From the NCBI GenBank assembly GCA_937894115.1, contig CALBFP010000303.1, positions 1 to 59,110 on the forward strand: a DNA stretch of 59,110 nucleotides, given 5' to 3'. A program made the translations under genes and the position numbers. Of this stretch, positions 1-59,110 are shown in pieces. The stretch is from an uncultured euryarchaeote (GTDB lineage Archaea; Thermoplasmatota; Poseidoniia; Poseidoniales; Poseidoniaceae). The number at the start of each line of letters is the position of its first letter. Positions within the stretch are counted from its first letter, which is position 1. Under the pieces are notes generated by a model. It was not told the origin of the DNA. It ran no database searches and saw only the letters and a list, made by a program, of their open reading frames with translations.

Positions 1-492
1 GTTCGATCCGGTTTCGTTACCGGTTCCATAGGAACTGCCTCCGTTGCTGTTGGTTCCAGAGGCGCTTCCTCCGTTGCCGCCCGTTGATGTGTGTCCAGCG
101 CCGCCAGCGCCGTTTCCGATGTAATTTGTGGACATCTGAATTGAACCCCCGACACCGGCTGTGTTGGTTGGTTGGTCGTAGGCGATAATCGAGGCACCGC
201 TCATCACGGTGAGTGTGTTGACGTTGAGAATCAAATCACCAGTAGCGATGATGGAACCGCATGAAACAACGCCACAGCCAACATAGAGATTGTCGTACGA
301 ATGGGTTCCGTTGAGATAGGTCGTGCTGAGAACGGTAAGATTTGTTGTACCTGCATTTGGAGGTCCAGATTCGTTGATTGCATCATCCATGAGAAGCATT
401 GGTGTTGAGTGAGCAAATGGTAGAGAACACATCATCATTACACAAATGACAACGAGAATCGATTTGATTGGAGTACCCTGATGTTCCGTCAT
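1..492 (-). CDS. Secreted Gly/Asn/Ser/Thr-rich protein, N-terminal part only (ORF runs off the left edge)
   Basis: My own minus-strand translation from the ATG at 492-490 gives MTEHQGTPIKSILVVICVMMMCSLPFAHS (signal-like hydrophobic segment). It stays open to position 1 and ends in low-complexity NGAGGAGHTSTGGNGGSASGTNSNGGS. It is absent from the ORF track because no stop lies in the window. Confidence 0.55.
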   Translation of the reverse strand, partial: MTEHQGTPIKSILVVICVMMMCSLPFAHSTPMLLMDDAINESGPPNAGTTNLTVLSTTYLNGTHSYDNLYVGCGVVSCGSIIATGDLILNVNTLTVMSGASIIAYDQPTNTAGVGGSIQMSTNYIGNGAGGAGHTSTGGNGGSASGTNSNGGSSYGTGNETGSN

Positions 493-529
493 ATAGCGAA
501 CAAAGCGGACTTGCTTATGTAAGTCACCC

Positions 530-769
530 TCAAATGGCAGTTGGGGCAACATGGCCATCGTTTTTGTCATCGGGCTTACGAACTCGAGACCAAACCCCGT
601 TCATGAGGTTCTCATGGCATCCGCTGCAGTAATGGAAACGGCGGTACGCCTCACGGAAAGAGTAGGCTTTCTTTCCTGTTGCAACCAAATAACCCTCGGG
701 CGAAAGCCGTGAAACAATCTCACCGACCTCACCACATCCGGGAAAGTCGCACGAGGGTTTTTCGGTCAT
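530..769 (-). CDS. Small Cys-rich (putative zinc-binding) protein
   Basis: 79 aa with CDFPGC and CSGCH cysteine pairs. It lies last in the co-directional carboxylase gene string. No family was recognised. Confidence 0.4.
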   Translation of the reverse strand: MTEKPSCDFPGCGEVGEIVSRLSPEGYLVATGKKAYSFREAYRRFHYCSGCHENLMNGVWSRVRKPDDKNDGHVAPTAI

Positions 770-808
770 GGACGAACCTGAACTTCATACCTCTTGAACT
801 GTTGCCCG

Positions 809-1219
809 CTAATCCTCATCATCGGTTTGTTTTGGTTCAATAACAACAAGTGGAACGTTTGCTTCAATGGCTTGACCTTCCTCACATGCAACGGTAATCA
901 CTGTCCCATCGACGGGTGCCTGTATTTCGTTTTGCATTTTCATGGCTTCAAGAATGAGAATCACTTGACCTTCTTTGACAACATCACCTTCCGCAACTTC
1001 AACGGTGACGACTTTCCCAGGAATGTTGGCCGAGACCGTTCCAGATTTCTTTTTCTTGCCACCCGTCTTGCGACGTGCCCGGGGTGTTGCTTGAGCATTT
1101 GGAACTTCGATTGTAAACGTCTGGCCATCAACGGTCGTTTCATAGGACCCGTCATCATTGAGTTTTATCTCAACCTCAAACTCCTCGCCGTTGACTTTGA
1201 CTGTGCGTTTCTCTGTCAT
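809..1219 (-). CDS. Biotin carboxyl carrier protein / biotinyl-domain subunit
   Basis: 136 aa. The C-terminal biotinyl domain carries the EAMKMQNEI biotinylation motif, preceded by a Lys/Gly-rich linker. It sits downstream of the carboxyltransferase gene. Confidence 0.85.
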   Translation of the reverse strand: MTEKRTVKVNGEEFEVEIKLNDDGSYETTVDGQTFTIEVPNAQATPRARRKTGGKKKKSGTVSANIPGKVVTVEVAEGDVVKEGQVILILEAMKMQNEIQAPVDGTVITVACEEGQAIEANVPLVVIEPKQTDDED

Positions 1220-1223
1220 TGTT

Positions 1224-1409
1224 TCATCTCCAAGGGCTTCGATTGCTCCTATGATTCATGAGCGAAGACCGTCCTGTGTTCATCCTTCGATGATCTTGGG
1301 ACCATGCTTCACCACGTTGTCGTCCACGCTGCGATGTGTCATCTCCGCTTTCAAGAAGGCTAAGAACTGCAGCGATAGCTGCGATTCTTCGTGTTGCTTC
1401 ATCGCTCAT
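1224..1409 (-). CDS. Small accessory subunit candidate (acyl-CoA carboxylase epsilon-like)
   Basis: 61 aa, tightly packed between the carboxyltransferase and BCCP genes with gaps under 10 nt. The N-terminus MSDEATRRIAAIAAVLSLLE resembles small epsilon subunits. The call rests on context and weak similarity only. Confidence 0.3.
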   Translation of the reverse strand: MSDEATRRIAAIAAVLSLLESGDDTSQRGRQRGEAWSQDHRRMNTGRSSLMNHRSNRSPWR

Positions 1410-1418
1410 GTTTCTTCC

Positions 1419-2999
1419 TCATAGGGGTATGTTGCCGTGTTTCTTCGCTGGACGAATTTCCTCTTTCTCAAGCAGCATCAACAACGCTCGGGAAAGGCGT
1501 GATCGTGTCTCTTTCGGTTCGATAACATCATCGATGTATCCCATTGCTGCTGCTTTGTATGGGTTGGCAAATGTATCGGTGAAGTCTTGTACCAATCGCT
1601 CTCGTTCTTGTTCTTGGTTTCGTGCGTTTTTGATGCGTCGCCTGTGAATGATTTCGACGGCACCATCAGCACCCATGACCGCCAATTCAGCGCTTGGCCA
1701 AGCGACGTTGTAATCGCCACGAATGTGTTTTGACGACATCACGTCGTAGGCTCCACCGTAGGCTTTTCTGAGAATAACCGTCAGTTTGGGGACCGTCGCC
1801 TCTGCATACGCGTACAGTAATTTCGCTCCGTGACGGATGATACCCCCCCACTCTTGATTCGTACCAGGAAGGAATCCAGGAACGTCTTCAAGTGTCAGAA
1901 GGGGGATGTTGAAAGCGTCGCAGAACCGAACAAATCGTGCTGCCTTGTCACTTGCATCGATGTCCAAACAGCCTGCAAGAACCTTGGGTTGATTGGCAAC
2001 AACGCCGACAGTGTGTCCCGCAAGATGACCAAAACCACAAACAATGTTCATTGCATAATCTGCTTGAACTTCCAAAAAGCCTCCATCATCGAGGATTTCG
2101 CGAACAACGTCGGTAACGTCGTAAGGTTTGTTTGCATCTTGCGGAATGATGGTATCCAAAGCCTCACACATCCGTTCGGGAGAATCGGAGGTTTTCCTTA
2201 CAGGAGCACGGTCCATGTTGTTCGAAGGGAACATATCGCACAAATCTCGAGCCAATTGAATTGCTGCATCATCGCTGTCTGCCGTGAAATGAGATACACC
2301 GGATTTAGAAGCGTGGGTCATCGCACCTCCCAAGTCCTCAAAGGAGACAACTTCGTTTGTAACGGTCTTGATGACCTCTGGACCTGTAATGAACATGTGT
2401 GCGGTTTTGTCGACCATGATGACAAAATCGGTAATTGCAGGACTGTAGACTGCTCCACCCGCACAAGGGCCCATGATGACGCTGATTTGGGGTACAACGC
2501 CGGAAGCTCGAACGTTCCGGAAAAAGATTTCAGCATACGATCCCAATGATGCGACACCTTCCTGTATTCGTGCACCGCCTGAATCGTTGAGGCCGATGAC
2601 AGGACGTCCTGTTTTCAATGCCATGTCAAGGACCTTGCATATTTTGAGACCGTGCATTTCACCCAAGGACCCTCCATAGACGGTAAAGTCCTGTGCAAAT
2701 GCAAAGACTTCTCGACCGTTGATTTTTCCGTGGCCTGTAACCACACCATCACCTGGAATGACGTTCTTGTCCATATCAAAATCTCGACATCGATGCTCAA
2801 CAAGGGCATCGATCTCTTGGAATGTGCCCTCATCAAGCAACATGTCCAAACGTTCCCTAGCCGTCATTTTTCCTCGATTGTGTTGAGCATCAATTCTTGC
2901 TTGACCTCCACCAGCTTCACTTCGAGACTTTCTGGCACGTAAGTCGTTCAGACGTTGTTCTGTGGAGGACATCCTTCTCACCGACTGTTGGTTGGGCAT
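1419..2999 (-). CDS. pccB: Propionyl-CoA carboxylase beta chain / methylmalonyl-CoA carboxyltransferase (12S type)
   Basis: 526 aa. It has two carboxyltransferase half-domains with characteristic stretches [24 protein letters not shown] and [11 protein letters not shown]. Confidence 0.93.
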
Positions 3000-3038
3000 A
3001 ACGCTCTTATTCGTTGCCCTTCAATACGTCACAACACA

Positions 3039-4673
3039 TCATCCTTCAGAGGCACGGAAATGTACCATTTCCCAATCGTCCTTACCTGCAGGTGGGTCGA
3101 CCCAATCGGCATCACCGGGTAAAAGCAAGTCGTCTCCAATCGAAGCCATCTCCATGGCCAAGGATTGATGAGCCCTCGTAAGCGCTTCCCACTCAATTTG
3201 GCCGCTGCGTAATTTGAACCACAGCCGTAGATTTTTCCACGATTTGCTCAACCGTTGGTACAACTTGAGATGCAAACGAGCGGAAATAGGCCACCAGATG
3301 ACCAAAATGATGGAAACAAGTGGCCACGGAATTGCTGCAAGCACGGGCAAAATGAGGCCGGGCAGGTTGAAGTCTTGAAGGGGTGAGGACGCCGATGCGA
3401 TGAACCAACCAAGACCTATCGCACAGATGCTCCACCAAAGGGGGTACAGAGCAACAGAATAGAGAAGTTTCATCGATCCAATTCCCGCTTTATTGTCCTC
3501 ATGTCTTGATTTGATCCGAACAAGGTAACGAACGAAGAGATAGGGCACCCCCGTTGCAATCATCGCCGACCATGTGACAAAACCAAGCATCCATGAAGCA
3601 GACCAAATCCATAACGCGAGATTTTTCACGAAGGATGACTTGGAAATCTTTCTTTTTCTGTCCTTTAGTTCCCATGAGCGTAGTTGGATTCGTTCCATTT
3701 CGTGGTGGTGCTTCTTGAAGCGTTCTTCAATTTGCTTGGTCCGCTTGGAATCATTTACCGATAGATATTGCCATGCAGCGCGAACGCGTCTCGAACCCAA
3801 AACGGCCTCTTTGTATTCGATTTTCGATACCTTTTCACCGCTTCGTATGGTGTGAATCATCCTTCTTGCCCGCCAGACCAGCTCTCGATCTTCCCAAGAT
3901 TCTTGAGCATGACTGGTTCGGTTGATTTCCGTTTGAAGTAAGGAGGTGACGTTCTGACACCATGCACGATCGTGCGCATCTTCACCGAATTGCTGCAGTT
4001 GCTCTTCCGTGGGTTTTGGCGCTCCCTCTTCACCGGGAAGTGGTGGTGTTTCCATCGGGCGATTGATTTGCAAACTGACGCGTTCGCGAAAGGAATGTTG
4101 GTCGCTGTAATGCAGACCCAATGGAACGATGTGTGGTGTGGGTTTTCCAAGCTCGAATGCTCTTCGATGTGCTTTGAGAAAAATCCGGGCCGCACCGGTC
4201 TTCATTTCAACAGCATGGGATTCAGTGTGACTCATCCCCTCGGGGAATATGGCGATTCGCTCACCACATGCGACGCGTTCGGCGAGTGTCTCGATAAGTT
4301 TTGAATTCGCTGTTTTTCGCTCTTGAGGTGTTGCATCACCGTCTTGATGGCGTTGGACTGGCTGAACGTTCATCCATTTCATAATACGAGATAAGATTGG
4401 AATTTTGAACAGGGTGGATTTTGCAGCAAACGTAAGTCCACCAGGCAATGCTGCCATCATGAGCATCGGGTCGACAAGTCCCCCCGGGTGCCAAGCAGTG
4501 TAGATGATTCCCCCGTTTTCTGGTACCGTGTCCACGTCGACAGTTGAAATTTCACGAAACCACGTTTCCATTATTGCTCGATTCACTTTCCGAATTCGCA
4601 AATACCCTTTGCTAGGTTGGAGATTGGGGGGGTCCTTCTCCCAAGCCATGATGCTCCAAAGAGGGTTCCGCAT
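3039..4673 (-). CDS. PlsC-family acyltransferase with a C-terminal multi-helix membrane domain
   Basis: 544 aa. The N-terminal half has the HX4D motif (WHPGGLVDP) and the FPEG motif (IAIFPEGMSH). The C-terminal ~200 aa contain several hydrophobic helices. The start may be Met9 at 4649, which would put the GATATCAAAT box about 29 nt upstream. Confidence 0.75.
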   Translation of the reverse strand: MRNPLWSIMAWEKDPPNLQPSKGYLRIRKVNRAIMETWFREISTVDVDTVPENGGIIYTAWHPGGLVDPMLMMAALPGGLTFAAKSTLFKIPILSRIMKWMNVQPVQRHQDGDATPQERKTANSKLIETLAERVACGERIAIFPEGMSHTESHAVEMKTGAARIFLKAHRRAFELGKPTPHIVPLGLHYSDQHSFRERVSLQINRPMETPPLPGEEGAPKPTEEQLQQFGEDAHDRAWCQNVTSLLQTEINRTSHAQESWEDRELVWRARRMIHTIRSGEKVSKIEYKEAVLGSRRVRAAWQYLSVNDSKRTKQIEERFKKHHHEMERIQLRSWELKDRKRKISKSSFVKNLALWIWSASWMLGFVTWSAMIATGVPYLFVRYLVRIKSRHEDNKAGIGSMKLLYSVALYPLWWSICAIGLGWFIASASSPLQDFNLPGLILPVLAAIPWPLVSIILVIWWPISARLHLKLYQRLSKSWKNLRLWFKLRSGQIEWEALTRAHQSLAMEMASIGDDLLLPGDADWVDPPAGKDDWEMVHFRASEG

Positions 4674-4721
4674 TTGATATCATCCCCGAATCGTTGAGTG
4701 ATGAAAAGAAATCAACGACTC

Positions 4722-4729
4722 TTTGATAA
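4722..4729 (+). promoter_or_regulatory. TATA-like box (TTTGATAA) about 27 nt upstream of the ATG at 4752
   Basis: The spacing fits an archaeal leaderless promoter. This supports 4752 rather than 4698 as the mutase-subunit start. Confidence 0.3.
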
Positions 4730-4751
4730 CCAACGTTCAACTCCTCGCGCC

Positions 4752-5204
4752 ATGGACCAGCCACTGCGCATTGTCATCGCAAAACCGGGACTGGATGGAC
4801 ACGATCGTGGCGCAAAGGTCGTCGCACGTGCGCTTCGCGATGCCGGACATGAAGTCATTTACACGGGACTGCGACGAACACCTGAGCAAATTATTGAAAC
4901 GGTTCGAGATGAGGACGCCGTGCTTTTGGGTCTCTCTTCGCTTTCTGGTGCACATGGGCATCTTTTCCCTCGCATTTGTGAAACGCTTCGGGAGCATGGC
5001 ATGGATGACGTCATTGTTTTTGGTGGAGGCATCATACCGGAAGACGATCGACCGCCATTGTTTGCGGCAGGTGTCCGAGCGCTGTTTGGCCCTGGAACAA
5101 CATCGCAAGAGATGGTTGAATTCATTGCAACCGCCACTCAAAGAGACGACGCTGGTGTTGGCCATGGTGAAGGCTGGTACTGGAACCCGTCCGAATCAAG
5201 GTGA
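4752..5204 (+). CDS. Methylmalonyl-CoA mutase, small B12-binding subunit
   Basis: Contains [34 protein letters not shown] with the DxHxxG cobalamin-binding motif. The ORF track starts at 4698, but the internal Met (MDQPLRIV) matches the usual N-terminus and leaves a promoter gap. Confidence 0.9.
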
Positions 5205-6090
5205 GAATTTGAACGATCGAATCGATGCTGCGAAATCAGGTGATCGACGCGCACTTGCTCGCCTTCTCTCATCGATTGAGAACGGTGAGGTTCGATTTCC
5301 TGAATCGCAGCACGATGTTTCCGATTGGAAAATTCTTGCACTGACAGGTCCTCCTGGTGTTGGGAAATCGTGTCTTCTCGACCGTTTCTTGCACGAATGG
5401 GTCGAAAGCGGAATTCGCGTTGCCGTGCTTGCTGTTGACCCTTCATCGCCTCGTTCTGGAGGTGCTCTTCTCGGTGACCGAGTGCGTATGAGCATCGTCG
5501 ACGACGAGAACAAGAAGCACATGGTGTACGTCCGCTCTGTCGCTACACGAAGAACCAGTGGTTCGGTACCACTGGTGGTTCGAGACATGGCGTTTTGCTT
5601 GCTTGAGGTTGGATGGGATAAAGTGGTGATTGAGACGGTTGGCGCTGGACAGTCCGAAGTTCGTTGTGCAGCGGTCGCAGATCGTATTGTCCTGATTGAA
5701 GGTCCTGCACGAGGAGACGGGATTCAAGCGGAGAAGGCTGGATTGTTGGAACTTGCAGACGCTGTAATCGTAAACAAATCCGATCTTGATGGGGCTGAAC
5801 GCCATGCCAACGAATTGCGTGAATCGTTGCAACTTGGTCACGATGAAGCTCCTGAGGTTCGTTTAGTGAGTGCTCTCCATGGGACTGGTGTTGCTGAAAC
5901 TTCAACAAAACTGCTCGCACTCAAGCAATCGGCTCGTGCTGCCCGAGCGCGTTGGCGCGAACGTTTTCTTTCTCACCACGAACGGTTGCTTCTTGATCAC
6001 CCAAAATTCGACACTGTCTTGTCAAATGTCGAGGAAGGGTTGATGTCCTTTGAGGAAGCATACGCCCAACTAAGGGATGAGCATGAGTGA
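5164..6090 (+). CDS. meaB: MeaB/ArgK-type G-protein chaperone for methylmalonyl-CoA mutase
   Basis: Has [18 protein letters not shown]-loop GPPGVGKS and NKSD (VNKSDL). The 455-aa track ORF (4723..) is frame read-through across the mutase gene. The ATG at 5164 overlaps the mutase stop by 41 nt, and the TTG at 5209 is an alternative start. Confidence 0.85.
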
Positions 6091-6706
6091 TCAAGTCGAA
6101 TTAACCAACCCGGTCGAATTGTCCGTAGGAGGCTTATCGGGTCACCTTTTGCGACGTGGCATTCACCTTGCAATGTCCTTGCTTCCATTTTTGTACTTCG
6201 AGTTCGGTGAAAACGTAGCCGATTGGTTCTCTCTCGATCTTGACCAAGTTGTTTCGGCCGTAATTCTGATTGCAGTCGCCGGAGAAACACTACGTTTGCG
6301 CATGGGGTGGACCATTGTAGGTCAACGTTCGTATGAAGCAAAACAAGTCTCTGCACTTGCATGGGGGGCATTGGGCGTAGGAATGGTGTTTCTTCTTGCT
6401 CCAGATGAGGCTTATGCATATCCATTGATTCTGAGCCTTTCCTTGGGTGACCCGTTGCTTGGAGAATTGAGGCGAAAAGGCGTGTCAACAAAAACAGTCA
6501 TACTGGCTGGGACCGTTGGAATCGCTGCCATCTGGGCGTTCTGTGCGTATTCGTTTGCAACTCCTTGGTTGCTCGTGCCTCTGATGGCACCGATTTGTGT
6601 TGCTGCAGAGTGGCCGCGTTTGCGCTACATTGACGACAATGCCACGATGTTGTTGATCCCGTTGACCGTCGTTCTTGTCTTGAATCCGTTTTTGGGTGTT
6701 ATTTGA
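6077..6706 (+). CDS. Polytopic membrane protein, dolichol/phytol kinase or CDP-alcohol cytidylyltransferase-like
   Basis: 209 aa with about 6 hydrophobic helices. RRGIHLAMSLLP and LGDPLLGELRRKG resemble CTP-dependent polyprenol kinase / CdsA-superfamily motifs. The similarity is weak. Confidence 0.4.
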   Translation: MSMSDQVELTNPVELSVGGLSGHLLRRGIHLAMSLLPFLYFEFGENVADWFSLDLDQVVSAVILIAVAGETLRLRMGWTIVGQRSYEAKQVSALAWGALGVGMVFLLAPDEAYAYPLILSLSLGDPLLGELRRKGVSTKTVILAGTVGIAAIWAFCAYSFATPWLLVPLMAPICVAAEWPRLRYIDDNATMLLIPLTVVLVLNPFLGVI

Positions 6707-6893
6707 GACGATTTGGCCGCCATATTTTAGAATCAATTGATGTAGGGTAATTTGGGAGCGCTTATGTACGGTGACGACGAAACGAAAGAACCCCCGCAGT
6801 CCGTGTACTACACATTCTTTGGCATTGCAGTAATACTACTCGCCGTTACGGCTTTCAAGTATCCGCTTTGGTAATTTTATGCAAAAGCAACTG

Positions 6894-6900
6894 TATATAT
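6894..6900 (+). promoter_or_regulatory. TATA box (TATATAT) about 27 nt upstream of the asnB ATG
   Basis: It is the only AT-rich heptamer in the 217-nt intergenic region. No SD lies before the ATG at 6924, which is consistent with a leaderless transcript. Confidence 0.35.
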
Positions 6901-6923
6901 CCAACAGCCCGTGTATCTGATTC

Positions 6924-8702
6924 ATGTGTGGGCTTTCTGGCATGCTTGGTTCCCCCGATCCAAGCGTTGTCAACAAGATGGTTTCTTTACAACATCATCG
7001 CGGTCCAGACGGTTCTGGGCTGTGGCACGACCCAGAGGTCTGTCTTGGACACGTGCGGCTTGCAATCGTCGATTTGGAGGGCAGTCCTCAGCCCATCCAG
7101 TCGCAAGAGGGAAACGTATTGATTGCCAATGGGGAAATATACAATTTTGAATCCATACGCTCCTCATTGTCAGGTTACTCATGGACAACCTTTGGCGACA
7201 GTGAAACAATTCTAGCATTGTTTGAGAAAACAAGTCTAGGCAATCAAAATGCCTCAGCAAAAGATCACGGAGCGTGGATTCAGCAACTGGATGGAATGTT
7301 CGCTTTTGCATTATGGAATCCAGTGAACCATCAGTTGATTTTGGCGAGGGATGAAATGGGTATCAAACCCTTGATTCGAACACGAGTGGGAGATTCATTG
7401 CTCTTTTCAAGCGAAGTCAAAGCGCTGCGCGCACACCCTGCGTACAAGCCTCAACTGGACGAATGTGCGTTGATGGCCCGTCTCGTGTGGGAGTACCCTC
7501 TTGATGCAACAACGTTGTTCGCCGACGTCCATCAGGTACGGCCCGGAACGGTTGAGGTATGGTCGTTGGAAGAAGGGGTGCCCGTTCTTGTCGATTCACA
7601 TCGATTTTCGAACCCGAGAATCGAACCAGTTGCTGCATACAACGAATCTCTTGGAGCACAACGATTGCTTGATGGCTTCATCGATAGTGTTGGACAGCGA
7701 CTGATGTCCGATGTCCCTGTTGGAATCGTCCTTTCAGGTGGTCTTGATTCCTCGTTGGTCGCCGCTGTTGCCAACGATGCAGCACAGCGCTACGACCGAC
7801 CAACACCCGAATGCTGGACGGTCGCCGAAAGCGAGGACAATCCGGATTGGGTTGCCGCTGAATTGGTGGCCTCTTCGTTGGATTTGAACCATCACCAATC
7901 CATCATGGAAAGCGACTCGTTCGCAAAGCACTTGCCGATGTTGTCATGGCATGGAGAGGACCTCGATGTCTCTGTGTTGTTCTTCCAACCGTTGTTCAAA
8001 ACGATGGCTCAATCGGTTCGTGTTGGATTGTGTGGTCAAGGTGCTGACGAAATTCATGCTGGTTATCCTCGGTATTCCAATTTGGAATCTCACAGAGGTG
8101 AACTTAGGAAACGCATTCAAATGTTGAATCATCAATTCACTAAAACGTTCGATTCAGGTGCATTGGATGTCAACGATGGAGGTTGGTGGGAGGCGGATCA
8201 TCGGCCGGAAAAGCATCTGCAATCCTTGCAGTCAACCTTGCAATTCGAATTGGACCATGGACAACTGAGCAATTTTCAACTTCGCCTTGTTGATCGACAT
8301 TCAATGGCGCATTCGTTGGAGGTACGCGTACCGTTTTTGGGGCGTTCACATCGAAAGGATGCACTTCAACTTCCAATGAATCAACGCTTACCTGAAAGCG
8401 GTCTTGAGAAGAAAGCACTTCGTCAAGCGGCCTCTTTAACTTCGTTACCGACCAGTGTTGTTGAGCGCAAGAAACTCCCTGCTGGAACAGCGACATCACC
8501 GACCTTGCTAAGCGATTGTTTGAATGAATACAGACCGCATATCGAAACGATTGCTTCACGATGGAAGTTCTGTGAACCGCTTTTGAAACATCAACCCGAG
8601 CTCGCCCTCGGCCTCGGCTTGTTTGAGGCAATTCACCTGACGGGTGACCAACAACCTCGATACAATCGATCGATTGATGCATTGCTAGCGGAGGTGATTT
8701 AA
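6924..8702 (+). CDS. asnB: Asparagine synthetase (glutamine-hydrolysing) family amidotransferase
   Basis: 592 aa. It has N-terminal MCG (Cys2 Ntn nucleophile), HRGPDG and the SGGLDSS PP-loop. Confidence 0.9.
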   Translation: MCGLSGMLGSPDPSVVNKMVSLQHHRGPDGSGLWHDPEVCLGHVRLAIVDLEGSPQPIQSQEGNVLIANGEIYNFESIRSSLSGYSWTTFGDSETILALFEKTSLGNQNASAKDHGAWIQQLDGMFAFALWNPVNHQLILARDEMGIKPLIRTRVGDSLLFSSEVKALRAHPAYKPQLDECALMARLVWEYPLDATTLFADVHQVRPGTVEVWSLEEGVPVLVDSHRFSNPRIEPVAAYNESLGAQRLLDGFIDSVGQRLMSDVPVGIVLSGGLDSSLVAAVANDAAQRYDRPTPECWTVAESEDNPDWVAAELVASSLDLNHHQSIMESDSFAKHLPMLSWHGEDLDVSVLFFQPLFKTMAQSVRVGLCGQGADEIHAGYPRYSNLESHRGELRKRIQMLNHQFTKTFDSGALDVNDGGWWEADHRPEKHLQSLQSTLQFELDHGQLSNFQLRLVDRHSMAHSLEVRVPFLGRSHRKDALQLPMNQRLPESGLEKKALRQAASLTSLPTSVVERKKLPAGTATSPTLLSDCLNEYRPHIETIASRWKFCEPLLKHQPELALGLGLFEAIHLTGDQQPRYNRSIDALLAEVI

Positions 8703-9898
8703 TGTCCTATGTCCATGAGTTGAGCGATGTTCTTGAAGAAAAGCGGGATGAAATTATCGCATGGATGGCAAATAAGCGATCAGAGATTGAGGTTCCGATT
8801 TACGGAAGCGTGGACATTCGCGATGCAGGTTGGAAAATCGCAGTAGTGGATGCCAATCAATTTCCGGCAGGCTTTAACAACACATCTGAGTCGGATATCC
8901 CTCAGCTAACAGAGCGCATTTCTGCCCATATCGAACGTCATAAACCGGGTTGTGAATGGGTTCACATATACCCTGAATCGCATACAAGGAACCAGGGATA
9001 TGTTGAGAATCTGCGGGCTTTGTTCAACTTGGTTGAACGGGCAGGATACCGTTGCACAATCGGCAATCCTGAACTCGATGGTCTTGGCAGTTTAAACGGG
9101 ATTCATGGGCCATTGCCTCTGCATCAGGTTGATGTGATCGATGGCATTCTCAAAGTCCAAGGTCAACAACCAGATTTTATTCTTCTTAACAACGATTTGA
9201 CGGACGGCGGGCTTGAAGGTTTGAATGCTGCAAGTGTGCTCCCAAGTCCGCAAATGGGCTGGCACAAACGCAAAAAATCTCACCACTTTGATTTCCTTAG
9301 ACCTCTTGTAGAAGAAATTAGTGAGATCATAGGTATCGATTCATGGCACCTAATCTGCGATTCTTTTGTTTCTGAGGAGAAGTGTCTCGAAAAAGAGAAT
9401 TGTCGGATACAATTAGCAAGTGATGTCGATGTTTTCCTCGCCCGGCTCGCTCAACGCTATGCTTCATTGGGAATCGATCGGGAACCCGTCGCCTACATCA
9501 AAAACAACCGTGGCACATACGGACTAGGCATCATGACCGTTACAAGTGGTGAGGAATTGTTGAATTTATCGAACCGCAAGATGAAGAAACTCATGTATGG
9601 CAAAGGGACGTCAGATACTGAGGATTTCTTGATTCAGGAAGGTGTTCCAACTCTGATGAAAACACAAGCTGGTGCACCCGTTGAACCTGTTGTGTATCTC
9701 GTAGACGGTGATGCATCTTCTTGGTTCTACAGAATCAACCCCAAAAAGGATGAGATTGGGAATCTTAACTCACCAAGCGCACGTTTCGTTACATCGGAAG
9801 AAGATCGCTCCTACATGACCCATGCGCACAATTGGCACGCACTGTTATCGGAACTGTCGATGTTGGCCATGGGTCTCGAATATGCCGCACTTCGCTAA
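8702..9898 (+). CDS. GshA-type (Acidithiobacillus-type) glutamate-cysteine ligase family protein
   Basis: 398 aa. PIYGSVDIRDAGWKIAVVDANQFPAGFNN and YPESHTRNQGY closely resemble my recollection of the conserved N-terminal block of this ligase family ([26 protein letters not shown]). The start overlaps the asnB stop (TAATG). Confidence 0.6.
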   Translation: MSYVHELSDVLEEKRDEIIAWMANKRSEIEVPIYGSVDIRDAGWKIAVVDANQFPAGFNNTSESDIPQLTERISAHIERHKPGCEWVHIYPESHTRNQGYVENLRALFNLVERAGYRCTIGNPELDGLGSLNGIHGPLPLHQVDVIDGILKVQGQQPDFILLNNDLTDGGLEGLNAASVLPSPQMGWHKRKKSHHFDFLRPLVEEISEIIGIDSWHLICDSFVSEEKCLEKENCRIQLASDVDVFLARLAQRYASLGIDREPVAYIKNNRGTYGLGIMTVTSGEELLNLSNRKMKKLMYGKGTSDTEDFLIQEGVPTLMKTQAGAPVEPVVYLVDGDASSWFYRINPKKDEIGNLNSPSARFVTSEEDRSYMTHAHNWHALLSELSMLAMGLEYAALR

Positions 9899-9939
9899 CA
9901 AGAAGTGGTTCATTTAAACAACAAACCCTTAGCGGGTTC

Positions 9940-10599
9940 ATGCGTCGTGAGGTGCTTTATGTCCTGACGATTGCTGTTGGCTTATTCGTCTCTGCGAAGT
10001 ATGCACAATGGCCTGTAGACATCTGGTGCATTGCAGTGTTTTCGGTGATCTTTTGGAAAACAAACCGCAAGGAACGCATCGAGATGATTGCCGTGCTTGC
10101 GTTTGCCACACCGATGGAATTGTTCTTCAGTGAGGTCTGGCTCATTTACGAGTATCAGCGGAACTTCATGCCGTTTTTTGTACCGTTTGGACATTACTTT
10201 TTGTTCGACCTTGGTCGACGTGTGGCGAAAACACTCCCAGATGGTTCCGCCATGAAACTCATTCTCATACTTGTCCCCTTGGTTGTTTATGGTGCAGTTG
10301 TTGGGACGGATACCTCAGCGATAGTTCTCATTGTCTTGACGCTAGGATTTGTGTATTGGGGTCCTGAACCACGTCTTTACGCTTCGATGGTCTGGCTCGC
10401 TTTGGCCATGGAATTATGGGGTACGTATCTAGGGAACTGGACATGGAAAAACGATGTACCTTGGACCAGCCTAACAGCATGGAACCCACCGCTTTTGGTC
10501 GGTGCTTTCTATTGTTTTGGAGATTTACTTGTTAATTTGAGCGTTGCTAAGTTTCAAGGACAACCCATTGCTGAGGTAAACCATGACGTCCTCGGATGA
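9940..10599 (+). CDS. Polytopic membrane protein, uncharacterised
   Basis: 219 aa from the internal ATG (MRREVLYVLTIAVGL). It has 6-7 hydrophobic helices. The upstream 36 codons of the track ORF overlap the preceding gene. Confidence 0.6.
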   Translation: MRREVLYVLTIAVGLFVSAKYAQWPVDIWCIAVFSVIFWKTNRKERIEMIAVLAFATPMELFFSEVWLIYEYQRNFMPFFVPFGHYFLFDLGRRVAKTLPDGSAMKLILILVPLVVYGAVVGTDTSAIVLIVLTLGFVYWGPEPRLYASMVWLALAMELWGTYLGNWTWKNDVPWTSLTAWNPPLLVGAFYCFGDLLVNLSVAKFQGQPIAEVNHDVLG

Positions 10600-10915
10600 G
10601 TTGAGGCTTCGCCGCGAAAAAGAGGCGAAGCGAATACGAGCGAGTCTGAACCGTCAACGTGGTATTCAACATGCTTCTCTCAAAGGAGGCGAGTCGGCCG
10701 TTGCCTTCGTTAAGGAACAGTTGTGTATTGGGTGTGACCAATGCACTATTGTTTGCGATGATGATGCTATTGAGGTCTACAAAGTGGCTATGCGCAGCCC
10801 TCTGATTCAAGTGGAAACCAATCAAAAAGCGAAAATTGTTCGGCAAGATTGTACGGGATGCAGACTGTGCGTACTTGCATGCCCAACCGATGCCATCAGT
10901 ATGATCGACCGATGA
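10583..10915 (+). CDS. 2x[4Fe-4S] ferredoxin-domain protein
   Basis: Two CxxCxxCxxxCP-type motifs, CIGCDQCTIVCD and CTGCRLCVLACP. It has a basic N-terminal extension. Confidence 0.85.
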   Translation: MTSSDELRLRREKEAKRIRASLNRQRGIQHASLKGGESAVAFVKEQLCIGCDQCTIVCDDDAIEVYKVAMRSPLIQVETNQKAKIVRQDCTGCRLCVLACPTDAISMIDR

Positions 10916-10924
10916 GGTGAATGC

Positions 10925-11206
10925 ATGTCCAAGAAAGGAAAACAACCAACAGCACAACGTTTTGGTGGTGAGTTTGGGCCTTATCGTAAGGAAGGAACGA
11001 CGGGTGTATCCCTTGGAACGTTCAAGACATTGGTTTGGACCTCCAACATCGGTGGTCTCGTTCTTTGTGTAATCGCACTCGAATTGCTCTTTGTCCAACA
11101 AGAATTTTTGTGGGGTCTTGTAAGCATAATTGCGGGTGTACTGATTGCGCTCTTCCCGTCGAACTATGAGATCGTTGGCATGGACGAAGAGGCTCCACCT
11201 GAGTAA
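10925..11206 (+). CDS. Small membrane protein
   Basis: 93 aa with two hydrophobic helices. It is the last gene of the co-directional string. Confidence 0.45.
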   Translation: MSKKGKQPTAQRFGGEFGPYRKEGTTGVSLGTFKTLVWTSNIGGLVLCVIALELLFVQQEFLWGLVSIIAGVLIALFPSNYEIVGMDEEAPPE

Positions 11207-11210
11207 TGTA

Positions 11211-14000
11211 TCAGGCTTCGACTTCGGTCTTCACAGCGGAAGGAAGTTCGCTCTTTTTGGCGTTAACTTCACGTGCAAGGAAAGTGACCACATCAAGAAT
11301 TTCGATGTCTTCGTAGCGTTCATCACCTTCAAATTTGAGACATTCAAAGTGCGATACACATTTTGGACATGAGGTCAACATTGTGTCTGCTCCAGTAGAC
11401 TTGATCTCTTCCATTCGAGCAACACGAAGAGCACGGGCGTTTTCGTTGCAGGACATCATGCTGGAGACACCACAACACATTGCGTCTTCGCCGTTGTGTT
11501 CCATCTCCACCAAATCAACACCCTGAACAGCATTGATCAGTTCACGAGGCTCATCGTAAACGCCCATTTGTCGGCCGAGACGGCAAGGGTCGTGGAACGT
11601 CACGGTAGTTGCATCGGTTGAGAGCTGCATGTCAAATCCACTTTCGATGAGATATTCGGTTGTGTGCATGACCTTGACCCCTTCGAGTTCGTAATCTCGT
11701 GCAAAGGTTCGGAAACATTCTGCACAGGATGAGACGAGTGTATCAATACCAGTAGCCTCTATTTTCTTTTGATTGTATGCCTTGAGTTTCTCAAAGACTT
11801 CTGTAAGCCCTTGCCATTTCTGATCGTGACCGCAGCATTTGAGGAAATCACGTCCGAGATACGAGACGTCGTGCCCCATTTCTTCGAACAGCGTAAAGGC
11901 CGAAGTCGTGGACTCACCGAGGTTCATCTCACCTTCATTGACGTGAGAGAAGACCATTTCTTGATCGAGATAGTCCACACATCCAGGGTAGTATCCGACG
12001 TTGGACGAAATTGGATACTCTTCAACGGGTATGAAGTCCTCGTTGGACGCTTCTTCTGCTTCTGCAGCAAGAACCGCTTGCAGAACGGTGTGAGGAATCT
12101 CTGCTGCTGGGCCACCCACGATGAGACTTCGGCGGATGTCAACATAGGAGTCGTAGTTGACAAGTTGCGGACAAGCGTTGGTACACGCTGTACACGTTAG
12201 ACACGAATAGAGTGGAACACCGTCGTCCTCGTTGTTCCAAGAATTGTAAATGATGTTGAGTTTGTCTCCACCGTTGAACAGCCGAACAGGACAAGCATCA
12301 TCACAAAGGTCGCAACCATAACACTTGTTCATCTCAAATTCATAGCCACGTGCCATTGAACGCAAGAGAACAACAACAACAGCTCCGAAGGTTATGCAAG
12401 GAATAAACATGGCATAGGTCAGCTTTGCATCCAAAGATTTCGGATTGACGTGATAGGAAGGATTGTTGATGCTGCTGTAACCGATTCCAGTGGCAGCTGC
12501 TGCGGTGAGAAGTTCACCGTTGCTGAGGTCCACAACCTTCCCGGCGTTCTCTCCACCATCCCATAGGAGCAGCGGTTGGAAGGCACGAACTGAAAACGTT
12601 GTTTCAGTCGTGATGGATTCGTTTAACGCCAGCGGACCTGAGGCAGTAAGGCTGTATTCGTAGTAGTAGATTCCTGGTTCTAGGTTAATTTCTGCCCCTT
12701 CGCAACCCGTGAATGAGGTAATTGTTGTACCCGAACTGTCGCTAACCGACATCGTGCTTGAGAGCATGGTTGCTGTATTGACACCGTTGATCTTGCGCTC
12801 ACTCGCTCGGAATTCGCATGCAACATCGGTAGGTAGTGCCCCATCAGTGTACGTGTCCACTACGGTGAAACTTCCAGAGGTTGCGTACCCTTCCCCACCA
12901 GCAAATGTGACTGTCGCACCTGCTGCATTTTGTCCTTCCTCAGGGATTTGATGGTTGTTAGCATCGCTGAAATCGATGATTGTTTTCCGCGCAGGTTGGA
13001 AAATCTGCCAGTCCAGCCATGCACCTGCAGGTACCACCCCGTCCGTGTAACCTCGGTCGTCTGAGAACGAGTTGGTTTCGTGGACTTCAACATCCGCTGG
13101 TTGCGTTCGCATGGCTTCCAATTCAGGGTAATAATCGTGAGTGAGCCCTTTGATGGTCAAGAGTCCACCCGCTTCCCAGAATCCATTGTCATAGGTGTCG
13201 AATGTTGCCACAGATGCTCCGGCTGAGATGACAAGAGCACCGACGATCAGGCGTTTACCGTGTTCGGGCGTAAATCCTGAACCCCATGCTTTGACCAAGA
13301 CGTTCCGGCCAATGAAGTATATCATGATCCACAACAGCAACCCCGTGAGAATCCACGGCACTGCATTGAATATTTCTGCAATCCACGGCGCCCTTGTTCC
13401 ACACAACAGATCTCCGTGTGAATCCAATTTACAATAATCGGAGCGATTTTTACCGTACAACTCGAGGAAGATGTTGATCGAGAAAACGGAAATGAACCAA
13501 ACGTGAGCGAGGTAGACAGCACCTGCTGCTGCGAACCACGGGTCTTCAACAGGTCGCTTCTCACGACCACCGAGGAATGGAGGTAGAGCGAGGATACCGA
13601 CTGGAATTCCTGTAAGCGCAGCACCCCACCATGCAGCGTTCCAAGCAAAGACAGGTTGACCTACAATGTCGCCTATGAATCCTGTTGGAACGGTGAATTG
13701 AGGTAGATATTCACCCCATCTTAGGTAACCGTAAGAAAACAATACGTACCAATCGGGGAAAACGAAACCGGCTTGAGCGTAGGGGTCCGCAGCACCGTGC
13801 AATGGTGGAGGAATCAACCAGGCGTAGAACAAAAGAACCGCCGCCATGAAGGCAAAGAGAATGGTATCACGAAGAACTTCGTGAGGCCAGAAGGCGTGAC
13901 CCATACGGGTACGCTTTCGTTTTTCACCAGCTTCCTGCAACTTCGCCTTTTCGTCCATGTACGAGGTTGCAACTCGTCCAAGATTTTCCATTAAGCCCAT
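11211..14000 (-). CDS. Fusion protein: cytochrome b C-terminal (subunit IV-like) membrane domain, ~260-aa extracytoplasmic domain, TM helix, and HdrD/GlpC-like Fe-S domain
   Basis: 929 aa.
- aa 35-260: helices with FPDWYVLFSYG (the PEWY-type motif of cytochrome b / subunit IV)
- aa 528-548: TM helix
- aa 560-610: two ferredoxin motifs, CYGCDLCDDACP and CLTCTACTNACP
- two CCG domains: PGC..CCGHD..CAEC and DPC..MCCG..CPKC
A GGAGGG SD lies 8 nt upstream, 14 nt after the cytochrome b stop. Confidence 0.85.
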   Translation of the reverse strand: MGLMENLGRVATSYMDEKAKLQEAGEKRKRTRMGHAFWPHEVLRDTILFAFMAAVLLFYAWLIPPPLHGAADPYAQAGFVFPDWYVLFSYGYLRWGEYLPQFTVPTGFIGDIVGQPVFAWNAAWWGAALTGIPVGILALPPFLGGREKRPVEDPWFAAAGAVYLAHVWFISVFSINIFLELYGKNRSDYCKLDSHGDLLCGTRAPWIAEIFNAVPWILTGLLLWIMIYFIGRNVLVKAWGSGFTPEHGKRLIVGALVISAGASVATFDTYDNGFWEAGGLLTIKGLTHDYYPELEAMRTQPADVEVHETNSFSDDRGYTDGVVPAGAWLDWQIFQPARKTIIDFSDANNHQIPEEGQNAAGATVTFAGGEGYATSGSFTVVDTYTDGALPTDVACEFRASERKINGVNTATMLSSTMSVSDSSGTTITSFTGCEGAEINLEPGIYYYEYSLTASGPLALNESITTETTFSVRAFQPLLLWDGGENAGKVVDLSNGELLTAAAATGIGYSSINNPSYHVNPKSLDAKLTYAMFIPCITFGAVVVVLLRSMARGYEFEMNKCYGCDLCDDACPVRLFNGGDKLNIIYNSWNNEDDGVPLYSCLTCTACTNACPQLVNYDSYVDIRRSLIVGGPAAEIPHTVLQAVLAAEAEEASNEDFIPVEEYPISSNVGYYPGCVDYLDQEMVFSHVNEGEMNLGESTTSAFTLFEEMGHDVSYLGRDFLKCCGHDQKWQGLTEVFEKLKAYNQKKIEATGIDTLVSSCAECFRTFARDYELEGVKVMHTTEYLIESGFDMQLSTDATTVTFHDPCRLGRQMGVYDEPRELINAVQGVDLVEMEHNGEDAMCCGVSSMMSCNENARALRVARMEEIKSTGADTMLTSCPKCVSHFECLKFEGDERYEDIEILDVVTFLAREVNAKKSELPSAVKTEVEA

Positions 14001-14014
14001 TTAATTCCCTCCAT

Positions 14015-14881
14015 TCAATGCGGCTCCGCGATGCCTTGTACCCAGACAATAAACAGGTGTATGATAATCAGTGTGGTGACGATCACGGGTAATATAAACA
14101 CGTGTATGAAATACATGCGTGTAACGGTTCTTGGTGTGAGAGATGAGCCTCCGAAGAGGAGTGTCGCTACGTACTTGCCCACAAGCGGTGATGAATTCGC
14201 AAGGTTGATTCCAATAACGGCTGCACCGTACGCAAGACTGTCCCATGGCAACAAGTATCCTGAATATCCGAAGACGATGGTCAGTGCCATGAGGGCGACG
14301 CCAATGAGCCAGTTGAGCTCACGTGGGTTTCGGTAGGCGCCGGTGAAGTAGACACGACACATGTGTAAGAATACGGAAGCGACCATAAAGTGCGTCGTCC
14401 AGTGGTGAACAGCACGAATGATGTAACCAAATGGAAGCTCCAGCATGATGAATTCCATCGAGGCATATGCTGGAGAAGGATCACCTTCTCCTCCGGGAAC
14501 GTAGTAGATGCCGAGAATGGTTCCTGTGAGGACGAGGATGATGAAACTCAGGAACGAAATGCCCCCAAGGCAATAGAGCGGGTACCAATACCAGATGATG
14601 CGAAGTTTGTATTTCTCTGCGTGCGTGAGTGGCATTTGGCGGTGCATGTTGTAATATGCACCCTTGGACATGTTCCAGTAATCTTGAATGCGGAAGCGCG
14701 TGTCCATCCATGAAAACACCCAGAGGAACGCTCGCTCAGAGATGCCCATCCCTCCAGTCGACTCAACCGCACGGAGAATTTCTCGCCTTGGCATCTCTTC
14801 GGTTTCTTTGCGGAGGGTGAAGGCCACCAACACGATGATGAAGGCGATAAAGAACCACAAAATCCAGAACATTGTTGTCAT
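14015..14881 (-). CDS. Cytochrome b (b6-type N-terminal heme-binding core)
   Basis: 288 aa. Helix B has HHWTTHFMVASVFLH (H-x13-H) and helix D has HVFILPVIVTTLIIIH (H-x14-H). It also has YSGYLLPWD. Confidence 0.92.
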   Translation of the reverse strand: MTTMFWILWFFIAFIIVLVAFTLRKETEEMPRREILRAVESTGGMGISERAFLWVFSWMDTRFRIQDYWNMSKGAYYNMHRQMPLTHAEKYKLRIIWYWYPLYCLGGISFLSFIILVLTGTILGIYYVPGGEGDPSPAYASMEFIMLELPFGYIIRAVHHWTTHFMVASVFLHMCRVYFTGAYRNPRELNWLIGVALMALTIVFGYSGYLLPWDSLAYGAAVIGINLANSSPLVGKYVATLLFGGSSLTPRTVTRMYFIHVFILPVIVTTLIIIHLFIVWVQGIAEPH

Positions 14882-14890
14882 CTTTTCACC

Positions 14891-15733
14891 TCAATCACAG
14901 TATGTCAGCCAGTCGACGTAATCGGTGATGCCTTCGACGACATCGTTGTTGAGTACGATGGGGATGAGAGGCAGACCAACGGGCGCGGGTCCTCCTGACT
15001 TGCGGACACCAGCGTAGGTAAACGTCGCCCCATTGGCGCGGTTACGATTGGTGTTCATCTCCAACGCAGTCGTATCGAATCGAGAAGAGTGGCATATGCA
15101 GAACAATTTGGTTCCGCCATCATCTGTGCCACCAGGGGTCCATGTGTCATCCGTGTAGGAATTGGAAACGAGTTGCCATCCCGGGATGCAACAGAGATGC
15201 GTGCATCGGCCAAACACCATGATGATGTCATCGGATGGATAAATGCGTTCGTCCAGAGCCACCATGTCTTCAAAATGCCCAATATACTTCCCAGATTCGT
15301 CATACCCTTCCATCATCTGGAAGCGAGCTTTGTTGTTGTCCATTGGCGAGCCCTGCCACTTGGAATCCTCGACATAGGTGACTACGACAGGAACACCGTT
15401 CCATACACCAGCGGCACCGGCAGTTCCTGTGTTGGAGTTTGCTGCCTCGGCAACGAAATCAGCTTTTGTCATTGACTGGAGGTGCTTTGGACCGTACCAC
15501 GCTGTGTCCTCTCGGCCTTTGGCCCAGAATTTGACGGAGAGATCTCCTGCAGAGCCACCGCCAGGAGGCAAAAGAATGGCTGCAAATCCGAGGACGCCCA
15601 AAGATGCAGCGAAAACACCTGCTGCGGTGTTGAACCCGTAACGCAGGAACTGCCGCCGATTGATAACGGTCTCTCCTGCACTTGCAGAGCCATCCTTTGT
15701 TTCAGGGACGAACAAGTTGTAGTCTTTGGCCAT
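14891..15733 (-). CDS. Rieske [2Fe-2S] protein with twin-arginine signal
   Basis: Cluster boxes are CTHLCC and CICHSS. The N-terminus has RRQFLRYGF followed by a hydrophobic helix. The internal ATG at 15733 was chosen because the longer track ORF would overlap the upstream gene. Confidence 0.88.
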   Translation of the reverse strand: MAKDYNLFVPETKDGSASAGETVINRRQFLRYGFNTAAGVFAASLGVLGFAAILLPPGGGSAGDLSVKFWAKGREDTAWYGPKHLQSMTKADFVAEAANSNTGTAGAAGVWNGVPVVVTYVEDSKWQGSPMDNNKARFQMMEGYDESGKYIGHFEDMVALDERIYPSDDIIMVFGRCTHLCCIPGWQLVSNSYTDDTWTPGGTDDGGTKLFCICHSSRFDTTALEMNTNRNRANGATFTYAGVRKSGGPAPVGLPLIPIVLNNDVVEGITDYVDWLTYCD

Positions 15734-15738
15734 GAACT

Positions 15739-16188
15739 TCACCACTTGTACTCCTTCCAGTCTTTGACATGCTCTGGTACATATTTGTTTTGCGAGTGCT
15801 TCACGATAATGGTATCCGGCAAGATGTATTTGAGATAGATGAGGCCCATCATAATGAGCGTTGTGAGCGTCATTGCGAGATGGAACGCAAGCTGTTGTTG
15901 GTCCCAACTCTTGGCAAGACCGTAAATGAGGGAGAAGGCCCAATAGCACGCCCAAAAGATACCCCATGCGAAGAAAAACATGGTCAAATATGAGCCACCA
16001 GAAGGCGCAAGACTTGCGCTGACGATGGTCCCAGATTCTGCTACATCGTGGACTCCATGGCTGATTGCTTCATCCATTTGTGATTCTGTGAGTTCGACGC
16101 CTTCGAGTGCGTTTCGGGCATCCTTGACGGAAATAGAACCGTCTGCGACACCTCGAAGCAGATTGTTGATGGCGTCGTCGTACATCAC
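15739..16188 (-). CDS. Small membrane protein of the Rieske/cytochrome b operon
   Basis: 149 aa with a soluble N-terminal ~55 aa followed by 3 hydrophobic helices. It is tightly packed between flanking operon genes, with a 4-nt overlap upstream and a 5-nt gap downstream. Confidence 0.6.
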   Translation of the reverse strand: MMYDDAINNLLRGVADGSISVKDARNALEGVELTESQMDEAISHGVHDVAESGTIVSASLAPSGGSYLTMFFFAWGIFWACYWAFSLIYGLAKSWDQQQLAFHLAMTLTTLIMMGLIYLKYILPDTIIVKHSQNKYVPEHVKDWKEYKW

Positions 16189-17003
16189 TGGTCACCTCGG
16201 CGCATCAGTTTGTAGCGAAGCCTCAATTGGTTGCTTCGTCCTTCGTAAGAAGTTGAGAATCCGTAACGTAGCATTAGTCCTGCAAAGATGACGCACATGA
16301 TAACGGCACCAAATCCAAGAAGTCCGAGCCAGTGAGCCCGCAGGCTCGCTCCCATGTGGTGCAGATCGGTTCCATGGGATTCCGGTTCGGGTGGAGCGAC
16401 ATTACCATCGCCAGCAAACACGGTTCGTGTGCCTCGAGCAAGGCTGTCCTCGTCGCCTTCAACAAGCGCAAACGTCAGTTGATTCCACATGTCTTCAATC
16501 ACATTTCCAAGACCACCGTCTCCGTTGACGCTGTTTCCAGTAATCCAGAAAATCACGGTCCCATCTCCTTGGGCAGGTGCGGTCCATGTGATGTCCCACA
16601 TCCTGTCGGATTCAGCAGCCGATGCGGATGTGTGAGTGAGCGATTGAAGGTCGCCTTGCCAGTTGTCGACTCCGATTCCTCCAAGTTCACCTCCAGAGAC
16701 TCGCATCGAGAAACCAGCGGAATATTGCCCTCCTGCCGCAGGGCCTCCGATGAGGTGGAGTTGAAGTTCATAGGTTTCACCGGGAGTCCATGCGTAGGGG
16801 ACGCTGTCGAGAATAACTTGCACGCTGTTTGCAGGTGCTGCGTTGTGGCAAAGACAACCTTCTTTGGCGACATCGGTGATGTCGTTTTGTTGTCCGCCAA
16901 TGCCACTTGGAAGCGATGTTGCAAGCCCAGGGAAGAGCAACAAGACCAACGCGGTTACCAGAATGGTGCGGCGTTTGGAGGATGACGCAGTCAGCATGGA
17001 CAC
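16185..17003 (-). CDS. Extracytoplasmic, C-terminally membrane-anchored protein with a single Cys-x-Cys-His motif (candidate redox subunit)
   Basis: 272 aa with signal peptide (RRTILVTALVLLLFPGLATS), EGCLCHN, a beta-rich domain (WDITWTAPAQGDGTVIFWITG) and a C-terminal TM helix. It is the first gene of the operon. The start is the GTG at 17003 or the ATG at 16997, which is preceded by an AGGGTG SD. Confidence 0.65.
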   Translation of the reverse strand: MSMLTASSSKRRTILVTALVLLLFPGLATSLPSGIGGQQNDITDVAKEGCLCHNAAPANSVQVILDSVPYAWTPGETYELQLHLIGGPAAGGQYSAGFSMRVSGGELGGIGVDNWQGDLQSLTHTSASAAESDRMWDITWTAPAQGDGTVIFWITGNSVNGDGGLGNVIEDMWNQLTFALVEGDEDSLARGTRTVFAGDGNVAPPEPESHGTDLHHMGASLRAHWLGLLGFGAVIMCVIFAGLMLRYGFSTSYEGRSNQLRLRYKLMRRGDQ

Positions 17004-17140
17004 ACCCTATGAACAATCGACTGAGAATGACACCTTAAACATTGTCAGTGTTTCGTAAGATTAATGCTTTGCAGTGTACCGTTTTGCGGGCAAAAACTAA
17101 CAGTGCAAGAATTCTTGTGATTTGACCGTGTCGCTAGGGT

Positions 17141-17443
17141 ATGGCGGAAACACCGTTTGACAACATTTACGATCTTACGACCGAGCAGTTAGAAATGCTT
17201 GACAAGGCGGAGGATTTGATGCTCAAAAACGACCTTGGAGCGGCGGAAAGAATGCTTCTGGAGATGTTGAAAGAGGACGAGGAATGCATACCCGTGTTGT
17301 CGAATCTCGGCCATCTGTACGGGCGCCACTTATCGGAATTTGAAACCGCTATCACGTACTACGATCGCGTTCTCAACCTCGAACCAGACAATGCTTGGGC
17401 TCGAGATGCTCGGCGTCGATACATGCGGTTTGTGGAAAAATAA
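17141..17443 (+). CDS. Small TPR-repeat protein
   Basis: 100 aa. LGHLYGRHLSEFETAITYYDRVLNLEPDNAWA fits the TPR consensus. Confidence 0.6.
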   Translation: MAETPFDNIYDLTTEQLEMLDKAEDLMLKNDLGAAERMLLEMLKEDEECIPVLSNLGHLYGRHLSEFETAITYYDRVLNLEPDNAWARDARRRYMRFVEK

Positions 17444-17478
17444 GGTAAGTTCATGTGCGGCTTTGCCGAGGACGTATC

Positions 17479-18387
17479 ATGGAGTCCTCACAAATCCTCG
17501 TGACTGGAATTGGAGGGCTTGGTTGCATTTGGGCAGCGCGTGCACATCAACGTGGAGCAGGAGCATCTTTGCTGATGCTTGATGCTGACGATCGCTTTCC
17601 AGAGGTAGAGGATGCCCACATCATTCGTCTTGGTCATACCTTGGATGCCTTGGGATGCGCAGCGTTGCCTCCGCTCGCAGAACAGCGCATGCGAGGATTG
17701 TCGTCACGTACACGTCCGTTTCTGGAGAAGGCGGAATTGGTGATAATTGTCACTGGATTGGGTGGAGGAACTGGGACGGGTGCATCGCATGAATTTGCTC
17801 GTCAGGCAAAACTCCACGGTGCGACTGTGCTGTCCATCGCAGCTTTACCCTTTGAAAGCCAACCAACCCGCAAAAAAATCGCTGAGGCAGAAATCCAACG
17901 TCTGGATCACCATTCCGACGTCTGCGTTCAACTTTCGCTCGAACGACTGGCCCGTCAAGCCAGAGACCGAGGCAAGGATTGGAGTATGGGTTCTGAATGG
18001 GTTGAGGATCTCATCGATGGCTTGGTTCGAACGTTGCTTTCAATGGGACTTATCAATCTGGATTTGATGGATTTGCGAGCGATCGTCCAACACCAAGGCG
18101 GTTCGACGATGTTGGTCGGAACGGGCCATCACGATCAGTTGGAAAATTTGTACAATGCAACGGTCAAAGCACCTCTTGCACCGATGAATGTTGCAGGTGC
18201 GAAAGGGTGTTTGTTGCAAATTGAAGGAGGAATGGGTTTGACGATTGGACAAGTTGACGAGATTGCAACAGCGCTTACGTCTGCGGTTGATTCCAACGCT
18301 CAAGTGATCCTTGGGGCGCGGATTTCACCCGAGCTTGAAGGAACGATTCGAATCGTTATGCTCCTATCTGGAATAAATGAAGATTAG
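17479..18387 (+). CDS. Divergent FtsZ/tubulin-superfamily GTPase (core only)
   Basis: Tubulin signature GGGTGTG is intact, the T7 loop NLDLMD is present, and a C-terminal FtsZ-type domain is present (AGAKGCLLQIEGG). The G1 box is degenerate (GIGGLGC). The ATG at 17479 is preceded by a GAGGA SD. Confidence 0.8.
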   Translation: MESSQILVTGIGGLGCIWAARAHQRGAGASLLMLDADDRFPEVEDAHIIRLGHTLDALGCAALPPLAEQRMRGLSSRTRPFLEKAELVIIVTGLGGGTGTGASHEFARQAKLHGATVLSIAALPFESQPTRKKIAEAEIQRLDHHSDVCVQLSLERLARQARDRGKDWSMGSEWVEDLIDGLVRTLLSMGLINLDLMDLRAIVQHQGGSTMLVGTGHHDQLENLYNATVKAPLAPMNVAGAKGCLLQIEGGMGLTIGQVDEIATALTSAVDSNAQVILGARISPELEGTIRIVMLLSGINED

Positions 18388-19841
18388 TCAAGGAGTTCTA
18401 CTTCATCGTCCCAGTCGGTATCATCTCCCAATGTCTCGGGAACTTGATTCCAATCCACAGGGTCTCCAATGCTTTCGTCTTCAATGGGTTCTGATTCAGG
18501 GGGCGTTGAGGGTTCGGGCTGGTCCTCTTGTGTTGTTTGTTCGACAGCTTTTTCCAAAACTGGATCTTTGTTCACTTCCAGTTTTTCAATCGAATGAACG
18601 ATGTTTCGATCGCTGTCAATCCGTTGTATTTTGGCTTCGAGCATAGACTTCTGCGAATGCATTACAGTAACGACGACAAGGATGTGGCCGGCGATAAGAA
18701 CGAGTCTTATTTCATCCATGACCGAAGTGAGCATTGCAACACTTCCAGCGTAGGCATAACCGAAGGAAACGCCCCAAAAAAGCGCATTTTCAGGTGTGAA
18801 AAGTTCAGACGTAGAACCCTCACCTTTGCTTGTTAGCGCCCATATGGCGAGAAATACTGTAACGATCATGAGAATTAATTCCTCGATGAATATCAGAGCA
18901 TCATCGGATGCAGAATCGACGCTTCTGTAGATGCTCAAGACGTGCCAGGTGATGAACAATTGCGTGGCCCAAAACCATTTTTTTGCTACTGCGTGTGTTG
19001 CTCCACTCATCGAGGCGCGCTGTCGTTGATTCCAAGTGTAATACACGCAGATTCCGTACACTCCAAATGAAAACACATACGGCCACAAACTAAACGAAGA
19101 ACCTGTTACAAAGAAACGTAGGCCTTCCGTAACAAAAAAGGTCATGACAACGACCAGCATCGAGGTCATGATCAATGAAGGGGCGGATGGACGTGTACCT
19201 TCCTTGCTCTCATTGTCTTGTGGTACACGTATCGCATTCATGCTTGCGACTCCGAAAAATCGGCCTTGAGCAATTGCCCAGAGGACGAACATTCCACCGA
19301 GTACTGAAGGTAAGAAGGTGCCAACTTGATGTAGAATGCCGTTTTCTCCAAAGATGTTGCCGATTACAAACAACAAGACCGTAGCGAGCGTAAGGGGTGC
19401 GATGAGAATTTTAAAACGTGCAGGAAGAGACTGAGTTAACGTAGAATTCGGATCTTTTTCGTAACGAAGGATTGCAGCAAAACGGTCACTTCGAGCAAGT
19501 GGTGCGAGGCATGCATAAGCAAGACTAAAACCAACAAACCCATACGTTGCTAACTGTTCTTGGTTCAGTTGGGCTACAGTGAAGAACAAGACACAAACCA
19601 GCACCAGCATCAGCAAATGTGGAAAGGTCGATGGAGAGATTAAACTCTTGAACAGTGTGAATTTTGTCAACGACTTTGTCTCCTCCATGGAAGTCTGTTG
19701 CGTTCTTGGTTCTAAAGGCTGTTCAATTCCTGATGGCATACTTACTTGAGGAGGTTCAAGATGGGTGTCCATGGGCGCAAAGATTTCCAAAGCAAAGCGA
19801 CCCAAGCGGCGGTGGATAGGACTCTCTTTCTCAGCAAGCAT
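18384..19841 (-). CDS. Polytopic membrane protein with acidic C-terminal tail
   Basis: 485 aa with more than 8 hydrophobic helices and an Asp/Glu-rich C-terminus. The 5' end overlaps the divergent Pop5 ORF, so the true start is probably an internal Met (19772 or 19739). Confidence 0.6.
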   Translation of the reverse strand: MLAEKESPIHRRLGRFALEIFAPMDTHLEPPQVSMPSGIEQPLEPRTQQTSMEETKSLTKFTLFKSLISPSTFPHLLMLVLVCVLFFTVAQLNQEQLATYGFVGFSLAYACLAPLARSDRFAAILRYEKDPNSTLTQSLPARFKILIAPLTLATVLLFVIGNIFGENGILHQVGTFLPSVLGGMFVLWAIAQGRFFGVASMNAIRVPQDNESKEGTRPSAPSLIMTSMLVVVMTFFVTEGLRFFVTGSSFSLWPYVFSFGVYGICVYYTWNQRQRASMSGATHAVAKKWFWATQLFITWHVLSIYRSVDSASDDALIFIEELILMIVTVFLAIWALTSKGEGSTSELFTPENALFWGVSFGYAYAGSVAMLTSVMDEIRLVLIAGHILVVVTVMHSQKSMLEAKIQRIDSDRNIVHSIEKLEVNKDPVLEKAVEQTTQEDQPEPSTPPESEPIEDESIGDPVDWNQVPETLGDDTDWDDEVELLD

Positions 19842-20136
19842 TCAATCCAGAACAGCGCTTCACAGCGCATTGAGAGATTGGGTTTTTTTTGACTGTGATT
19901 TCAAAATATACGACGCACATTTTGCAGGTTCGCAGGTCGGTAAAAGCGCAAAACAGCATCGCTCTTTGGAAGACAATGCTGGATTTGCGATCGTACGTGT
20001 TCTTCTCAAAGATTATGAGTCAATCAGACATCGTCTCAAGTCGGCAAAAAACCACACAGTTCAATCCCACACCTCCTCGGGTAAGTTACGTCTGGTTCGA
20101 GAGAGAATGGGACTTCCAAAGCCTCAACAACGGTAA
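19765..20136 (+). CDS. rnp2: RNase P protein component 2 (Pop5 family)
   Basis: 123 aa. KRRWIGLSF, AIVRVLLKDYESIRHRL and the C-terminal SSGKLRLVRER parallel the archaeal Pop5 blocks (KKRYIAF, GIVRC..., SGTIKRLK). Confidence 0.55.
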   Translation: MSMGAKISKAKRPKRRWIGLSFSASIQSRTALHSALRDWVFFDCDFKIYDAHFAGSQVGKSAKQHRSLEDNAGFAIVRVLLKDYESIRHRLKSAKNHTVQSHTSSGKLRLVRERMGLPKPQQR

Positions 20137-20171
20137 GGCACACTTTTGAGCCCCGCTCCAGTGGACTGCTC

Positions 20172-20693
20172 ATGGCCGGAGGAGGAACTGCACCCCCCAT
20201 GAAAATGAGTGATGTTCTGTTGCTCATTGGCGTTTCTCTTCTTGTTGGTACTTTGTTTATTCAGGAATGGGATCAAACCAAAGTCATCAAGGCCGGTGAA
20301 GACCCACTTGAGGGGACTTCACGTACCTTTTCGGGGGACGTTCTTGAGATTGCTGTGGTAACCAAAAACGGAACGGACATTGAATTCCAAATTTACGAGG
20401 ACGGAGAAGAAGTGACGGGATTTCCAGTTACAAAATTCTCAGATTCAAACAATAAAGCAGAAGTAGTGTATGAATCTGAAGGAGGGAAACTCAGCTGGAA
20501 AGTTGTTGTGAAGAGCGAAGTTGATGCAGAGATCGATGTCGACCTCCGACGTGCCTATTTCCTCAATTACCTACCGTATGTCCTTGGTGCACTGATTACT
20601 GCTGCTGGAGTAGCGAAAAAGAAAACCGATTTGCACAACGAGGACGACAACGTCCTTGATGCGATCATTGAGGGTGAAGATTCGTCCAAATAA
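20172..20693 (+). CDS. Membrane-anchored protein, uncharacterised
   Basis: 173 aa with N- and C-terminal hydrophobic helices flanking a beta-rich domain. Confidence 0.5.
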   Translation: MAGGGTAPPMKMSDVLLLIGVSLLVGTLFIQEWDQTKVIKAGEDPLEGTSRTFSGDVLEIAVVTKNGTDIEFQIYEDGEEVTGFPVTKFSDSNNKAEVVYESEGGKLSWKVVVKSEVDAEIDVDLRRAYFLNYLPYVLGALITAAGVAKKKTDLHNEDDNVLDAIIEGEDSSK

Positions 20694-22080
20694 TCTCCTC
20701 ATCGTCTCCAACACGATAGGTCTCCTCCCCATCGCTGAGAAGTTCGATATCGTGTTCACCAACCTTTTGCAATGTACACGTTTTTCCTCTATAGAAACAA
20801 TCGCTCAACAGAAATTCACTCGCAATCGAACCATTACCAATTCGTTTCAATGCGTCGTGTTTATGTTCAAACATCGATGCCACCACAGCGGAAAGGACTG
20901 CAAACAGATCCGAATGTTTGGACTGACCGATTTCTTCGAGAGAAGCCTGCCCTTTCTGTAGACCCTTCATGCTTGCATTGATGCCGATTCCAACCACGAT
21001 TCGTTGTTCATCACCCCTCGAAAAAGACTGGAACAAGATACCCCCGAATTTGCGCCACTTTTCACCGACCGAACTTCGCAACAAAAGGTCGTTTGGCCAT
21101 TTGGTGAGTATGAGATTCGTCTGGTTGCGTTCCAGACACAACGCATTTCGAATTTGTTGTGCCATTTCAAGTTGCACATAGGGCGTTGTCGACTTGAGAT
21201 GGCGTTTGTCAAGAAGCCATGATGCTTTGAAAGAACCTGGATGGTCCTGCCATGTGTTCCCATGACGTCCTCGACCTTGTGTTTGCGCAACAGCGACAAG
21301 CGAATCTCCCGATGCGTAATCTCCTCGCAAAAGTTCAGCGTTGGTTGAATCGATCTCCTTGAATTTGTGATGTTTTCCACTGACGAAGGGGTGCCATGCG
21401 GCAATTACGTGAATGGTTTCACGATCCTCAAAAGTCAACGTACGAACAATCCGCGCTGCAAGGCCTTGTTGACGTAGAACATCGACGCTACGTTTCCAGT
21501 GAACGACCTCTCGACAGACCAGCAAAGCGATTCCATTCCACGTGCAAAGTTTTCCATTTGACATCGAACGGGCAAAGACGTCAAGCAATCCAGTTGGATG
21601 CGTGTCAATGAGCGAAGCTTCCTCAAGCGGACCGAGTAAGTTTTCATTTACTTCTTTTTGAGGGATGTACGGCATGTTCCAAAGCACAACATCATAGAGA
21701 TCGTGATTCCAGCCGAAATCTGGTATTTGTTCATCTTGTGGCCCCAGCCCGCTTTCTGATACCTGTAGCACAACATTGTGACGTTTTGCGTTGTTTCTTG
21801 CAGCAGCCACGGCGTATGGATTGATGTCGCAAGCATCAACGGACCAACCGAGTTTTGCTGCAGCAATGGAGATGGCACCTGAACCGCATCCAATCTCAAG
21901 GAGTTTTTTTGCGCCGAAAGGTGCAATATCTGCGACAATGTCGTGGAGCAAGTCCGTATCTTCTCTTGGTGGATAAACAGTAGGTGGTACAACAAGTTCC
22001 ATCGAATTCCAGGTATAGATTTTGGCTTCCTGTTCTGAGAGAAATTCAATTTCGCGGAGGGCTCTTTTGTGATTGAACAT
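20665..22080 (-). CDS. birA: Fusion of an Mtq2/HemK-like SAM methyltransferase (N-terminal) and biotin-protein ligase BirA (C-terminal)
   Basis: 471 aa.
- N-terminal part: VYPPREDTDLL, SAM motif LEIGCGSGAIS and NMPY (an NPPY variant)
- C-terminal part: the biotin ligase signatures GRGRHGNTW and KWPNDLL. Confidence 0.85.
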   Translation of the reverse strand: MFNHKRALREIEFLSEQEAKIYTWNSMELVVPPTVYPPREDTDLLHDIVADIAPFGAKKLLEIGCGSGAISIAAAKLGWSVDACDINPYAVAAARNNAKRHNVVLQVSESGLGPQDEQIPDFGWNHDLYDVVLWNMPYIPQKEVNENLLGPLEEASLIDTHPTGLLDVFARSMSNGKLCTWNGIALLVCREVVHWKRSVDVLRQQGLAARIVRTLTFEDRETIHVIAAWHPFVSGKHHKFKEIDSTNAELLRGDYASGDSLVAVAQTQGRGRHGNTWQDHPGSFKASWLLDKRHLKSTTPYVQLEMAQQIRNALCLERNQTNLILTKWPNDLLLRSSVGEKWRKFGGILFQSFSRGDEQRIVVGIGINASMKGLQKGQASLEEIGQSKHSDLFAVLSAVVASMFEHKHDALKRIGNGSIASEFLLSDCFYRGKTCTLQKVGEHDIELLSDGEETYRVGDDEEIIWTNLHPQ

Positions 22081-22209
22081 TCTATCCCTCGGAAATTTTT
22101 AGTCAACGGTCCTAAAAGAGCGTTTCTCACAACCCATTAAGAGAGTTTTTTCATCGGTAAAGTATAAGAAGGGAGGGTAGTTGGGATTGAAAGCCCAAGA
22201 AGCAACGTT

Positions 22210-22283
22210 GGGCCTGTAGCTCAGTCAGGTAGAGCGTCGGGCTTTTAACCCGATGGTCGCGGGTTCGAACCCCGTCGGGCCCG
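22210..22283 (+). tRNA. tRNA-Lys (anticodon UUU)
   Basis: Hand-folded cloverleaf.
- Acceptor stem GGGCCUG/CGGGCCC with one G-U pair
- D stem GCUC/GAGC
- Anticodon stem UCGGG/CCCGA with loop CUUUUAA
- T arm GCGGG-UUCGAAC-CCCGU
- Discriminator G; CCA is not fully encoded. Confidence 0.92.
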
Positions 22284-22331
22284 CCTACTGTGCCGCAGTA
22301 CAACGTTGAGGGCTGTGCGGGGTGACGTTGG

Positions 22332-22979
22332 ATGGTAGTAAAGAGTGCGACAAAAAAGCGGTTGATTGAACTCGGCGTCTCCGATGAATACGCCCACAAA
22401 CTGGCCACGGACCGAAACATGGCTGACATCAAAAGTATGCCGGCAGATGACATCGCTAAGATTCTTGGAATTGCCAAAGACAGCGAATCCTTCACTAAAA
22501 TCATGCAGATTATTGCAGATCAGGGCAACCGCAGATCTCGCATCAAAAAGAGCAAAAAGATTACCATTTCATCGAAAGCCTTGGACGAATTTGATCGTCC
22601 TGAAGTGAGCATTCGATTCAACCCTTTGAATCATGAGCTTGTACCGCATCAGGAACTCTTGGGTGATGCAAACATCAGCGAGGAAGAGCAGTACGAAATT
22701 GAGCGTGAAGAACTTTCGCCATGGGGTCTTGAAGAACTCGACGAAGACGGTAACCCGCGTCTAGCGAAGGAACTGCTTCCAAAAGTGTTGATTTCTGACC
22801 CAGTAGTACAGGCCATTAAGGAAGCGGCTGAAATCGCCGACAACGCAGCACTGGCAGCGAACCCCGATCATCGTCCACTCGCTGCTGGATGGATTGCAGA
22901 CCGCGTTCTCAAAGTAAAGCGACGGTCCAAGTCTGCAGGCACCGCCGTTGCCTATCGCCTCGTCGTGGAAGGCAGTTGA
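22332..22979 (+). CDS. rpoH: RNA polymerase subunit H (Rpo5) with ~115-aa N-terminal extension
   Basis: The C-terminal ~90 aa (HELVPHQELL ... LPKVLISDPV ... VLKVKRRSKSAGTAVAYRLVV) match the RpoH core. It lies directly upstream of rpoB. A GGGGTGA SD is present. Confidence 0.85.
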   Translation: MVVKSATKKRLIELGVSDEYAHKLATDRNMADIKSMPADDIAKILGIAKDSESFTKIMQIIADQGNRRSRIKKSKKITISSKALDEFDRPEVSIRFNPLNHELVPHQELLGDANISEEEQYEIEREELSPWGLEELDEDGNPRLAKELLPKVLISDPVVQAIKEAAEIADNAALAANPDHRPLAAGWIADRVLKVKRRSKSAGTAVAYRLVVEGS

Positions 22980-22995
22980 GTAAGGAGTTGATAAC

Positions 22996-25900
22996 ATGCA
23001 AGAAATAATTGAATCTTTTTTCCGAGAACGAAGCCTAGTTAACCATCAACTCGCGTCGTACAACGACTGCATCCCGTCAACCGACAATCAGCGTTCTCGC
23101 ATGGAACGCATCATCAGTAACATCCGCGTAGGAACTGATGAAGAAATTATCGACGAGCACGGCGGTTACATCAAACTCGACGTCGCAGACCAAGAAATTG
23201 TTATTCGAATGAAAAACATCAAACTCGGAGCTCCCAATATTCGTGAAGCAAACGGCTCGTATCACAACGCCTCGCCAATGGAATGCCGTCTTCGAAAATT
23301 AACCTATCAATCTCCAGTCACCATCGATTTTACAATCTGGAAGAACGGTGTAGCCACCTTCCCAGAAAAAGACGTGCAAGTTGGTGCTATCCCAATTATG
23401 GTCCGCTCGAAAAGGTGCCACCTCCACCCAAGTCACATCGCTGATCGCCTTCTCGAACCTTCAAAATCACCCGATGACGCCGCTACACTCGCAGAAAAAC
23501 TTCGTGAAAAGGGAGAAGATCCTCTCGACCCTGGTGGTTATTTCATTATCAACGGAACAGAACGAGTTCTCATCTCGATGGAAGACCTTGCTCCGAATCG
23601 AGTCACAGTAGAAATCAACAAGCGAACCGCGAAGCGAACAGAAGTAGCGAAAATCTTCTCACAGAAGAACGGAATGCGCAAACCGCTTACGGTGGAAAAG
23701 CGCCGAGATGGAATGTTGATGGTAAAAGTCAGCACTGCGGGTACCACACCAATTCCTGTTGTGCTGCTTATGCGAGCTTTGGGTATCGAGAACGATCAAG
23801 AGATATTCACAGCAATCTCAGGACCTCAAGAGACCTTCAAATTCATCGTCGCCAACATCAACGAAGTCAACGACAACGAGGAATTTTACGTAAAGAGCGA
23901 ACCTGAGGCATACGAATGGCTGCAAAAGAAATTCGCTGCAGGTCAACAAAAGGAATACCGAGAGGCACGGGTCAACCAACTTTTGGACAGAGAGCTGCTC
24001 CCACATCTCGGCGATCAACCTGAAGATCGTAAGAAGAAAGCAATCTTCCTCGGGCGTATCGTACGCCAAGTTCTTGAGATGGCTTTGAACGATAAAGAAC
24101 CCAACGACAAGGACCACTACGCAAACAAGCGAGTTCGTTTGGCAGGTGACCTTATCGAAGACTTGTTCCGTGTGTCATCAGGACAACTCGCTCGCGATTT
24201 GAAATATCAACTCGAGCGACATCACAATCGAAAGCGTGAACTCAAAATAACCTCCTGCCTACGACCGGATGTTCTCTCTTCCAAGATTCTGCACGCGCTA
24301 GCAACCGGTAACTGGGTAGGCGGTCGTTCTGGTGTGAGCCAATTGCTCGACCGAACAACTTACCTCGCTTCGCTTTCGCACATGCGAAGAGTGACCTCGC
24401 CACTGGTTCGCAGTCAACCGCATTTTGAAGCTCGAGATTTGCACCCAACGCAATGGGGCCGTCTGTGTCCAAACGAGACACCTGAAGGTCAAAATTGTGG
24501 ATTGGTAAAGAATGCGGCTCAAATGGTCGACATCTCTGAAGAAATTGATCCACAGGAAATTCGAGAGCGCCTTGATGAACTCGACGTTTATCAACCCAAA
24601 GACTGGACCGACGGCGATCGAGTTCACGTTAACGGTGACATCTACGGTATGCATAAGAACGGAAAGAATCTTCTTTCTCAGTTCAAGAACAGCAGAAGGC
24701 GTGGAACGATTCCATCCGAGGTATCCATCCGTCACGATACAGAAAACCGAGACATCTTCATCAACACCGACAAAGGCAGAATTCTGCGACCATTGCTCAT
24801 TCTCTACGACGGGGCGCCCCGACTTGAAAACAGCCACTTGGCTGACTTAGCAGCTGGTAACATTACGTTCCGTGACTTGGTCATTGACGGTATTGTTGAA
24901 TGGGTCGATGCTGAGGAAGAGGAAGATCTCTACATCGCTCCACGTCCCTTCGTCCTCCCCGAAAATGTACCTGAAGGACCGCTCGCAGGCCGACCGGTAA
25001 CCCATGAGAACATCCGATGGATCAACCTCGGAGAGCCGGGTGTGGAATTCGCTTCCTTGGAAGCAGAGGTTCGAATGCCAAACGGTAGCATGGAAGTTGC
25101 TAAATTCGACGTTCCTTTGCTGTATTCGTCCGAACACACCCACGTCGAAATTGATCCACAACTTGTTCTCGGTGTCTGTGCCTCACTCATTCCATACCCT
25201 GAACACAACTCAACTCCACGTGTCACCGGTGGTACAGCGATGGTCAAGCAATCGCTTGGCCTTCCAAGCGCAAATTATCGGTTGAGGCCTGATACGCGGG
25301 CGCACATCTTGCACTACCCACACCGTTCCATTGTTCGAACCGATGCAATGCGAACCACGAACTTCGACGAGCGACCAGGTGGCCAGAATTTCATCGTGGC
25401 AATCATGTCCCTTCACGGTTACAACATGCAGGATGCGGTCATCATGAACCGTGCTTCCGTAGACCGTGGGCTTGGCCGCTCGACATTCAATCGAACCTAC
25501 AACGCAGAACGTCGTCGTTTCCCAGGCGGACAAGTCGAGGAAATCGAAAAGCCTGGCAACAAACTGACCGAAGTGAAAGGATTGAAGCCAGTTGAAGCTT
25601 ACTCACACCTCGAAGACGACGGTCTACCTCGTCCTGAAACATTCCTTCAGGGTGGAGACGTACTCGTCGGTAAGACCAGTCCTCCCCGATTTTTGGAAGA
25701 ATCCAACAGCGGTGCTTTCCTCATGGCTCAAGAGCGAAGAGAATCATCGATGCTCGTCCGTCACGGTGAGATGGGATGGGTTGACAACGTATACGTCACG
25801 GAATCGGACAACTCAGGCCGCTTGGTTCGAGTCATGGTCCGAAGTCACAAGGTACCAGAAGTCGGAGATAAATTTGCTTCACGACACGGACAAAAGGGAG

Positions 25901-26601
25901 TTATTGGACGGCTTGTTGAACCTGAAGATATGCCGTTCACTCGAGATGGAGTCGTGCCCGACTTGATCATCAACCCTCACGCCATTCCATCACGAATGAC
26001 TGTTGCTCACGTCCTTGAGATGATCGGCGGTAAAGTAGGTGCTATGGAAGGCCGTAGAATCGATGGAACCGCCTTCCGAGGAGAAAAAGAAAGCAGCCTT
26101 CGAGACGGTTTGGTCCGCAATGGGCTTGCTCATACAGGGCGAGAGACAATGATTAACGGCGAAACTGGAGAAGCTTACCCTGCTGACATCTTTGTTGGAT
26201 GCATCTACTACCAGCGTCTTCACCACTTGGTCAGTTCAAAGATTCACGCTCGCTCTCGCGGTCGTGTTCAAATTCTCACACGTCAGCCGACAGAAGGTCG
26301 TGCACGACAAGGTGGTCTACGATTTGGTGAGATGGAACGTGATTGTCTCATCGCACACGGTGCTTCGATGGTGATTAAAGATCGTCTCCTCGATGAATCC
26401 GATGGAATCGACATGTTCGTATGTGCCCAATCGGGACACATAGCGTGGTACGACCCGAAACGTCGTACATACGTGAGCCCTGTTCACGGAGATGGTGCGG
26501 AAGTCTACAAGGTACAAACCTCGTATGCTTTCAAACTCCTTCTTGACGAAATGAAAAGTCTTGGCGTTGCCATGCGACTAGAACTGGAGGACCGAAGATG
26601 A
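22996..26601 (+). CDS. rpoB: RNA polymerase subunit B (unsplit)
   Basis: 1201 aa with canonical blocks such as GKFASRHGQKGV, MPFT..G..PD..INPH..PSRMT and GEMERDCLIAHGA. Confidence 0.97.
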   Translation: MQEIIESFFRERSLVNHQLASYNDCIPSTDNQRSRMERIISNIRVGTDEEIIDEHGGYIKLDVADQEIVIRMKNIKLGAPNIREANGSYHNASPMECRLRKLTYQSPVTIDFTIWKNGVATFPEKDVQVGAIPIMVRSKRCHLHPSHIADRLLEPSKSPDDAATLAEKLREKGEDPLDPGGYFIINGTERVLISMEDLAPNRVTVEINKRTAKRTEVAKIFSQKNGMRKPLTVEKRRDGMLMVKVSTAGTTPIPVVLLMRALGIENDQEIFTAISGPQETFKFIVANINEVNDNEEFYVKSEPEAYEWLQKKFAAGQQKEYREARVNQLLDRELLPHLGDQPEDRKKKAIFLGRIVRQVLEMALNDKEPNDKDHYANKRVRLAGDLIEDLFRVSSGQLARDLKYQLERHHNRKRELKITSCLRPDVLSSKILHALATGNWVGGRSGVSQLLDRTTYLASLSHMRRVTSPLVRSQPHFEARDLHPTQWGRLCPNETPEGQNCGLVKNAAQMVDISEEIDPQEIRERLDELDVYQPKDWTDGDRVHVNGDIYGMHKNGKNLLSQFKNSRRRGTIPSEVSIRHDTENRDIFINTDKGRILRPLLILYDGAPRLENSHLADLAAGNITFRDLVIDGIVEWVDAEEEEDLYIAPRPFVLPENVPEGPLAGRPVTHENIRWINLGEPGVEFASLEAEVRMPNGSMEVAKFDVPLLYSSEHTHVEIDPQLVLGVCASLIPYPEHNSTPRVTGGTAMVKQSLGLPSANYRLRPDTRAHILHYPHRSIVRTDAMRTTNFDERPGGQNFIVAIMSLHGYNMQDAVIMNRASVDRGLGRSTFNRTYNAERRRFPGGQVEEIEKPGNKLTEVKGLKPVEAYSHLEDDGLPRPETFLQGGDVLVGKTSPPRFLEESNSGAFLMAQERRESSMLVRHGEMGWVDNVYVTESDNSGRLVRVMVRSHKVPEVGDKFASRHGQKGVIGRLVEPEDMPFTRDGVVPDLIINPHAIPSRMTVAHVLEMIGGKVGAMEGRRIDGTAFRGEKESSLRDGLVRNGLAHTGRETMINGETGEAYPADIFVGCIYYQRLHHLVSSKIHARSRGRVQILTRQPTEGRARQGGLRFGEMERDCLIAHGASMVIKDRLLDESDGIDMFVCAQSGHIAWYDPKRRTYVSPVHGDGAEVYKVQTSYAFKLLLDEMKSLGVAMRLELEDRR

Positions 26602-29600
26602 GTCGAAAAACCACATTGATTCCAAAGCGAATTGCTCAAATACGTTTCAGTCTGATGGATCCTGTTGAAATCAGAAAGATGTCTTCTGTGGAAGTCAAGA
26701 CGCCCGACACCTACAAAGACGACGGGCATGCCTACCGCCAAGGACTGATGGACCCCCATATGGGCGTTATCGAACCCGGTCTTGTGTGTCCAACGGACAA
26801 TTGCAAGTACGACGAATCACCTGGACACTTTGGACACATACAACTTGAACTTCCTGTCATCCACATCGGGTTTGTGAACCTGATTAAAACCGCATTGAAA
26901 TCCACATGTAAGGCTTGCAGTCAGGTACTCCTACACTCAGCAAAAGAGACGCATCCATCCAACCCAGAACTCTCTGAACAAGATTACTACCGTTCTCGAA
27001 TCAAAGACATCATCACCAAGCACGGTGTTGGTTCAACGGAATTTTCGAGCATCATAAAAGAAGTGGAGAAGGTCGCTTCAGCTAAAAATCGACGAACATG
27101 CATGCACTGTGGTGAAACGCAAGGAGAAATTCGACTGGATAAGCCAACCACGTTCAAAGAGAAAACCGAGAACATCGGTACCGGTGGAAAGGAAACAGAG
27201 CGCAAAATGAATCCTCGTGATGTACGAGAGTGGCTTGGAAGCATCCCCGATGAGCACCTGATTTTCATTGGCATGGACAAACAAAATCGGCCGGAATGGA
27301 CCGTTCTCAAGGTTCTACCTGTTCCACCTATCACCGTGCGACCATCGATTACCCTCGACAGTGGTGACCGCTCGGAGGACGACTTGACACACAAGTTGGT
27401 GGATGTTCTACGAATCAATCAACGTTTACAAGAAAACCGCGACTCTGGCGCACCGCAACTGATTGTTGAAGATCTCTGGGAGTTGTTGCAATATCACGTA
27501 ACCACCTACTTCGACAATCAAACGTCAGGTGTTCCACCTGCCCGACACCGTTCGGGACGTACACTCAAAACCTTAACACAGCGACTGAAAGGCAAAGAGG
27601 GACGATTCCGATCGAACCTTTCTGGAAAGCGTGTCAACTTTTGTGCGCGCTCCGTCATTTCTCCTGACCCATACCTCGGGGTCAACGAAGTCGGTGTCCC
27701 GGTCAAGGTTGCCAAGGAGTTGACGGTTCCAATCCGTGTCACACTCCGAAACCGCGAGCAGATGCGACAGATGATTCTCCGTGGCCCCGATGTTCACCCT
27801 GGTGTTAACTACATCGTGCGTGGAGACGGCCGACGCGTTCGAATCAACCCTCGCAGTCGACTGATCAACGCCGGATTCCGATGTCACAACCCCGAATGTG
27901 GTATCGATCAAGCAGGTCTCTATCACGGTGAAGCCTTCAACCTTCACTCGGTGCTTCCAGCACCGAATTTCCTTCCGGGTTTGGTCGTTCGTGAAGTTCG
28001 ACCGCTCGGTGAGGACGGTTCAACCGGTCACATCTCTGAATCCACTTACGTGGTTGACGATGAAGCCACACTTCGAAATCTTCGTGGTGAAGATGAATAC
28101 GGACACCCACTTCCTGAATCGGACCCACGAGCGGTTCTTCACTACCGTTGGATGCATGAACTTGCACAGGCTGACAACCCTGACCCAGAGCCGTTCCCAG
28201 AGCATTTGGACGTTTGTTGCCCTCACTGCAACAGCCCTGTTGACGACTTCGGTATGCCAACGCCAATCGAAGACCGACTTTCAACCGTTGACATACGCGG
28301 CAACCCGAAACCAGGAATGCAAGTTGAGCGCCACCTCATCGATGGTGATGTGGCAATCTTCAACCGACAACCATCACTTCACAGAATGTCTATGATGGTA
28401 CACGAGGTTCGTGTCATGGAAGGTCACACATTCCGCTTCAATCTTGCAGTTTGTACTCCATACAATGCCGATTTCGACGGTGATGAAATGAACCTTCACG
28501 TGATTCAGTCCGAAGAAGCTCGTGCCGAAGCAAAAATCTTGATGCGCGTACAGGAACACATCCTGACTCCTCGCTACGGTGGAGCCGTCATTGGAGGTAT
28601 TCACGATCACATCTCTGGTGCATACCTTCTTTCTCGCCCAGGTACTTTGGTTTCCAAAGCACACGGTCTTGAAATGCTTGGCAGCATCGACTACACGGGA
28701 GCACTTCCTGAAATCGTCAAAGATGAAAAGGGTAATGATGCATTTAGAGGTCAAGACCTCATTTCACTCATCGTTCCTGACAACATTAACCTCCGCTTTA
28801 TGTCTCGGAGCCGTGATGAAGTTCACGTCAAAGACGGTAACGTAGTAGGAACACTCGACAAGCGAGCCATCGGTGCTGAAGACGGACGCCTCCTCGATGC
28901 AATTGTGCAGAGCAATGGTTCGGAGAAAGGGGCCCAGTTCCTCAACGATTTTACTCGACTTTCGATTGCAGCCTGCACTTCACTCGGATTCACAACAGGT
29001 ATCGATGACGAAGATTTGAGTCGAACAGCACTTGAAGCAATCGATCAAGCCAACGAAACTGCACGTGCTCTCGTCGAAGAAGAGCTTGAACGGTTTGAGG
29101 CAGCCAAGGGCGACCCGAGGGTGTATGAGCCCCGACCCGGACGAACCATGCGAGAAACTCTTGAGGAGAACATCATGGTTATGCTCGATGAAGGAAAACA
29201 AGCTGCTGGTGACATAGCAAAGGATGAATTGAACCAATCCGGCTCGACCAACGCTGCAGTGAACATGGCAATTTCTGGTGCTCGCGGTTCCATGGACAAC
29301 CTCAACATGATGGCTGGTTCAATCGGTCAAGCGAAGGTACGTGGTAAGCGCCTTGAGCGAGGATACAATGAACGGGTTCTGCCGCATTTCAAGCGCGGTG
29401 GACGTGGAGCACAGGACCGTGGATTCATTTCAGGTTCATTCAAGCGCGGTCTCGAACCTACAGAGTTCTTCATGCTCTCGGTTTCAGGTCGCGAGTCTCT
29501 GGTCGATACCGCTGTCCGTACATCGAAGTCGGGATACATGCAACGTCGACTGATTAACGCCATGGACGATTTGAAGGTGTTCAACGACGACATGCTTTCG

Positions 29601-29831
29601 GTTCGAAACACAGCGAACCGCATCATTCAGTTCTCTTACGGTGAGGATGGAATCGATCCAAGCCGTGGCGTGCACGGTGCTGCTTTCAACATCGATGTCA
29701 TCATCGATGGTGCCCTCGGTACACAAGGTGGAACCAAAGACACTCGCGAAAGCATCGAACAGGAAGAGCGCGAAGATGATCTCGGAGCATGGGATGATGT
29801 CGAAGAATTCCATGATGGAGGTGAGGTCTGA
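26598..29831 (+). CDS. rpoA1: RNA polymerase subunit A' with a lineage-specific insertion
   Basis: 1077 aa. It has the zinc-binding N-terminus, [12 protein letters not shown] and the catalytic [10 protein letters not shown]. It is about 190 aa longer than typical A' subunits. Confidence 0.97.
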
Positions 29832-31399
29832 TGGTCGTTAAGAGTGCAACCAAGAAGAAGCTCATGGATTTGGGCATCGCTGAGAACTTCGCTCATACAC
29901 TTGCGAATGATCGAAAGTGGGATGACGTCAAGGTTCTCTCCGCACAAGACATCGCTCAAGTTTGCGAAACGGATTCTGAGACTGCTGGATCGATTCGAGA
30001 CACCATCGAAGGGGCTCTCAAGAAGAATCGTGCTGCCGGCTCCGAAGCTACCGGGCCTACAACCAACGTTCGCCTCAAACGACGTGTTAGTACAAGAACA
30101 CGCTCGCGTGCTAAGATTGCAGCAGATCTCGATTCCTATAAAATGGATAAAAAAATCAGTTCGTTTGAGGATGAACTCGCAAAAGACCCAGTCTACAAGT
30201 CCCTCAGAGCAGCCATCGACGACCTAGGAACAAACCGGTTCAGTGACAAAATTGTTCACGACATGACCGTTGCCATCCACGATCGTAACATCAAGAAATT
30301 GACGAAGAAGCAGGCTTCCACACTGGTCGCAGACGCCTACGATGCTTTGGACAAAGCAAGCATCGACCCCTTCGAAGCAGCTGGGATCATCACCGCACAA
30401 TCCATTGGTGAACCAGGAACACAGATGACCATGCGTACGTTCCACTATGCAGGTGTTGCGACGGTTAACGTAACGCAAGGTCTACCTCGTATCATTGAGA
30501 TTGTTGACGCACGAAAGATTCCAAGCACTCCAACGATGATCATTCGCTTGAAGGGTGAAAAAATGAACTCTTCAACCGAAGCTCAAAAATTAGCAGCCGC
30601 TCTTGAGGTCACCACAACAGCCAACATCGCTAACATCGAGACCGATGTTGCCCAACGCCGCTTGGTTTTGAAACTCAACAAAGGCCTTCTGAAGCAGAAA
30701 AACATGACGGGTAATGAAGTCAAAGACAAGCTTGAGCGTGCATTGCGAACGTTGGTACAGGCTGACAAAGACAAGAATCCCGGTGTTTTGACCATCATAC
30801 CCGGTGTTTCAAGCGAAGAAGATCTTGCTGATTTGCAAGAGAATCCACCGTCGTATACCATGTTGTTGCAACTCGAAGAGAAGATTCGTGACCTACGGCT
30901 CAAAGGCGTACCAGGAATTGAGCGTGCAAACGTCCAATACGATGATAAAAAAGAGGAATACTACCTCTCGACCATTGGTTCGAATCTCTCACGGGTCAGT
31001 GAAATCGAAACCATTGACCGAACCCGAACTTACACCAACAACATCATTGAAATTTTCAACTATCTGGGTATTGAAGCAGCGCGTCAAGCCATTATCAATG
31101 AACTTGAATCAACGCTGCTCAGTGCTCGACTTGAAGTCGATGTCCGCCACCTGTTGATGGTTGCTGATGTTATGACTTCAGAAGGAGAAGTACGAGCGAT
31201 CGGTCGACACGGTGTTTCGGGTACAAAGCACAGTATTCTTGCTCGTGCAGCCTTCGAAGTTACGGTCAACCATCTTCTAAAGGCAGGTATCATTGGAGAA
31301 ACCGACCGACTTACCGGTGTTGCTGAGAACATCATTGTTGGACAACCCATTTCACTTGGAACAGGAAGTGTTGAGTTGTTCTACATCCCAGAGGAATGA
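29831..31399 (+). CDS. rpoA2: RNA polymerase subunit A'' with ~130-aa N-terminal extension
   Basis: 522 aa. The A'' core begins near [30 protein letters not shown] is present, and the start overlaps the rpoA1 stop (ATGA-type). Confidence 0.95.
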
Positions 31400-31441
31400 T
31401 TCCAACCATGAGAAACACGTGTGGAGAATGGAGGAAGAAAT

Positions 31442-31741
31442 ATGGATTTAAGTCGACAATTAAAAACTGCAATCACAACGGGGAGCTTACTTTTTGGACA
31501 ACGTCAAACCCTTGATGCCTGCGCACGAGGGGACGCTCGTCTTGTTTTGCTCGCAGCGAACTGCCAACCCGAGTACATCGATGAACTTCGAGCACGTCAT
31601 CCTGAAGTGACCGTACATCAAGCCCTGATTGTCAATCGAGAACTTGGTGTTGCGTGCGGTAAGCCGTTCAGTATCTCAACGATTTGCGTTCTCGATGCAG
31701 GAGATAGCGAATTGTTGCAACTTGATGACAATTTGGCTTGA
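31442..31741 (+). CDS. rpl30e: Ribosomal protein L30e
   Basis: 99 aa with GDARLVLLAANCQPE and ELGVACGKPFSISTICVLDAGDS. A GGAGGAAG SD lies before the ATG at 31442. The track start at 31421 is a GTG that lies inside the SD region. Confidence 0.88.
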   Translation: MDLSRQLKTAITTGSLLFGQRQTLDACARGDARLVLLAANCQPEYIDELRARHPEVTVHQALIVNRELGVACGKPFSISTICVLDAGDSELLQLDDNLA

Positions 31742-31795
31742 TTTACTCAAACGACAAATGAAAGGCTTGATGTCTGTTAAGGCCATAGCCTAACC

Positions 31796-34700
31796 ATGCG
31801 CCAACACTTGAACGGACTCTGTGCTGTCTTCCTCATCTCCATAATGCTTGGTTCTGTAGCGTTACCACAGTTCCCAAATGCTGAAAAGAAGGTTACGGAA
31901 CTTGACGAATCGCCAGAATCGTTCTTGACAAGTAGCCGTTCTGCACCCAGTACAATTCTTGCCACAGGGTCTGGTCAAGCCAACGAAGATGGAGAACACA
32001 TCGTAGCCCTTCCAAATGGCGGCTGGGTTGTGGGAATGTCGGAATGGACAAACTCGACATTGACCTATGGGACTCATACGCTCTCTACAACCTCTCCCTT
32101 CAATTCGATTGGATATGGTGAATTCTTCCTAGCAATGATGGATGACCAAGGGTCCTGGACTGGATTCATAAGCGCTGACCACAGCATTGGCAGTGGCGGT
32201 CTATCGATACTCACCGACGTTACTGTTGGTATGGCTGGGGAAATTTTTGTTTGCGGTTATTTTTACGGAGAAATTGCATTTGGTCCACCAGGTCCAAATA
32301 CCATTATTACAAACCTCAACTCTGGATATCATCTCGAAGGGTTTGTTGCGAAAGCAGACCCAATGGGTAATTGGATGTGGGCCACGAGTTTCACAACTTT
32401 GGTGAACGGTTCTGGAGAATTCAGCAGAGCCAAGTCGTTATCCGTTGATATGATGGGCGATCTGTTTGTCTCGGGTGAGTTTAGTGGTGAAACCGATTTT
32501 GGTGGCCAGAGCATAAATGCAACAAGCCGTGACGTCTTTATTGGAAAATTTGACGGGAACATGGGTACACTCAACTGGGTCATCAATGGAGGTGGAATTG
32601 GTACGGACCAAGTTTTTGATATGGCGGGTACACCATCAGGCGGTGTCAAATTGGCCACGTCAACAGACGGCGTCTCCCAGTGGGGAGCCAACACATACAT
32701 AGCAAATGGAAATCTTGACGCCGTTCTTGTCGATATTGATGCTAATGGAGGTGTGGTTGGCACGACAGGGATTGGAACGAGTGGCCAAATTACTGCAGTC
32801 TTGAAAATCCACGTCGATGGAGGTGGGAACACGTTCATGGCTGGGACTTTTGATGGAACAATTACCAGTGGAGGTTGGACTGCAACCGCAAGTTACGGTG
32901 GTAACGATATCTTTGTTGCAAAGAGTGCTGTGAACCAAGCCAACAGTTGGGCACTCGTTTCAGGCACAAACGCATACGACGAACCGCGAGCGCTTGCTGT
33001 AACCTCAAACGGTGGTGTTGTTTACGGTGGTTCCCTTGGCTCAACATTTACAGCGGGTTCTAAATCGATTTCAAACTCAAACGACGACGGTTTTGCCGTT
33101 GGTCTCTCCACAACTGGTTCGGTCAATTGGATTGAAAAGATTGGAGGATCACAATACGATTACGTTTGGGCTATGGATGTAAACAATTCAGATTACGTTG
33201 GTGCTGCAGGGGCTTTCTCCGGTTCTATGACGCACAAAGGAGTCTCGGTCACATCTGGAGGTTACCGCGATGTCTTTGCTTGGATTTTTGATCCAGCAGG
33301 ACTGATTGATACCGATGGTGATGGAGTCGTGGATTCAGCACCCGATAATTGTCCGACAGTTCCAAATTCTGATCAAGCCAATACAGACGGTGACTCAGAG
33401 GGGGATGCTTGTGACTCCGACGACGATAACGATGGACTGACGGACAGCTTCCCAGACAATTGCCCAAGAAATGGTGAATTCAATTGGACCAGTGATCGCG
33501 ATTTCAATGACCCTGCATCTTCGACCGATTGGGACAACGATGGGTGCAAAGACGATTCCACCGAAGACCTCGACGATGACAATGACGGTGTGCAAGATGC
33601 AGACGATGCCTGTCCACGCACCAGTTATTCTCCTCCACGACCAACATGGGTTTCGGATACAACAACCGACACTGATGGTGATGGCTGCCGAGATTCGGAT
33701 GAAGACTTGGACGATGACAACGATGGCTTTGAGGACGCTGCAGACGATTGTCCTACGGTTGTTGGAACATCCAGTCTCGGTACAGACGGATGCATTGATT
33801 CCGATGGTGACCTCTGGTCGGATACAACCGATGATTGTCCGACTGAGGCGGGAAATTCAACAGAAGGCGGATTGAACGCTTGTCCCGATCAGGACGGCGA
33901 TGGTTGGGCCGATTCGATTGATGATATGCCAATGGACCCAACGGTTTGGAGCGACCTCGATGATGATGGATTTGGCGACAATCTTGGAAGTACACCTGCC
34001 GATGCATGTCCACAAACACCGGGTACATCAACGGCGGACCGCTACGGTTGTGTCGATGCTGATGGTGATGGTTACTCAACACCGACAGAGGATTGGGGCG
34101 TCGACAGTGGTGCGGATGCATTCCCAAGCGATTCGACCCAATGGAGCGACTTCGATGAGGACGGTTTTGGTGACAATTACGGAAACGCTTCATGGACGGA
34201 TCGGCCAGAAAACTGGGTAGGAATCTTTGTTGATGGGGCCCAAGATCAAGATGCTTGTCCGATGCAACCTGGAACCAGTTGGCGTAACGGCATCCTCGGA
34301 TGTCCGGATTCCGACGGTGATGGTTGGTGGGATGTGCAAGATGCCTTCCCTACAGAAGCGACGCAACACTCGGATGTTGATGGTGATGGTTTCGGTGACA
34401 ATCAGAGCGGAGTGAATGCTGATGCATGTCCAAACATAGGTGGGAACTCAACGTTCGATCGTCTTGGTTGCATCGATACGGACGGCGACGGACGGTCCGA
34501 CCCTGAGTTGAGTTGGACGTTTATTGACGGTGGTGACGAATTCCGCCTCGAATCAACACAGTGGTCTGATTCCGATGATGATGGTTACGGGGATGAAATT
34601 GATGGTTTCCAAGGAGATGCTTGTCCAACTGTTTACGGTTTATCGTTTGAGGACCGGTTTGGTTGCCCAGATACGGACCGCGATGGTTATTCCGACCCCG

Positions 34701-35143
34701 ATGCAAACTGGACGATTGAAGACGGCGCTGATGCCTACATAACCGATTCAACAGCGTATGTGTACGTCGAACCGGTAGAAGTAGAGAGTGAAGAAGAGAA
34801 CTTTTTCACAAGTCCGCTGATGCTCATTGTGTATGCTTCAATCGTGTTGGTTCTCGTAGGATTGGGATTCATGATGACTCGACGTTCCAAGAAAGAAGAA
34901 TCAATCGATATCGCCTCGTTTGGTAGTCAACAACCAATGATGCAACAAATGACGGTTCCCCTTGCTCAAACCAATCCGTATCAGCAACCTGTACAAAATC
35001 AGACTTATACGCAGGTCGCTGCCCCTCAGCCGGTTCAACCTGATCCTGCAATGGAATACTACAACGGTTTACTCGCACAAGGATACACGCCCGAACAGGC
35101 TTCAATGTATACAAAGCAGTATTTCCCTCAATTCAACCACTGA
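31796..35143 (+). CDS. Giant surface protein: signal peptide, SBBP-like beta-propeller repeats, thrombospondin type-3 (Ca-binding) repeats, TM anchor and Gln/Pro-rich tail
   Basis: 1115 aa. N-terminal repeats look like GDLFVSGEFSGETDFGG. There are more than 15 DxDxDGxxDxxDxCP-type repeats. The TM helix is LMLIVYASIVLVLVGLGFMM. Confidence 0.85.
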   Translation: MRQHLNGLCAVFLISIMLGSVALPQFPNAEKKVTELDESPESFLTSSRSAPSTILATGSGQANEDGEHIVALPNGGWVVGMSEWTNSTLTYGTHTLSTTSPFNSIGYGEFFLAMMDDQGSWTGFISADHSIGSGGLSILTDVTVGMAGEIFVCGYFYGEIAFGPPGPNTIITNLNSGYHLEGFVAKADPMGNWMWATSFTTLVNGSGEFSRAKSLSVDMMGDLFVSGEFSGETDFGGQSINATSRDVFIGKFDGNMGTLNWVINGGGIGTDQVFDMAGTPSGGVKLATSTDGVSQWGANTYIANGNLDAVLVDIDANGGVVGTTGIGTSGQITAVLKIHVDGGGNTFMAGTFDGTITSGGWTATASYGGNDIFVAKSAVNQANSWALVSGTNAYDEPRALAVTSNGGVVYGGSLGSTFTAGSKSISNSNDDGFAVGLSTTGSVNWIEKIGGSQYDYVWAMDVNNSDYVGAAGAFSGSMTHKGVSVTSGGYRDVFAWIFDPAGLIDTDGDGVVDSAPDNCPTVPNSDQANTDGDSEGDACDSDDDNDGLTDSFPDNCPRNGEFNWTSDRDFNDPASSTDWDNDGCKDDSTEDLDDDNDGVQDADDACPRTSYSPPRPTWVSDTTTDTDGDGCRDSDEDLDDDNDGFEDAADDCPTVVGTSSLGTDGCIDSDGDLWSDTTDDCPTEAGNSTEGGLNACPDQDGDGWADSIDDMPMDPTVWSDLDDDGFGDNLGSTPADACPQTPGTSTADRYGCVDADGDGYSTPTEDWGVDSGADAFPSDSTQWSDFDEDGFGDNYGNASWTDRPENWVGIFVDGAQDQDACPMQPGTSWRNGILGCPDSDGDGWWDVQDAFPTEATQHSDVDGDGFGDNQSGVNADACPNIGGNSTFDRLGCIDTDGDGRSDPELSWTFIDGGDEFRLESTQWSDSDDDGYGDEIDGFQGDACPTVYGLSFEDRFGCPDTDRDGYSDPDANWTIEDGADAYITDSTAYVYVEPVEVESEEENFFTSPLMLIVYASIVLVLVGLGFMMTRRSKKEESIDIASFGSQQPMMQQMTVPLAQTNPYQQPVQNQTYTQVAAPQPVQPDPAMEYYNGLLAQGYTPEQASMYTKQYFPQFNH
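33308..34740 (+). repeat. Coding tandem array of thrombospondin type-3-like Asp-rich calcium-binding repeats
   Basis: Reiterated motifs DTDGDG, DSDGDGW, DxDDDGFGDN and (A/D)CP(x)xxG occur throughout the translation. At the DNA level these appear as recurring gatggtgatgg / gacggcgatgg units. Confidence 0.8.
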
Positions 35144-35193
35144 ATTGAACTGCATTTTGAAGCGGCGCAGTATTCGAATGCGGTTTGATGCAA

Positions 35194-36417
35194 TCACGTG
35201 AGGACTTCGAGTAATCGGTCTTGCTCAGCAGCCATTCGGAGTTCCATAGCAATACGACGGCCACTGCTCATTGGTTGGCGCCAGAGAGCGTTACCGTAGG
35301 GGTGGCCGACACTGACGTGGACGTTGGTTCCTCCACCTAACCTTGGAGCGACGTCGTAAATCCAATAATTCATGTCCTTGTCGATGCATGTCTGCAAGCA
35401 GAACGGGCCAATGATTCCAGGACTGTAGTGCTCCTTACTTGCGTTGACGAATTTTTCTCCTAGTTCAAACGCCTTCTCCAACAACGACTCTCGAATGGTG
35501 GCAGTATTGTGGCCAACAACAGTCATTTCTGGAATTTTTTGATGTGCCGGCATTGTCATTTGTTGCGGGGCGGGCAGACGGACATGTCCATCCAATGATG
35601 ACTCGAATCTCCAATCAACGCCGAGAAGTTCCAATTTTTCTCCCTCATCTGCAAGTGGACTGTAAAAAAAGTTGAGATTAAACACTGGGCCGATAACATA
35701 GCGTTCAATGCGAGCACCATCAAGCGAAGCTTGGTCAATAATTCCATCTTTCAAAAGAACGCTTGACTTTTCCTTGTATTCTTCGTAAGAAGCACAAGTA
35801 AAGAAACCACGCTCAAGCTTCTTCTGAGCGTGGTGAAGTTTAACGATAACAAGACAATCGATGTCTTCTGGGTTTTCAATCGCTTCAGGATACGGTAATC
35901 CTGCTTTGTCCAGAATCCAATAGTAATCTTGTTCTTCTGTTCTTTCTTCCATACGCAACATGTTACGAGAACCAAAAAGAGGAACTTTGAATTTGTTTTC
36001 AACGTCCTCAATCGATGAGTAGGAAGTAAACGATCGATTGGGAATGTATACAACATTGCGTTTTCTCATCTCAATTTGCATGGATTCATCCATGATATCG
36101 TTGAATGAAGGCATAACGATTGCCTTGTCGACCATGCCGCGAAGCACACGTCCGGAGCTCGATCGTTTTGTTTTGAAGTAATTGGCGTACGTCTTGTGAC
36201 GTCCGTCTTGACAATAGGCAACCGTCGGAAAACCTTCCTCGATTCCACCATCACAAATATCCAATGCAGAGTGCGATGCGGTCATCCCAATCCGGAGTTT
36301 CATCCTGTCGTACTCTTCGATGATTTGTGCAATATCATCACGTTGAAGCATGGTTCTCATCCTTTCCTCGTCAATCACGGTCTTTGATACCATCGATTCA
36401 GCAACATCATTAGTCAA
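35194..36417 (-). CDS. purP: 5-formaminoimidazole-4-carboxamide ribonucleotide (FAICAR) synthetase, ATP-grasp
   Basis: 407 aa. IGMTASHSALDICDGGIEEGFPTVAYCQDGRHKTY parallels the PurP N-terminal block (GSHSALQI..GAK.EGF). This is an archaeal-specific purine enzyme. Confidence 0.75.
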   Translation of the reverse strand: MTNDVAESMVSKTVIDEERMRTMLQRDDIAQIIEEYDRMKLRIGMTASHSALDICDGGIEEGFPTVAYCQDGRHKTYANYFKTKRSSSGRVLRGMVDKAIVMPSFNDIMDESMQIEMRKRNVVYIPNRSFTSYSSIEDVENKFKVPLFGSRNMLRMEERTEEQDYYWILDKAGLPYPEAIENPEDIDCLVIVKLHHAQKKLERGFFTCASYEEYKEKSSVLLKDGIIDQASLDGARIERYVIGPVFNLNFFYSPLADEGEKLELLGVDWRFESSLDGHVRLPAPQQMTMPAHQKIPEMTVVGHNTATIRESLLEKAFELGEKFVNASKEHYSPGIIGPFCLQTCIDKDMNYWIYDVAPRLGGGTNVHVSVGHPYGNALWRQPMSSGRRIAMELRMAAEQDRLLEVLT

Positions 36418-37291
36418 AGCGTTGCAATTCCATCAATTCCTCGGTTGTAAGCGTGTCTCCAGACATCAACTTGCTCATCAAATCTTGAACTTCGACTCGG
36501 GCTGCTGGGCGTTCACCTTCACCAGCTTCTGCACTGCGTCTTGCTCGCATCATGTCTTGAATCGAGTGAAGACAACGCAGTGAAACGATGTAGAATCGGT
36601 GTGCTTTGTCGGCTTCCTGTTTTGTGTTGCGCAATTCACGGTGTTTGGAATTTGCGCGCTCACGTTGCTTGTTGACTTCTTGGTCCCACTGAATCATCAA
36701 ATCGTGCGCTTCTTGTGCAGCCGCCGCTGCCTCTTGGACGGATTGGTGGGCTTCGTCGTGTTCTTTTCGCGCTGCAGTGAGTTCTTGGTTCTCACTGGAT
36801 TCAGTATTGAGAAGTTCCTGGTCTTTTTTCATTTGTCGAATCTTGGCGTTGAGATCCTTGAGCCGCTTCATTACCTTTCCTTCGTTTTTTCCTGTGTGCT
36901 CTCCACGCTCGAATTCACGTTCAAGGCGGCTAAATTCACGCTGGAGTGATTGCAAGGTAATTGGGCGTTCCCGACGTCCCCTTGGTCCGCGTTCGGTTGG
37001 TTTTTCCTCGGGTTTGTCGGTGCGGAGTTTGTCTCGTATTTCTGAGACCTTCTTACTTGCTTCATTCCGAACGCCCTTCTTTTCACGTACAACTTGATTC
37101 ATTTGTTCCCGGACTTGTTTTTGTTGATCGGAGAGTTTAATCAATTCACGAACTTCTGCATTGAATTCATTTCTTTGGGAAACCAATTCCTTGGTTTTCT
37201 CATTCCATGAATCCCTTTCTTCACGGTGCTGGGTCGCTTTATCGTCAAGAATTGAGCGTCGTTCTTCAAAGAGTTGTTTGAAATCATTCAT
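36410..37291 (-). CDS. Archaeal coiled-coil protein (COG1340-like), paralog 1
   Basis: Highly charged heptad-rich sequence. Shared blocks with paralogs are RDSWNEKTKEL..QRNEFN, LEREFERGEHTGKNEGKVMKRLKDL, EAHQSVQEA and the C-terminal SGDTLTTEELMELQR. The ATG at 37291 is preceded by a GGGAGTGA SD. Confidence 0.7.
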   Translation of the reverse strand: MNDFKQLFEERRSILDDKATQHREERDSWNEKTKELVSQRNEFNAEVRELIKLSDQQKQVREQMNQVVREKKGVRNEASKKVSEIRDKLRTDKPEEKPTERGPRGRRERPITLQSLQREFSRLEREFERGEHTGKNEGKVMKRLKDLNAKIRQMKKDQELLNTESSENQELTAARKEHDEAHQSVQEAAAAAQEAHDLMIQWDQEVNKQRERANSKHRELRNTKQEADKAHRFYIVSLRCLHSIQDMMRARRSAEAGEGERPAARVEVQDLMSKLMSGDTLTTEELMELQRFD

Positions 37292-37467
37292 CGTGTTCAC
37301 TCCCGTTCTGTGGCAACCTTGGATATGCCACAAACAACGGACCTATCACGCCCATATAACCCCTTCACTCCAGCAAATAGATTCTAACACAACGAAAAGG
37401 AATGTTCAAAATCATCAAGAAGTTCCTCTGTATTGGTGAGATATTGTTTCTGGGTGGCCTACAAGGG

Positions 37468-38127
37468 ATGGAGCGCGTGGTACAATCCGATTTTCACGCA
37501 CCGTACATCAGTCTCATAACCGGGCCGCCGGGGTCGATGAAATCTTCATTTTGCTTAACGCTCTTGACAAACCATCTCAACAGAACTGGTGAATTCGGAT
37601 TGTACTGCACAGTCGAAGAAACGGTCGACTCGCTGATGCGCAATGCCGCAAGTCTTGGATTGCAACTACCTATGAACCTACAAGTGACGGATTTCACGGA
37701 ATTACGAAGAGAAAATGAGGATATGGATTATCTTAAATTTACAAGAAAAATGATCGAGCACTTCAAGCAAACACATGGTGATCGGTTCACAACATTCGTT
37801 TTGGATTCTCTGGGTGCAATCTATTCACTCACAACGGTTGATGAGGCAATGCGAAAGAAGATGTTTTCATTTTTTGACTTTCTTCGATCAATGAACCTCA
37901 ACGTGTTCCTAATTACGGAACGCAACATCGGAAATCATGCGGAATTGCAGGGTAATGAAGGCTTCTTGGCTGATGCTGTTATCAATATGGGAATGGATCA
38001 TCGAAATGGAAAATTGGTTCGGACATTGCAAGTTGAGAAGATGCGTCATGTTCGTCATGCAATGGAAAAGCAAGCGGTTGACGTCGGGCCGCAAGGGCTT
38101 GTCGTTTTAGGCCCTCTTTTTGAGTGA
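37468..38127 (+). CDS. KaiC/RecA-superfamily ATPase, single domain
   Basis: Walker A is GPPGSMKSSF and Walker B-like is TTFVLDSLG. Size and layout fit archaeal KaiC-like proteins. The start could be 37402. Confidence 0.7.
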   Translation: MERVVQSDFHAPYISLITGPPGSMKSSFCLTLLTNHLNRTGEFGLYCTVEETVDSLMRNAASLGLQLPMNLQVTDFTELRRENEDMDYLKFTRKMIEHFKQTHGDRFTTFVLDSLGAIYSLTTVDEAMRKKMFSFFDFLRSMNLNVFLITERNIGNHAELQGNEGFLADAVINMGMDHRNGKLVRTLQVEKMRHVRHAMEKQAVDVGPQGLVVLGPLFE

Positions 38128-38370
38128 ATCGATGAGCAAATCGATGGCACCGAGATTGACATTTGCTTCTGTCCGTATCAAGAAAATCGAAGATTTATTT
38201 TCAAAGAAAACCGCACATCCGTCTTTACCAATAAGCGTCAACCGGCTCTTTTTGTTGAGCAAAGCACTGAGTTGTTGAAAAGAAAGTCCTGTATTGTTGT
38301 TTTCCTTATCGAGGAATTCAACTGAAATCACATGGGGAATTTCACGAAGTGCGTCAAGCGTTTCTTGCAC
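38107..38370 (-). CDS. Small protein, possibly Roadblock/LC7-like
   Basis: 87 aa with a GTG start and no SD. It lies 9 nt after the GNAT stop. The pattern (GKDGCAVF ... ANVNLGAIDLLIDSL) weakly resembles the Roadblock fold. Confidence 0.3.
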   Translation of the reverse strand: MQETLDALREIPHVISVEFLDKENNNTGLSFQQLSALLNKKSRLTLIGKDGCAVFFENKSSIFLIRTEANVNLGAIDLLIDSLKKRA

Positions 38371-38379
38371 AAAACAAAC

Positions 38380-38886
38380 TCATTGTTGGGGTGTATCATT
38401 GTTTGGATGGTACGGTTGCAGCTTTCCATGCATGACGTACCCCATACCTTGGCGGTAATAGTTGTGAAGTTCTTGAGCGATTACCAAACCTCTTTTTCTA
38501 TAGAATGAAATGGCACGACTGTTTGTAGCACGAACCTCCAACTGCACATTACAATAACCCAAAGGGAGAACTTTGTCAGCAAGCATGTTCCAGGCCATCG
38601 AACCCCAACCCTTTCCCCGTGCACCCGAATCGAGCACAAACGAAACAATACGGACGGTATCTTGCTTGAACGGTGTTGTCCACAAAAGTCCTCGCATTGC
38701 GTTTGGAACCATGTTTTCTGAATCCAAAAGCATAAGATTTCCATCCCAAGATGGTACGGGCAATGTTTGTATTGATCCAATGAAGTACTCTTCTCCAGTC
38801 CCCTCGAGGAACAGGTGCTGAACGGCTTGCACCCATTCAAGAGAAAGTTGAGAAGGGGAAAGGCCATCACGCCACCCCGCAACCAC
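38380..38886 (-). CDS. GNAT-family N-acetyltransferase
   Basis: Acetyl-CoA motif A is LDSGARGKGWGSMA, and AISFYRKRGL is also present. The GTG at 38886 lies 4 nt after the upstream stop, giving a normal ~168-aa GNAT. The longer 220-aa track ORF overlaps the upstream gene. Confidence 0.75.
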   Translation of the reverse strand: MVAGWRDGLSPSQLSLEWVQAVQHLFLEGTGEEYFIGSIQTLPVPSWDGNLMLLDSENMVPNAMRGLLWTTPFKQDTVRIVSFVLDSGARGKGWGSMAWNMLADKVLPLGYCNVQLEVRATNSRAISFYRKRGLVIAQELHNYYRQGMGYVMHGKLQPYHPNNDTPQQ

Positions 38887-38890
38887 AACA

Positions 38891-41008
38891 TCACTTCCTT
38901 GTTTCTTTGCGGCCACGTCTTCGTCCTTGACGGATGTCAATGCGCTGTGAATTTCGCTTCTTTGATTGACGTTGCTTTTGTTGAGATTTTTTTGCTTCAC
39001 TGGAACCGATGCTTGCAATTCCTCCCTTTGAGAGCAATGCATCCAGTTCGTTCAAGGATAAGGAATCTCCACTCGAAGCTTTCTGTCGGACCTCATTTAT
39101 GTTTACTTCTGGGGCACGTTGACGTCTCGGTCTTGCTTGATGGTTGTCTATACGTCGCGCATTGTTGCGTTGTTTTTTGCTTGAAATACGCTGCCAAGCC
39201 TCTAGACGGCCTATTTCTCGTCGAAGTTCGTGTTTCGTAGTGTATTGCTCGTTAATGGAGCGTTGGAGCAATTTGGCGTTTTTCTGGAATTCTCGCACAC
39301 TCTTAGGATTCAAGTGAATGCCTTCAAGTGCAGGGTTGCTTTCAATCAATTGTTCAAGAATGTCTGTCTCCCTTCTTCTTGTTTTCTTCAAGGCTCGGTA
39401 TTCTTCATTCTGTTCACGACGAAGGCGAATAAAATCTTGATGTGCCTGATTTGATTGGAGTGATGCCTCGTACATTGCCTGAAGTTCAAAGAAATAAGCA
39501 AAATCACCTCTCTCAACCCCTAGACTTGGTGCATTGAAGACGTCAACCTCGGAGGTAAGTTTGTCGAACATACGCAACAGTTCTTCTTTGATTCGTTTGG
39601 TTGGGATGGCAATTCTTTGATTTATTCCGTCACGAACTTCTCGAATTTCTTGAACTTTCATACTCAATGGGCGCAGTTCAGCTAAGATCTGCTGCCGATC
39701 GGACTTGGCGATTCGTGTTTCTTTCAATCCTCCACGAAGCAAATCCAACAGTTCCTTGGAATTTTGACGTTCCTCTACAAGGCTACGGATCTGGTTCTCA
39801 ACGGTTTCGAGGTTGGTCTGCATTGTTTCAAGGCGCGTTGTAATTTCATCTCTTGATACGTTTCTCAAATCATGAAACAAGTCTTCAGGTTCTTCATCGA
39901 TATCGATTACTGGTTCGCAAATTGTTTGCCATGACGCTCCTTCCGATATCAGTTGAATCGCCCGCATGAACTCGTTTTGTATGGACATTGCACCCTCTGC
40001 GCGAAGCACTCGGGAAAGATCGTGCTCATGGTCGAATGGGTCCTCAATAGGCATGACATGAGCCATCATTCCATCTTCTGCACCCGTAACAACCTCAAGC
40101 GGCAACGGTCCCGTTTGCTGCCACTTCTTTTCCTTGGTAGAGAGCGGATTGCCTGAACGAATCGATACAACCATGGTGTCCCAATCCCAACGCGTTGCAA
40201 ATCGATCAAAGAAACTGACCAACAATGAGGCAAGCGTTTGTGCGTTTTTCGATGCGTAGGCATCATCGTTGAATCCAACATCGTATGTCGTGCCAAGAAA
40301 TGAGATGGGCTTAGAGGCGTTTTCATGTTGTCGATTTGGAGCGAGAGGAGGTTGAACCAGTTGCGCATGTTGGATGCATAACAATGTCCAAGCATAAGAG
40401 GAAAGGGTTCCTTCGAAAGCGTTGTTGACTCCACGGCGGCTTGCCCAATACTTGACCATCTGGACCAATTTTTGAAGCCGTTTTTCTTGCGCATAGGATT
40501 TCATCATCATCGAATTGTAGATTGCAAGACGGTTGTCCATTGAGATGTCAACATCCAAACCAGAACGCGGGTCTCTGAATTTTACGATGGGTATTCGAGC
40601 TTTTGGAATCACTTTGATGTCTTCCATGCCTTCCTCATGAAATAAGCCAGATAGTTTCCTGAGGACCTTTCTTGGTGTCTTGTTCTTGAAGGAGAGGCAC
40701 AAATCGAGGTCACCTGTGCCAATCGAGAGATTGGTGACGCTGGAACCAAATGCCTCAAGCATGGAATTTTTTCCGAATCTACGGAAGATAACTCCCTTCA
40801 AGTGTTTAGTAAGCGATTCTCTACTTTTGGCTTTTGCATCGCCAATTTTCTTGAACATTTTGTTGAAATCAGAATCCAATTTGTCCATAATGTCCTTGTC
40901 GATATTCGCCAAATCGGGGATTTCAATTTCTTCAATGAGGTGTTTGTAGAGGTAAGACCAGCGTTCCTGCTGATCTTTGGAGAGGCCTGTTGTGGTGCAA
41001 ACACTCAT
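38891..41008 (-). CDS. Cid1/TRF4/GLD-2-type (non-canonical poly(A)/terminal uridylyl) nucleotidyltransferase fused to a COG1340-like coiled-coil module and a basic tail
   Basis: 705 aa.
- Pol-beta NTase motif FGSSVTNLSIGTGDLDLCL with third Asp in LDVDIS
- KARIPIVKF and VKYWASRRGVNNAFEGTLSSYAWTLLCIQ
- PAP-associated-like LLVSFFDRF..VVSIRSG and IEDPFDHEHDLSR
- aa ~385-705: coiled coil ending SGDSLSLNELDALLSKGG plus an Arg/Lys tail. Confidence 0.8.
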   Translation of the reverse strand: MSVCTTTGLSKDQQERWSYLYKHLIEEIEIPDLANIDKDIMDKLDSDFNKMFKKIGDAKAKSRESLTKHLKGVIFRRFGKNSMLEAFGSSVTNLSIGTGDLDLCLSFKNKTPRKVLRKLSGLFHEEGMEDIKVIPKARIPIVKFRDPRSGLDVDISMDNRLAIYNSMMMKSYAQEKRLQKLVQMVKYWASRRGVNNAFEGTLSSYAWTLLCIQHAQLVQPPLAPNRQHENASKPISFLGTTYDVGFNDDAYASKNAQTLASLLVSFFDRFATRWDWDTMVVSIRSGNPLSTKEKKWQQTGPLPLEVVTGAEDGMMAHVMPIEDPFDHEHDLSRVLRAEGAMSIQNEFMRAIQLISEGASWQTICEPVIDIDEEPEDLFHDLRNVSRDEITTRLETMQTNLETVENQIRSLVEERQNSKELLDLLRGGLKETRIAKSDRQQILAELRPLSMKVQEIREVRDGINQRIAIPTKRIKEELLRMFDKLTSEVDVFNAPSLGVERGDFAYFFELQAMYEASLQSNQAHQDFIRLRREQNEEYRALKKTRRRETDILEQLIESNPALEGIHLNPKSVREFQKNAKLLQRSINEQYTTKHELRREIGRLEAWQRISSKKQRNNARRIDNHQARPRRQRAPEVNINEVRQKASSGDSLSLNELDALLSKGGIASIGSSEAKKSQQKQRQSKKRNSQRIDIRQGRRRGRKETRK

Positions 41009-41811
41009 TCTTCTTCACCACTTTTTTTGTCTTGTTGGCGCCGCTCACGTGCCAGAGCACGGGTGGATTTACCACCCTCTCGTACCCGTTGGGCATCAAC
41101 CAGCAATTCGTGAAAACCGTGCTCCAAGCAATTCTTCCAGAAGTCGATACCTCGCTGACTTTCATCCAAGGCCTGCGCTAATCTCGTCGTTCGTGCATCA
41201 GCGTGTTTTCTTTTCTGCTCGTTTTCGATGTATGTTTCGTGAAAAATCTGGTTCTCGTCATGCAGTTGAACCATCGCTTGATGCGCTTTGTCCGCAGTGT
41301 CAAGGAGTTTCTTTGCCTCCTCACGCAGTTCTTTCATTCGATTGATGTCAGCAAATTTTTCTTTTCTAGAATCAACCCATTCTTCGTGCTTTCGAATGAG
41401 ATTCTTCATTTCGTTGAGGGTCGAGCGTTCGTCTACATGGGTCCCCCAATTGGTTTGCAAAGAGAGATCTAGAGCGTCGAGGCGTTGTTGCAATCGATCT
41501 TTTGCCCATTCAGGCTCTGGTTTCGTATCACCCTTTTGCTGTGGTGTTGTTTCCCGAATCTCGCTTGCTTCGACGAACAAAGCCTTTGCCTTGGCTTGTG
41601 CATCGTTTCGTTCTTTTTTCAGAGATGCCACTTTCTTGTTGACATCGTCACGTTTGGATTTTGCTGAACGTGCCATGGCTGCTGCTTCTGTGAGCTCGTC
41701 ACTTCGTGCATCAAGCTGCTCGGGTATCTCCGCAGCGAGCCTTTCCCTTCGGTGGAGGATGGCTTTGCCTAACAACTCAGGCGTGATGGCCAAGAGTTCT
41801 TCAGGCGTCAT
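41005..41811 (-). CDS. Archaeal coiled-coil protein (COG1340-like), paralog 2
   Basis: Shares blocks with the other paralogs: KRDDVNKKVASLKKERND, LDLSLQTNWGTHVDERSTLNEMKNL and KAHQAMVQL. Its stop overlaps the NTase start (ATGA). The internal ATG at 41811 was chosen to avoid overlap with the divergent gene. Confidence 0.65.
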   Translation of the reverse strand: MTPEELLAITPELLGKAILHRRERLAAEIPEQLDARSDELTEAAAMARSAKSKRDDVNKKVASLKKERNDAQAKAKALFVEASEIRETTPQQKGDTKPEPEWAKDRLQQRLDALDLSLQTNWGTHVDERSTLNEMKNLIRKHEEWVDSRKEKFADINRMKELREEAKKLLDTADKAHQAMVQLHDENQIFHETYIENEQKRKHADARTTRLAQALDESQRGIDFWKNCLEHGFHELLVDAQRVREGGKSTRALARERRQQDKKSGEEE

Positions 41812-41902
41812 GTAAACCGCCCACTCTGCAACCATGAATAAACCTCCCGTCATGTCTTTGTTCGACATCATGCTCAAAAACCTCCACAGTTTGAACTGCT
41901 GT

Positions 41903-44047
41903 ATGGAGGAGTTGCGCAACCGTTTCACAACCACGCTCTTGGTTGCGTTGTTGCTATGTGTGCTTCCTATACAGATTTCTGTTCAGGCTGATGGGCCTGA
42001 AAATGTTCAATTCGTGGGCTTGAATGCTCTAACGTATTCAGGTGCTGATGAGAGCGGTGCATTCACATCAAACGCTACGATTCGGCAAGGGGATCATCTC
42101 ATTCTTGAAATTCCAATTGAAAACACAGGCGCAACTCCACAAGTTGCTTCTATCGTTCTCAACGTTAGCCAAGCAAGTTGGAACGAAACGGTTTATTTCG
42201 CAGACATCACAATCGATGCCTTAACAACTCATGTGGTGAATTATTTTTCATCCTCACGTGTTGTGGAGGGATTGTTAAACGTTGAAATGTCGATCAACAA
42301 CACGAGCGCGGAACTCGTTGATTCTGCGGATGTCGGGCCCCCTCCCCTACCGAGCGTGGATTTGAGCATCGATCTTGTAACGCAATCTTTTGCTTCTGGT
42401 GACTTAATCCAATTCAATCTATCCTCATCAAATGAAAATGGAGAACGTTCATTTGATGGCCATTTGCGTTGCGATTTCCTTGGAGAGCAAGTTTACAACT
42501 CATCCCTCGGATTGGATGTGGAACAGGACCAGTCGGATCTTTTCGACATCTATGCACGGCCCGGTGTTCTTGAATGTCAACTTGGGGGCGACAGAAATCA
42601 GTCTGATGAAACGTTGGTGACCTTCTCGCTTGAAGGACTAGCGTCCGCCGTGTTTGATGAAGCAGGGTCAAGTGGCCTCTCGATCAGTGGTGGTCCGTGG
42701 CACGTCGGAGATGGTGTACAGACGTCCTTTATTCTCAAGAATCAAGGCGATGATTCAGGCACAGCACAACTTCGCATTGTCAACGGAGATGATGAACATG
42801 TCAGTGAAGAGCTTGTCCTAGATCCAGGTGCCGCAGGTGAACTGGAGGTTGTAGTTTCCGATTTGGAAGCAGGTGTTCACAATCTCAGCTGGAGTGTCGT
42901 GTCTCAAGACGGTCTTGTATTGGCTGGACTTGAAGGGATTTCGACATTAACAATACGAACGCCTCAAGCGATGTTCGCAGATGTCGATGCTCAGGTGGAT
43001 GCAACAGGCGTCACGCTTCACTGGAATGTGTCCATTAGCGATGGTCTCGATAGGGAAGTTAAACTTCGATACGGCTACAGGGTTTCAGGCACGGATACAT
43101 TTGTCAACGAACAGATTGTAACGCTTGGATCGGGAACAGTAGCCGGTCAAACAACGCTCGGCAAAATACCAGGTAATACGGTTGTTTTGAGAATGGAACC
43201 CATCGGTTGGAGTTCAACATCCAGCAGTTACATCGCCTCATCGTCGTATCAGAGTGTTGTTGCTGCATATTCCTTCAGCATTGATTCAATACCGCTTCCC
43301 CAACAACCTTTGCAGGGACAAGACGTGACTGTGACTGTAAATTTGCAGAACACCGGCCCTGTTCAAGGCCCTGTTGGTGAATTGTATCTTATGGACAGCA
43401 GTGGAAGAATTCTTGCTGAAACATCCACTGAAGCACTTCAGTCGAGTTCCTCTCGGAATCTTGATTTTACTTTTGCAGCGCCGTACACAAACGAACTGCT
43501 TCTCAATGTGGAATGGCGGTTTGGAGACACGATTCTTGAGGCCGAGCAAAGTTTTTTGTTAGAGCCTGTTGAAGTTCAAGACAAACCATTTGAGGTCCCC
43601 TATGTGGCGATTGGAGGTGGTCTTGCCGCAGCTTGTTTTGTGATTTTCATACTCCATTTGAGGCGAGGCACCTCATCCGAAAAACCTGATCCCGCAAGGC
43701 CTAGCAAGCAAAAGAAATCGAAACCTGCGGTTGAAAAGAAAGAACCAGAAACCGTCGAAAAGACCTGCCCATCTTGCAGCAGAACGTTACGCATCCCTGG
43801 AGATTACTCTGGAACCGTTCGATGTCCGGATTGTTCCGAAAAGTTTCAGGTTGAAGCGGAAGAAGCGTTTGATATTGACGATGAGTTGGATTCAATCGAG
43901 GAAGTTGAACCGGTGAAAAAAACCGTTGAGGAGAAAGTGGAAATATCCTGTCCAGAATGTCCTTCTAAACTTCGTGTCCCTTCAAATTACAAGGGTTCTG
44001 TTCGTTGTCCACAGTGCTCAGTTGTTTTTTCTGTTATAAAAAACTAA
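41903..44047 (+). CDS. Surface protein with Ig-like repeats, TM anchor and cytoplasmic tandem zinc ribbons
   Basis: Signal peptide from the internal Met (MEELRNRFTTTLLVALLLCVLPIQISVQA). The ectodomain is long and beta-rich. The TM helix is VAIGGGLAAACFVIFILHL. Two CPxC-x16-CPxC ribbons follow (CPSCSRTLRIPGDYSGTVRCPDCSEKF and CPECPSKLRVPSNYKGSVRCPQCSVVF). Confidence 0.75.
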   Translation: MEELRNRFTTTLLVALLLCVLPIQISVQADGPENVQFVGLNALTYSGADESGAFTSNATIRQGDHLILEIPIENTGATPQVASIVLNVSQASWNETVYFADITIDALTTHVVNYFSSSRVVEGLLNVEMSINNTSAELVDSADVGPPPLPSVDLSIDLVTQSFASGDLIQFNLSSSNENGERSFDGHLRCDFLGEQVYNSSLGLDVEQDQSDLFDIYARPGVLECQLGGDRNQSDETLVTFSLEGLASAVFDEAGSSGLSISGGPWHVGDGVQTSFILKNQGDDSGTAQLRIVNGDDEHVSEELVLDPGAAGELEVVVSDLEAGVHNLSWSVVSQDGLVLAGLEGISTLTIRTPQAMFADVDAQVDATGVTLHWNVSISDGLDREVKLRYGYRVSGTDTFVNEQIVTLGSGTVAGQTTLGKIPGNTVVLRMEPIGWSSTSSSYIASSSYQSVVAAYSFSIDSIPLPQQPLQGQDVTVTVNLQNTGPVQGPVGELYLMDSSGRILAETSTEALQSSSSRNLDFTFAAPYTNELLLNVEWRFGDTILEAEQSFLLEPVEVQDKPFEVPYVAIGGGLAAACFVIFILHLRRGTSSEKPDPARPSKQKKSKPAVEKKEPETVEKTCPSCSRTLRIPGDYSGTVRCPDCSEKFQVEAEEAFDIDDELDSIEEVEPVKKTVEEKVEISCPECPSKLRVPSNYKGSVRCPQCSVVFSVIKN

Positions 44048-44085
44048 AGAGAAACTCTTGAAGTTCAGAAGTTCTAGGGAGGGAC

Positions 44086-44766
44086 ATGGCCGGCCACTTT
44101 CAAGAATTTGAAGATCAATACTTGGAGACGATGTACAAGTTTTATGAAGAAAACGGTGAAAATGCCAACACAAGAGTAAGAACCGGCGATATCGCAGAGC
44201 GACTCGGTGTTTCACCCGCTTCAGCAACTGAGATGATTCAGCGTCTCTCCGCAAAAGGATACATCGATTATGAGCGATACAAAGGTGCAAAGCTCACTCT
44301 AGAGGGTCTCAAGCACGGTCAAATGATAAAGCGCAGACACAGGCTTGCAGAGGTCTTACTCGAGCGAATTCCGTTTGAAGGCAACACGCACGAAACCGCA
44401 TGCAGGTTGGAACACGCGATTGACGACGACCTTGAAGTTGCATTGACGCTTTTGCTGGGAAATCCGCAAGTTGCTCCAGTTGACGGAGCCCATGAAATGA
44501 GCAGAGAAATTCCAGATATGAGTGAAGTAATCAACGAGCGTCTTGCCGAAAAAATGAGTCGACACAAGGCGATTTCGGATTTACAAGCCGAAGAATCGGG
44601 TACAATTGTTGGTTTGCTGATTACGGAAGAACTGAGGAAACTTTTCGCAGGTAATCTCTTCATTGGAGCGATTGTTAAGTCCAATGGGAGCACCAATTAT
44701 GACATCAATGGTCAAAGCATCGGCCTCAAGACCGATATTGCACAATCGATCATCGTTGAAGTTTGA
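44086..44766 (+). CDS. DtxR/MntR-family metal-dependent transcriptional regulator with FeoA-like C-terminal domain
   Basis: 226 aa. EDQYLETMYK, the wHTH GDIAERLGVSPASATEMIQRLSAKGYI and the dimerisation helix RRHRLAEVLL are present. A GGGAGGGA SD precedes the start. Confidence 0.88.
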   Translation: MAGHFQEFEDQYLETMYKFYEENGENANTRVRTGDIAERLGVSPASATEMIQRLSAKGYIDYERYKGAKLTLEGLKHGQMIKRRHRLAEVLLERIPFEGNTHETACRLEHAIDDDLEVALTLLLGNPQVAPVDGAHEMSREIPDMSEVINERLAEKMSRHKAISDLQAEESGTIVGLLITEELRKLFAGNLFIGAIVKSNGSTNYDINGQSIGLKTDIAQSIIVEV

Positions 44767-44837
44767 TGGCGTAAAAACTCAGCAGATTTCATCGAAAAAA
44801 GCCGAATGCTTTTGAGTTCAACCAACGAGGACTTTGT

Positions 44838-46340
44838 GTGAGCGAGACAGTTTCAGAGGACTCTGGGGAGGGCCTTCCACCCTCACTTTTTGAAAGAGAA
44901 CGCATACTGCTCTCCATTGATAATCAACTCATTTCCTTGGGTCTTCGACTTACACTACTTCTGCCTGCCTTTTCTCTGTTCATCTTGTTGGGTGCTTGGG
45001 CCTATGACGGCTCCAATCCAGATTGGTGGGAGTCAAGCATCCAACCTTCTGTTGGACAAACGTTTAGTTTCACGTTGTTAATTCTAGGAACCGTTGTCGG
45101 TGTGGGTTGGCTTCTTGCCTTAGGCGTTCATAGATATCGCATTGCGTTGTCGTATTCAGCGTTCATCAATGAGGTAAAAGCCTCTGAAAAGCGCCATCAG
45201 AGTATTGAAGCGCTTCATGGATTCGATGGAATGGCTCATCGCATACAAAAGCAATTGCGCATGCACTCACTGTCCTTCTCAACGGTATTGCTGAGTTGTA
45301 TTGGACTTAGTTTTGTGCTCTTGATAGGCCTAGGTGAACCCCTAGGACAAAACGTCTTCCTTGCGTCTTGGGGCATGTTTTTGCTCGCAGTTGGTTTCCA
45401 TATGAATACCCGACAAAACCGTTTCAACATGGTCAACAAGTCTGGATTGTTGGATGCGTTTCAAGCGCCGGTCCATCCTTCAACACTGGATGGTGTTTTT
45501 GACGATATGATTCGTACACACCTCGATCCACTTCTTCGTTCTCAATACGATGAATTGATGCGCAGGATTCAGGGATACATCAAGCGCGGTGTAAAGCATG
45601 ATTTTGCTCGTGAGAAAGTACTCATGACATTGTATCGACACTACAACGGCCTCGATTCGAAGACTGTGCGTCTGGAGCTTGAAGAGGTCCTCAAAGAAGA
45701 AGGCGCTGATATTCTGATGACCGATGAGGCCTTCAGCCTCGAACTTTGGCTTGAGCTTATCGAACACGCTCAGGAACAATGTCCTGCATTTTTCCGTCTT
45801 GTCGACCGCATTGAACAAGACATGGAATTTGGACGTCCACCTGCGTTGAAGGACTTGGTGTTTGAGGTTGATCTCGAAAACGTCGTTACAAAGCGAGCGA
45901 ATCTCTTTGTTTTCATGCACAACCTCTCCAACAAGAGCAGGACGGTGGTGTTCCGTGTACAATCGCCTGATTTCCGTCCGAATCAAATTGCAATGCGTTA
46001 TCAACTTGCACCAGGCAAGGAAGCGTGGTGGTCGAGCGAAACCCTACCGATTGCAATCGAAGGGAATGAAGACGTACTTGGAAAGATGACGGGTCTCTTG
46101 CGCGACGGTACGATGGCATGGCAGACGCTCCTTCCCGAACGGTTTGGAGAAGCAACCGTATCGGTACGGCTTGAGGAGGTCAGCGGTGACCTTCTCATCG
46201 GACGTCAAATCAACGTCAACGTTCGGAATGAGTTCCGCAGTATCTTGCGTCGAACGGTTACGTTATCGACTCAGGTGGTTGGAACACTGGTCATTGGTCT
46301 TGCTAGCGTGTTGGAATTACTCGAAATTTTCAACATTTAA
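44838..46340 (+). CDS. Membrane protein with large cytoplasmic domain, uncharacterised
   Basis: 500 aa with a GTG start. It has 4-5 N-terminal helices and a C-terminal TM. No motif was recognised. Confidence 0.55.
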   Translation: MSETVSEDSGEGLPPSLFERERILLSIDNQLISLGLRLTLLLPAFSLFILLGAWAYDGSNPDWWESSIQPSVGQTFSFTLLILGTVVGVGWLLALGVHRYRIALSYSAFINEVKASEKRHQSIEALHGFDGMAHRIQKQLRMHSLSFSTVLLSCIGLSFVLLIGLGEPLGQNVFLASWGMFLLAVGFHMNTRQNRFNMVNKSGLLDAFQAPVHPSTLDGVFDDMIRTHLDPLLRSQYDELMRRIQGYIKRGVKHDFAREKVLMTLYRHYNGLDSKTVRLELEEVLKEEGADILMTDEAFSLELWLELIEHAQEQCPAFFRLVDRIEQDMEFGRPPALKDLVFEVDLENVVTKRANLFVFMHNLSNKSRTVVFRVQSPDFRPNQIAMRYQLAPGKEAWWSSETLPIAIEGNEDVLGKMTGLLRDGTMAWQTLLPERFGEATVSVRLEEVSGDLLIGRQINVNVRNEFRSILRRTVTLSTQVVGTLVIGLASVLELLEIFNI

Positions 46341-46391
46341 AACAATCCTTGTCAGCCATAGGTTTGAAAGCCAAAACCACTACGCAGTGGT

Positions 46392-47399
46392 ATGTTGGGT
46401 TCAAAGGACCAAGCAGACGAGCGTCCTGATGCTGACTTGCGAGACCGCTTGCATGCAATGGAAGCAAAAGTACGAAAATTGCGAGAAGTACGCAACAATT
46501 TCAGTTCTGATGCACGCTCTGCTGCCGACCAAAGAAACGCTGTCCAAGCCCAATACAAAGAGCATCGTGAAAAAGTCGATGTTGTTCTTGCTGAAGTTAA
46601 GGCCATACGCTCCGAAGTTCGATTGTTCAAAGACAAGCGCAATGCGATTCAAGATCAGATTAAAACTGTGATTGGACAAGCAAAAGGACGACGAGGAGAG
46701 AAAAGCGAGAAAAAAAGTGCAACAGCCGAACACGCTCAGTTGAAACGCGATGTCGAACAACTTGAGAATCTCTACAACACGTCGGCTATGGGGCCAAAAA
46801 AAGAAAAAGAAACCATGGAAAAAATCAAGATTATGCATCGTCGAATTCAAGAATTGGCACCTGATGTGGAGGCGTTTGAGTTGGTAGCAGTGGATCTTGA
46901 TGATCTTGACGCAGCCATAAAGACGCTCAAGGCAGAAGCAGATGCCGCCCATCAAGCCATGCTTGAGGCGGTTGGAAGGGCCGATGAAAAGTCAAAAGAA
47001 GTCGACGAAGCATTTGCCCATCGAGATTTCCTCAAGGCAGAAGGTGACCGCCATCACAACGAGTACGTCGCACTTCGTGCAAAAGCCGATGAAACACATG
47101 CGAAAATCGATGAAATGATGACGGACGTGAATAAGGTTCGAGATGAATTGAACATGGCTCGCGAAGAGCGAAAGTCATGGATGACGGAACACAATAACGC
47201 TGTTACAAAGAGTTTGAAAACAGGAGCTGAATCCGAGGAAGTCGCTGATGAACTTATTACCAGTTTGCTAAGTGAAGGAACACTTACATTCGGCGGAATG
47301 GGTCAGGAAGAGACCACGGCCAGTACTGCACCTCGTCGTGGAGGCAAAAAGAAGAGATCGGGTCGAATCGATATGTCGGCCGGTCGCCGACGACGCTGA
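46392..47399 (+). CDS. Archaeal coiled-coil protein (COG1340-like), paralog 3
   Basis: 335 aa. Blocks are LENLYNTSAMGPKKEKETMEKIKIM and AAHQAMLEA. The C-terminus SEGTLTFGGMG plus the RIDMSAGRRRR tail resembles the NTase-fusion tail (RIDIRQGRRRGRK). Confidence 0.7.
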   Translation: MLGSKDQADERPDADLRDRLHAMEAKVRKLREVRNNFSSDARSAADQRNAVQAQYKEHREKVDVVLAEVKAIRSEVRLFKDKRNAIQDQIKTVIGQAKGRRGEKSEKKSATAEHAQLKRDVEQLENLYNTSAMGPKKEKETMEKIKIMHRRIQELAPDVEAFELVAVDLDDLDAAIKTLKAEADAAHQAMLEAVGRADEKSKEVDEAFAHRDFLKAEGDRHHNEYVALRAKADETHAKIDEMMTDVNKVRDELNMAREERKSWMTEHNNAVTKSLKTGAESEEVADELITSLLSEGTLTFGGMGQEETTASTAPRRGGKKKRSGRIDMSAGRRRR

Positions 47400-47404
47400 T
47401 TGTT

Positions 47405-48463
47405 ATGCTCGGAATCATAATGGCGGGTGGCCAAGGTTCACGATTGCGTCCAATTACAAACGTGCGCCCAAAACCAATGGTGGAAGTCCTCGGTCGTCCA
47501 GTTCTTGATTTTGTAAAGGATTCGATGATTCAAGGAGGCGTGAACAACATCGTTGTGACCACCGGTTATCGCGGTGAAATGCTTGCCGAGCACGTTGTTG
47601 CTTGGAATGGGAACGCGTGTACTGCCCGTGTCAATCAAGAAACGACGCCGATGGGGACTGCTGGAAGTGTTCGACTGTTGCTCGATGAGATTACCGAGAC
47701 CGTCGTTATTGGTTCAGGCGATTCAGTTGCATCCTTTGATGTCGCTGCACTGTTGGAGGCTCACAAACAAAACGGCTCAAAGGCGACCATGGCGTTGTGG
47801 GAAGTTGAGGATCCCAGCCCATTTGGAATCGTTGGTCTAGCACCAACAATCGATGGAGAAATCGATGGCAGCCTCCGAGAAGGATTTATTCGTAGATTCA
47901 AAGAAAAACCAAAGCCAGAGGAAGCATTCAGCAACGTTATCAACGCTGGACTGTACATTCTCGAACCCGAGGTTATGGCTTTGGTTCCTGAAGGAGTAAA
48001 GTACGATTTTTCAAAGGACCTCTTCCCAAGGCTGCTTGAAATGGGCTGGCCGATGTATGCACAAGCTATCGATGGTGTGTGGTTTGATGTGGGTTCACCT
48101 CAGGAATTGATTCGCGCTCAAAACACGTTGATTGAGCGACGCAATGAACTTCCGTTCCCACTTCAAAAGGGGGCTCGGATTGAGAACGGTTCCTTCATTG
48201 ATCCGGATGCTTCGGTTCATGAGCGTTCTCAAGTCCAACAATCCGTTGTTGGCCGTCATGCTTCGGTTGCTGAGGGCGCAGTATTGAACCAGTGTGTCTT
48301 GATGAGTGGATCGGTCGTTGAAGAAGGTGCGCAGTTGCAGAGTTGCATCTTATCACCGAATGCGGTTGTCAAGAGCAATGTTTCCGCCTCTGGTGTTGTT
48401 CTGGGTGACGGGGAGCACCTAGAAAACACCACAAACACCGAGGATGAAGGCATTGACTTCTAA
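47405..48463 (+). CDS. Sugar-1-phosphate nucleotidylyltransferase with left-handed beta-helix C-terminal domain
   Basis: 352 aa. It has the N-terminal GIIMAGGQGSRLRPIT..PKPMV signature and C-terminal hexapeptide-like repeats. Confidence 0.85.
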   Translation: MLGIIMAGGQGSRLRPITNVRPKPMVEVLGRPVLDFVKDSMIQGGVNNIVVTTGYRGEMLAEHVVAWNGNACTARVNQETTPMGTAGSVRLLLDEITETVVIGSGDSVASFDVAALLEAHKQNGSKATMALWEVEDPSPFGIVGLAPTIDGEIDGSLREGFIRRFKEKPKPEEAFSNVINAGLYILEPEVMALVPEGVKYDFSKDLFPRLLEMGWPMYAQAIDGVWFDVGSPQELIRAQNTLIERRNELPFPLQKGARIENGSFIDPDASVHERSQVQQSVVGRHASVAEGAVLNQCVLMSGSVVEEGAQLQSCILSPNAVVKSNVSASGVVLGDGEHLENTTNTEDEGIDF

Positions 48464-48475
48464 TACCCTCGGGAT

Positions 48476-48715
48476 TTGAAACAAATCATGCCTTCGAAAC
48501 GGACCTACAACCGGACGTGGGAAGAAATCGAAATCATGCTTGAGCGTGCTGAAAAAAAAATGAAGAAGTGGCGTGACTTTTTCGAAGAATGTCGGGAACG
48601 CGGCGACCGTGATGGAATGAAGGACGCGGCTCGCAATTTCAAAGCCCTCGAGGGTGTCATCAAGACACTCAAGTGGACCCTTGGCGATATGAGTGTTGAT
48701 ACGCCACTGGAATGA
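48476..48715 (+). CDS. Small charged helical protein, uncharacterised
   Basis: 79 aa with a TTG start (or the ATG at 48488). The call rests on coding-like composition only. Confidence 0.3.
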   Translation: MKQIMPSKRTYNRTWEEIEIMLERAEKKMKKWRDFFEECRERGDRDGMKDAARNFKALEGVIKTLKWTLGDMSVDTPLE

Positions 48716-49708
48716 TTACCAGCCGCGCTGGTCGAGCCGAATCTCGAGGGTCTCAAGTTCATCTCCCTTCATCGGGTCACCTTCGGTCATGGCCATGGCT
48801 TCTGCGACCTTGTTGGCGTCATCGTAATGAGCTGTGGCCATTACTATCGCATCAGCCATAGTGGGTGGATCATCGGACTTGAAGATGCCTGAACCAACAA
48901 ATATACCGTCCAACCCCATTCGCATCATTTGCGATGCGTCTGCAGGTGTAGCAATTCCACCCGCTGAGAACGTTACGACCGGGAGACGGCCAAGGGACTT
49001 GACTTCATCGAGAACCGAACGAATGGATGATCGCATTGTGTCGTCAATGGGTCCAAACGGTGTTTCAAGATGTGTACCTGGGAGTTTTGATGTGTCAGCA
49101 AGTACGCTATAGCGTTCGAGAATGATGTCTGCGGTCTCATCGAGGAGGGCATCGTCCATCGACATCACTTGCTTAACTTCTTGAGAAATCAATCTGGAGT
49201 GTGTTACTGCAGCGACGAGGTTTCCTGTACCTGCCTCACCCTTGGTTCGAATCATCGCTGCGCCTTCGTGGATACGACGTACGGCTTCACCGAGTTCTGT
49301 CGCACCGCACACAAACGGAATGTCGTAATTTTTCTTGTTGATGTGGAAGAAGGGATCAGCAGGAGTGAGAACTTCGGACTCGTCGACCATGTCCACGCCC
49401 ATCGCTTCCAAGATACGGGCCTCACCTTCGTGACCGATTCGAGCCTTGGCCATGACCGGTATCGAAGTGCAATCGAGAATGCCTTGTATCATGTCGGGGT
49501 GACTCATTCGGGCGACACCACCGGCTTTTCGAATGTCAGCTGGAACACGTTCCAGAGCCATGACTGCAACCGCACCAGCTTCCTCTGCAACTGCGGCTTG
49601 TTCAGCATCGACGACGTCCATTATGACGCCACCCTGCTGCATGCGAGCAAAACCTCGCTTGAGTAGGTCGCTACCGTGGCGGAGTTGTGAAAAGTCAGTC
49701 CTTGTCAT
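48716..49708 (-). CDS. pdxS: Pyridoxal 5'-phosphate synthase lyase subunit PdxS
   Basis: Contains [43 protein letters not shown]. The ATG at 49708 is preferred over the TTG at 49717 given in the track. Confidence 0.93.
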
Positions 49709-49894
49709 GAGTACCAACCCTTGCGGGGGTTTACCCCTTCAAGAAGGTTGGTTAAGGCCCATGCTGTGATTTCATTCATCAATCGACGGAAATAAATGCT
49801 GCAATCAACGGGTTTGAAAGGATTGAACTCAGCAAATGTAGGATTTACTGTCTGCTCTTTTGCAATACAAAACGAAATCAGATGCAGTCTGTAG

Positions 49895-50344
49895 TTACGT
49901 GAACAAACCGGTAGCGATTGACCGAACGTCTTGGCCTGGGTAAACCGCAAGCTTGATGCGAATTTTAATCACAGGATTTGTACTCGTAGTCTGAACCAAA
50001 ACCAACTTTCCACCAATCACTGATTCAAGATCCAAACGCAAGTGTATGGTGTTGTCCCCGTCCAGTCGCTGTTCCAACTCTGCAAGAATGGTTTTGCGGC
50101 ACGGCTCAAGTTTTTGCATAAACAGATTGACTTCCTTGTTCTTGCAGATCTGTGTCGAAAACAACGCCACTTTTGGACCGTGATAAGAAGTTGTCATGTC
50201 GACATCCCATTCCGTTTCTGTAAGCCATTCAAGCGCTTGATGGACCAAACCGATGTCCTGCAATTCGTGCGCAGTTGCTGCTGCATGAATGCGGAGAATG
50301 CCCATGGCTTGCTCTCGGAATGCATGGGTCATGAGGTTTACCAC
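49895..50344 (-). CDS. Conserved archaeal small protein, possibly UPF0201 / exosome-associated RNA-binding family
   Basis: 149 aa. The layout (LRIHAAA.. then IHLRLDLESVIGGKLVLV .. VIKIRIKL) loosely matches that family. The assignment is weak. Confidence 0.3.
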   Translation of the reverse strand: MVNLMTHAFREQAMGILRIHAAATAHELQDIGLVHQALEWLTETEWDVDMTTSYHGPKVALFSTQICKNKEVNLFMQKLEPCRKTILAELEQRLDGDNTIHLRLDLESVIGGKLVLVQTTSTNPVIKIRIKLAVYPGQDVRSIATGLFT

Positions 50345-50429
50345 TCGTTTTATACATCAATCTGCTTCAAATAGGTGATGCAACTCGGTGGAACGCTAGA
50401 GGGGTAGCCCCCTCAAGATACCCTCCGAG

Positions 50430-51401
50430 ATGAGTGCAATGGCAAAGAAGATCAGCGCAAAGGCGCGAGCAGCAGCCCGTAAGCAGAGAGACAAATGGAA
50501 GACCAAGCGATGGTACACCATTCGAGCGCCCCGACACCCGTGGAATTACCAAAACATAGGCGAAACCATCGGTGAGTCAGACGAGCACATCATCGGACGT
50601 ATCTACGAAATGACACAGCAAGAATTCAACGGTGACTTCACCAAGATGCACGTTATGCTCAGGTTTCGTGTCTCGGACACGGTTGGCCAAGATGCGTTAA
50701 CCACCTTTGTAGGCCATCACCATCAAACAAACCACATCCGCCGTCAAATTCGACGCTATCGTGGAAAGATCGATGACGTCATCGACGTTGTTTCACAGGA
50801 CGGGTATTTGGTACGAATCAAACCGCTGGTCATCACCCAGAAGCGTGTGCAAACCTCAGTCAAACAATCCATCCGTGCCAAGATGCGAGATGTTTTGCGA
50901 GGCTTTGTTGCGAAGACCACTTACGATGCGTTGCAAGTTGCAATGCTCGATGGCTCACTCGAATCCGAGATTCAAAACCAGATCAAAACCATCTATCCCT
51001 GCCGATCGGTTGTCATCCGCAAAAGTCAACTCTTGCAAGAAGGAGTCGAGATGGATCAGGGACCAACTCTTGATGAAATCCACGCTGAAGAAGCTCGTAA
51101 AGAAGCTGAAATCAAGGCCAAGAAAGCAGCAGCACTCGCTGAAGCAATGGCTGAAGAAGAAGCAGATGATGACGAAGAAGAAGAGGAATTCGAAGAAGAG
51201 GTTGTTGAGGAAGTTGCAGAAGATGAACAAGCTCCTGCAGAAACAGAGGCAGTCGAAGAAGAGGAACCTGTTGAAGAGGCATCATCCGATGACGTTGACT
51301 TCAGTTCCATGACCGTTGCAGAACTCAAGGTACTTCTCAAGGCGGCAGGCAAACCTGTCTCTGGAAAGAAGGCAGAGTTAATCGAGCGATTGCAAGAATA
51401 A
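50430..51401 (+). CDS. rps3ae: Ribosomal protein S3Ae (eS1) with acidic linker and C-terminal SAP domain
   Basis: The N-terminal ~200 aa (DKWKTKRWYTIRAP..IGET.. GRIYEMTQQEF) match S3Ae. A Glu/Asp-rich stretch follows, then MTVAELKVLLKAAGKPVSGKKAELIERLQE, which fits the SAP consensus. Confidence 0.88.
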   Translation: MSAMAKKISAKARAAARKQRDKWKTKRWYTIRAPRHPWNYQNIGETIGESDEHIIGRIYEMTQQEFNGDFTKMHVMLRFRVSDTVGQDALTTFVGHHHQTNHIRRQIRRYRGKIDDVIDVVSQDGYLVRIKPLVITQKRVQTSVKQSIRAKMRDVLRGFVAKTTYDALQVAMLDGSLESEIQNQIKTIYPCRSVVIRKSQLLQEGVEMDQGPTLDEIHAEEARKEAEIKAKKAAALAEAMAEEEADDDEEEEEFEEEVVEEVAEDEQAPAETEAVEEEEPVEEASSDDVDFSSMTVAELKVLLKAAGKPVSGKKAELIERLQE

Positions 51402-51441
51402 TCAGCGAACATTTGACAACCCTTGAGGGAGAGGGAAGTTC

Positions 51442-52227
51442 ATGCAGCGACTGGCCATTATCGGCGGCACCGGTCTTCTAACCATGGCGACTGGACAACC
51501 CTTTGCCGATGCAGGGCTGCAAGTACTTGCAACAGACTCTTTTGAGGTCGAGACGCCTTACGGTAGCGTTCCGATGAAGTCGTTCCGACTGCAGCATGGA
51601 TCGGAAGAGAAATCACTCGTCTTTCTGCAACGACACCACAACAGTGGTAAGGCCTCAAAACCTCCGCACAAAATCAATCATCATGCCAACATTTGGGCGT
51701 TGAAGCATGCCAAGATGGACGCAGTTCTTTCAGTGTGTTCTGTTGGATGCATCGCTGACGATTTCCCGCCTGGCCGAGTCGGCTTGGCCGATCAATACAT
51801 TGATTTTACAGGGCAAACCACAACCTTTCATGATGATGAAGCAGAGTTTACTTCGGTAACTCTTCCGTTTGACCAAACCATGAACTCTACGTTGGAACCC
51901 ATCCTCAGATCGGTTCAAAATCTCTCCAATGAGCGGCTGTTCTTCACCTATTGGTTGGCACAAGGGCCTCAGTTTGAAACGGCAGCAGAAGTACGTGCAA
52001 TCGAGAATCTTGGTGGTCACGTTGTCGGAATGACCATGCCAAGGGAGGCGAAACTCTGCCGAGAAGTCGAACTACCGTATTCTGCTCTTCTTATTGGTTC
52101 AAACTGGGCTGCTGGAAAAGAACCAGGAGATTCAACCGCAGATTTGAGTCACGAGGCAGTCTTAGCTGAAGCCAACCGCAGGCTTGGCCCAGTTTGGTCT
52201 TGTATTACTACGTTGCTGACACAATGA
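51442..52227 (+). CDS. mtnP: S-methyl-5'-thioadenosine / purine nucleoside phosphorylase
   Basis: 261 aa with LAIIGGTGL, FLQRHH..PPHKINHHANIWAL and GMTMPREA. This is the PNP/MTAP family. Confidence 0.7.
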   Translation: MQRLAIIGGTGLLTMATGQPFADAGLQVLATDSFEVETPYGSVPMKSFRLQHGSEEKSLVFLQRHHNSGKASKPPHKINHHANIWALKHAKMDAVLSVCSVGCIADDFPPGRVGLADQYIDFTGQTTTFHDDEAEFTSVTLPFDQTMNSTLEPILRSVQNLSNERLFFTYWLAQGPQFETAAEVRAIENLGGHVVGMTMPREAKLCREVELPYSALLIGSNWAAGKEPGDSTADLSHEAVLAEANRRLGPVWSCITTLLTQ

Positions 52228-52249
52228 TTTAGAGCGTTCATTATAAGCC

Positions 52250-52624
52250 GTGAATATGGAACCTTTCACTGTGGAATCTTGGCTTGCATCAACCGATGAA
52301 GATGTTTGGACTGGAATGATGAAACGAGTTGCAGCCTTTCATCACAAGCACGACTTCGCTGGAAACAACGGCCATGATATGGGATACAGAATTGCATTGA
52401 CCGTTGAAGAACTGGGCGAACTTGCTGCTGCTGTTACCAAGAACAAGCCCATTGAGGAAGTTGCTGAAGAAATGGCTGATGTCCTGATTCTTCTGATGGG
52501 ACACTCTCTTGCGATGAACATCGACCTCAAGGCTTCCTTTGAAGCCAAAGTGGACAAGATCATGCAGCGGCCTGCTCGAAAAGGACGCTTAGGTATCCGA
52601 GTCACAGAGTATACAGATTCATGA
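52250..52624 (+). CDS. MazG-like nucleotide pyrophosphohydrolase
   Basis: 124 aa. EELGELAAAV ... EEMADVLILLMG is the EExxE...ExxD MazG helix pair. Confidence 0.65.
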   Translation: MNMEPFTVESWLASTDEDVWTGMMKRVAAFHHKHDFAGNNGHDMGYRIALTVEELGELAAAVTKNKPIEEVAEEMADVLILLMGHSLAMNIDLKASFEAKVDKIMQRPARKGRLGIRVTEYTDS

Positions 52625-53113
52625 TTTCGTTAGAATCATGTAGGTTGTTGGATGCTCATTTTCGCTGTCCTGTGGGGTGGATTCAATGACTTCCCGGTTC
52701 CATTCTTCTCCAAACAGAGCAACTTTTACATCACCCGAATTTGAGGTTTCGACAGACGTCAAATGAATCTCCTCGACTATGTCTCGACACTGTTCGTAGA
52801 CGTTTGCACCGCCAATGATCCAACATTCATCGCATTCTTTGTTGCGAGCAAGTTGAATTCCAGCCTCTATAGAATAAACGACATCAACGTCGTGCAGTGA
52901 ATATTCCGTGTTGCGGGTAACGACAATGTTCACCCTTTGAGGAAGAGGGCGAAAGGCATTGGGCAAACCCTCCCAAGTTGTTCGCCCCATTAGAACAGCA
53001 TTGTTTCCTTCGCCGACGGTCAGTTGTTTGAATCGGAGCATGTCCGAACGGAGGCGCCAAGGAAGACCGTTTTGCTTACCGATGCATCCATCCAAGTCCA
53101 TTGCCAGGATCAT
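52619..53113 (-). CDS. folA: Dihydrofolate reductase
   Basis: MILAMDLDGCIGKQNGLPWRL, LMGRTTWEGLP and IIGGANVY are present. The ATG at 53113 is preceded by a GGAG SD. The track start at 53134 is a TTG overlapping the thyA stop. Confidence 0.88.
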   Translation of the reverse strand: MILAMDLDGCIGKQNGLPWRLRSDMLRFKQLTVGEGNNAVLMGRTTWEGLPNAFRPLPQRVNIVVTRNTEYSLHDVDVVYSIEAGIQLARNKECDECWIIGGANVYEQCRDIVEEIHLTSVETSNSGDVKVALFGEEWNREVIESTPQDSENEHPTTYMILTKS

Positions 53114-53130
53114 CTTAAGCTCCATTTTGA

Positions 53131-53925
53131 TCAAACCGAAATTGGTGCTGAGATGTGAGGATGATGTTCATAACCCACGACCTCGATATTGTCAAAGGTA
53201 AAATCATCGATGTTGGTAATCGATGGATCAAGTCTTAGAGTTGGAAGCGGAAGCGGTTTTCGGCCGATTTGCTCTCTGGCTTGGTCGAGGTGGTTTGTGT
53301 AGAGATGTGCATCACCGAGTGTATGGACAAAGGTCCCTGGCTCCAGGCCGCATACTTGCGCCATCATGTGTGTGAGTAATGCATACGATGCAATGTTGAA
53401 CGGGACACCAAGAAACACATCAGCGCTTCGCTGGTAGAGTTGACAATTCAACTTACCGTCAGCGACATGAAATTGGAAAAAAGCATGACACGGCATTAAT
53501 GCCATTTCTTCAAGTTCACCAACGTTCCATGCTGAAACGATGATGCGTCTGCTGTTCGGATTGTTCTTGATTTGTTCAATGGCTTGGTCAACTTGGTCGA
53601 TGATTCGTCCATCTTTTGCTTCCCACTTGCGCCATTGTTTTCCATATACTGGGCCAAGATCTCCGTTTTCATCAGCCCATTCGTTCCAGATACGAACGCC
53701 GTTTTCCTGCAAATACTTGACGTTGGTATCTCCCTTGAGAAACCACAGCAATTCGTGAACAATTGAGCGAAGATGAAGTTTTTTTGTGGTCACCATTGGA
53801 AAGCCTTCGGAGAGATCGAAACGCATCTGATAACCGAATACTGAAAGCGTACCTGTTCCAGTTCGGTCACCCTTTTCCACTCCTTTGTCAAGGATGTGCT
53901 TCATGAGGTCAAGATACTCCTGCAT
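53131..53925 (-). CDS. thyA: Thymidylate synthase (ThyA type)
   Basis: 264 aa with [29 protein letters not shown] (catalytic Cys) and DAHLYTNH. Confidence 0.95.
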
Positions 53926-53976
53926 GGGCTCGCCAAAGACCCCTCACCGAGGAAAGCCCTTGAGGCTTACCAAGCA

Positions 53977-54762
53977 TCAAGGAGCGCCAAGAGCGAGAAT
54001 GCTACCCATTAATTGGTCTGTGAATCGACGGTACAATGCAGAAAGTTTGCTTCGGATGTGTTGCTCTTCCTCTTCGGCAAGATTGCGAAGAGATTCAGCA
54101 GATTGGTTCCCTCCGTTGACGTCCGTGAGCCACTGATACCATGTGACGCCCTCACCAGAGTGGAACCGCACCAATCGATGCAATCTTGGGAGTTTGTGAT
54201 GTTGTGGCTCCATCATGTTTCGAGTACCAATCAATGCAATTGGGACAACGACCGTGTTTGGATAGGATGCTGCTAGACGAGCAACACCGGTTTTTCCAGG
54301 CAAAAGGAACGGCGGTTCCGTCCGCTTTGATCGTGTTCCTTCAGGGAAGATGCCTAGGGCTCCACCTTGGTCGAGAACGTCTGCTGCACTGGACAAGGCA
54401 TCGAGACCACCGCTTTCACGTTGGGTCTCAATTTGACCGGTCGATTTCATGACAAAACGTGTCCACCATTTCTTGAAGTGTCCGTCTTTGGCCAAGTAAT
54501 GCGTCGTTCTTCTTGATGAGAGGATGACCATAATTGGATCGACATGCGACAGATGATTTGCAGCAAGAATAACCGCTCCCTTGCGTGGAATGTGATGCTC
54601 GCCACAGATTCGTAATCGCAAAAGGAAGCGAAACGTGGTTCCCAAGGTCAGCCTCAAAAAGTTGTAAAACAGATGGTTCGAAGGTTTCTTTCCCGTCGTC
54701 GGAATCAGCCAATGTTCACGTAGCGCTTCCCAAGCTGCTACGATGTCATGGTCATCCTCCAT
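53977..54762 (-). CDS. plsC: 1-acyl-sn-glycerol-3-phosphate acyltransferase (PlsC family)
   Basis: 261 aa with HX4D (NHLSHVDP), FPEGTRS and VPIAL blocks in canonical order. Confidence 0.82.
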   Translation of the reverse strand: MEDDHDIVAAWEALREHWLIPTTGKKPSNHLFYNFLRLTLGTTFRFLLRLRICGEHHIPRKGAVILAANHLSHVDPIMVILSSRRTTHYLAKDGHFKKWWTRFVMKSTGQIETQRESGGLDALSSAADVLDQGGALGIFPEGTRSKRTEPPFLLPGKTGVARLAASYPNTVVVPIALIGTRNMMEPQHHKLPRLHRLVRFHSGEGVTWYQWLTDVNGGNQSAESLRNLAEEEEQHIRSKLSALYRRFTDQLMGSILALGAP

Positions 54763-54824
54763 GCATCGTGGTTCAACTTACAGGTTTTCATCCTTGTGAG
54801 CCTAAAAATCAGGAAAGTGCGATT

Positions 54825-55469
54825 TCATTCCTCTTCCGACCATGTTCGTCGCATGACTTTACCGACCATTTCGCCCGCCTCAAAGGCCTCCATGTCGTGT
54901 TCAACGATGAGGTGCATGACCATTTCATGTTGAGCAACCATCTGCTTACATGTTGGGCATTCAAGCATTTTAGCACGTTTCATGCCCATGAATTCCATTC
55001 GACCTTCTCGAGTCGAAAGTCGTCGACCGGTGCGCATTAAGACCGAAACAAAAACCAATGTGAACAAGACAATAAAGCAACCAAAACCAAAGAAAACTCC
55101 CGACGGGGGAGGGTTTTGCTGGAGTTGCAAATTTTGAATCAGTTGGCCGTTGGTTGAATTGCGGTAGGCATCGAGGTTGATGGTGTGGGTGAAATTTTCG
55201 CCTCTCAAATTAAGGAGAATATCCAGATCATCGTCGTCTTCAGTGACATCGAGTGTTATTGCAAAATCCCCGTACACATCGGTAATGGATTCTGTACCTC
55301 GAAATTGGTAACACGCAAAATCACCAGGTATGCACTGGACGTACACATAGTCAAGCGTCACGGGCGTGTTGTCCGCGAACGTTGCTCGTCCTGTGATTCG
55401 GTAGGTTTCAGCATGGGCGTATGGGGCAAACAGCAGAATGAGAAGAAGAGGAACGATGAGCCTTCTCAT
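54825..55469 (-). CDS. Secreted/TM protein with beta-sandwich ectodomain and cytoplasmic C2H2-like zinc finger
   Basis: Signal peptide MRRLIVPLLLILLFAPYAHA from the internal ATG at 55469. The TM helix is FGFGCFIVLFTLVFVSVL. The tail is CPTCKQMVAQHEMVMHLIVEH. Confidence 0.6.
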   Translation of the reverse strand: MRRLIVPLLLILLFAPYAHAETYRITGRATFADNTPVTLDYVYVQCIPGDFACYQFRGTESITDVYGDFAITLDVTEDDDDLDILLNLRGENFTHTINLDAYRNSTNGQLIQNLQLQQNPPPSGVFFGFGCFIVLFTLVFVSVLMRTGRRLSTREGRMEFMGMKRAKMLECPTCKQMVAQHEMVMHLIVEHDMEAFEAGEMVGKVMRRTWSEEE

Positions 55470-55491
55470 AGTAACGCTACGTTTGGTTGTC

Positions 55492-56355
55492 TTATAGTAC
55501 CTTGATTGAAGTCTCGGCAAAACGGTCCGAGTTTTGCTCGTTTTGTGCGATTCCATCGACGAGAATCATGTGAGGGACAGTAAGGGCAGCGAGACCTATG
55601 AAGACGATTTGCAACAGAGCAGGCTCAAACCCAACAGATGTCGAATGGTGGGCTAAAACCACCAATCCTGCAGTCCAAGTCATGATTGAGAAGAGTACTG
55701 TTGTTCGTGTGATTTGTATTTTTTGTATGGTCGATTTCAGCATTTCACCCATGTGTTTGAAGTGACGTACGGAATGGATGCAGCAGAAATAGATGGCAAA
55801 ACCAAGCAGCGGTGGTGCGATTGCAAATACGGCGATGAGAATTGAAATTTCAACGCCGATGTTCCAACGTTCTCGACCCGTTTTCGAGAACAAAACGAAC
55901 GGAATCAGAACCAACGTAAGGACGCCGATGGCTTGCAAAAAGTACCATACGAGCTCGGTGTTTGATCCGGTAAGGACTCTGAATATCGCATCAGCGTCTG
56001 AACGATGAAACAGACTGATTCCAGCAAGAACAAGACCTCCGCGCATGAACACCTCTGAAAGTTCGTGCTCCTTATCTCGTGGAACAACGTCTCCACGGCC
56101 GAAATGGAACAAACTAATGGTCAAAAATGCGAGAAAACCGACGGTTGGCATGAGAACCCACAAACCAACAACAAAGGCAGCGATACCGACGTATGCCAGA
56201 AGGAACATTGCCGCTTTCAACGGACGGTTCATCCACCCTAGATGGATGGCTAGAGCTCCGTCCATCGCACCGTGCGGTAGACCGATAAAGACCACAGCCA
56301 TCAAGGCAAGAAGATTGAGGTGATCGATACTGAACAACTCGAGCAGAAGACTCAT
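55492..56355 (-). CDS. blh: Brp/Blh-family beta-carotene 15,15'-dioxygenase (retinal synthase)
   Basis: 287 aa polytopic protein. It has the N-terminal GLPHGAMDG motif, conserved His residues (FHFGRGD, CIHSVRH), and ATGA coupling to crtY. Confidence 0.8.
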   Translation of the reverse strand: MSLLLELFSIDHLNLLALMAVVFIGLPHGAMDGALAIHLGWMNRPLKAAMFLLAYVGIAAFVVGLWVLMPTVGFLAFLTISLFHFGRGDVVPRDKEHELSEVFMRGGLVLAGISLFHRSDADAIFRVLTGSNTELVWYFLQAIGVLTLVLIPFVLFSKTGRERWNIGVEISILIAVFAIAPPLLGFAIYFCCIHSVRHFKHMGEMLKSTIQKIQITRTTVLFSIMTWTAGLVVLAHHSTSVGFEPALLQIVFIGLAALTVPHMILVDGIAQNEQNSDRFAETSIKVL

Positions 56356-57440
56356 GACACCACCTTTTGAGGTCGTTGGAACAAGTGTTTGGAGACGCCT
56401 TTGATGAACGGAAGTTTGGGCATTGCCATGACGACTTTCATCCGCAATCTCCAGTTCGCTTGACCGCTCATGAAGCGCACAAACTCGTCACCTGTAAGTG
56501 ACGCAGCCATGCGCTCGAACAGTTGAGGACCTTGTTGTGGCCAGTTGCGCAAGACCGTTAAAAGAACGGAATCCATCCAAACATCAACAGCCTTGTGAGG
56601 GCGTTTGAATCGCAATGGTTTGCCTTGTTGTGCTCTCCTTACAGCACGTTGAATTTGTTGGTGTATGAAGACGAAGGTGTATCCACTGGCTGGGCGGATT
56701 GCTCCTGCATTGGCACCAAGCCCGGGAATGTTCGTATCATGTGGAGACAGGGTTCCCATTGGTATGACTCCCTGTTCTTCGTGAATAACACGTTGAATGG
56801 AAGCACCATAGTGATCGTGAAGGTAGTCGATGATGGTGTTCGTATAGTACTCTCGATCCAACACATCGGTGCTGAACAACGTGGATTCAACAAGCGCTTG
56901 CGTGGGTGAATACGGTAACAGGTAAACGAAGTGCATACCGTGGCTTTGATCGACGCGGAAATCCATCAAAATCGCCGTGGACGCATCAAACACGGCTTTG
57001 TCTACCTCAATCTCTTGGCCGACAAAATGCTGGAGCATGGCGTTTGGACTTGCTCGTGGAGGGCGGGAATCAAATGTGAGTGCTTCCTTGTTGGTTTTGG
57101 ACGCCTTTTGTTCGACAAAGGAAACGCCGTGTTCTTCGGCTTTGTTTCGAGCATTTTGCACAAAGTCCGCCTTATGCATGATGTGATATGCGTGTTTTTC
57201 TGAATGCATAACCGAGGTTTTGGTGTTGGTTATAATTGACCATTTTGACCATGAAGCCCTTGAGCAATCAACAGCAAATTCGAGGCCTTCGGTGTTCCAG
57301 AATCCAAGCATATGATCTCGAGCCATGGGTGCGCCCTCAGGGTGGAGGATGCTGATTTCATGTTGCGGAATGCGGTCGGCCATGGAAGCAAGCATCATCG
57401 CTGCTATACCATCGCCGATGACGTGTGTTTTCATCCCCAT
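56352..57440 (-). CDS. crtY: Lycopene beta-cyclase (CrtY/CrtL type, FAD fold)
   Basis: It has a dinucleotide-fold N-terminus (HVIGDGIAAMMLAS) and lycopene-cyclase-like length and context. The start is 57440, or 57434 with ATGA overlap of the crtB stop. The longer track ORF overlaps crtB. Confidence 0.7.
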   Translation of the reverse strand: MGMKTHVIGDGIAAMMLASMADRIPQHEISILHPEGAPMARDHMLGFWNTEGLEFAVDCSRASWSKWSIITNTKTSVMHSEKHAYHIMHKADFVQNARNKAEEHGVSFVEQKASKTNKEALTFDSRPPRASPNAMLQHFVGQEIEVDKAVFDASTAILMDFRVDQSHGMHFVYLLPYSPTQALVESTLFSTDVLDREYYTNTIIDYLHDHYGASIQRVIHEEQGVIPMGTLSPHDTNIPGLGANAGAIRPASGYTFVFIHQQIQRAVRRAQQGKPLRFKRPHKAVDVWMDSVLLTVLRNWPQQGPQLFERMAASLTGDEFVRFMSGQANWRLRMKVVMAMPKLPFIKGVSKHLFQRPQKVVS

Positions 57441-58375
57441 GTCCCACCTTGATTTTTGTAGGATACGATGGAAGTGTGGAGATGCTTGTTGTGTGGTTTC
57501 CTCGGGTGTGGGAAACGGCGAAACAAACTCATTGTTGCTCGAATCGTACAGAGTATTTTGCTCACTTTCGAGGTGACTTGGCGAGGACCGTGCCAAGAAT
57601 GCTTTGAACGCAGAATTTGAATCCCAATTTGTCGGTAGACCTTTGCAGCGACACCGATGGAAAAGTGGGCACGAGGTGGAAGATACGACAAACCTGTTCG
57701 ACCACTCGCATAGTATCGTTCGGCCAACCAGAGCAATCGTTGAACTGCGTCCGTGATGAGAAGCGCTTCATGAGATTGAGGATTCTTCGCTGCTTCGATG
57801 ATTTGCGTTGGAGTCATGTTGTTGACCCACGTTCCAGGGAGATATCTGCGACCCATTTTCGCATCTTCAAGTACATCTCGAGCGATGTTTGTGAGTTGCA
57901 TACCGATACCCAAATCGATGGCGTGAGGCTTGGCTCGTGGTTCATCGGTATTGAGGACGTCACACATCAGCAAACCAACGGTTCCAGCAACTTTGTAGGC
58001 GTATTGAATCAAGTCTTCCTCATCGCTGATGAGAACTTCAGGTGCTTGGTCGTCGAGCAAACCTTCGACCAGAGATGAGACGACATTGGTCGACAATCCG
58101 TATTCTTCAACCATGTCCGAGAACTGATCGAGGAGAGGATGTTCGCCCCATTCGCCCTGCTTCAGTCTGGATTGGATGATGGAGAGATGTTCTGGTCCGT
58201 TTTCGATATCGCCATCGGCCATGTCGTCCAACACACGACAGAACGAGTAAAGTCGTGCAGCATCGTGACCCATTTTGTTGCCAAGGAACCTTCGTGCCCA
58301 ATGGAAACTTTCACCGCTTGTGGCGAGGATGTATTCGGGGTTGTCAATTTCAATTGTATTCACCATCGCCTTCAC
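57431..58375 (-). CDS. crtB: Phytoene synthase
   Basis: 314 aa with SFHWARRFL, YSFCRVLDDMAD (first Asp-rich motif), YKVAGTVG and QLTNIARDVLEDAKMGRRYLP (second motif). Confidence 0.92.
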   Translation of the reverse strand: MKAMVNTIEIDNPEYILATSGESFHWARRFLGNKMGHDAARLYSFCRVLDDMADGDIENGPEHLSIIQSRLKQGEWGEHPLLDQFSDMVEEYGLSTNVVSSLVEGLLDDQAPEVLISDEEDLIQYAYKVAGTVGLLMCDVLNTDEPRAKPHAIDLGIGMQLTNIARDVLEDAKMGRRYLPGTWVNNMTPTQIIEAAKNPQSHEALLITDAVQRLLWLAERYYASGRTGLSYLPPRAHFSIGVAAKVYRQIGIQILRSKHSWHGPRQVTSKVSKILCTIRATMSLFRRFPHPRKPHNKHLHTSIVSYKNQGGTWG

Positions 58376-58397
58376 CGCTTTGAAATGGTCATTCCGC

Positions 58398-58407
58398 GCT
58401 TATAAGC
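58398..58407. promoter_or_regulatory. Palindromic TATA element GCTTATAAGC in the crtB / crtI divergent intergenic region
   Basis: This is a perfect 10-nt palindrome centred about 27 nt upstream of the crtB ATG (58375), which suggests a leaderless crtB-crtY-blh transcript. A weaker ACATTATCA lies about 27 nt upstream of the crtI ATG. Confidence 0.3.
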
Positions 58408-58479
58408 CGTTGTTTTTTGAAACGATATTTCCCATAGGGAAAAGCGAACATTATCAAGGAATGACATGGTCGCAAATCC

Positions 58480-59110
58480 ATGGCTGATTCCAATAAATTC
58501 GAGAAAAAAGCCGCAGTCATTGGCAGCGGATTTGGTGGTCTTGGGGCAGCCATCCGTCTTCAAAGCGCAGGTATCAAAACCGTGCTTTACGAAGCAAGGG
58601 ATTTGCCTGGTGGACGAGCTTACGTCTACCATGACGACGGGTTCACCTTTGATGCAGGCCCTACCGTGATCACAGCTCCACATGTTCTCACCGATTTGTT
58701 TGACCTCACGGATCGAAAATTAGAGGATTACATCAAACTCATGGAAGTCCAGCCTATGTACCGATTGATTTGGAGTGACGGCGATCGATTCGACTATGTC
58801 CGAGATGAAGCCACCATGGTCAAACAAATTGCTGAGCGTAGTCAGTCCGATGCTGAAGGCTATCAGAAGTTCTTTGAATACGCGAAGAAGGTCTTTCACA
58901 AAGGATACACAGAACTTGCAGATCGACCGTTTCTCAAGTTTTCTGACATGATGGCAGTTTCACCATCGCTCATCAAATTGCGAGCAGATCGATCCGTGTA
59001 CAAGACCATCTCGAAGTATGTCAAAGACGACCATCTTCGACAAGCACTCAGTTTCCATTCCTTGCTGGTTGGAGGCAATCCCTTCCAAACCTCATCGATT
59101 TACACGCTGA
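58480..59110 (+). CDS. crtI: Phytoene desaturase, N-terminal part (ORF runs off the right edge)
   Basis: My own translation gives MADSNKFEKKAAVIGSGFGGLGAAIRLQSAGIKTVLYEARDLPGGRAYVYHDDGFTFDAGPTVITAP... with a GxGxxG FAD fold. The frame stays open to the window end, so it is absent from the ORF track. Confidence 0.9.
   Translation, partial: MADSNKFEKKAAVIGSGFGGLGAAIRLQSAGIKTVLYEARDLPGGRAYVYHDDGFTFDAGPTVITAPHVLTDLFDLTDRKLEDYIKLMEVQPMYRLIWSDGDRFDYVRDEATMVKQIAERSQSDAEGYQKFFEYAKKVFHKGYTELADRPFLKFSDMMAVSPSLIKLRADRSVYKTISKYVKDDHLRQALSFHSLLVGGNPFQTSSIYTL

Follow-up and report, generated by a model that had tools for sequence, protein, structure and literature searches.

Rieske/cytochrome b complexes of the b6f and Bacillus bc types are built around a split cytochrome b carrying four haem-ligand histidines and a haem ci cysteine in a YCLGG motif, with the Rieske gene upstream and a separate downstream gene for subunit IV, which bears a P[ED]WY loop. 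In b6f, a route from ferredoxin to haem cn has been proposed and long debated. A cytoplasmic module with CCG and Fe-S domains is coupled to a b-type cytochrome and the quinone or phenazine pool in HdrDE, DsrMK and QmoABC-type complexes, which have neither a Rieske protein nor a Qo site. In EtfD of M. smegmatis (PDB 9ojn) and EMO of S. aciditrophicus, two cubane and two CCG-bound clusters form a module that is joined to a membrane domain and acts as an electron relay connecting the cytoplasm with a haem/quinone site. In EtfD the clusters deliver to haem b and menaquinone the electrons that ETF supplies (PMC13083937), and those of EMO act likewise (bioRxiv 10.64898/2026.08.18.745454).

Cytochrome b has also been found wired to cytoplasmic redox domains. 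The study that sets out the significance of the PDWY-type Qo motif describes a bacterial 'PDWF-FeS clade', in which a cytochrome b that takes in the Qo-motif region is joined to Fe-S domains in the cytoplasm: 4Fe-4S and MvhD domains in some cases, ferredoxin and flavin oxidoreductase in others (Kao and Hunte 2014, PMC4122944). For anammox bacteria, a Rieske/cytochrome b core wired to a cytoplasmic low-potential module has been proposed (PMC12954380). The 'unusual Rieske/cytb complex' of Methanoperedens, which contains pentahaem cytochromes c and no HdrD fusion, was rejected as a prior description of the architecture considered below, because it is a different system (PMC4683180).

Here we report the analysis of a gene in which a subunit IV-like domain, an insert and an HdrD/EtfD-like Fe-S module are joined, located on a 59,110-nt stretch of DNA from an uncultured euryarchaeote (the window). 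Marine Group II archaea, or Poseidoniales, are among the commonest microbes of the surface ocean. Their genomes were described as having an orphan RnfB and no canonical bc1 complex (Tully 2019, PMC6336850). We show from sequence comparisons that the fusion represents the subunit-IV equivalent of a predicted menaquinol-oxidising, b6-type Rieske/cytochrome b complex of Poseidoniales. Our preferred explanation as a whole, to which we assign a probability of about 60%, combines this identity with the location of the Fe-S module on the n-side and its role as an electron wire to a cytoplasmic partner, inward flow being the likelier direction.

The fusion gene is a 929-aa ORF with an ATG start on the minus strand (11211..14000), as are all of its parts listed below. 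Between the TGA stop of the cytochrome b gene, which ends at 14015, and this ATG lies a spacer of 14 nt (ATGGAGGGAATTAA), and GGAGG is found 7 nt 5' of the start. The original prediction of a single ORF joining two modules, preceded by a Shine-Dalgarno sequence and sharing an operon with the cytochrome b and Rieske genes, is thus confirmed. The fusion is the final gene of a tight minus-strand operon that encodes, in order, a Reeler-like protein, a DUF7318-like protein, the Rieske protein, a b6-type cytochrome b and the fusion itself. The cytochrome b (288 aa; 14015..14881; Pfam Cytochrome_B 1.5e-41) possesses four haem-ligand histidines, a predicted haem ci/cn cysteine (YCLGG) and an extra N-terminal TM helix. 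It matches cytochrome b6 in the PDB at 1.1e-43, with lYCLGGIs aligned to fYCLGGIt and both histidine pairs kept, and the YCLGG motif recurs in most related operons. The Rieske protein (14891..15733) is divergent (TIGR01416 4.7e-9), has PDB matches to Rieske subunits only, contains the CTHLCC...CICHSSRFD motifs and probably starts at M79 of the listed ORF; its orthologues are 278-282 aa long. The small membrane subunit (149 aa; 15739..16188) has a weak match to Pfam DUF7318 and a BLASTP match of 8e-14 to the DUF7318 protein of the related locus L001, and a gene of this type is conserved before the Rieske gene in every lineage and occurs in most surveyed operons. The first gene encodes a choice-of-anchor-V/Reeler-like membrane-anchored ectoprotein (272 aa; 16185..17003; NF041895 6.7e-25, above cut-off), which has a Reeler-domain fold match (4e-5), an invariant GCLCHN motif and invariant C50, C52, H53 and H224; a phmmer search of this protein against the PDB gave no meaningful match.

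Two plus-strand genes lie on the other side of the fusion. One encodes an RnfB-like 2x[4Fe-4S] ferredoxin (110 aa; 10583..10915) recognised by Pfam Fer4_21 and other Fer4 models, with rnfB as its best NCBIfam match (3.1e-12, below cut-off), and the other a small membrane protein (93 aa; 10925..11206) that always follows the ferredoxin-like gene. Both are constant companions of the fusion. The ferredoxin gene adjoins the fusion in loci L006, L007, L019 and L071-L083; it is convergent with the fusion in the window, where the two are not co-transcribed, and co-directional in relatives. The small membrane protein shares 53-57% identity with its L006 and L007 counterparts and is weakly similar (E ~2e-4) to proteins of 72-83 aa encoded after a Fer4+FlpD gene in Thermoplasmata. 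We infer that this ferredoxin is the orphan 'RnfB' of Tully 2019. A scan of 30 further ORFs of the window revealed no ETF, acyl-CoA dehydrogenase or Hdr genes. A gene for glutamate-cysteine ligase (GshA), 1.3 kb distant, has a syntenic counterpart in L006 and in L007.

The N-terminal core of the fusion (aa 1-180; 13461..14000), which aligns with shorter fusions described below, gave no match to Pfam Cytochrom_B_C even at E<=10 when aa 1-275 were scanned directly, and its homology was tested instead with a profile of 15 orthologue sequences. The PDB matches of this profile are b6f subunit IV only (best E 0.026, in register), and at library-wide E<1e-3 it retrieves proteins with PF00032 scores of 42-79 bits, among them stand-alone subunit IV as well as full-length cytochrome b, in which it matches the C-terminal half. 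At the level of profile homology, the N-terminal part is thereby shown to be a cytochrome b C-terminal/subunit IV homologue; it lacks the pair of conserved histidine ligands. The sequence FPDWYVLFSYG occupies residues 81-91, and its PDWY Qo-site motif (aa 82-85; 13746..13757) falls within a block of about 100% conservation (aa 76-100), P82, D83 and W84 being invariant in 53 long and short fusion sequences. The subunit-IV-like N-terminus with a Qo loop that had been proposed from the sequence is accordingly significant by the orthologue profile, and of the HMM families suggested as checks, CCG and Fer4 match significantly, whereas the cytochrome b C-terminal family does so by profile and not by direct Pfam scan.

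Topology was assessed by Kyte-Doolittle hydropathy, positive-inside counts and AF2 helices. Six hydrophobic segments were identified (43-66, 122-145, 155-180, 205-232, 249-270 and 527-550), of which the first three correspond to core helices E, F and G. The original prediction of about five cytochrome b helices plus one more must therefore be revised, since only three belong to the core and the next two to a lineage-specific insert, while the further helix is present and corresponds to helix four of shorter relatives. The density of lysine and arginine fits the positive-inside rule with an N-in topology, in which the PDWY loop, with 1 such residue in 55, and residues 271-526 are outside and the Fe-S module is inside; this agrees with the placement first suggested for all three, including the hydrophilic domain.

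The insert (aa 181-520; 12441..13460), to which no residues of the short forms align, is specific for Poseidoniales and comprises about 340 aa: an outside loop with conserved C190/C200, TM helices 205-232 and 249-270, and a beta-sandwich ectodomain, modelled by AF2 as all-beta with pLDDT >90 for about aa 340-520. A search with the full-length model matched this ectodomain solely to generic GOLD-like or phage-fibre beta-sandwiches, and a Pfam scan of aa 276-555 returned nothing at E<=10. The insert leaves the topology of the protein unchanged, and we propose that it was acquired later, on the outer face, as a topology-neutral element. The last TM helix (aa 527-550; 12351..12422; hydropathy 2.23) then brings the chain back to the cytoplasm; L527, G539 and Y553 are shared with the short forms.

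The two cubane [4Fe-4S] binding motifs (aa 556-612; 12165..12335) are recognised by Pfam Fer4_8/9/10 above cut-offs and have the form CX2CX2CX3CP (C560/563/566/570-P571 and C600/603/606/610-P611). They are followed by two CCG (non-cubane cluster) domains at about aa 668-765 and 800-885 (11346..11999; Pfam CCG 3.3e-24, two stretches), each with a complete motif: C674...C722-C723-G...C759xxC762 and C806...C842-C843-G...C878xxC881. Pfam and motif positions thus agree with the two ferredoxin motifs and two complete CCG domains initially assigned to the cytoplasmic side. The cubane motifs start 10 residues past the last membrane helix, at C560, a spacing that is repeated in short forms (e.g. P0172, with a helix at 165-191 and Fer4 at 202); with the module about 10 residues from the helix, its clusters have to lie at the cytoplasmic (n-side) surface of the complex. 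All eight cubane-motif cysteines are invariant across long and short fusions, as are the non-cubane cluster cysteines save C723, which is present in at least 90% of sequences. The best PDB relative is EtfD 9ojn (1.1e-22 by sequence and 6.2e-13 by fold), in a match limited to the soluble module, where query residues 45-370 align with EtfD 408-754. Foldseek also identified LutA (1.7e-10, TMt 0.77) and HdrB 5odc_B (2.1e-07, TMt 0.61), and the module has, as modelled, an HdrB/HdrD-like fold. The AF2 model of the 929-aa protein has a mean pLDDT of 75 and is weak in the Fer4 region (40-60). Among NCBIfam models, thiol:fumarate reductase TfrB matches best (2.1e-31, below cut-off). As all equivalog scores are far below the curated cut-offs (HdrB 19.6 vs 345 bits, DsrK 40.5 vs 400), filing the fusion under HdrD, DsrK or TfrB was rejected.

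A database search returned 465 homologues of the fusion. Among the best 120 of these, drawn from many independent assemblies, 114 are 910-942 aa long, with 98-100% query coverage and 61-91% identity, and the 6 shorter ones are encoded on contigs of 2-10 kb. Contiguity was judged by cross-assembly conservation and is supported by more than 100 independent assemblies; in the column conservation profile the junction regions are conserved among orthologues, and the Fe-S/CCG region is the best conserved part (0.81-0.97 column identity). A chimeric join is excluded because 114 of the best 120 homologues are full length in independent assemblies and the junctions are conserved; neither did these 120 reveal a stop or frameshift between the parts within Poseidoniales, one of the outcomes that would have counted against the fusion. 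Shorter fusions of 540-710 aa, in which four helices run straight into the Fe-S module without an ectodomain, were found across Thermoplasmatota, in one Bathyarchaeia MAG and in Geothermarchaeales, and the long Poseidoniales form differs from them by the one ~340-aa insert. Other lineages encode the CCG part separately, in a translationally coupled gene with a start overlapping the stop of the gene before it; this supports a functional association and does not refute the fusion. The suggested survey of fused versus separate genes therefore has a mixed result: the parts are fused in Poseidoniales, but the fusion is not confined to this group and some relatives have them split. The order DUF7318, Rieske, cytochrome b, subunit IV-Fe-S and ferredoxin-like partner was observed in 31 surveyed loci from several archaeal lineages.

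With b6f and Bacillus-type bc complexes the locus shares the split cytochrome b, its four histidines and YCLGG cysteine, the separate downstream subunit IV gene with its loop, and the upstream Rieske gene. Here, however, subunit IV has a C-terminal 2x[4Fe-4S] + 2xCCG extension, to which Poseidoniales add two helices and an ectodomain, and no cytochrome f or c1 gene accompanies the operon, which opens with the Reeler-like GCLCHN protein, a candidate p-side partner. EtfD and EMO resemble the fusion in their cluster set, in the attachment of the module to a membrane domain and in their electron relay. EtfD has a five-helix anchor with its own b haem before the Fe-S module, whereas the anchor here is a haem-free subunit IV, and the first CCG motif, complete in the fusion, is degenerate in EtfD (linear [3Fe-4S]; PMC13083937); both proteins are linked to ETF. 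The restriction of the match to the soluble module, the missing histidine pair and the absence of ETF genes from the window place the fusion outside the EtfD/EMO group. HdrDE, DsrMK and QmoABC-type complexes are alike in coupling a CCG/Fe-S module to a b-type cytochrome and differ from the fusion operon in lacking a Rieske protein and a Qo site; the fusion does not belong to HdrDE, as its membrane part is of the subunit IV type and not an HdrE-type cytochrome. The 'PDWF-FeS clade' shares the fusion of a Qo-motif region to Fe-S domains but is bacterial, with PDWF, no Rieske gene in the cluster and no CCG domains, and the present protein, with PDWY, Rieske and Fer4/CCG, falls outside it. Anammox complexes share the wiring to a cytoplasmic module, yet occur in anaerobic bacteria and have separate genes for FAD/NAD(P) and haem c subunits, with no CCG module reported (PMC12954380).

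In the proposed mechanism, the Fe-S module would serve as an electron wire that joins the n-side haems (bH and the predicted haem ci site at Qi) to a partner in the cytoplasm, most likely the neighbouring RnfB-like ferredoxin with the small membrane protein. The direction is the least certain part. We consider inward flow likelier because EtfD and EMO do likewise with a different membrane anchor, and because of the ferredoxin-haem cn proposal in b6f; in HdrDE and DsrMK, electrons flow the opposite way, from the membrane to the cytoplasm. Electrons from reduced ferredoxin or ETF would enter at the non-cubane clusters and pass via the cubane clusters to haem ci/bH, and quinone would be reduced at Qi, so that complex III would double as a ferredoxin/ETF:quinone entry point. 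The direct wiring to a cytoplasmic redox module that was originally predicted is supported by these comparisons, and the thiol/disulfide type named with it is now just one option, since in EtfD and EMO these clusters do no more than wire ETF to quinone. A more far-reaching version, tentative and at rather less than even odds, is that the n-side is an open port rather than a closed Qi site, exchanging electrons with a dedicated RnfB-like ferredoxin via haem ci and the HdrD-type chain, and that these complexes form a new Rieske/cytochrome b class. Such a port would be either a ferredoxin-fed Q cycle, with the b6f ferredoxin-haem cn route hard-wired, or a quinol-based bifurcation to ferredoxin; it would be present, fused or split, across Thermoplasmatota, and would be attached to HdrA/MvhD-type modules in anaerobic relatives.

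The same anatomy would also fit outward bifurcation, in which the first electron from Qo goes to the Rieske protein and oxygen, while the second, via bL and bH/ci, enters the Fe-S module and reaches a low-potential acceptor such as the RnfB-like ferredoxin, not Qi. Precedents are the anammox Rieske/cytochrome b complexes, which have been proposed to make NAD(P)H in this manner (PMC12954380), and the bacterial cytochrome b that carries 4Fe-4S and MvhD domains as a fusion (PMC4122944). Genes for HdrA2-C-terminal/MvhD-like, HdrC-like and HdrB-like proteins lie directly downstream in the operons of relatives, but partners of the HdrA/MvhD type have been lost from the Poseidoniales operon. Moreover, Poseidoniales are described as aerobic heterotrophs (PMC6336850), in which ample low-potential reductant would be expected, and giving up Qi would, by the established stoichiometry, halve the proton yield of the Q cycle. 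We regard this scheme as unlikely.

Still less probable is catalysis of the HdrDE/DsrMK kind, whereby the two CCG clusters would reduce or form a cytoplasmic disulfide (e.g. of gamma-glutamylcysteine or a protein) using the quinone pool via cytochrome b. A catalytic disulfide-reductase role would fit the two complete CCG motifs, with five cysteines kept in each, as in catalytic HdrB/HdrD; the nearest unfused relatives are HdrD-like genes in the hdrCBA-mvhD clusters of Methanoperedens and ANME-2, and TfrB heads the NCBIfam matches. Every one of those matches, however, is far under its curated cut-off, the EMO of S. aciditrophicus has two non-cubane clusters and performs electron transfer only, and CoM/CoB metabolism would not be expected in this organism. 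The nearby GshA gene could point to a thiol substrate, but this sign was rejected as weak, since the linkage is missing from Thermoplasmata loci and absent outside Poseidoniales generally, and may be plain synteny. Finally, an artefact of assembly or gene calling, or a structural remnant without redox activity, which the failure of direct Pfam scans on the N-terminal domain and middle region and the six shorter homologues on small contigs might suggest, has a negligible probability and is refuted by the full-length homologues from independent assemblies, by junction conservation and the peak of conservation in the Fe-S/CCG region, and by the retention of 18 cluster cysteines (all invariant but C723, at least 90%) and PDW across lineages only 33-42% identical.

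In the full-text literature, whose coverage excludes most subscription journals, we found no published description of a subunit IV-HdrD fusion, in line with the initial remark that the architecture is not recognised among characterised complexes, and the subunit IV-Fe-S fusion appears to be undescribed. The non-cubane module, recently shown to be a simple wire in EtfD and EMO, is thereby extended to a membrane anchor of a third kind, and the fused, split and insert-bearing versions of the family provide a comparative series. The covalent n-side cluster chain represents a natural experiment on whether the bH/ci side exchanges electrons with soluble cytoplasmic carriers, a question raised both by the ferredoxin-haem cn route of b6f and by the proposal of bifurcation in anammox complexes. 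For Marine Group II, the fusion adds a form of complex III, suggests a place for the orphan ferredoxin, and may give electron carriers of the cytoplasm a direct connection to the respiratory chain.

The fusion protein is encoded in a single minus-strand frame that runs from an ATG at position 14000 to position 11211 (929 aa), and its gene is the last of a compact operon on the same strand. The upstream genes encode, in order, a choice-of-anchor-V protein (272 aa, 17003-16185), a DUF7318-like membrane protein (149 aa, 16188-15739), a divergent Rieske protein with the motifs CTHLCC...CICHSSRFD (about 15733-14891), and a 288-aa cytochrome b (14881-14015). The stop codon of the cytochrome b gene is separated from the fusion start by a 14-nt spacer, ATGGAGGGAATTAA, with the Shine-Dalgarno sequence GGAGG located 7 nt from the ATG, as expected if both genes belong to one operon, which had been proposed from the sequence. 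The cytochrome b has its best match in PDB cytochrome b6 (1.1e-43), and the alignment retains both histidine pairs and the cysteine that binds haem ci/cn (lYCLGGIs vs fYCLGGIt), features by which the protein is assigned to the b6 type. It also carries about 50 extra N-terminal residues with an added hydrophobic helix (aa 4-22) before the b6 core; at the same position, the cytochrome b of Thermoplasmata relatives (locus L001, 5343-7973) has an ectodomain of about 630 aa with Big_5 repeats and a C-x5-C-H motif. The product of the first operon gene (16185-17003, minus strand) starts with a signal/anchor helix and has an ectodomain whose beta-sandwich resembles the Reeler domain (3coo_B, 4e-5) and in which a GCLCHN motif is invariant; its C-terminal anchor, a transmembrane helix and tail, is strongly conserved and includes an invariant His224. 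This gene sits where cytochrome c1/f would be, and a multihaem cytochrome c is found there instead in one relative, L004.

The original prediction of two ferredoxin motifs and two complete CCG domains in the C-terminal part of the fusion was confirmed in position: two CX2CX2CX3CP motifs (C560-P571 and C600-P611) follow the last helix, and two CCG motifs with five cysteines each lie downstream of them. A Pfam scan of the protein supported this part, with CCG matching two stretches (3.3e-24) and Fer4_8/9/10 scoring above their cut-offs, and gave no match at E<=10 for the N-terminal 275 and middle 280 residues. Because Pfam misses the N-terminal region, we built a profile from 15 orthologues. Among all PDB sequences its only six matches at E<=10 were b6f subunit IV proteins (best E 0.026), and these align in register across helix E and the PEWY loop. 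A search of 1.8 billion representative proteins returned 132 at E<1e-3, and those that were scanned proved to be bona fide PF00032 members, either stand-alone subunit IV proteins of 140-199 aa (up to 79 bits) or the C-terminal half of full-length cytochrome b. These profile matches establish the N-terminus, with its FPDWYVLFSYG loop at residues 81-91, as a homologue of the cytochrome b C-terminal region or subunit IV, in agreement with what the loop had suggested. We regard the overall identity of the parts of the fusion as very probable.

Six membrane segments were identified by hydropathy (43-66, 122-145, 155-180, 205-232, 249-270, and 527-550), and counts of lysine and arginine are consistent with a cytoplasmic N-terminus. 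In this topology, as had been predicted, the PDWY loop lies outside together with residues 271-526, and the Fe-S module lies inside. In the AF2 model (mean pLDDT 75), the helices are visible, the CCG region is well modelled, and the ectodomain is all-beta and confident (pLDDT >90 for about 340-520). The best fold match of the model is EtfD from Mycobacterium smegmatis (6.2e-13), followed by LutA and HdrB; EtfD is also the top PDB match by sequence (1.1e-22). The last helix is joined to the first cubane motif by a short tether of about 10 residues.

A search of 5.8 billion proteins yielded 465 homologues of the fusion. Among the best 120 of these, 114 are 910-942 aa long, with 98-100% query coverage and 61-91% identity, and come from many assemblies, so an artefactual join in the contig is rejected. 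Where database names are given, they read 'heterodisulfide reductase-related iron-sulfur binding cluster [Candidatus Poseidoniaceae archaeon]' or 'Fe-S oxidoreductase'. Conservation peaks at the PDWY block (aa 76-100, about 100%) and in the Fe-S/CCG region (0.81-0.97), and is lowest in the ectodomain (0.47-0.65). Profile searches further revealed PF00032, Fer4, and two CCG domains within single proteins of 540-790 aa (P0172, P0152, P0175, P0194, P0183, and P0148), in most of which four helices lead directly into the Fe-S module. When P0172 was used as the query and one genome per GTDB species was scanned, such fusions were located in many Thermoplasmata/Thermoplasmatota metagenome-assembled genomes (MAGs), one Bathyarchaeia MAG, and Candidatus Geothermarchaeales. 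All 53 aligned long and short sequences share P82, D83, W84, and the cluster cysteines, the one exception being C723 (at least 90%). The two forms differ in the alignment by one insert of about 340 aa in the Poseidoniales proteins (aa 181-520), which comprises an outside loop with two conserved cysteines, two helices, and the ectodomain; since helix 527-550 corresponds in the alignment to helix four of the short forms, the insert leaves the topology unchanged. The closest unfused relatives of the Fe-S part are HdrD-like genes of about 340 aa located in hdrCBA-mvhD clusters of Methanoperedens and ANME-2.

To describe the gene neighbourhood, ORFs were called in 88 fetched loci and classified by BLASTP. 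The order DUF7318-like protein, Rieske protein, cytochrome b, subunit IV-Fe-S protein, and a further Fe-S protein was found in 31 of them, and most of their cytochrome b proteins contain the motif YC[LF]GG. That both modules form one gene holds for Poseidoniales and many Thermoplasmatota, but not for soil Thermoplasmata and three MAGs including UBA136, where two consecutive genes encode a subunit IV+Fer4 protein (341-445 aa) and, after it, a 2xCCG protein (295-353 aa; L078, 3805-5714; also L073, L075, L071-L087). In the three MAGs (L073, L075, and L078), these two genes overlap by 4 nt, start on stop, and the 2xCCG protein has a degenerate first CCG motif (KCSGHD). The partner gene varies as well. 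In Thermoplasmata, a downstream protein of 508-521 aa matches the C-terminal Fer4+MvhD part of HdrA2 (1.7e-41) and is followed by a small membrane protein; the P0172 locus has a multihaem cytochrome c gene before the operon and HdrC-like and HdrB-like genes after it. The Poseidoniales partner is a 2x[4Fe-4S] ferredoxin of 110-126 aa (best NCBIfam match rnfB), and after it comes a membrane protein of 93-113 aa with weak similarity to the small Thermoplasmata proteins. In the window, this pair (10583-11206, plus strand) converges on the fusion gene, whereas in the Poseidoniaceae relative L007 it follows the fusion gene on the same strand after 5 nt (10768-11456) and in L006 it is three genes away, which points to local inversion or rearrangement of a linked pair. 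That the core stays constant while modules fuse, split, and change partners speaks for a genuine multi-subunit enzyme. Two lineages outside Poseidoniales have Hdr-type genes after the operon: HdrC-like, HdrB-like, HdrA-like, and MvhD/FlpD genes in L004 (8992-13875), and HdrA-like, MvhD/FlpD, and additional HdrD-like genes, one of each, in L018 (4795-9561). This arrangement suggests that the Rieske/cytochrome b complex is linked there to a flavin-based Hdr-type module.

Just past the ferredoxin pair, an asparagine-synthase-like gene and a glutamate-cysteine ligase gene (GshA, 2.3e-91; 6924-9898, plus strand) are syntenic in L006 and L007, and the presence of GshA implies that this archaeon has a thiol of the gamma-glutamylcysteine type. 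The ORF that separates GshA from the ferredoxin (255 aa; 9832-10599, plus strand) is of the multi-pass membrane type and has no Pfam match; this position is occupied in relatives by DNA_binding_1 (Ogt-like) genes. Elsewhere in the window, a ribosomal protein S3Ae with a C-terminal SAP domain (50430-51401, plus strand) and a 705-aa Cid1/MTPAP-like nucleotidyltransferase (PAP_assoc; 38891-41008, minus strand) look unusual for an archaeal genome, and a 1115-aa ORF whose sole match is the thrombospondin type 3 repeat (31796-35143, plus strand) probably encodes a large surface protein.

In b6f and bc1 complexes, the n-side ends of subunit IV or the C-terminal helices flank the Qi pocket with haem bH, joined by haem ci in b6-type complexes. 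The fused Fe-S module may act as an electron wire that joins haem bH/ci to a partner in the cytoplasm, a function to which we assign a probability of roughly 60%; the RnfB-like ferredoxin encoded next to the fusion is the most likely partner. In EtfD, the same kind of module, with two cubane clusters and two bound by CCG motifs, serves as a wire from ETF to haem b and menaquinone (PMC13083937), and the two-cubane/two-CCG module of EMO likewise connects ETF to haem b and menaquinone (bioRxiv 10.64898/2026.08.18.745454). PDWY accompanies menaquinol and low-potential Rieske proteins (PMC4122944). We favour inward entry, in which ferredoxin or ETF would supply electrons to quinone at the Qi site, because the nearest characterised relatives run that way in aerobes, because Marine Group II (MGII) archaea, which are aerobic heterotrophs, reportedly carry an orphan RnfB and lack a canonical complex III (PMC6336850), and because the haem ci cysteine is conserved. 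A catalytic role of the module as a disulfide reductase remains a rival to the wire, since both CCG motifs are complete in the fusion, unlike in EtfD; outward, bifurcating electron flow also remains as an alternative to inward entry.

The enzyme has a Rieske/cytochrome b core of the b6 type, and the appended module belongs to the HdrD/non-cubane-cluster superfamily. Membership in HdrDE, DsrMK, or EtfD/EMO is rejected, because these have a membrane anchor with its own haem, whereas the membrane part of the fusion is subunit IV, and the curated models score far below their cut-offs. The closest published precedent found is the bacterial 'PDWF-FeS clade', in which cytochrome b carries fused 4Fe-4S and MvhD domains and a Rieske protein is absent (PMC4122944), and the MGII literature mentions only 'a cytochrome b and a Rieske protein' (PMC6336850). 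In keeping with the original impression of an unfamiliar architecture, no description of a subunit IV-HdrD fusion was found in full-text searches of a literature with few subscription journals. The initial observation is confirmed and its interpretation supported. The architecture is unexpected, occurs in a globally abundant group, and makes an old mechanistic question directly testable.

Follow-up and report, generated by a model that had tools for sequence, protein, structure and literature searches.

The RNA polymerase (RNAP) genes of an uncultured member of the Poseidoniales raise the question of why two subunits of one enzyme, RpoH and RpoA'', begin with the same additional domain. The Poseidoniales, or Marine Group II archaea, are microbes of very high abundance in the ocean. 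Accessory modules of archaeal RNAPs are few, with Rpo13 of the Sulfolobales as the classic example, and each of them has revealed how archaeal RNAP handles DNA without the eukaryotic factor set. The Marine Group II enzyme would add two tethered domains that are found in no solved archaeal enzyme, one of them on RpoH at the position of the eukaryotic Rpb5 jaw. In the following, the window is the complete stretch of 59,110 nucleotides that was analysed. A sequence-only reading of it had proposed that RpoH and RpoA'' carry paralogous N-terminal domains of about 60 residues.

The N-terminal modules, their linkers and the subunit cores

Both open reading frames were confirmed on the forward strand, rpoH at 22332-22979 (215 aa) and rpoA'' at 29831-31399 (522 aa). 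The ORFs downstream of rpoH were identified by Pfam as RpoB and RpoA', giving the operon rpoH-rpoB-rpoA'-rpoA''. In a BLASTP comparison of RpoH residues 1-61 with RpoA'' residues 1-59, 29 of 61 positions are identical and 41 of 61 are positive (E 2e-13), with a single 2-residue gap near residue 47. The proposed paralogy is thus confirmed, as is the estimate that about half of the positions agree, including the first nine residues (MVVKSATKK in both); the gap-free alignment described earlier holds for the 46 residues that it covered. On this sequence comparison, the two modules are true paralogues.

The conserved domain comprises about 62-64 aa. In RpoH it corresponds to aa 1-64 (22332-22523, forward strand; BLASTP, AF2 and selection) and belongs to the H-type with the signature AHKLATDRNM, while the RpoA'' module corresponds to aa 1-62 (29831-30016, forward strand; BLASTP and selection) and belongs to the A''-type with the signature AHxLA[DN]DRKW. 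According to tblastn and a profile HMM, these are exactly the two copies present in the 59-kb window. The A''-type module was found on RpoA'' in about 120 cluster representatives. The first 83-100 residues of RpoH and RpoA'' match no Pfam family, even at E<=1, and the module has no meaningful match in a profile search of PDB sequences and none in Pfam or the literature. It constitutes a new, previously undescribed sequence family.

Basic linkers connect both modules to the canonical cores, as the first reading of the sequence had it. The RpoH linker (aa 65-95, GNRRSRIKKSKKITISSK...; 22524-22616, forward strand) contains 10 K/R versus 4 D/E, has a net charge of +6 and includes an RR...K[IV]TIS motif that is kept in relatives. 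The RpoA'' linker (net charge +9) spans aa 63-114 (30017-30172, forward strand), and its basic part, aa 63-100 with 11 K/R versus 2 D/E, precedes the first residue that can be aligned to solved Rpo1C. The canonical RpoH/Rpb5 assembly-domain core (aa 96-215 plus stop codon; 22617-22979, forward strand; Pfam) starts with the motif FNPLNHELVPH, contains internal insertions and matches Rpb5_C (PF01191) at residues 144-211 (E 2.8e-8, 33.8 bits, cut-off 23.5). The canonical RpoA''/Rpo1C core begins at about aa 115 and extends through the stop codon (30173-31399, forward strand; Pfam and phmmer). It contains Rpb1 domain 5 (PF04998) at residues 144-468 (E 7e-51) and the trigger-loop motif GEPGTQMT, and its residues 134-290 align by phmmer with residues 19-177 of solved archaeal Rpo1C (36rp_C/7ok0 and other chains, E 8e-34). 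Because residue 19-21 of the solved archaeal Rpo1C chains (393-397 aa) pairs with RpoA'' residue 134-135, RpoA'' has about 115 extra residues. As a rule, archaeal Rpo5/H is made up of the assembly domain alone (PMC2675907). The extension is thus absent from standard archaeal subunits, in agreement with the original proposal.

Translation, conservation and occurrence outside RNA polymerase

A Shine-Dalgarno-like GGGGTGA (22319-22325, forward strand) is located 6 nt 5' of the rpoH ATG, and its GGGGT core is present at equal spacing in orthologous loci. Upstream of the rpoA'' ATG, the Shine-Dalgarno-like sequence GGAGGTGA (29817-29824, forward strand) lies within the 3' end of rpoA' and is likewise kept in orthologous loci. 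The rpoA' stop codon (29829-29831) and the rpoA'' start codon (29831-29833) overlap as TGATG (29829-29833, forward strand), an arrangement that implies coupled translation where the RpoA'' module begins. Neither subunit has a conserved internal Met. These results establish that the start codons at the modules are real and that the modules are translated, instead of the internal Met starts that had been considered as a possible source of error.

Conservation was judged in Poseidoniales loci of sufficient length. RpoH has 215-217 aa and carries the module in all 80 GTDB loci, and the RpoA'' module is present in 48 of the 48 GTDB loci that extend to rpoA''. Both subunits also carry the module in a divergent relative with 57% GC. 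The nucleotide sequence of the module is not conserved. For the RpoH module, pS is 0.63 and pN 0.11 across 79 orthologues, and pN is 0.002 in codons 2-11; the corresponding values for the RpoA'' module across 47 orthologues are 0.70 and 0.11. The overall pN/pS ratio is about 0.15, and about 0.004-0.02 in codons 2-11. Thus, both modules are under strong purifying selection.

The RNAP modules are members of a wider N-terminal module family. At least 13 unrelated ORFan families also start with the module, and these copies are likewise under purifying selection. For several of these families the contigs were examined and found to be virus-like or mobile-element-like, a label inferred from gene content only; no matches for the virus-like contigs were found in IMG/VR or INPHARED. 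The duplication and fusion within RNAP that had been postulated for the two subunits therefore describe a part of the module's history, and only a part, since so many ORFan families are headed by it. The module could serve as a sequence marker by which uncultured viruses and mobile elements are assigned to hosts among the Poseidoniales.

Predicted fold and comparison with known systems

An AF2 model of the module, built from a 38-sequence alignment, shows a five-helix bundle (mean pLDDT 86) with predicted helices at residues 5-14, 18-24, 30-35, 38-45 and 52-63, a layout that fits two HhH motifs linked by a connector helix. The full-length RpoH model repeats these helices (module pLDDT about 83); in it, residues 68-106 form a low-confidence linker of about 40 residues with a pLDDT <50, and the module is not packed in a fixed place on the core (whole-model pTM 0.40). 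The modules of RpoH and RpoA'' are therefore predicted to fold independently of the core, and the linkers of about 30-50 residues are probably disordered.

In a Foldseek search of the PDB, the best matches of the modelled module are (HhH)2 domains of FANCM/FAAP24, UvrC, RAD51/RadA, NusA and RuvA (TMq 0.58-0.71, probability up to 0.99; 4bxo_A with TMq 0.71 and probability 0.99, 9q2a_G with TMq 0.68, 2nrv_A with TMq 0.63), with E-values that are all >=0.28 and not significant for so small a domain, and with SAM and HTH proteins interspersed. The top match is FANCM within the FANCM-FAAP24 complex. Compared with the hairpin consensus h-x-x-h-x-G-h-G-x-x-x-A, the first hairpin of the module reads L-G-[VI]-[SAEP]...A-H, in which Gly15 is present in at least 90% of the sequences and Ala21 is near-invariant. 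The second hairpin reads L-G-[IV]-[SA] in the RpoH type and C-E-T-D in the RpoA'' of the window, where the Gly is lost. Isolated N-terminal regions matched no HhH (HHH, HHH_5 and others) or SAP family of Pfam at E<=1, and an hhalign comparison with an approximate RadA N-terminal sequence gave a probability of 2%. The earlier description as an HhH- or SAP-like module is supported in so far as the predicted fold is HhH-like, but not by Pfam or by the Foldseek E-values, and the nucleic-acid binding that went with it is putative.

(HhH)2 domains, which make contacts to the DNA backbone, to one another or to other proteins, singly or in combination, occur in FANCM/FAAP24, the XPF/ERCC1 C-termini, the UvrC C-terminus, RuvA domain II, the RadA/Rad51 N-terminal domain and the acidic repeats of NusA. 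The module resembles them in its predicted five-helix, two-hairpin layout and in the conserved Gly of the first hairpin, but it differs by its lack of a Pfam HhH or PDB-sequence match and by the degenerate second hairpin in the window's RpoA''. We know of no (HhH)2 counterpart of the near-invariant MVVKSATKK or of the DR[KN][WM] motif.

The bacterial alpha-CTD, to which the module had been compared in function, contacts DNA at UP-elements and also serves regulators as a docking surface. Like it, the module is predicted to be a small helical domain with HhH-like elements that is flexibly tied to an RNAP subunit, and it is present in two copies per enzyme; its independent, tethered layout is supported by the full-length RpoH model. 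In contrast to the alpha-CTD, which is located C-terminally on alpha (Rpb3/RpoD-like) and is contributed by two identical chains, the module heads RpoH/Rpb5 and RpoA''/Rpb1, in the form of two paralogues that have diverged. Sequence homology is not supported: Pfam gave no match, and hhalign against the E. coli alpha-CTD (approximate sequence) gave a probability of 0.1%. The order of module, low-confidence basic linker and core thus fits the comparison, which holds as an analogy and not at the level of sequence.

Like the eukaryotic Rpb5 jaw, the RpoH module is an extra N-terminal domain on the same assembly domain, on the side of the enzyme that faces downstream DNA (PMC2675907). Unlike the jaw, which has about 130 residues, it comprises 62 aa, sits on a probably disordered linker instead of being packed on the core, and is duplicated on RpoA''. 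When full-length RpoH was scanned with Pfam at E<=1, the Rpb5 N-terminal domain was not detected, and Rpb5_C was the only match above its cut-off. Rpo13, compared here by its description as a functional analogue, is likewise a small helical element of particular lineages; it has flexible basic tails, adjoins Rpo5/H and is proposed to contact downstream DNA (PMC2675907). Rpo13 shows that archaeal lineages have independently filled the site adjacent to Rpo5. It differs in being a subunit of its own (about 104 aa, helix-turn-helix core), whereas the module is fused. Its orthologues are confined to Sulfolobales and Desulfurococcales, with none in Euryarchaea (PMC2675907). A further difference from the module is that Rpo13 is not known to be shared with viruses.

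Possible roles of the modules

The explanation to which we tentatively give most weight is that the RNAP modules act as tethered arms for DNA and partner contact, analogous in action to the alpha-CTD and non-homologous to it. As mobile arms, the modules and their basic linkers would make extra contacts to DNA near the enzyme and would also present a docking surface to partners. Downstream DNA would be the most likely target, because the N-terminus of RpoH corresponds to the place of the eukaryotic Rpb5 jaw and of Rpo13 in Sulfolobales. Archaeal Rpo5 lacks the Rpb5 jaw, and what occupies the adjoining site near downstream DNA is the jaw in eukaryotes, Rpo13 in Sulfolobales and a beta' insertion in Thermus (PMC2675907). 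Mobile-element proteins that carry the module would be brought to the same target.

Several observations argue against DNA contact. The modules themselves are not basic (net charge 0 in RpoH and -3 in RpoA''), and the second hairpin of RpoA'' has no glycine. Where (HhH)2 domains are acidic, as in the NusA repeats, their ligands are proteins and not DNA. Within the first 11 residues, paralogues and mobile-element copies hardly differ in spite of saturated synonymous sites, a constraint that far exceeds the need of non-specific backbone contact. In addition, the mobile-element proteins with the module lack a basic linker, and the structural similarity to (HhH)2 domains, as predicted by AF2, does not reach significance in Foldseek.

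Because the module heads at least 13 unrelated ORFan families, a shared specific target is a strong alternative to plain DNA contact. That the same tightly constrained module recurs at the head of many unrelated proteins on virus-like contigs points to one conserved target and perhaps to a conflict between virus and host over the polymerase. It is possible that the module is a specific protein-protein docking module, such that the H-type and A''-type modules bind each other, in the manner of the (HhH)2 domains of XPF-ERCC1 or FANCM-FAAP24, or one invariant site, and viruses or mobile elements fuse mimics of them to effectors that plug into, or compete for, this site of the host transcription machinery. 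This would account for residues 1-34 being near-invariant in RNAP and mobile-element copies (pN 0.13-0.27) despite saturated synonymous sites (pS 0.64-0.98), with Ser5 retained across the AGT and TCN codon families. The TDRNM and DDRKW types co-occur in every genome, and every mobile-element copy belongs to one of these two types. On syntenic elements, one family exists both with and without the module, consistent with an add-on adaptor, and an NsnB-like defence-type ATPase has an H-type copy in its interior, perhaps as a sensor or decoy. The top structural match points in the same direction, as the (HhH)2 domains of FANCM and FAAP24 form a heterodimer. The acidic RpoA''-type module could also find a partner in the Rpo5/clamp-head groove, which is positively charged and holds the small helical protein Rpo13 in Sulfolobales (PMC2675907). 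On the other hand, the basic linkers of the RNAP copies are more easily explained by nucleic-acid contact, and the viral nature of the contigs is deduced from gene content, with no match in IMG/VR or INPHARED. Docking and the favoured tethered-arm explanation are also not mutually exclusive, since the alpha-CTD does both jobs.

Rather unlikely, in our estimate, is the far-reaching version in which both module types recognise one invariant transcription-machinery site and viruses or other elements have made the module a universal adaptor that plugs a dozen or more unrelated effectors into host RNAP, with the defence ATPase copy as decoy or sensor. In that case the two modules might pair and thereby draw their basic linkers together into a strap that encircles downstream DNA; alternatively, the Rpo5/clamp-head groove might be the binding site of both. 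If true, this would represent RNAP hijacking by modular domain mimicry in archaea, which has not been described before. Although the host is uncultured, the small size of the module allows tests with recombinant proteins.

We consider it improbable that the module is a structural or assembly aid without an outside ligand, which would help RpoH and RpoA'' to fold, remain soluble or assemble, e.g., by packing on the acidic C-terminal tail of RpoA', and which elsewhere would serve as a generally useful N-terminal folding or expression cassette. In favour of such an aid, the module is always at the extreme N-terminus and adjoins a strong Shine-Dalgarno-like site; RpoA' carries a net charge of -11 in its last 40 residues, next to the basic RpoA'' linker, and the module has no known ligand. 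However, the RpoH model shows no fixed packing on the core, a generic role requires neither two co-occurring signature types nor near-invariant surface lysines, and the unconserved nucleotide sequence argues against an RNA-level expression cassette.

An annotation artefact, in which the extension is an untranslated leader upstream of the true start, is effectively refuted: some public gene calls begin RpoH at Met12 (205 aa) and Met105 of RpoA'' lies near the start of the canonical core, but RpoH has no Met beyond residue 58, Met105 is not kept in relatives, and the translation signals at both genes, the strong purifying selection at the amino-acid level with saturated synonymous sites and the confident AF2 fold all speak for a translated module. 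The length of 215 aa that the window's RpoH shares with yeast Rpb5 is a coincidence.

N-terminal extensions of RpoH and RpoA''

The genes encoding RpoH (22332-22979, 215 aa) and RpoA'' (29831-31399, 522 aa) are present as open reading frames at the positions assigned to them by the sequence-only reading, and the N-terminal likeness that it had claimed was recovered by BLASTP (E 2e-13). The first 61 residues of RpoH and the first 59 residues of RpoA'' share 29 identities with a single 2-residue gap, and residues 1-9 are MVVKSATKK in both proteins, which makes the two modules paralogues. Exactly two copies of this module are encoded in the 59-kb window, one on each subunit, as determined by tblastn and by a profile HMM in all six frames. 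The neighbours of the two genes are tRNA-Lys, rpoB, rpoA' and a gene for an L7Ae/L30e-family protein. Both modules lead into a basic linker, as had been described, with 10 K/R and 4 D/E at residues 65-95 of RpoH (net charge +6) and 11 K/R and 2 D/E at residues 63-100 of RpoA'' (net charge +9); the modules have net charges of 0 and -3, respectively.

Pfam recognizes the canonical parts only, i.e., Rpb5_C at residues 144-211 of RpoH and Rpb1 domain 5 at residues 144-468 of RpoA'', and the isolated extensions matched no Pfam family at E<=1. The alignment with solved archaeal Rpo1C (chains of 393-397 aa) begins at residue 19-21 of these chains and at residue 134-135 of the window RpoA'', which therefore carries about 115 extra residues. 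In archaea, Rpo5/H is normally just the assembly domain (PMC2675907). The proposed absence of the extension from standard archaeal subunits thus holds for both proteins.

Distribution of the module in polymerases and virus-like contigs

Scanning one genome per GTDB species for the module revealed at least 550 encoding stretches, the best 80 of which were examined. All 80 are Poseidoniales-type rpo operons, including a few in bins labelled as bacterial. In these loci, RpoH is complete, has a length of 215-217 aa and starts with the module, except for two genes cut by a contig end, and the module is also found on RpoA'' in 48 of the 48 loci that reach rpoA''. Relatives therefore keep the extension on both subunits, as the sequence-only reading had anticipated. 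The same operon with the module on both subunits is present on a 151-kb contig of a divergent relative (57% GC), and the module on GTDB contig PAJM01000019.1 is 100% identical to that of the window. The archaeal rpoH loci L009, L019 and L050, located inside GTDB bins labelled Rhodobiaceae, Salipiger bermudensis and Verrucomicrobiales, are likely contaminating contigs within these bacterial bins.

Among 1.84 billion cluster representatives, a profile search returned only 205 matches at E<=1e-3, and the MVVKSATKK-type signature is present in 150 of the 150 matches listed of these 205. The low number and the uniform signature indicate that the module family is narrow. Close relatives were mostly returned as fragments in the protein searches.

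The profile search also identified proteins other than RpoH and RpoA'' that carry the module. This sharing with proteins of mobile elements was unexpected and adds to the interest of the module. Clustering of the C-terminal parts yielded at least 13 families with two or more members, below 50% mutual identity, in addition to singletons. The proteins are about 120 to 1292 aa long and have almost no matches in Pfam and PHROGs; PDB sequence searches with protein P0182 and the P0213 family found no match. Their conserved stretch comprises the first 41-45 residues (MVVKSATKK[KR]L[ML][DE]xGxxExxAHxLAxDR[KN][WM]), and most copies carry the DDRKW signature of the RpoA'' copy (A''-type), a few the TDRNM signature of RpoH (H-type), and one family contains both. 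The module is located at the extreme N-terminus in all of the clustered families. P0210 is the one clear non-N-terminal case among those examined and contains an internal H-type module (residues 93-147); P0178 also has a copy near the C-terminus (residues 452-506). P0210 (851 aa; contig L085, 1012-3567) combines C2H2 zinc fingers with an ABC-type ATPase similar to NsnB, a defence protein, and to AAA_15 and AAA_21 (PADLOC E 2e-38).

A P0213-family homologue (268 aa) without the module is encoded on L088 and L089, two elements syntenic with the module-bearing contig L082. The occurrence of this family with and without the module indicates that the latter is an accessory, shuffled N-terminal add-on. 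When host copies are compared with mobile-element copies, synonymous differences (pS) are saturated at 0.64-0.98 and nonsynonymous differences (pN) amount to 0.13-0.27, which argues that the protein sequence has long been constrained in hosts and mobile elements alike. Ser5 has an AGT codon in the window, and several mobile-element copies use TCA or TCT. The saturated synonymous sites rule out recent gene transfer or gene conversion as the source of the likeness between host and mobile-element copies.

The contigs looked up for several of these ORFans contain dense, co-directional ORFans together with genes characteristic of viruses or mobile elements. L082 encodes an archaeo-eukaryotic primase, a TFIIB homologue and WYL_2; L089 a DNA methyltransferase and a protein with a weak tail-fibre-like match; L088 a Cas4-like nuclease; the 155.6-kb contig L090 three N6/N4 methyltransferases; and L084, by our own reading of its sequence, a FEN-like exonuclease. 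On the 27.5-kb virus-like contig L093, a tandem pair of module-bearing genes (10001-10848, with starts at 10001 and 10534) adjoins genes for ribonucleotide reductase, PCNA, an ERCC4 nuclease and Mom. TFIIB/TFB homologues are encoded on L082 (7569-8411), L088 (4625-5578) and L089 (11522-12475); the L082 gene matches the Pfam TFIIB repeat (E 2e-28), and its nearest relatives in the phage collection are the TFB genes of Halorubrum tailed and Sulfolobales viruses with about 26% identity. It is only by their gene content that the module-bearing contigs are putatively assigned to viruses. A scan of IMG/VR with the module alignment found no relatives, and neither a consensus-like module sequence (tblastn) nor the L093 PCNA matched the INPHARED phages; the virus-like contigs are therefore not tied to named magroviruses.

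Predicted fold and possible roles of the module

AlphaFold2 predicts a five-helix bundle for the module (mean pLDDT 86, based on a shallow alignment of 38 sequences). Foldseek against the PDB ranks tandem helix-hairpin-helix, (HhH)2, domains highest, with SAM domains mixed in and E >= 0.28 for every match. The (HhH)2 matches include FANCM of the FANCM-FAAP24 complex (TMq 0.71, probability 0.99), the C-terminal half of UvrC (TMq 0.63), RAD51 paralogues and RadA N-terminal domains, and NusA, endonuclease III and RuvA. Hairpin 1 fits the HhH pattern (L-G-[VI]-x...A-H), with Gly15 in at least 90% of the sequences, and hairpin 2 of the RpoH type also fits (L-G-[IV]-[SA]); the window RpoA'' copy lacks the Gly of hairpin 2. 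In sequence searches of the PDB, the module profile gave one chance match only (E 0.6) and full-length RpoH none (phmmer), and Foldseek against the viral structures of BFVD gave only weak HTH and sigma-like matches. The suggestion of an HhH or SAP-like module is retained for the HhH-like predicted fold. At the sequence level, the module matches neither a curated family nor a solved structure. We rate the module as a new sequence family and as a tethered accessory (HhH)2-type module on RNA polymerase, grouped with (HhH)2/SAM-like domains by predicted fold but not by sequence-family membership. Literature searches by the MVVKSATKK peptide, Poseidoniales RNAP HhH and Rpo5 N-terminal extensions found no description of it, and public names are limited to RpoH/Rpb5 C-terminal domain-containing, subunit A'' or hypothetical.

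In the predicted model of full-length RpoH (pTM 0.40, likewise from a shallow alignment), pLDDT is about 83 in the module, below 50 at residues 68-106 and 60-79 in the core, suggesting that the module is an independent unit on a probably flexible tether. This layout is in line with the proposed analogy to the C-terminal domain of the bacterial alpha subunit (alpha-CTD). Membership in the alpha-CTD family is not supported, because hhalign found no significant similarity to an alpha-CTD sequence, and the module is located on other subunits and at the opposite terminus. An N-terminal sequence of RadA likewise gave no significant similarity by hhalign. The module is not an Rpb5 jaw and probably not an Rpo13, and homology to the former is ruled out by the lack of a Pfam match.

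The start of RpoA'' corresponds to about Rpb1 residue 1000-1037, and in the Pol II structure this region and the Rpb5 assembly domain are both part of the 'shelf' module. The RpoH N-terminus is the attachment point of the eukaryotic Rpb5 jaw, which binds downstream DNA, and the groove beside it holds Rpo13 in Sulfolobales and a beta' insertion in Thermus (PMC2675907). The reading that we tentatively favour, at somewhat less than even confidence, is that the module pair acts like alpha-CTD as mobile arms: the two modules and their basic linkers would provide additional contacts to DNA close to the enzyme, and the modules would also offer a docking surface. The main rival reading, somewhat less likely but serious, is that the module is a specific protein-protein docking module that is mimicked by viruses. 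This would agree with a conservation tighter than backbone contact needs, the neutral to acidic charge of the module, the presence of both signature types in every genome and the known heterodimers of (HhH)2 domains. DNA-contacting arms and docking mimicry are not mutually exclusive. A purely structural role of the module is less likely and appears improbable.

Translation starts and other features of the window

The start codons, which the earlier reading had left for confirmation, are preceded by Shine-Dalgarno-like sites (GGGGTGA for rpoH and GGAGGTGA for rpoA'') that are kept in orthologous loci, and the rpoA' stop and rpoA'' start codons overlap (TGATG) in the usual coupling arrangement. 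Against 79 orthologues of RpoH and 47 of RpoA'', the window modules show a pS of 0.63-0.70 and a pN of 0.11, and pN is only 0.002-0.005 in codons 2-11, so that the modules are translated and under purifying selection. Internal Met codons, which had been named as alternative starts, offer no conserved candidate downstream of the module, as RpoH has no Met beyond residue 58 and Met105 of RpoA'' is not conserved among relatives. Together with the synonymous changes between the two window copies, these features exclude for practical purposes an annotation artefact with real starts downstream of the module, which is extremely improbable. An RNA- or DNA-level element at the gene starts is likewise ruled out, because the first nine codons of the two copies differ by synonymous third-position changes only.

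The tRNA-Lys(TTT) gene (22210-22285) ends only 46 nt before the rpoH ATG, so that either the rpoH promoter is confined to this short stretch or the tRNA and the operon share a transcript. Divergently oriented upstream of both is a gene for a 471-aa fusion (20665-22080, reverse strand) of a small methyltransferase domain (PrmA/MTS-like) and a biotin/lipoate protein ligase domain, and rpoH of the divergent relatives L094 and L095 is preceded by the same fusion.

In RpoA' (1077 aa), Rpb1 domain 2 is interrupted by an insertion of about 140 aa (27880-28310, aa ~428-570), and Pfam splits the domain into two stretches. Two Cys pairs in the insertion (CHNPEC ... CCPHC) suggest a zinc ribbon, and the insertion is another lineage-specific addition to this polymerase. 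The last 40 aa of RpoA' (29709-29828) are strongly acidic (14 D/E, 3 K/R); this tail directly precedes the RpoA'' module and linker, and might pair with the basic linker. Directly downstream of the L30e-like gene, a predicted secreted or membrane-anchored protein of 1115 aa (31796-35143) with many Asp-rich thrombospondin type 3-like repeats and a Gln/Pro-rich C-terminus is encoded where the usual NusA-S12-S7 genes would be expected.

Follow-up and report, generated by a model that had tools for sequence, protein, structure and literature searches.

A Cid1/URT1-type terminal nucleotidyltransferase joined to a coiled coil is conserved in the marine archaeal order Poseidoniales

The window considered here is the whole stretch of 59,110 nucleotides that was analysed. 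Its minus strand carries a cluster of closely packed genes, among them a genuine open reading frame in which a terminal nucleotidyltransferase (TENT) is continued by a long coiled coil (Table 1). The stop codon of the preceding gene, encoding a DUF7121 coiled-coil protein, overlaps the TENT start codon by 4 nt as ATGA, which verifies the overlap read as translational coupling in a first-pass annotation of this DNA. The same overlap can be observed in two additional loci (L029 and L030) and is kept down to 30% identity. The true start of the DUF7121 gene likely lies near position 41811, which would give a protein of 268 aa, and this protein terminates in a conserved GEEE. On the other side, a GNAT acetyltransferase begins with a GTG at 38886, 4 nt past the TENT stop codon as first reported, and the homology with orthologous GNAT proteins starts at this precise codon. 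The first-pass annotation had seen in these genes a possible RNA-tailing and modification operon. This reading of the GNAT finds no support: among solved structures its best match is Ard1 of Thermoplasma, which acetylates protein N-termini (PDB 4pv6, E=3.7e-8), and NCBIfam gives a weak rimI match. The GNAT resembles enzymes of this kind rather than RNA modifiers. The small ORF located further downstream has no match in Pfam, NCBIfam or PADLOC. A KaiC-like ATPase is also encoded in the neighbourhood.

Table 1. Coordinates of the TENT gene, of its constituent parts and of the adjacent genes in the window
Feature	Coordinates	Strand	Remarks and evidence
Complete TENT-coiled-coil ORF	38891..41008	-	705 aa, coordinates including stop; ORF list
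Cid1/URT1-type catalytic module, aa ~42-370	39899..40885	-	Pfam, phmmer, Foldseek
Helix-turn G88-S89 and predicted metal-binding D100/D102, FGSSVTNLSIGTGDLDLCL	40694..40750	-	Invariant in 42-sequence alignment
Third catalytic Asp, D154	40547..40549	-	Invariant; aligns with the Asp of Cid1 'QCDIGF'
Nucleotide-recognition motif IEDPFDHEHDLSR, H329 equivalent to Cid1 H336	40010..40048	-	Alignment to Cid1 'IEDPFEISHNVGR'
Long antiparallel coiled coil, aa 386-620	39149..39853	-	AlphaFold models; conservation
Conserved C-terminal peptide SSGxSLSLxELDxLLxxGG, aa ~637-668	39005..39100	-	Ortholog alignment
Disordered Lys/Arg-rich tail, aa 669-705	38894..39004	-	pLDDT <50
Upstream DUF7121 coiled-coil gene	41005..41934	-	Pfam DUF7121, 35 bits
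GNAT acetyltransferase, Ard1/RimI-like	38380..38886	-	Pfam Acetyltransf_1
Small conserved ORF, 87 aa	38107..38370	-	Ends the minus-strand cluster; present in 23 loci

The organization of this region is remarkably stable. A full-length TENT gene and the order DUF7121-TENT-GNAT were found in 31/31 related loci examined (28 GTDB species loci and L029-L031), and the TENT and GNAT genes are adjacent in every locus that reaches beyond the TENT gene. The conserved block can be written DUF7121-TENT-GNAT-(small ORF)-DUF7121-PurP; in the same 31 loci the opposite flank, comprising a DtxR-type repressor, a 500-aa ORF, a further DUF7121 gene and an NTP-transferase, is conserved as well. The block adjoins the RNA polymerase operon. 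The 28 GTDB loci bear Poseidoniaceae or Poseidoniales titles, and on the basis of this synteny the TENT-coiled-coil gene is conserved across the whole order. The Poseidoniales, or "Marine Group II", rank on a global scale among the most abundant archaea of the marine plankton and are uncultured. A eukaryotic contaminant or a mis-binned contig could be suspected from the titles of some GTDB records, which are clearly mis-binned ('Salipiger bermudensis', 'Rhodobiaceae'), and from the eukaryotic nature of the nearest relatives outside the family. However, the window is archaeal, the gene sharing its contig with RpoA'', L30e and PurP and overlapping by 4 nt an archaeal DUF7121 gene, and the identical synteny of 31 independent loci from many samples refutes this explanation, to which practically no weight can be given.

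The first-pass annotation had recognized in the N-terminal part of the protein an enzyme of the Cid1/TRF4/GLD-2 type, and this assignment is borne out. Every sequence block on which it was based was located in the ORF: FGSSVTNLSIGTGDLDLCL at aa 87-105, KARIPIVKF...LDVDIS at aa 136-157, VKYWASRRG... at aa 185-213 and IEDPFDHEHDLSR at aa 321-333. The profile searches that it recommended detect a Pol-beta palm (PF22600, aa 56-174, 93 bits) and a PAP-associated domain (PF03828, aa 258-329, 45.9 bits), both exceeding the Pfam gathering cutoffs of 27 and 22.6 bits used for acceptance. The palm is set into the PAP/OAS1 substrate-binding (PAP-associated) domain. A phmmer search of the PDB gave Arabidopsis URT1 as first match (E=1.2e-43, aligned over aa 42-370) and then Cid1 (E=4e-37), a similarity far above chance, followed in falling order by CutA, TUT4/7, GLD2, TUT1, mtPAP and Trf4. 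The recommended structural comparison concurs: when the AlphaFold model of the protein (mean pLDDT 80.9) was submitted to Foldseek, the URT1 structure 7xs4 was matched with a target-normalised TM score of 0.88 and an rmsd of 2.6 Å, and CutA, Cid1 and TUT7 with TM scores of 0.81-0.86. Residues ~42-370 are therefore a clear TENT of the Cid1/URT1/TUT4/7 type. Homologs were numerous (594 at E<=1e-5), and the best 120 of the 594 are near-full-length archaeal proteins.

Other nucleotidyltransferase families were considered and rejected. A common prokaryotic family without PAP-associated domain, against which the first-pass annotation had warned, is contradicted by the PF03828 match. The only Pfam link with CCA-adding enzymes is the generic NTP_transf_2 profile, a borderline match (21.3 bits for a cutoff of 21, E=4e-4), and no CCA-adding enzyme figures among the 39 PDB sequence matches. 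An MNT/KNT protein or a toxin of the MenT/AbiEii type is disfavoured by the PAP_assoc domain and by the lack of an HEPN neighbour and of a PADLOC match. Anti-phage defence nucleotidyltransferases (CD-NTase/CBASS and others) were discarded as well, since PADLOC found no defence system in the TENT protein and its operon partners and since the gene occupies a fixed core context in all loci.

The active site is highly conserved. In an alignment of 42 orthologs spanning 35-96% identity, G88, S89, D100, D102, D154, N159, N165 and K186 are invariant, as are S203-S204-Y205, E322-D323-P324 and H329-D330, and these columns are conserved in 131 non-archaeal representatives too. The full catalytic set is retained by 25/27 representatives of the archaeal family. 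H329 is of particular value for predicting the nucleotide, as phmmer aligns it with the His of Cid1 'EISHNVGR'. This Cid1 residue, H336, has a role in selecting UTP and excluding ATP, and Gld2 switches to UTP when given the same His (PMC4931116, PMC7498324). The presence of this UTP-selecting residue makes UMP the likeliest nucleotide to be added, and a preference for U, together with enzymatic activity on an RNA substrate, can be predicted from the sequence. Such a specificity would not be universal in the family, for the selector position is occupied by Arg in P0123 and P0124, by Val in P0085 and by Ile in P0127. These four exceptions lend some support to another possibility, namely an active RNA tailing enzyme adding a different nucleotide, either as a poly(A) polymerase or as a mixed C/U or A adder, all the more as Cid1 itself incorporates A as well as U in vitro (PMC7498324) and as specificity has been switched many times in the family (PMC4931116). 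This possibility is nevertheless judged improbable, because the His of confirmed TUTases is present in the window protein and in about 90% of the representatives, and because URT1 and Cid1, the nearest relatives of known structure, are both uridylyltransferases.

Mutation of the catalytic Asp residues in orthologs had been named in the first-pass annotation as a finding that would refute its reading. This objection applies in part only: such mutations are absent from 25 of the 27 family representatives and present in the other two, P0158 and P0429, which form a deep lineage where every catalytic residue is replaced, the equivalent of D154 being an Asn. This lineage has nevertheless kept a full-length protein with a conserved C-terminal module (79% identity); gene order and the 4-nt overlap are likewise retained, and the protein evolves under purifying selection (pN 0.25 for a saturated pS of 0.78, a saturation that leaves only the comparison of pN with pS usable, and no dN/dS ratio). 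Selection on a catalytically dead protein indicates that part of the function is non-catalytic. It could even be argued that the protein is mainly a scaffold, in which the TENT fold binds RNA or a partner, the coiled coil assembles a DUF7121 complex and catalysis is dispensable. This reading is quite unlikely, since all the other lineages keep the catalytic and nucleotide-binding residues invariant over 35-96% identity, with an N-terminal domain more conserved than the C-terminal module, a pattern characteristic of a functional enzyme. The inactive TENT domain that forms the N-terminal module of TUT4/7 offers a parallel, in which the fold is likewise kept and the catalytic residues lost; this likeness concerns the P0158/P0429 lineage, not the window protein. 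The dead sister lineage constitutes a natural experiment that separates a catalytic role from a scaffolding one.

The C-terminal half (~330 aa), made up of the coiled coil, the conserved peptide and the basic tail, occurs in the archaeal clade only. In the AlphaFold model, the coiled coil consists of four helices (aa 386-463, 470-485, 496-557 and 568-620), the long ones mostly with a pLDDT of 85-93, and it contains conserved FFELQAM and RREIGRLEAW motifs. In the peptide that follows, L652, L658, L659 and G663 are invariant or nearly so. The first-pass annotation had taken the last ~320 aa for a copy of the coiled-coil module of three neighbouring proteins. The fusion of a long coiled coil to the TENT and the Lys/Arg-rich tail both stand; the paralogy of the body is not supported. 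BLASTP comparisons of the module body with the three DUF7121 neighbours were non-significant, the DUF7121 profile (PF23435) had no Pfam match at E<=10 in three C-terminal modules, and hhalign probabilities were at most 5% with the neighbours, as opposed to 36-95% among the three neighbours themselves. The scores were no better than those of a reversed-sequence control. The similarity is limited to the last ~45 residues, where the end of the TENT protein looks like that of the 46392-47399 protein, '...KKKRSGRIDMSAGRRRR' (BLASTP E=2e-5; hhalign E~0.01). The conserved peptide, for its part, is weakly similar to the C-termini of the 36410 and 46392 proteins. The DUF7121/COG1340 neighbours are comparable to the module in size (~270-335 aa) and, like it, consist entirely of long helices. 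They have a conserved peptide, 'SG-x-(S/T)L(S/T)-x-x-(E/D)L', and a basic tail, 'R-I-D-x-x-x-G-R-R-R', both weakly similar to the TENT tail, but no homology is detectable in the coiled-coil body. A Foldseek search of the PDB with the C-terminal module gave no match at E<=1e-3 and returned generic coiled coils only (SMC arm, SH3BP5, chemoreceptors). When the 36410 protein was used to query the wider DUF7121 family, the matches listed were Poseidoniales orthologs, with no member from outside.

The origin of the gene was studied using a neighbor-joining tree of 158 representatives alone. All archaeal proteins group together with a bootstrap of 98/100. Outside this clade, the closest proteins of identifiable source are eukaryotic without exception; the next-best representatives with a named source come from Fabomonas, Filamoeba, Ginkgo, Phalansterium, Pigoraptor, Haematococcus, Hildenbrandia and Pavlovales. 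One further representative of this group sits among IQ/EF-hand genes. The tree therefore shows that the archaeal clade arose once, with eukaryotic proteins as its nearest neighbours, but leaves the donor poorly placed, the attachment of the clade among eukaryotic TENTs having a bootstrap of 27% and 14%. Parsimony suggests a transfer from a eukaryote to an archaeon. A viral or phage route was considered and rejected: no TENT match was obtained by tblastn in 50,697 phage records, and no viral match at E<=1e-3 in a structural search of BFVD.

Taken together, these results favour, with a probability of roughly 0.65, an active TENT of the Cid1/URT1/TUT4/7 type, likely U-adding, that was acquired once from a eukaryote by the ancestor of the Poseidoniales. 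In such an enzyme, D100, D102 and D154 would hold two Mg2+ ions for the untemplated addition of nucleotides, most probably UMP, to the 3'-OH of an RNA. The catalytic module would be tethered to the ~235-residue antiparallel coiled coil, the short peptide and the basic tail, and these C-terminal parts may provide oligomerisation or partner docking as well as RNA binding, the likeliest partner being the translationally coupled upstream DUF7121 protein. After a single entry, most parsimoniously from a eukaryote, the gene would have passed by vertical descent as part of the core chromosomal gene set, and the enzyme may serve to mark the 3' ends of RNAs that are to be degraded or processed. A substrate other than RNA, as in protein nucleotidylylation or in the synthesis of a nucleotide second messenger by OAS, cGAS and CD-NTases, seems very unlikely: the two-lobed fold is common to TENTs, OAS and cGAS (PMC11646218), and a KaiC-like ATPase and a GNAT are encoded nearby, but the similarity to Cid1 and URT1 is strong and specific, including the nucleotide-recognition motif, and no match was found to the OAS, Mab-21 or SMODS families of Pfam or in PADLOC.

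RNA tailing in archaea is attributed to the exosome, and to our knowledge these organisms are otherwise known only for a class I CCA-adding enzyme. Non-canonical poly(A) and poly(U) polymerases are treated as eukaryotic enzymes (PMC11646218, PMC6240794). A search of the literature on Poseidoniales or Marine Group II, on DUF7121 and on COG5260, with most subscription journals outside its scope, found nothing on this gene. Given the order-wide conservation of the gene, the Poseidoniales may add U-tails to RNA. A bolder and more tentative proposal, which we hold as a minority view, is that TENT-mediated 3' uridylation, a regulatory layer hitherto considered eukaryotic, operates in these archaea, by an enzyme captured from a eukaryote before their diversification and wired into a coiled-coil DUF7121/COG1340 complex. 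In that case the uncharacterised DUF7121/COG1340 family of archaeal proteins would receive its first functional handle. The U-tails could find their reader in archaeal Sm-like proteins or in the exosome, much as Lsm1-7 and Dis3L2 act in eukaryotes; in these archaea, no protein that reads U-tails and no exonuclease specific for U is known to us. If the enzyme is active, it would extend enzyme-specific RNA 3' uridylation outside eukaryotes. The gene would also represent one of the rare cases in which a transfer from a eukaryote to an archaeon became fixed in the core genome, and it would supply a compact, intron-free and bacterially expressible TUTase joined to a novel coiled-coil adaptor.

Among known systems, the CCA-adding enzyme is the usual RNA 3'-end nucleotidyltransferase of archaea and belongs to the same Pol-beta superfamily. 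Aspergillus CutA, a C/U-adding TENT, is among the top matches of the archaeal protein in both sequence and structure; the Arg at the selector position of P0123 and P0124 is of the CutA R557 type, whereas the window protein has a His. The closest resemblance is to the TENT3-type enzymes URT1, Cid1 and TUT4-TUT7, which have the same Pol-beta palm inside a PAP-associated domain, the same G-S, DxD, third Asp and nucleotide-binding Asn, Lys and Ser-Ser-Tyr, and the same IEDPF..H(D/N) recognition motif with its UTP-selecting His. The archaeal protein differs from the eukaryotic members by a mean identity of ~33% and a long stem branch, and by the absence of zinc knuckles and of a disordered Pro/Gln-rich region. 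It is distinguished in addition by its archaeal host, by a conserved N-terminal leader of ~55 aa (M-S-x-C-x-x-T-G...), by the unique ~330-aa C-terminal extension described above, and by an operonic, translationally coupled gene.

The N-terminal half of the terminal nucleotidyltransferase (TENT) is, beyond reasonable doubt, a Cid1/URT1-type enzyme, since Pfam, the phmmer ranking and the superposition of the structural model all agree. The palm and PAP-associated pair claimed in the first-pass annotation is recovered well above the Pfam cutoffs, as PF22600 (MTPAP-like central palm) at aa 56-174, with 93 bits against 27, and PF03828 at aa 258-329, with 46 bits against 22.6; the sequence blocks quoted there were all located in this ORF. 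When all PDB sequences were searched with phmmer, every match was a eukaryotic TENT. Arabidopsis URT1 ranked first (E=1.2e-43, over aa 42-370), followed by S. pombe Cid1 (4e-37), CutA (1e-36) and, in descending order, TUT4/TUT7, GLD2, TUT1/Star-PAP, mitochondrial PAP and Trf4. An AlphaFold model built from an alignment of 42 orthologs (mean pLDDT 80.9) superposes on URT1 with a TM of 0.88 and an rmsd of 2.6 A, and on CutA, Cid1 and TUT7 with TM values of 0.81-0.86.

Contamination is excluded by the archaeal neighbours and the shared synteny. The window holds an archaeal RNA polymerase operon preceded by a tRNA-Lys gene, in which RpoA'' carries Pfam Rpb1_5, together with an L30e-type gene and the archaeal purine enzyme PurP. 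With one genome taken per GTDB species, a scan recovered 28 loci that encode TENT (35-96% identity). Nearly all bear the title Candidatus Poseidoniaceae, Poseidoniales, Euryarchaeota or Thermoplasmatota; among the MAG names, a few are plainly mis-binned. As far as the contigs reach, the gene order is constant: DUF7121, TENT, GNAT, a small ORF, a KaiC-like gene (in most loci), DUF7121 and PurP on one side, and on the other flank a membrane Zn-ribbon protein, a DtxR-type repressor, a 500-aa ORF, the third DUF7121 gene and a sugar-nucleotidyltransferase. Another three loci from metagenomes, ~30% identical, display the same order. This archaeal gene content and common arrangement mark TENT as a core gene of Poseidoniales that is passed on vertically. 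At least 594 relatives stand in the protein database, the best 120 of which are near-full-length archaeal proteins, named at their source "hypothetical", "nucleotidyltransferase domain-containing" or, by JGI, "DNA polymerase sigma". In RpoA'', Rpb1_5 begins at aa 144, implying an N-terminal extension of ~140 aa, and the relative in metagenome locus L029 is also ~520 aa long. Of the two large predicted surface/membrane proteins of the window, one has a transmembrane segment followed by two C-terminal zinc ribbons and the other thrombospondin type 3 (calcium-binding) repeats.

Coordinates of the features discussed in the text
Feature	Position	Strand	Remark
RpoA''	29831-31399	+	522 aa
Large surface/membrane protein	31796-35143	+	
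purP	35194-36417	-	
DUF7121 gene next to purP	36410-37333	-	
KaiC-like ATPase gene	37402-38127	+	single-domain
Small ORF	38107-38370	-	87 aa; no family match
TENT	38891-41008	-	705 aa; ORF list
DUF7121 gene upstream of TENT	41005-41934	-	
Gly-Glu-Glu-Glu end of this gene	41005-41020	-	
Its L029 counterpart	L029:9183-10004		
Large surface/membrane protein	41834-44047	+	
Third DUF7121-like gene	46392-47399	+	
Dead-lineage TENT	L029:10001-12082		full length, C module and synteny kept
Dead-lineage TENT	L030:6001-8085		full length, C module and synteny kept
Dead-lineage TENT	L031:6001-8085		full length, C module and synteny kept

The TGA stop of the upstream DUF7121 gene lies within the TENT ATG (ATGA), as had been read initially, and this type of overlap is kept in the most divergent loci, which suggests that the two genes are co-translated and possibly that their products form a complex. 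The upstream protein ends in a conserved Gly-Glu-Glu-Glu in every lineage examined and TENT in a basic tail; a charge-based contact between these termini is a speculation. The GNAT gene does start 4 nt past the TENT stop, with a GTG. Its proposed membership of an RNA-tailing or modification operon is not supported: among proteins of solved structure it is closest to Ard1, a protein N-terminal acetyltransferase of Thermoplasma (E=3.7e-8), its similarity to RimI is weak, and nothing ties it to RNA modification. A defence-system search returned no match for any component. The small ORF is conserved downstream of GNAT and convergent with the KaiC-like gene, their 3' ends overlapping by 21 nt; the latter is absent from this position in some loci (L019, L020, L029 and L030). 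The DUF7121 gene adjacent to purP in all loci overlaps the purP start by 8 nt; its translation probably begins 14 codons further in, at 37291, for a product of 293 aa as in its orthologs.

In the AlphaFold model, the C-terminal module consists of long helices (aa 386-463, 470-485, 496-557 and 568-620), then a pair of short, conserved helices and a basic tail that is disordered. The module shows good conservation (motifs DLFxDLR, FFELQAM, RREIGRLEAW and SGxSLSLxxLDxLL), and its HMM, run against all representatives, matches archaeal TENT proteins only. The first-pass annotation took it for a copy of the three neighbouring coiled-coil genes. These are indeed mutual DUF7121 paralogs (Pfam 60, 35 and 18 bits; hhalign probabilities 95%, 51% and 36%), but the claim is not upheld for the module: BLASTP of its body against the three neighbours is non-significant, the DUF7121 Pfam profile does not match it up to E<=10, hhalign probabilities are <=5%, and the scores do not exceed a reversed-sequence control. 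The last ~45 residues alone resemble the tail of the third DUF7121-like protein (BLASTP E=2e-5; hhalign E~0.01); distant homology is possible, and not demonstrated. Foldseek with the module found generic coiled coils only. The third paralog and TENT have a common "...RID-x-x-x-GRRR" basic tail, and identity across the order is 63-96% for the former against 35-80% for TENT. One ortholog (P0085, 860 aa) contains an exact ~155-aa tandem duplication that covers the linker and runs into the beginning of the coiled coil; it is an assembly artefact or else a duplication of very recent date.

To address its origin, the catalytic domain was run exhaustively against 1.84 billion cluster representatives, giving 6,928 matches at E<=1e-3. 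The first ~15 are archaeal, all with the C module; those ranked next share 30-42% identity, and all of them that carry a name are eukaryotic (Fabomonas, Filamoeba, Ginkgo, Phalansterium, Pigoraptor, Haematococcus, Hildenbrandia, Pavlovales), and one further near relative is flanked by intron-poor IQ and EF-hand genes. Phage and viral relatives were searched for and none was found. A neighbour-joining tree of 158 domains upholds a single archaeal clade (98/100 support), whose attachment among eukaryotic TENTs this method does not resolve. Archaeal and eukaryotic domains share 33% identity on average and the sampled eukaryotic ones 43% with each other, a difference that points to a long stem branch. 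Given the eukaryotic nearest relatives, the single clade, the best-hit ranking in the PDB (URT1/Cid1/TUT4/7 nearer than GLD2, TUT1, mtPAP and Trf4) and the distribution in one archaeal order only, a single ancient eukaryote-to-Poseidoniales transfer is the most parsimonious origin, a reading that the tree topology does not demonstrate. One cluster of TENT fragments (P0130, P0270-P0276), 81-517 aa long and carried by contigs of 0.27-2.0 Mb, looks like frameshift-broken genes of long-read assemblies rather than real truncations.

The loss of catalytic Asp residues in orthologs, which had been named as evidence against an active enzyme, is seen in one lineage only (P0158/P0429). These two proteins, 70% identical and drawn from at least 4 contigs of different samples, have essentially all catalytic and nucleotide-binding residues substituted: G88 to D/E, D100 to E, D102 to G/A, D154 to N, N159 to D, N165 to E, K186 to T/S, S203-S204-Y205 to G-N/Q-D and D323-P324 to S-A/V. 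Neither protein is truncated, and both retain the C module, the entire synteny and the overlap of 4 nt with the gene upstream. Their N-domains are 62% and their C modules 79% identical, the reverse of the active lineages, where the N-domain is the more conserved. With pN at 0.25 (N-domain) and 0.13 (C module) against a pS of 0.78, at which synonymous sites are saturated, both halves are under purifying selection. This deep Poseidoniales lineage thus carries a natural pseudo-enzyme, and the preservation of length, module, synteny and selection shows that the protein has a role that outlasts the loss of catalysis. It is no argument against the predicted activity of the window protein.

That the catalytic domain belongs to an established family is known, and databases tag it automatically, so the surprise is biological and not one of detection. 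As far as could be determined, the core-gene status in an archaeal order, the C-terminal module, the operon and the dead sister lineage are new; the full-text literature searched, which leaves most subscription journals outside, yielded no paper on this gene. In archaea, oligo(U) is bound by Sm-like proteins and the exosome is the known machine for tailing and decay; both are obvious candidate readers of the putative tails. The data establish family, fold, residues, conservation and coupling; activity, substrate, partner and physiological role are predictions. On the proposed mechanism, TENT would add untemplated UMP to RNA 3' ends through two-metal-ion catalysis; the coiled coil and tail would serve to localise the enzyme or to bring it together with DUF7121 partners, and would aid RNA binding. 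Reviews treat such tailing enzymes as eukaryotic (PMC11646218; PMC6240794).

Across the 42 orthologs G88, S89, D100, D102, D154, N159, N165, K186, R192, S203, S204, Y205, E322, D323, P324, H329 and D330 are invariant, and these columns are likewise conserved in 131 non-archaeal representatives. In the alignment with Cid1, H329 falls on the His of "EISHNVGR", H336, which keeps ATP out: when this His is mutated, Cid1 becomes a poly(A) polymerase, and Gld2 given this His uses UTP (PMC4931116; PMC7498324). Because of this match, the window protein is predicted to be a uridylyltransferase. Four archaeal representatives carry another residue at this position (Val in P0085, Ile in P0127, Arg in P0123 and P0124), so specificity may vary by lineage. 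These changes hint at a lineage-specific switch of the added nucleotide; the Arg of P0123 and P0124 is also the residue found at the selector position of CutA (R557).
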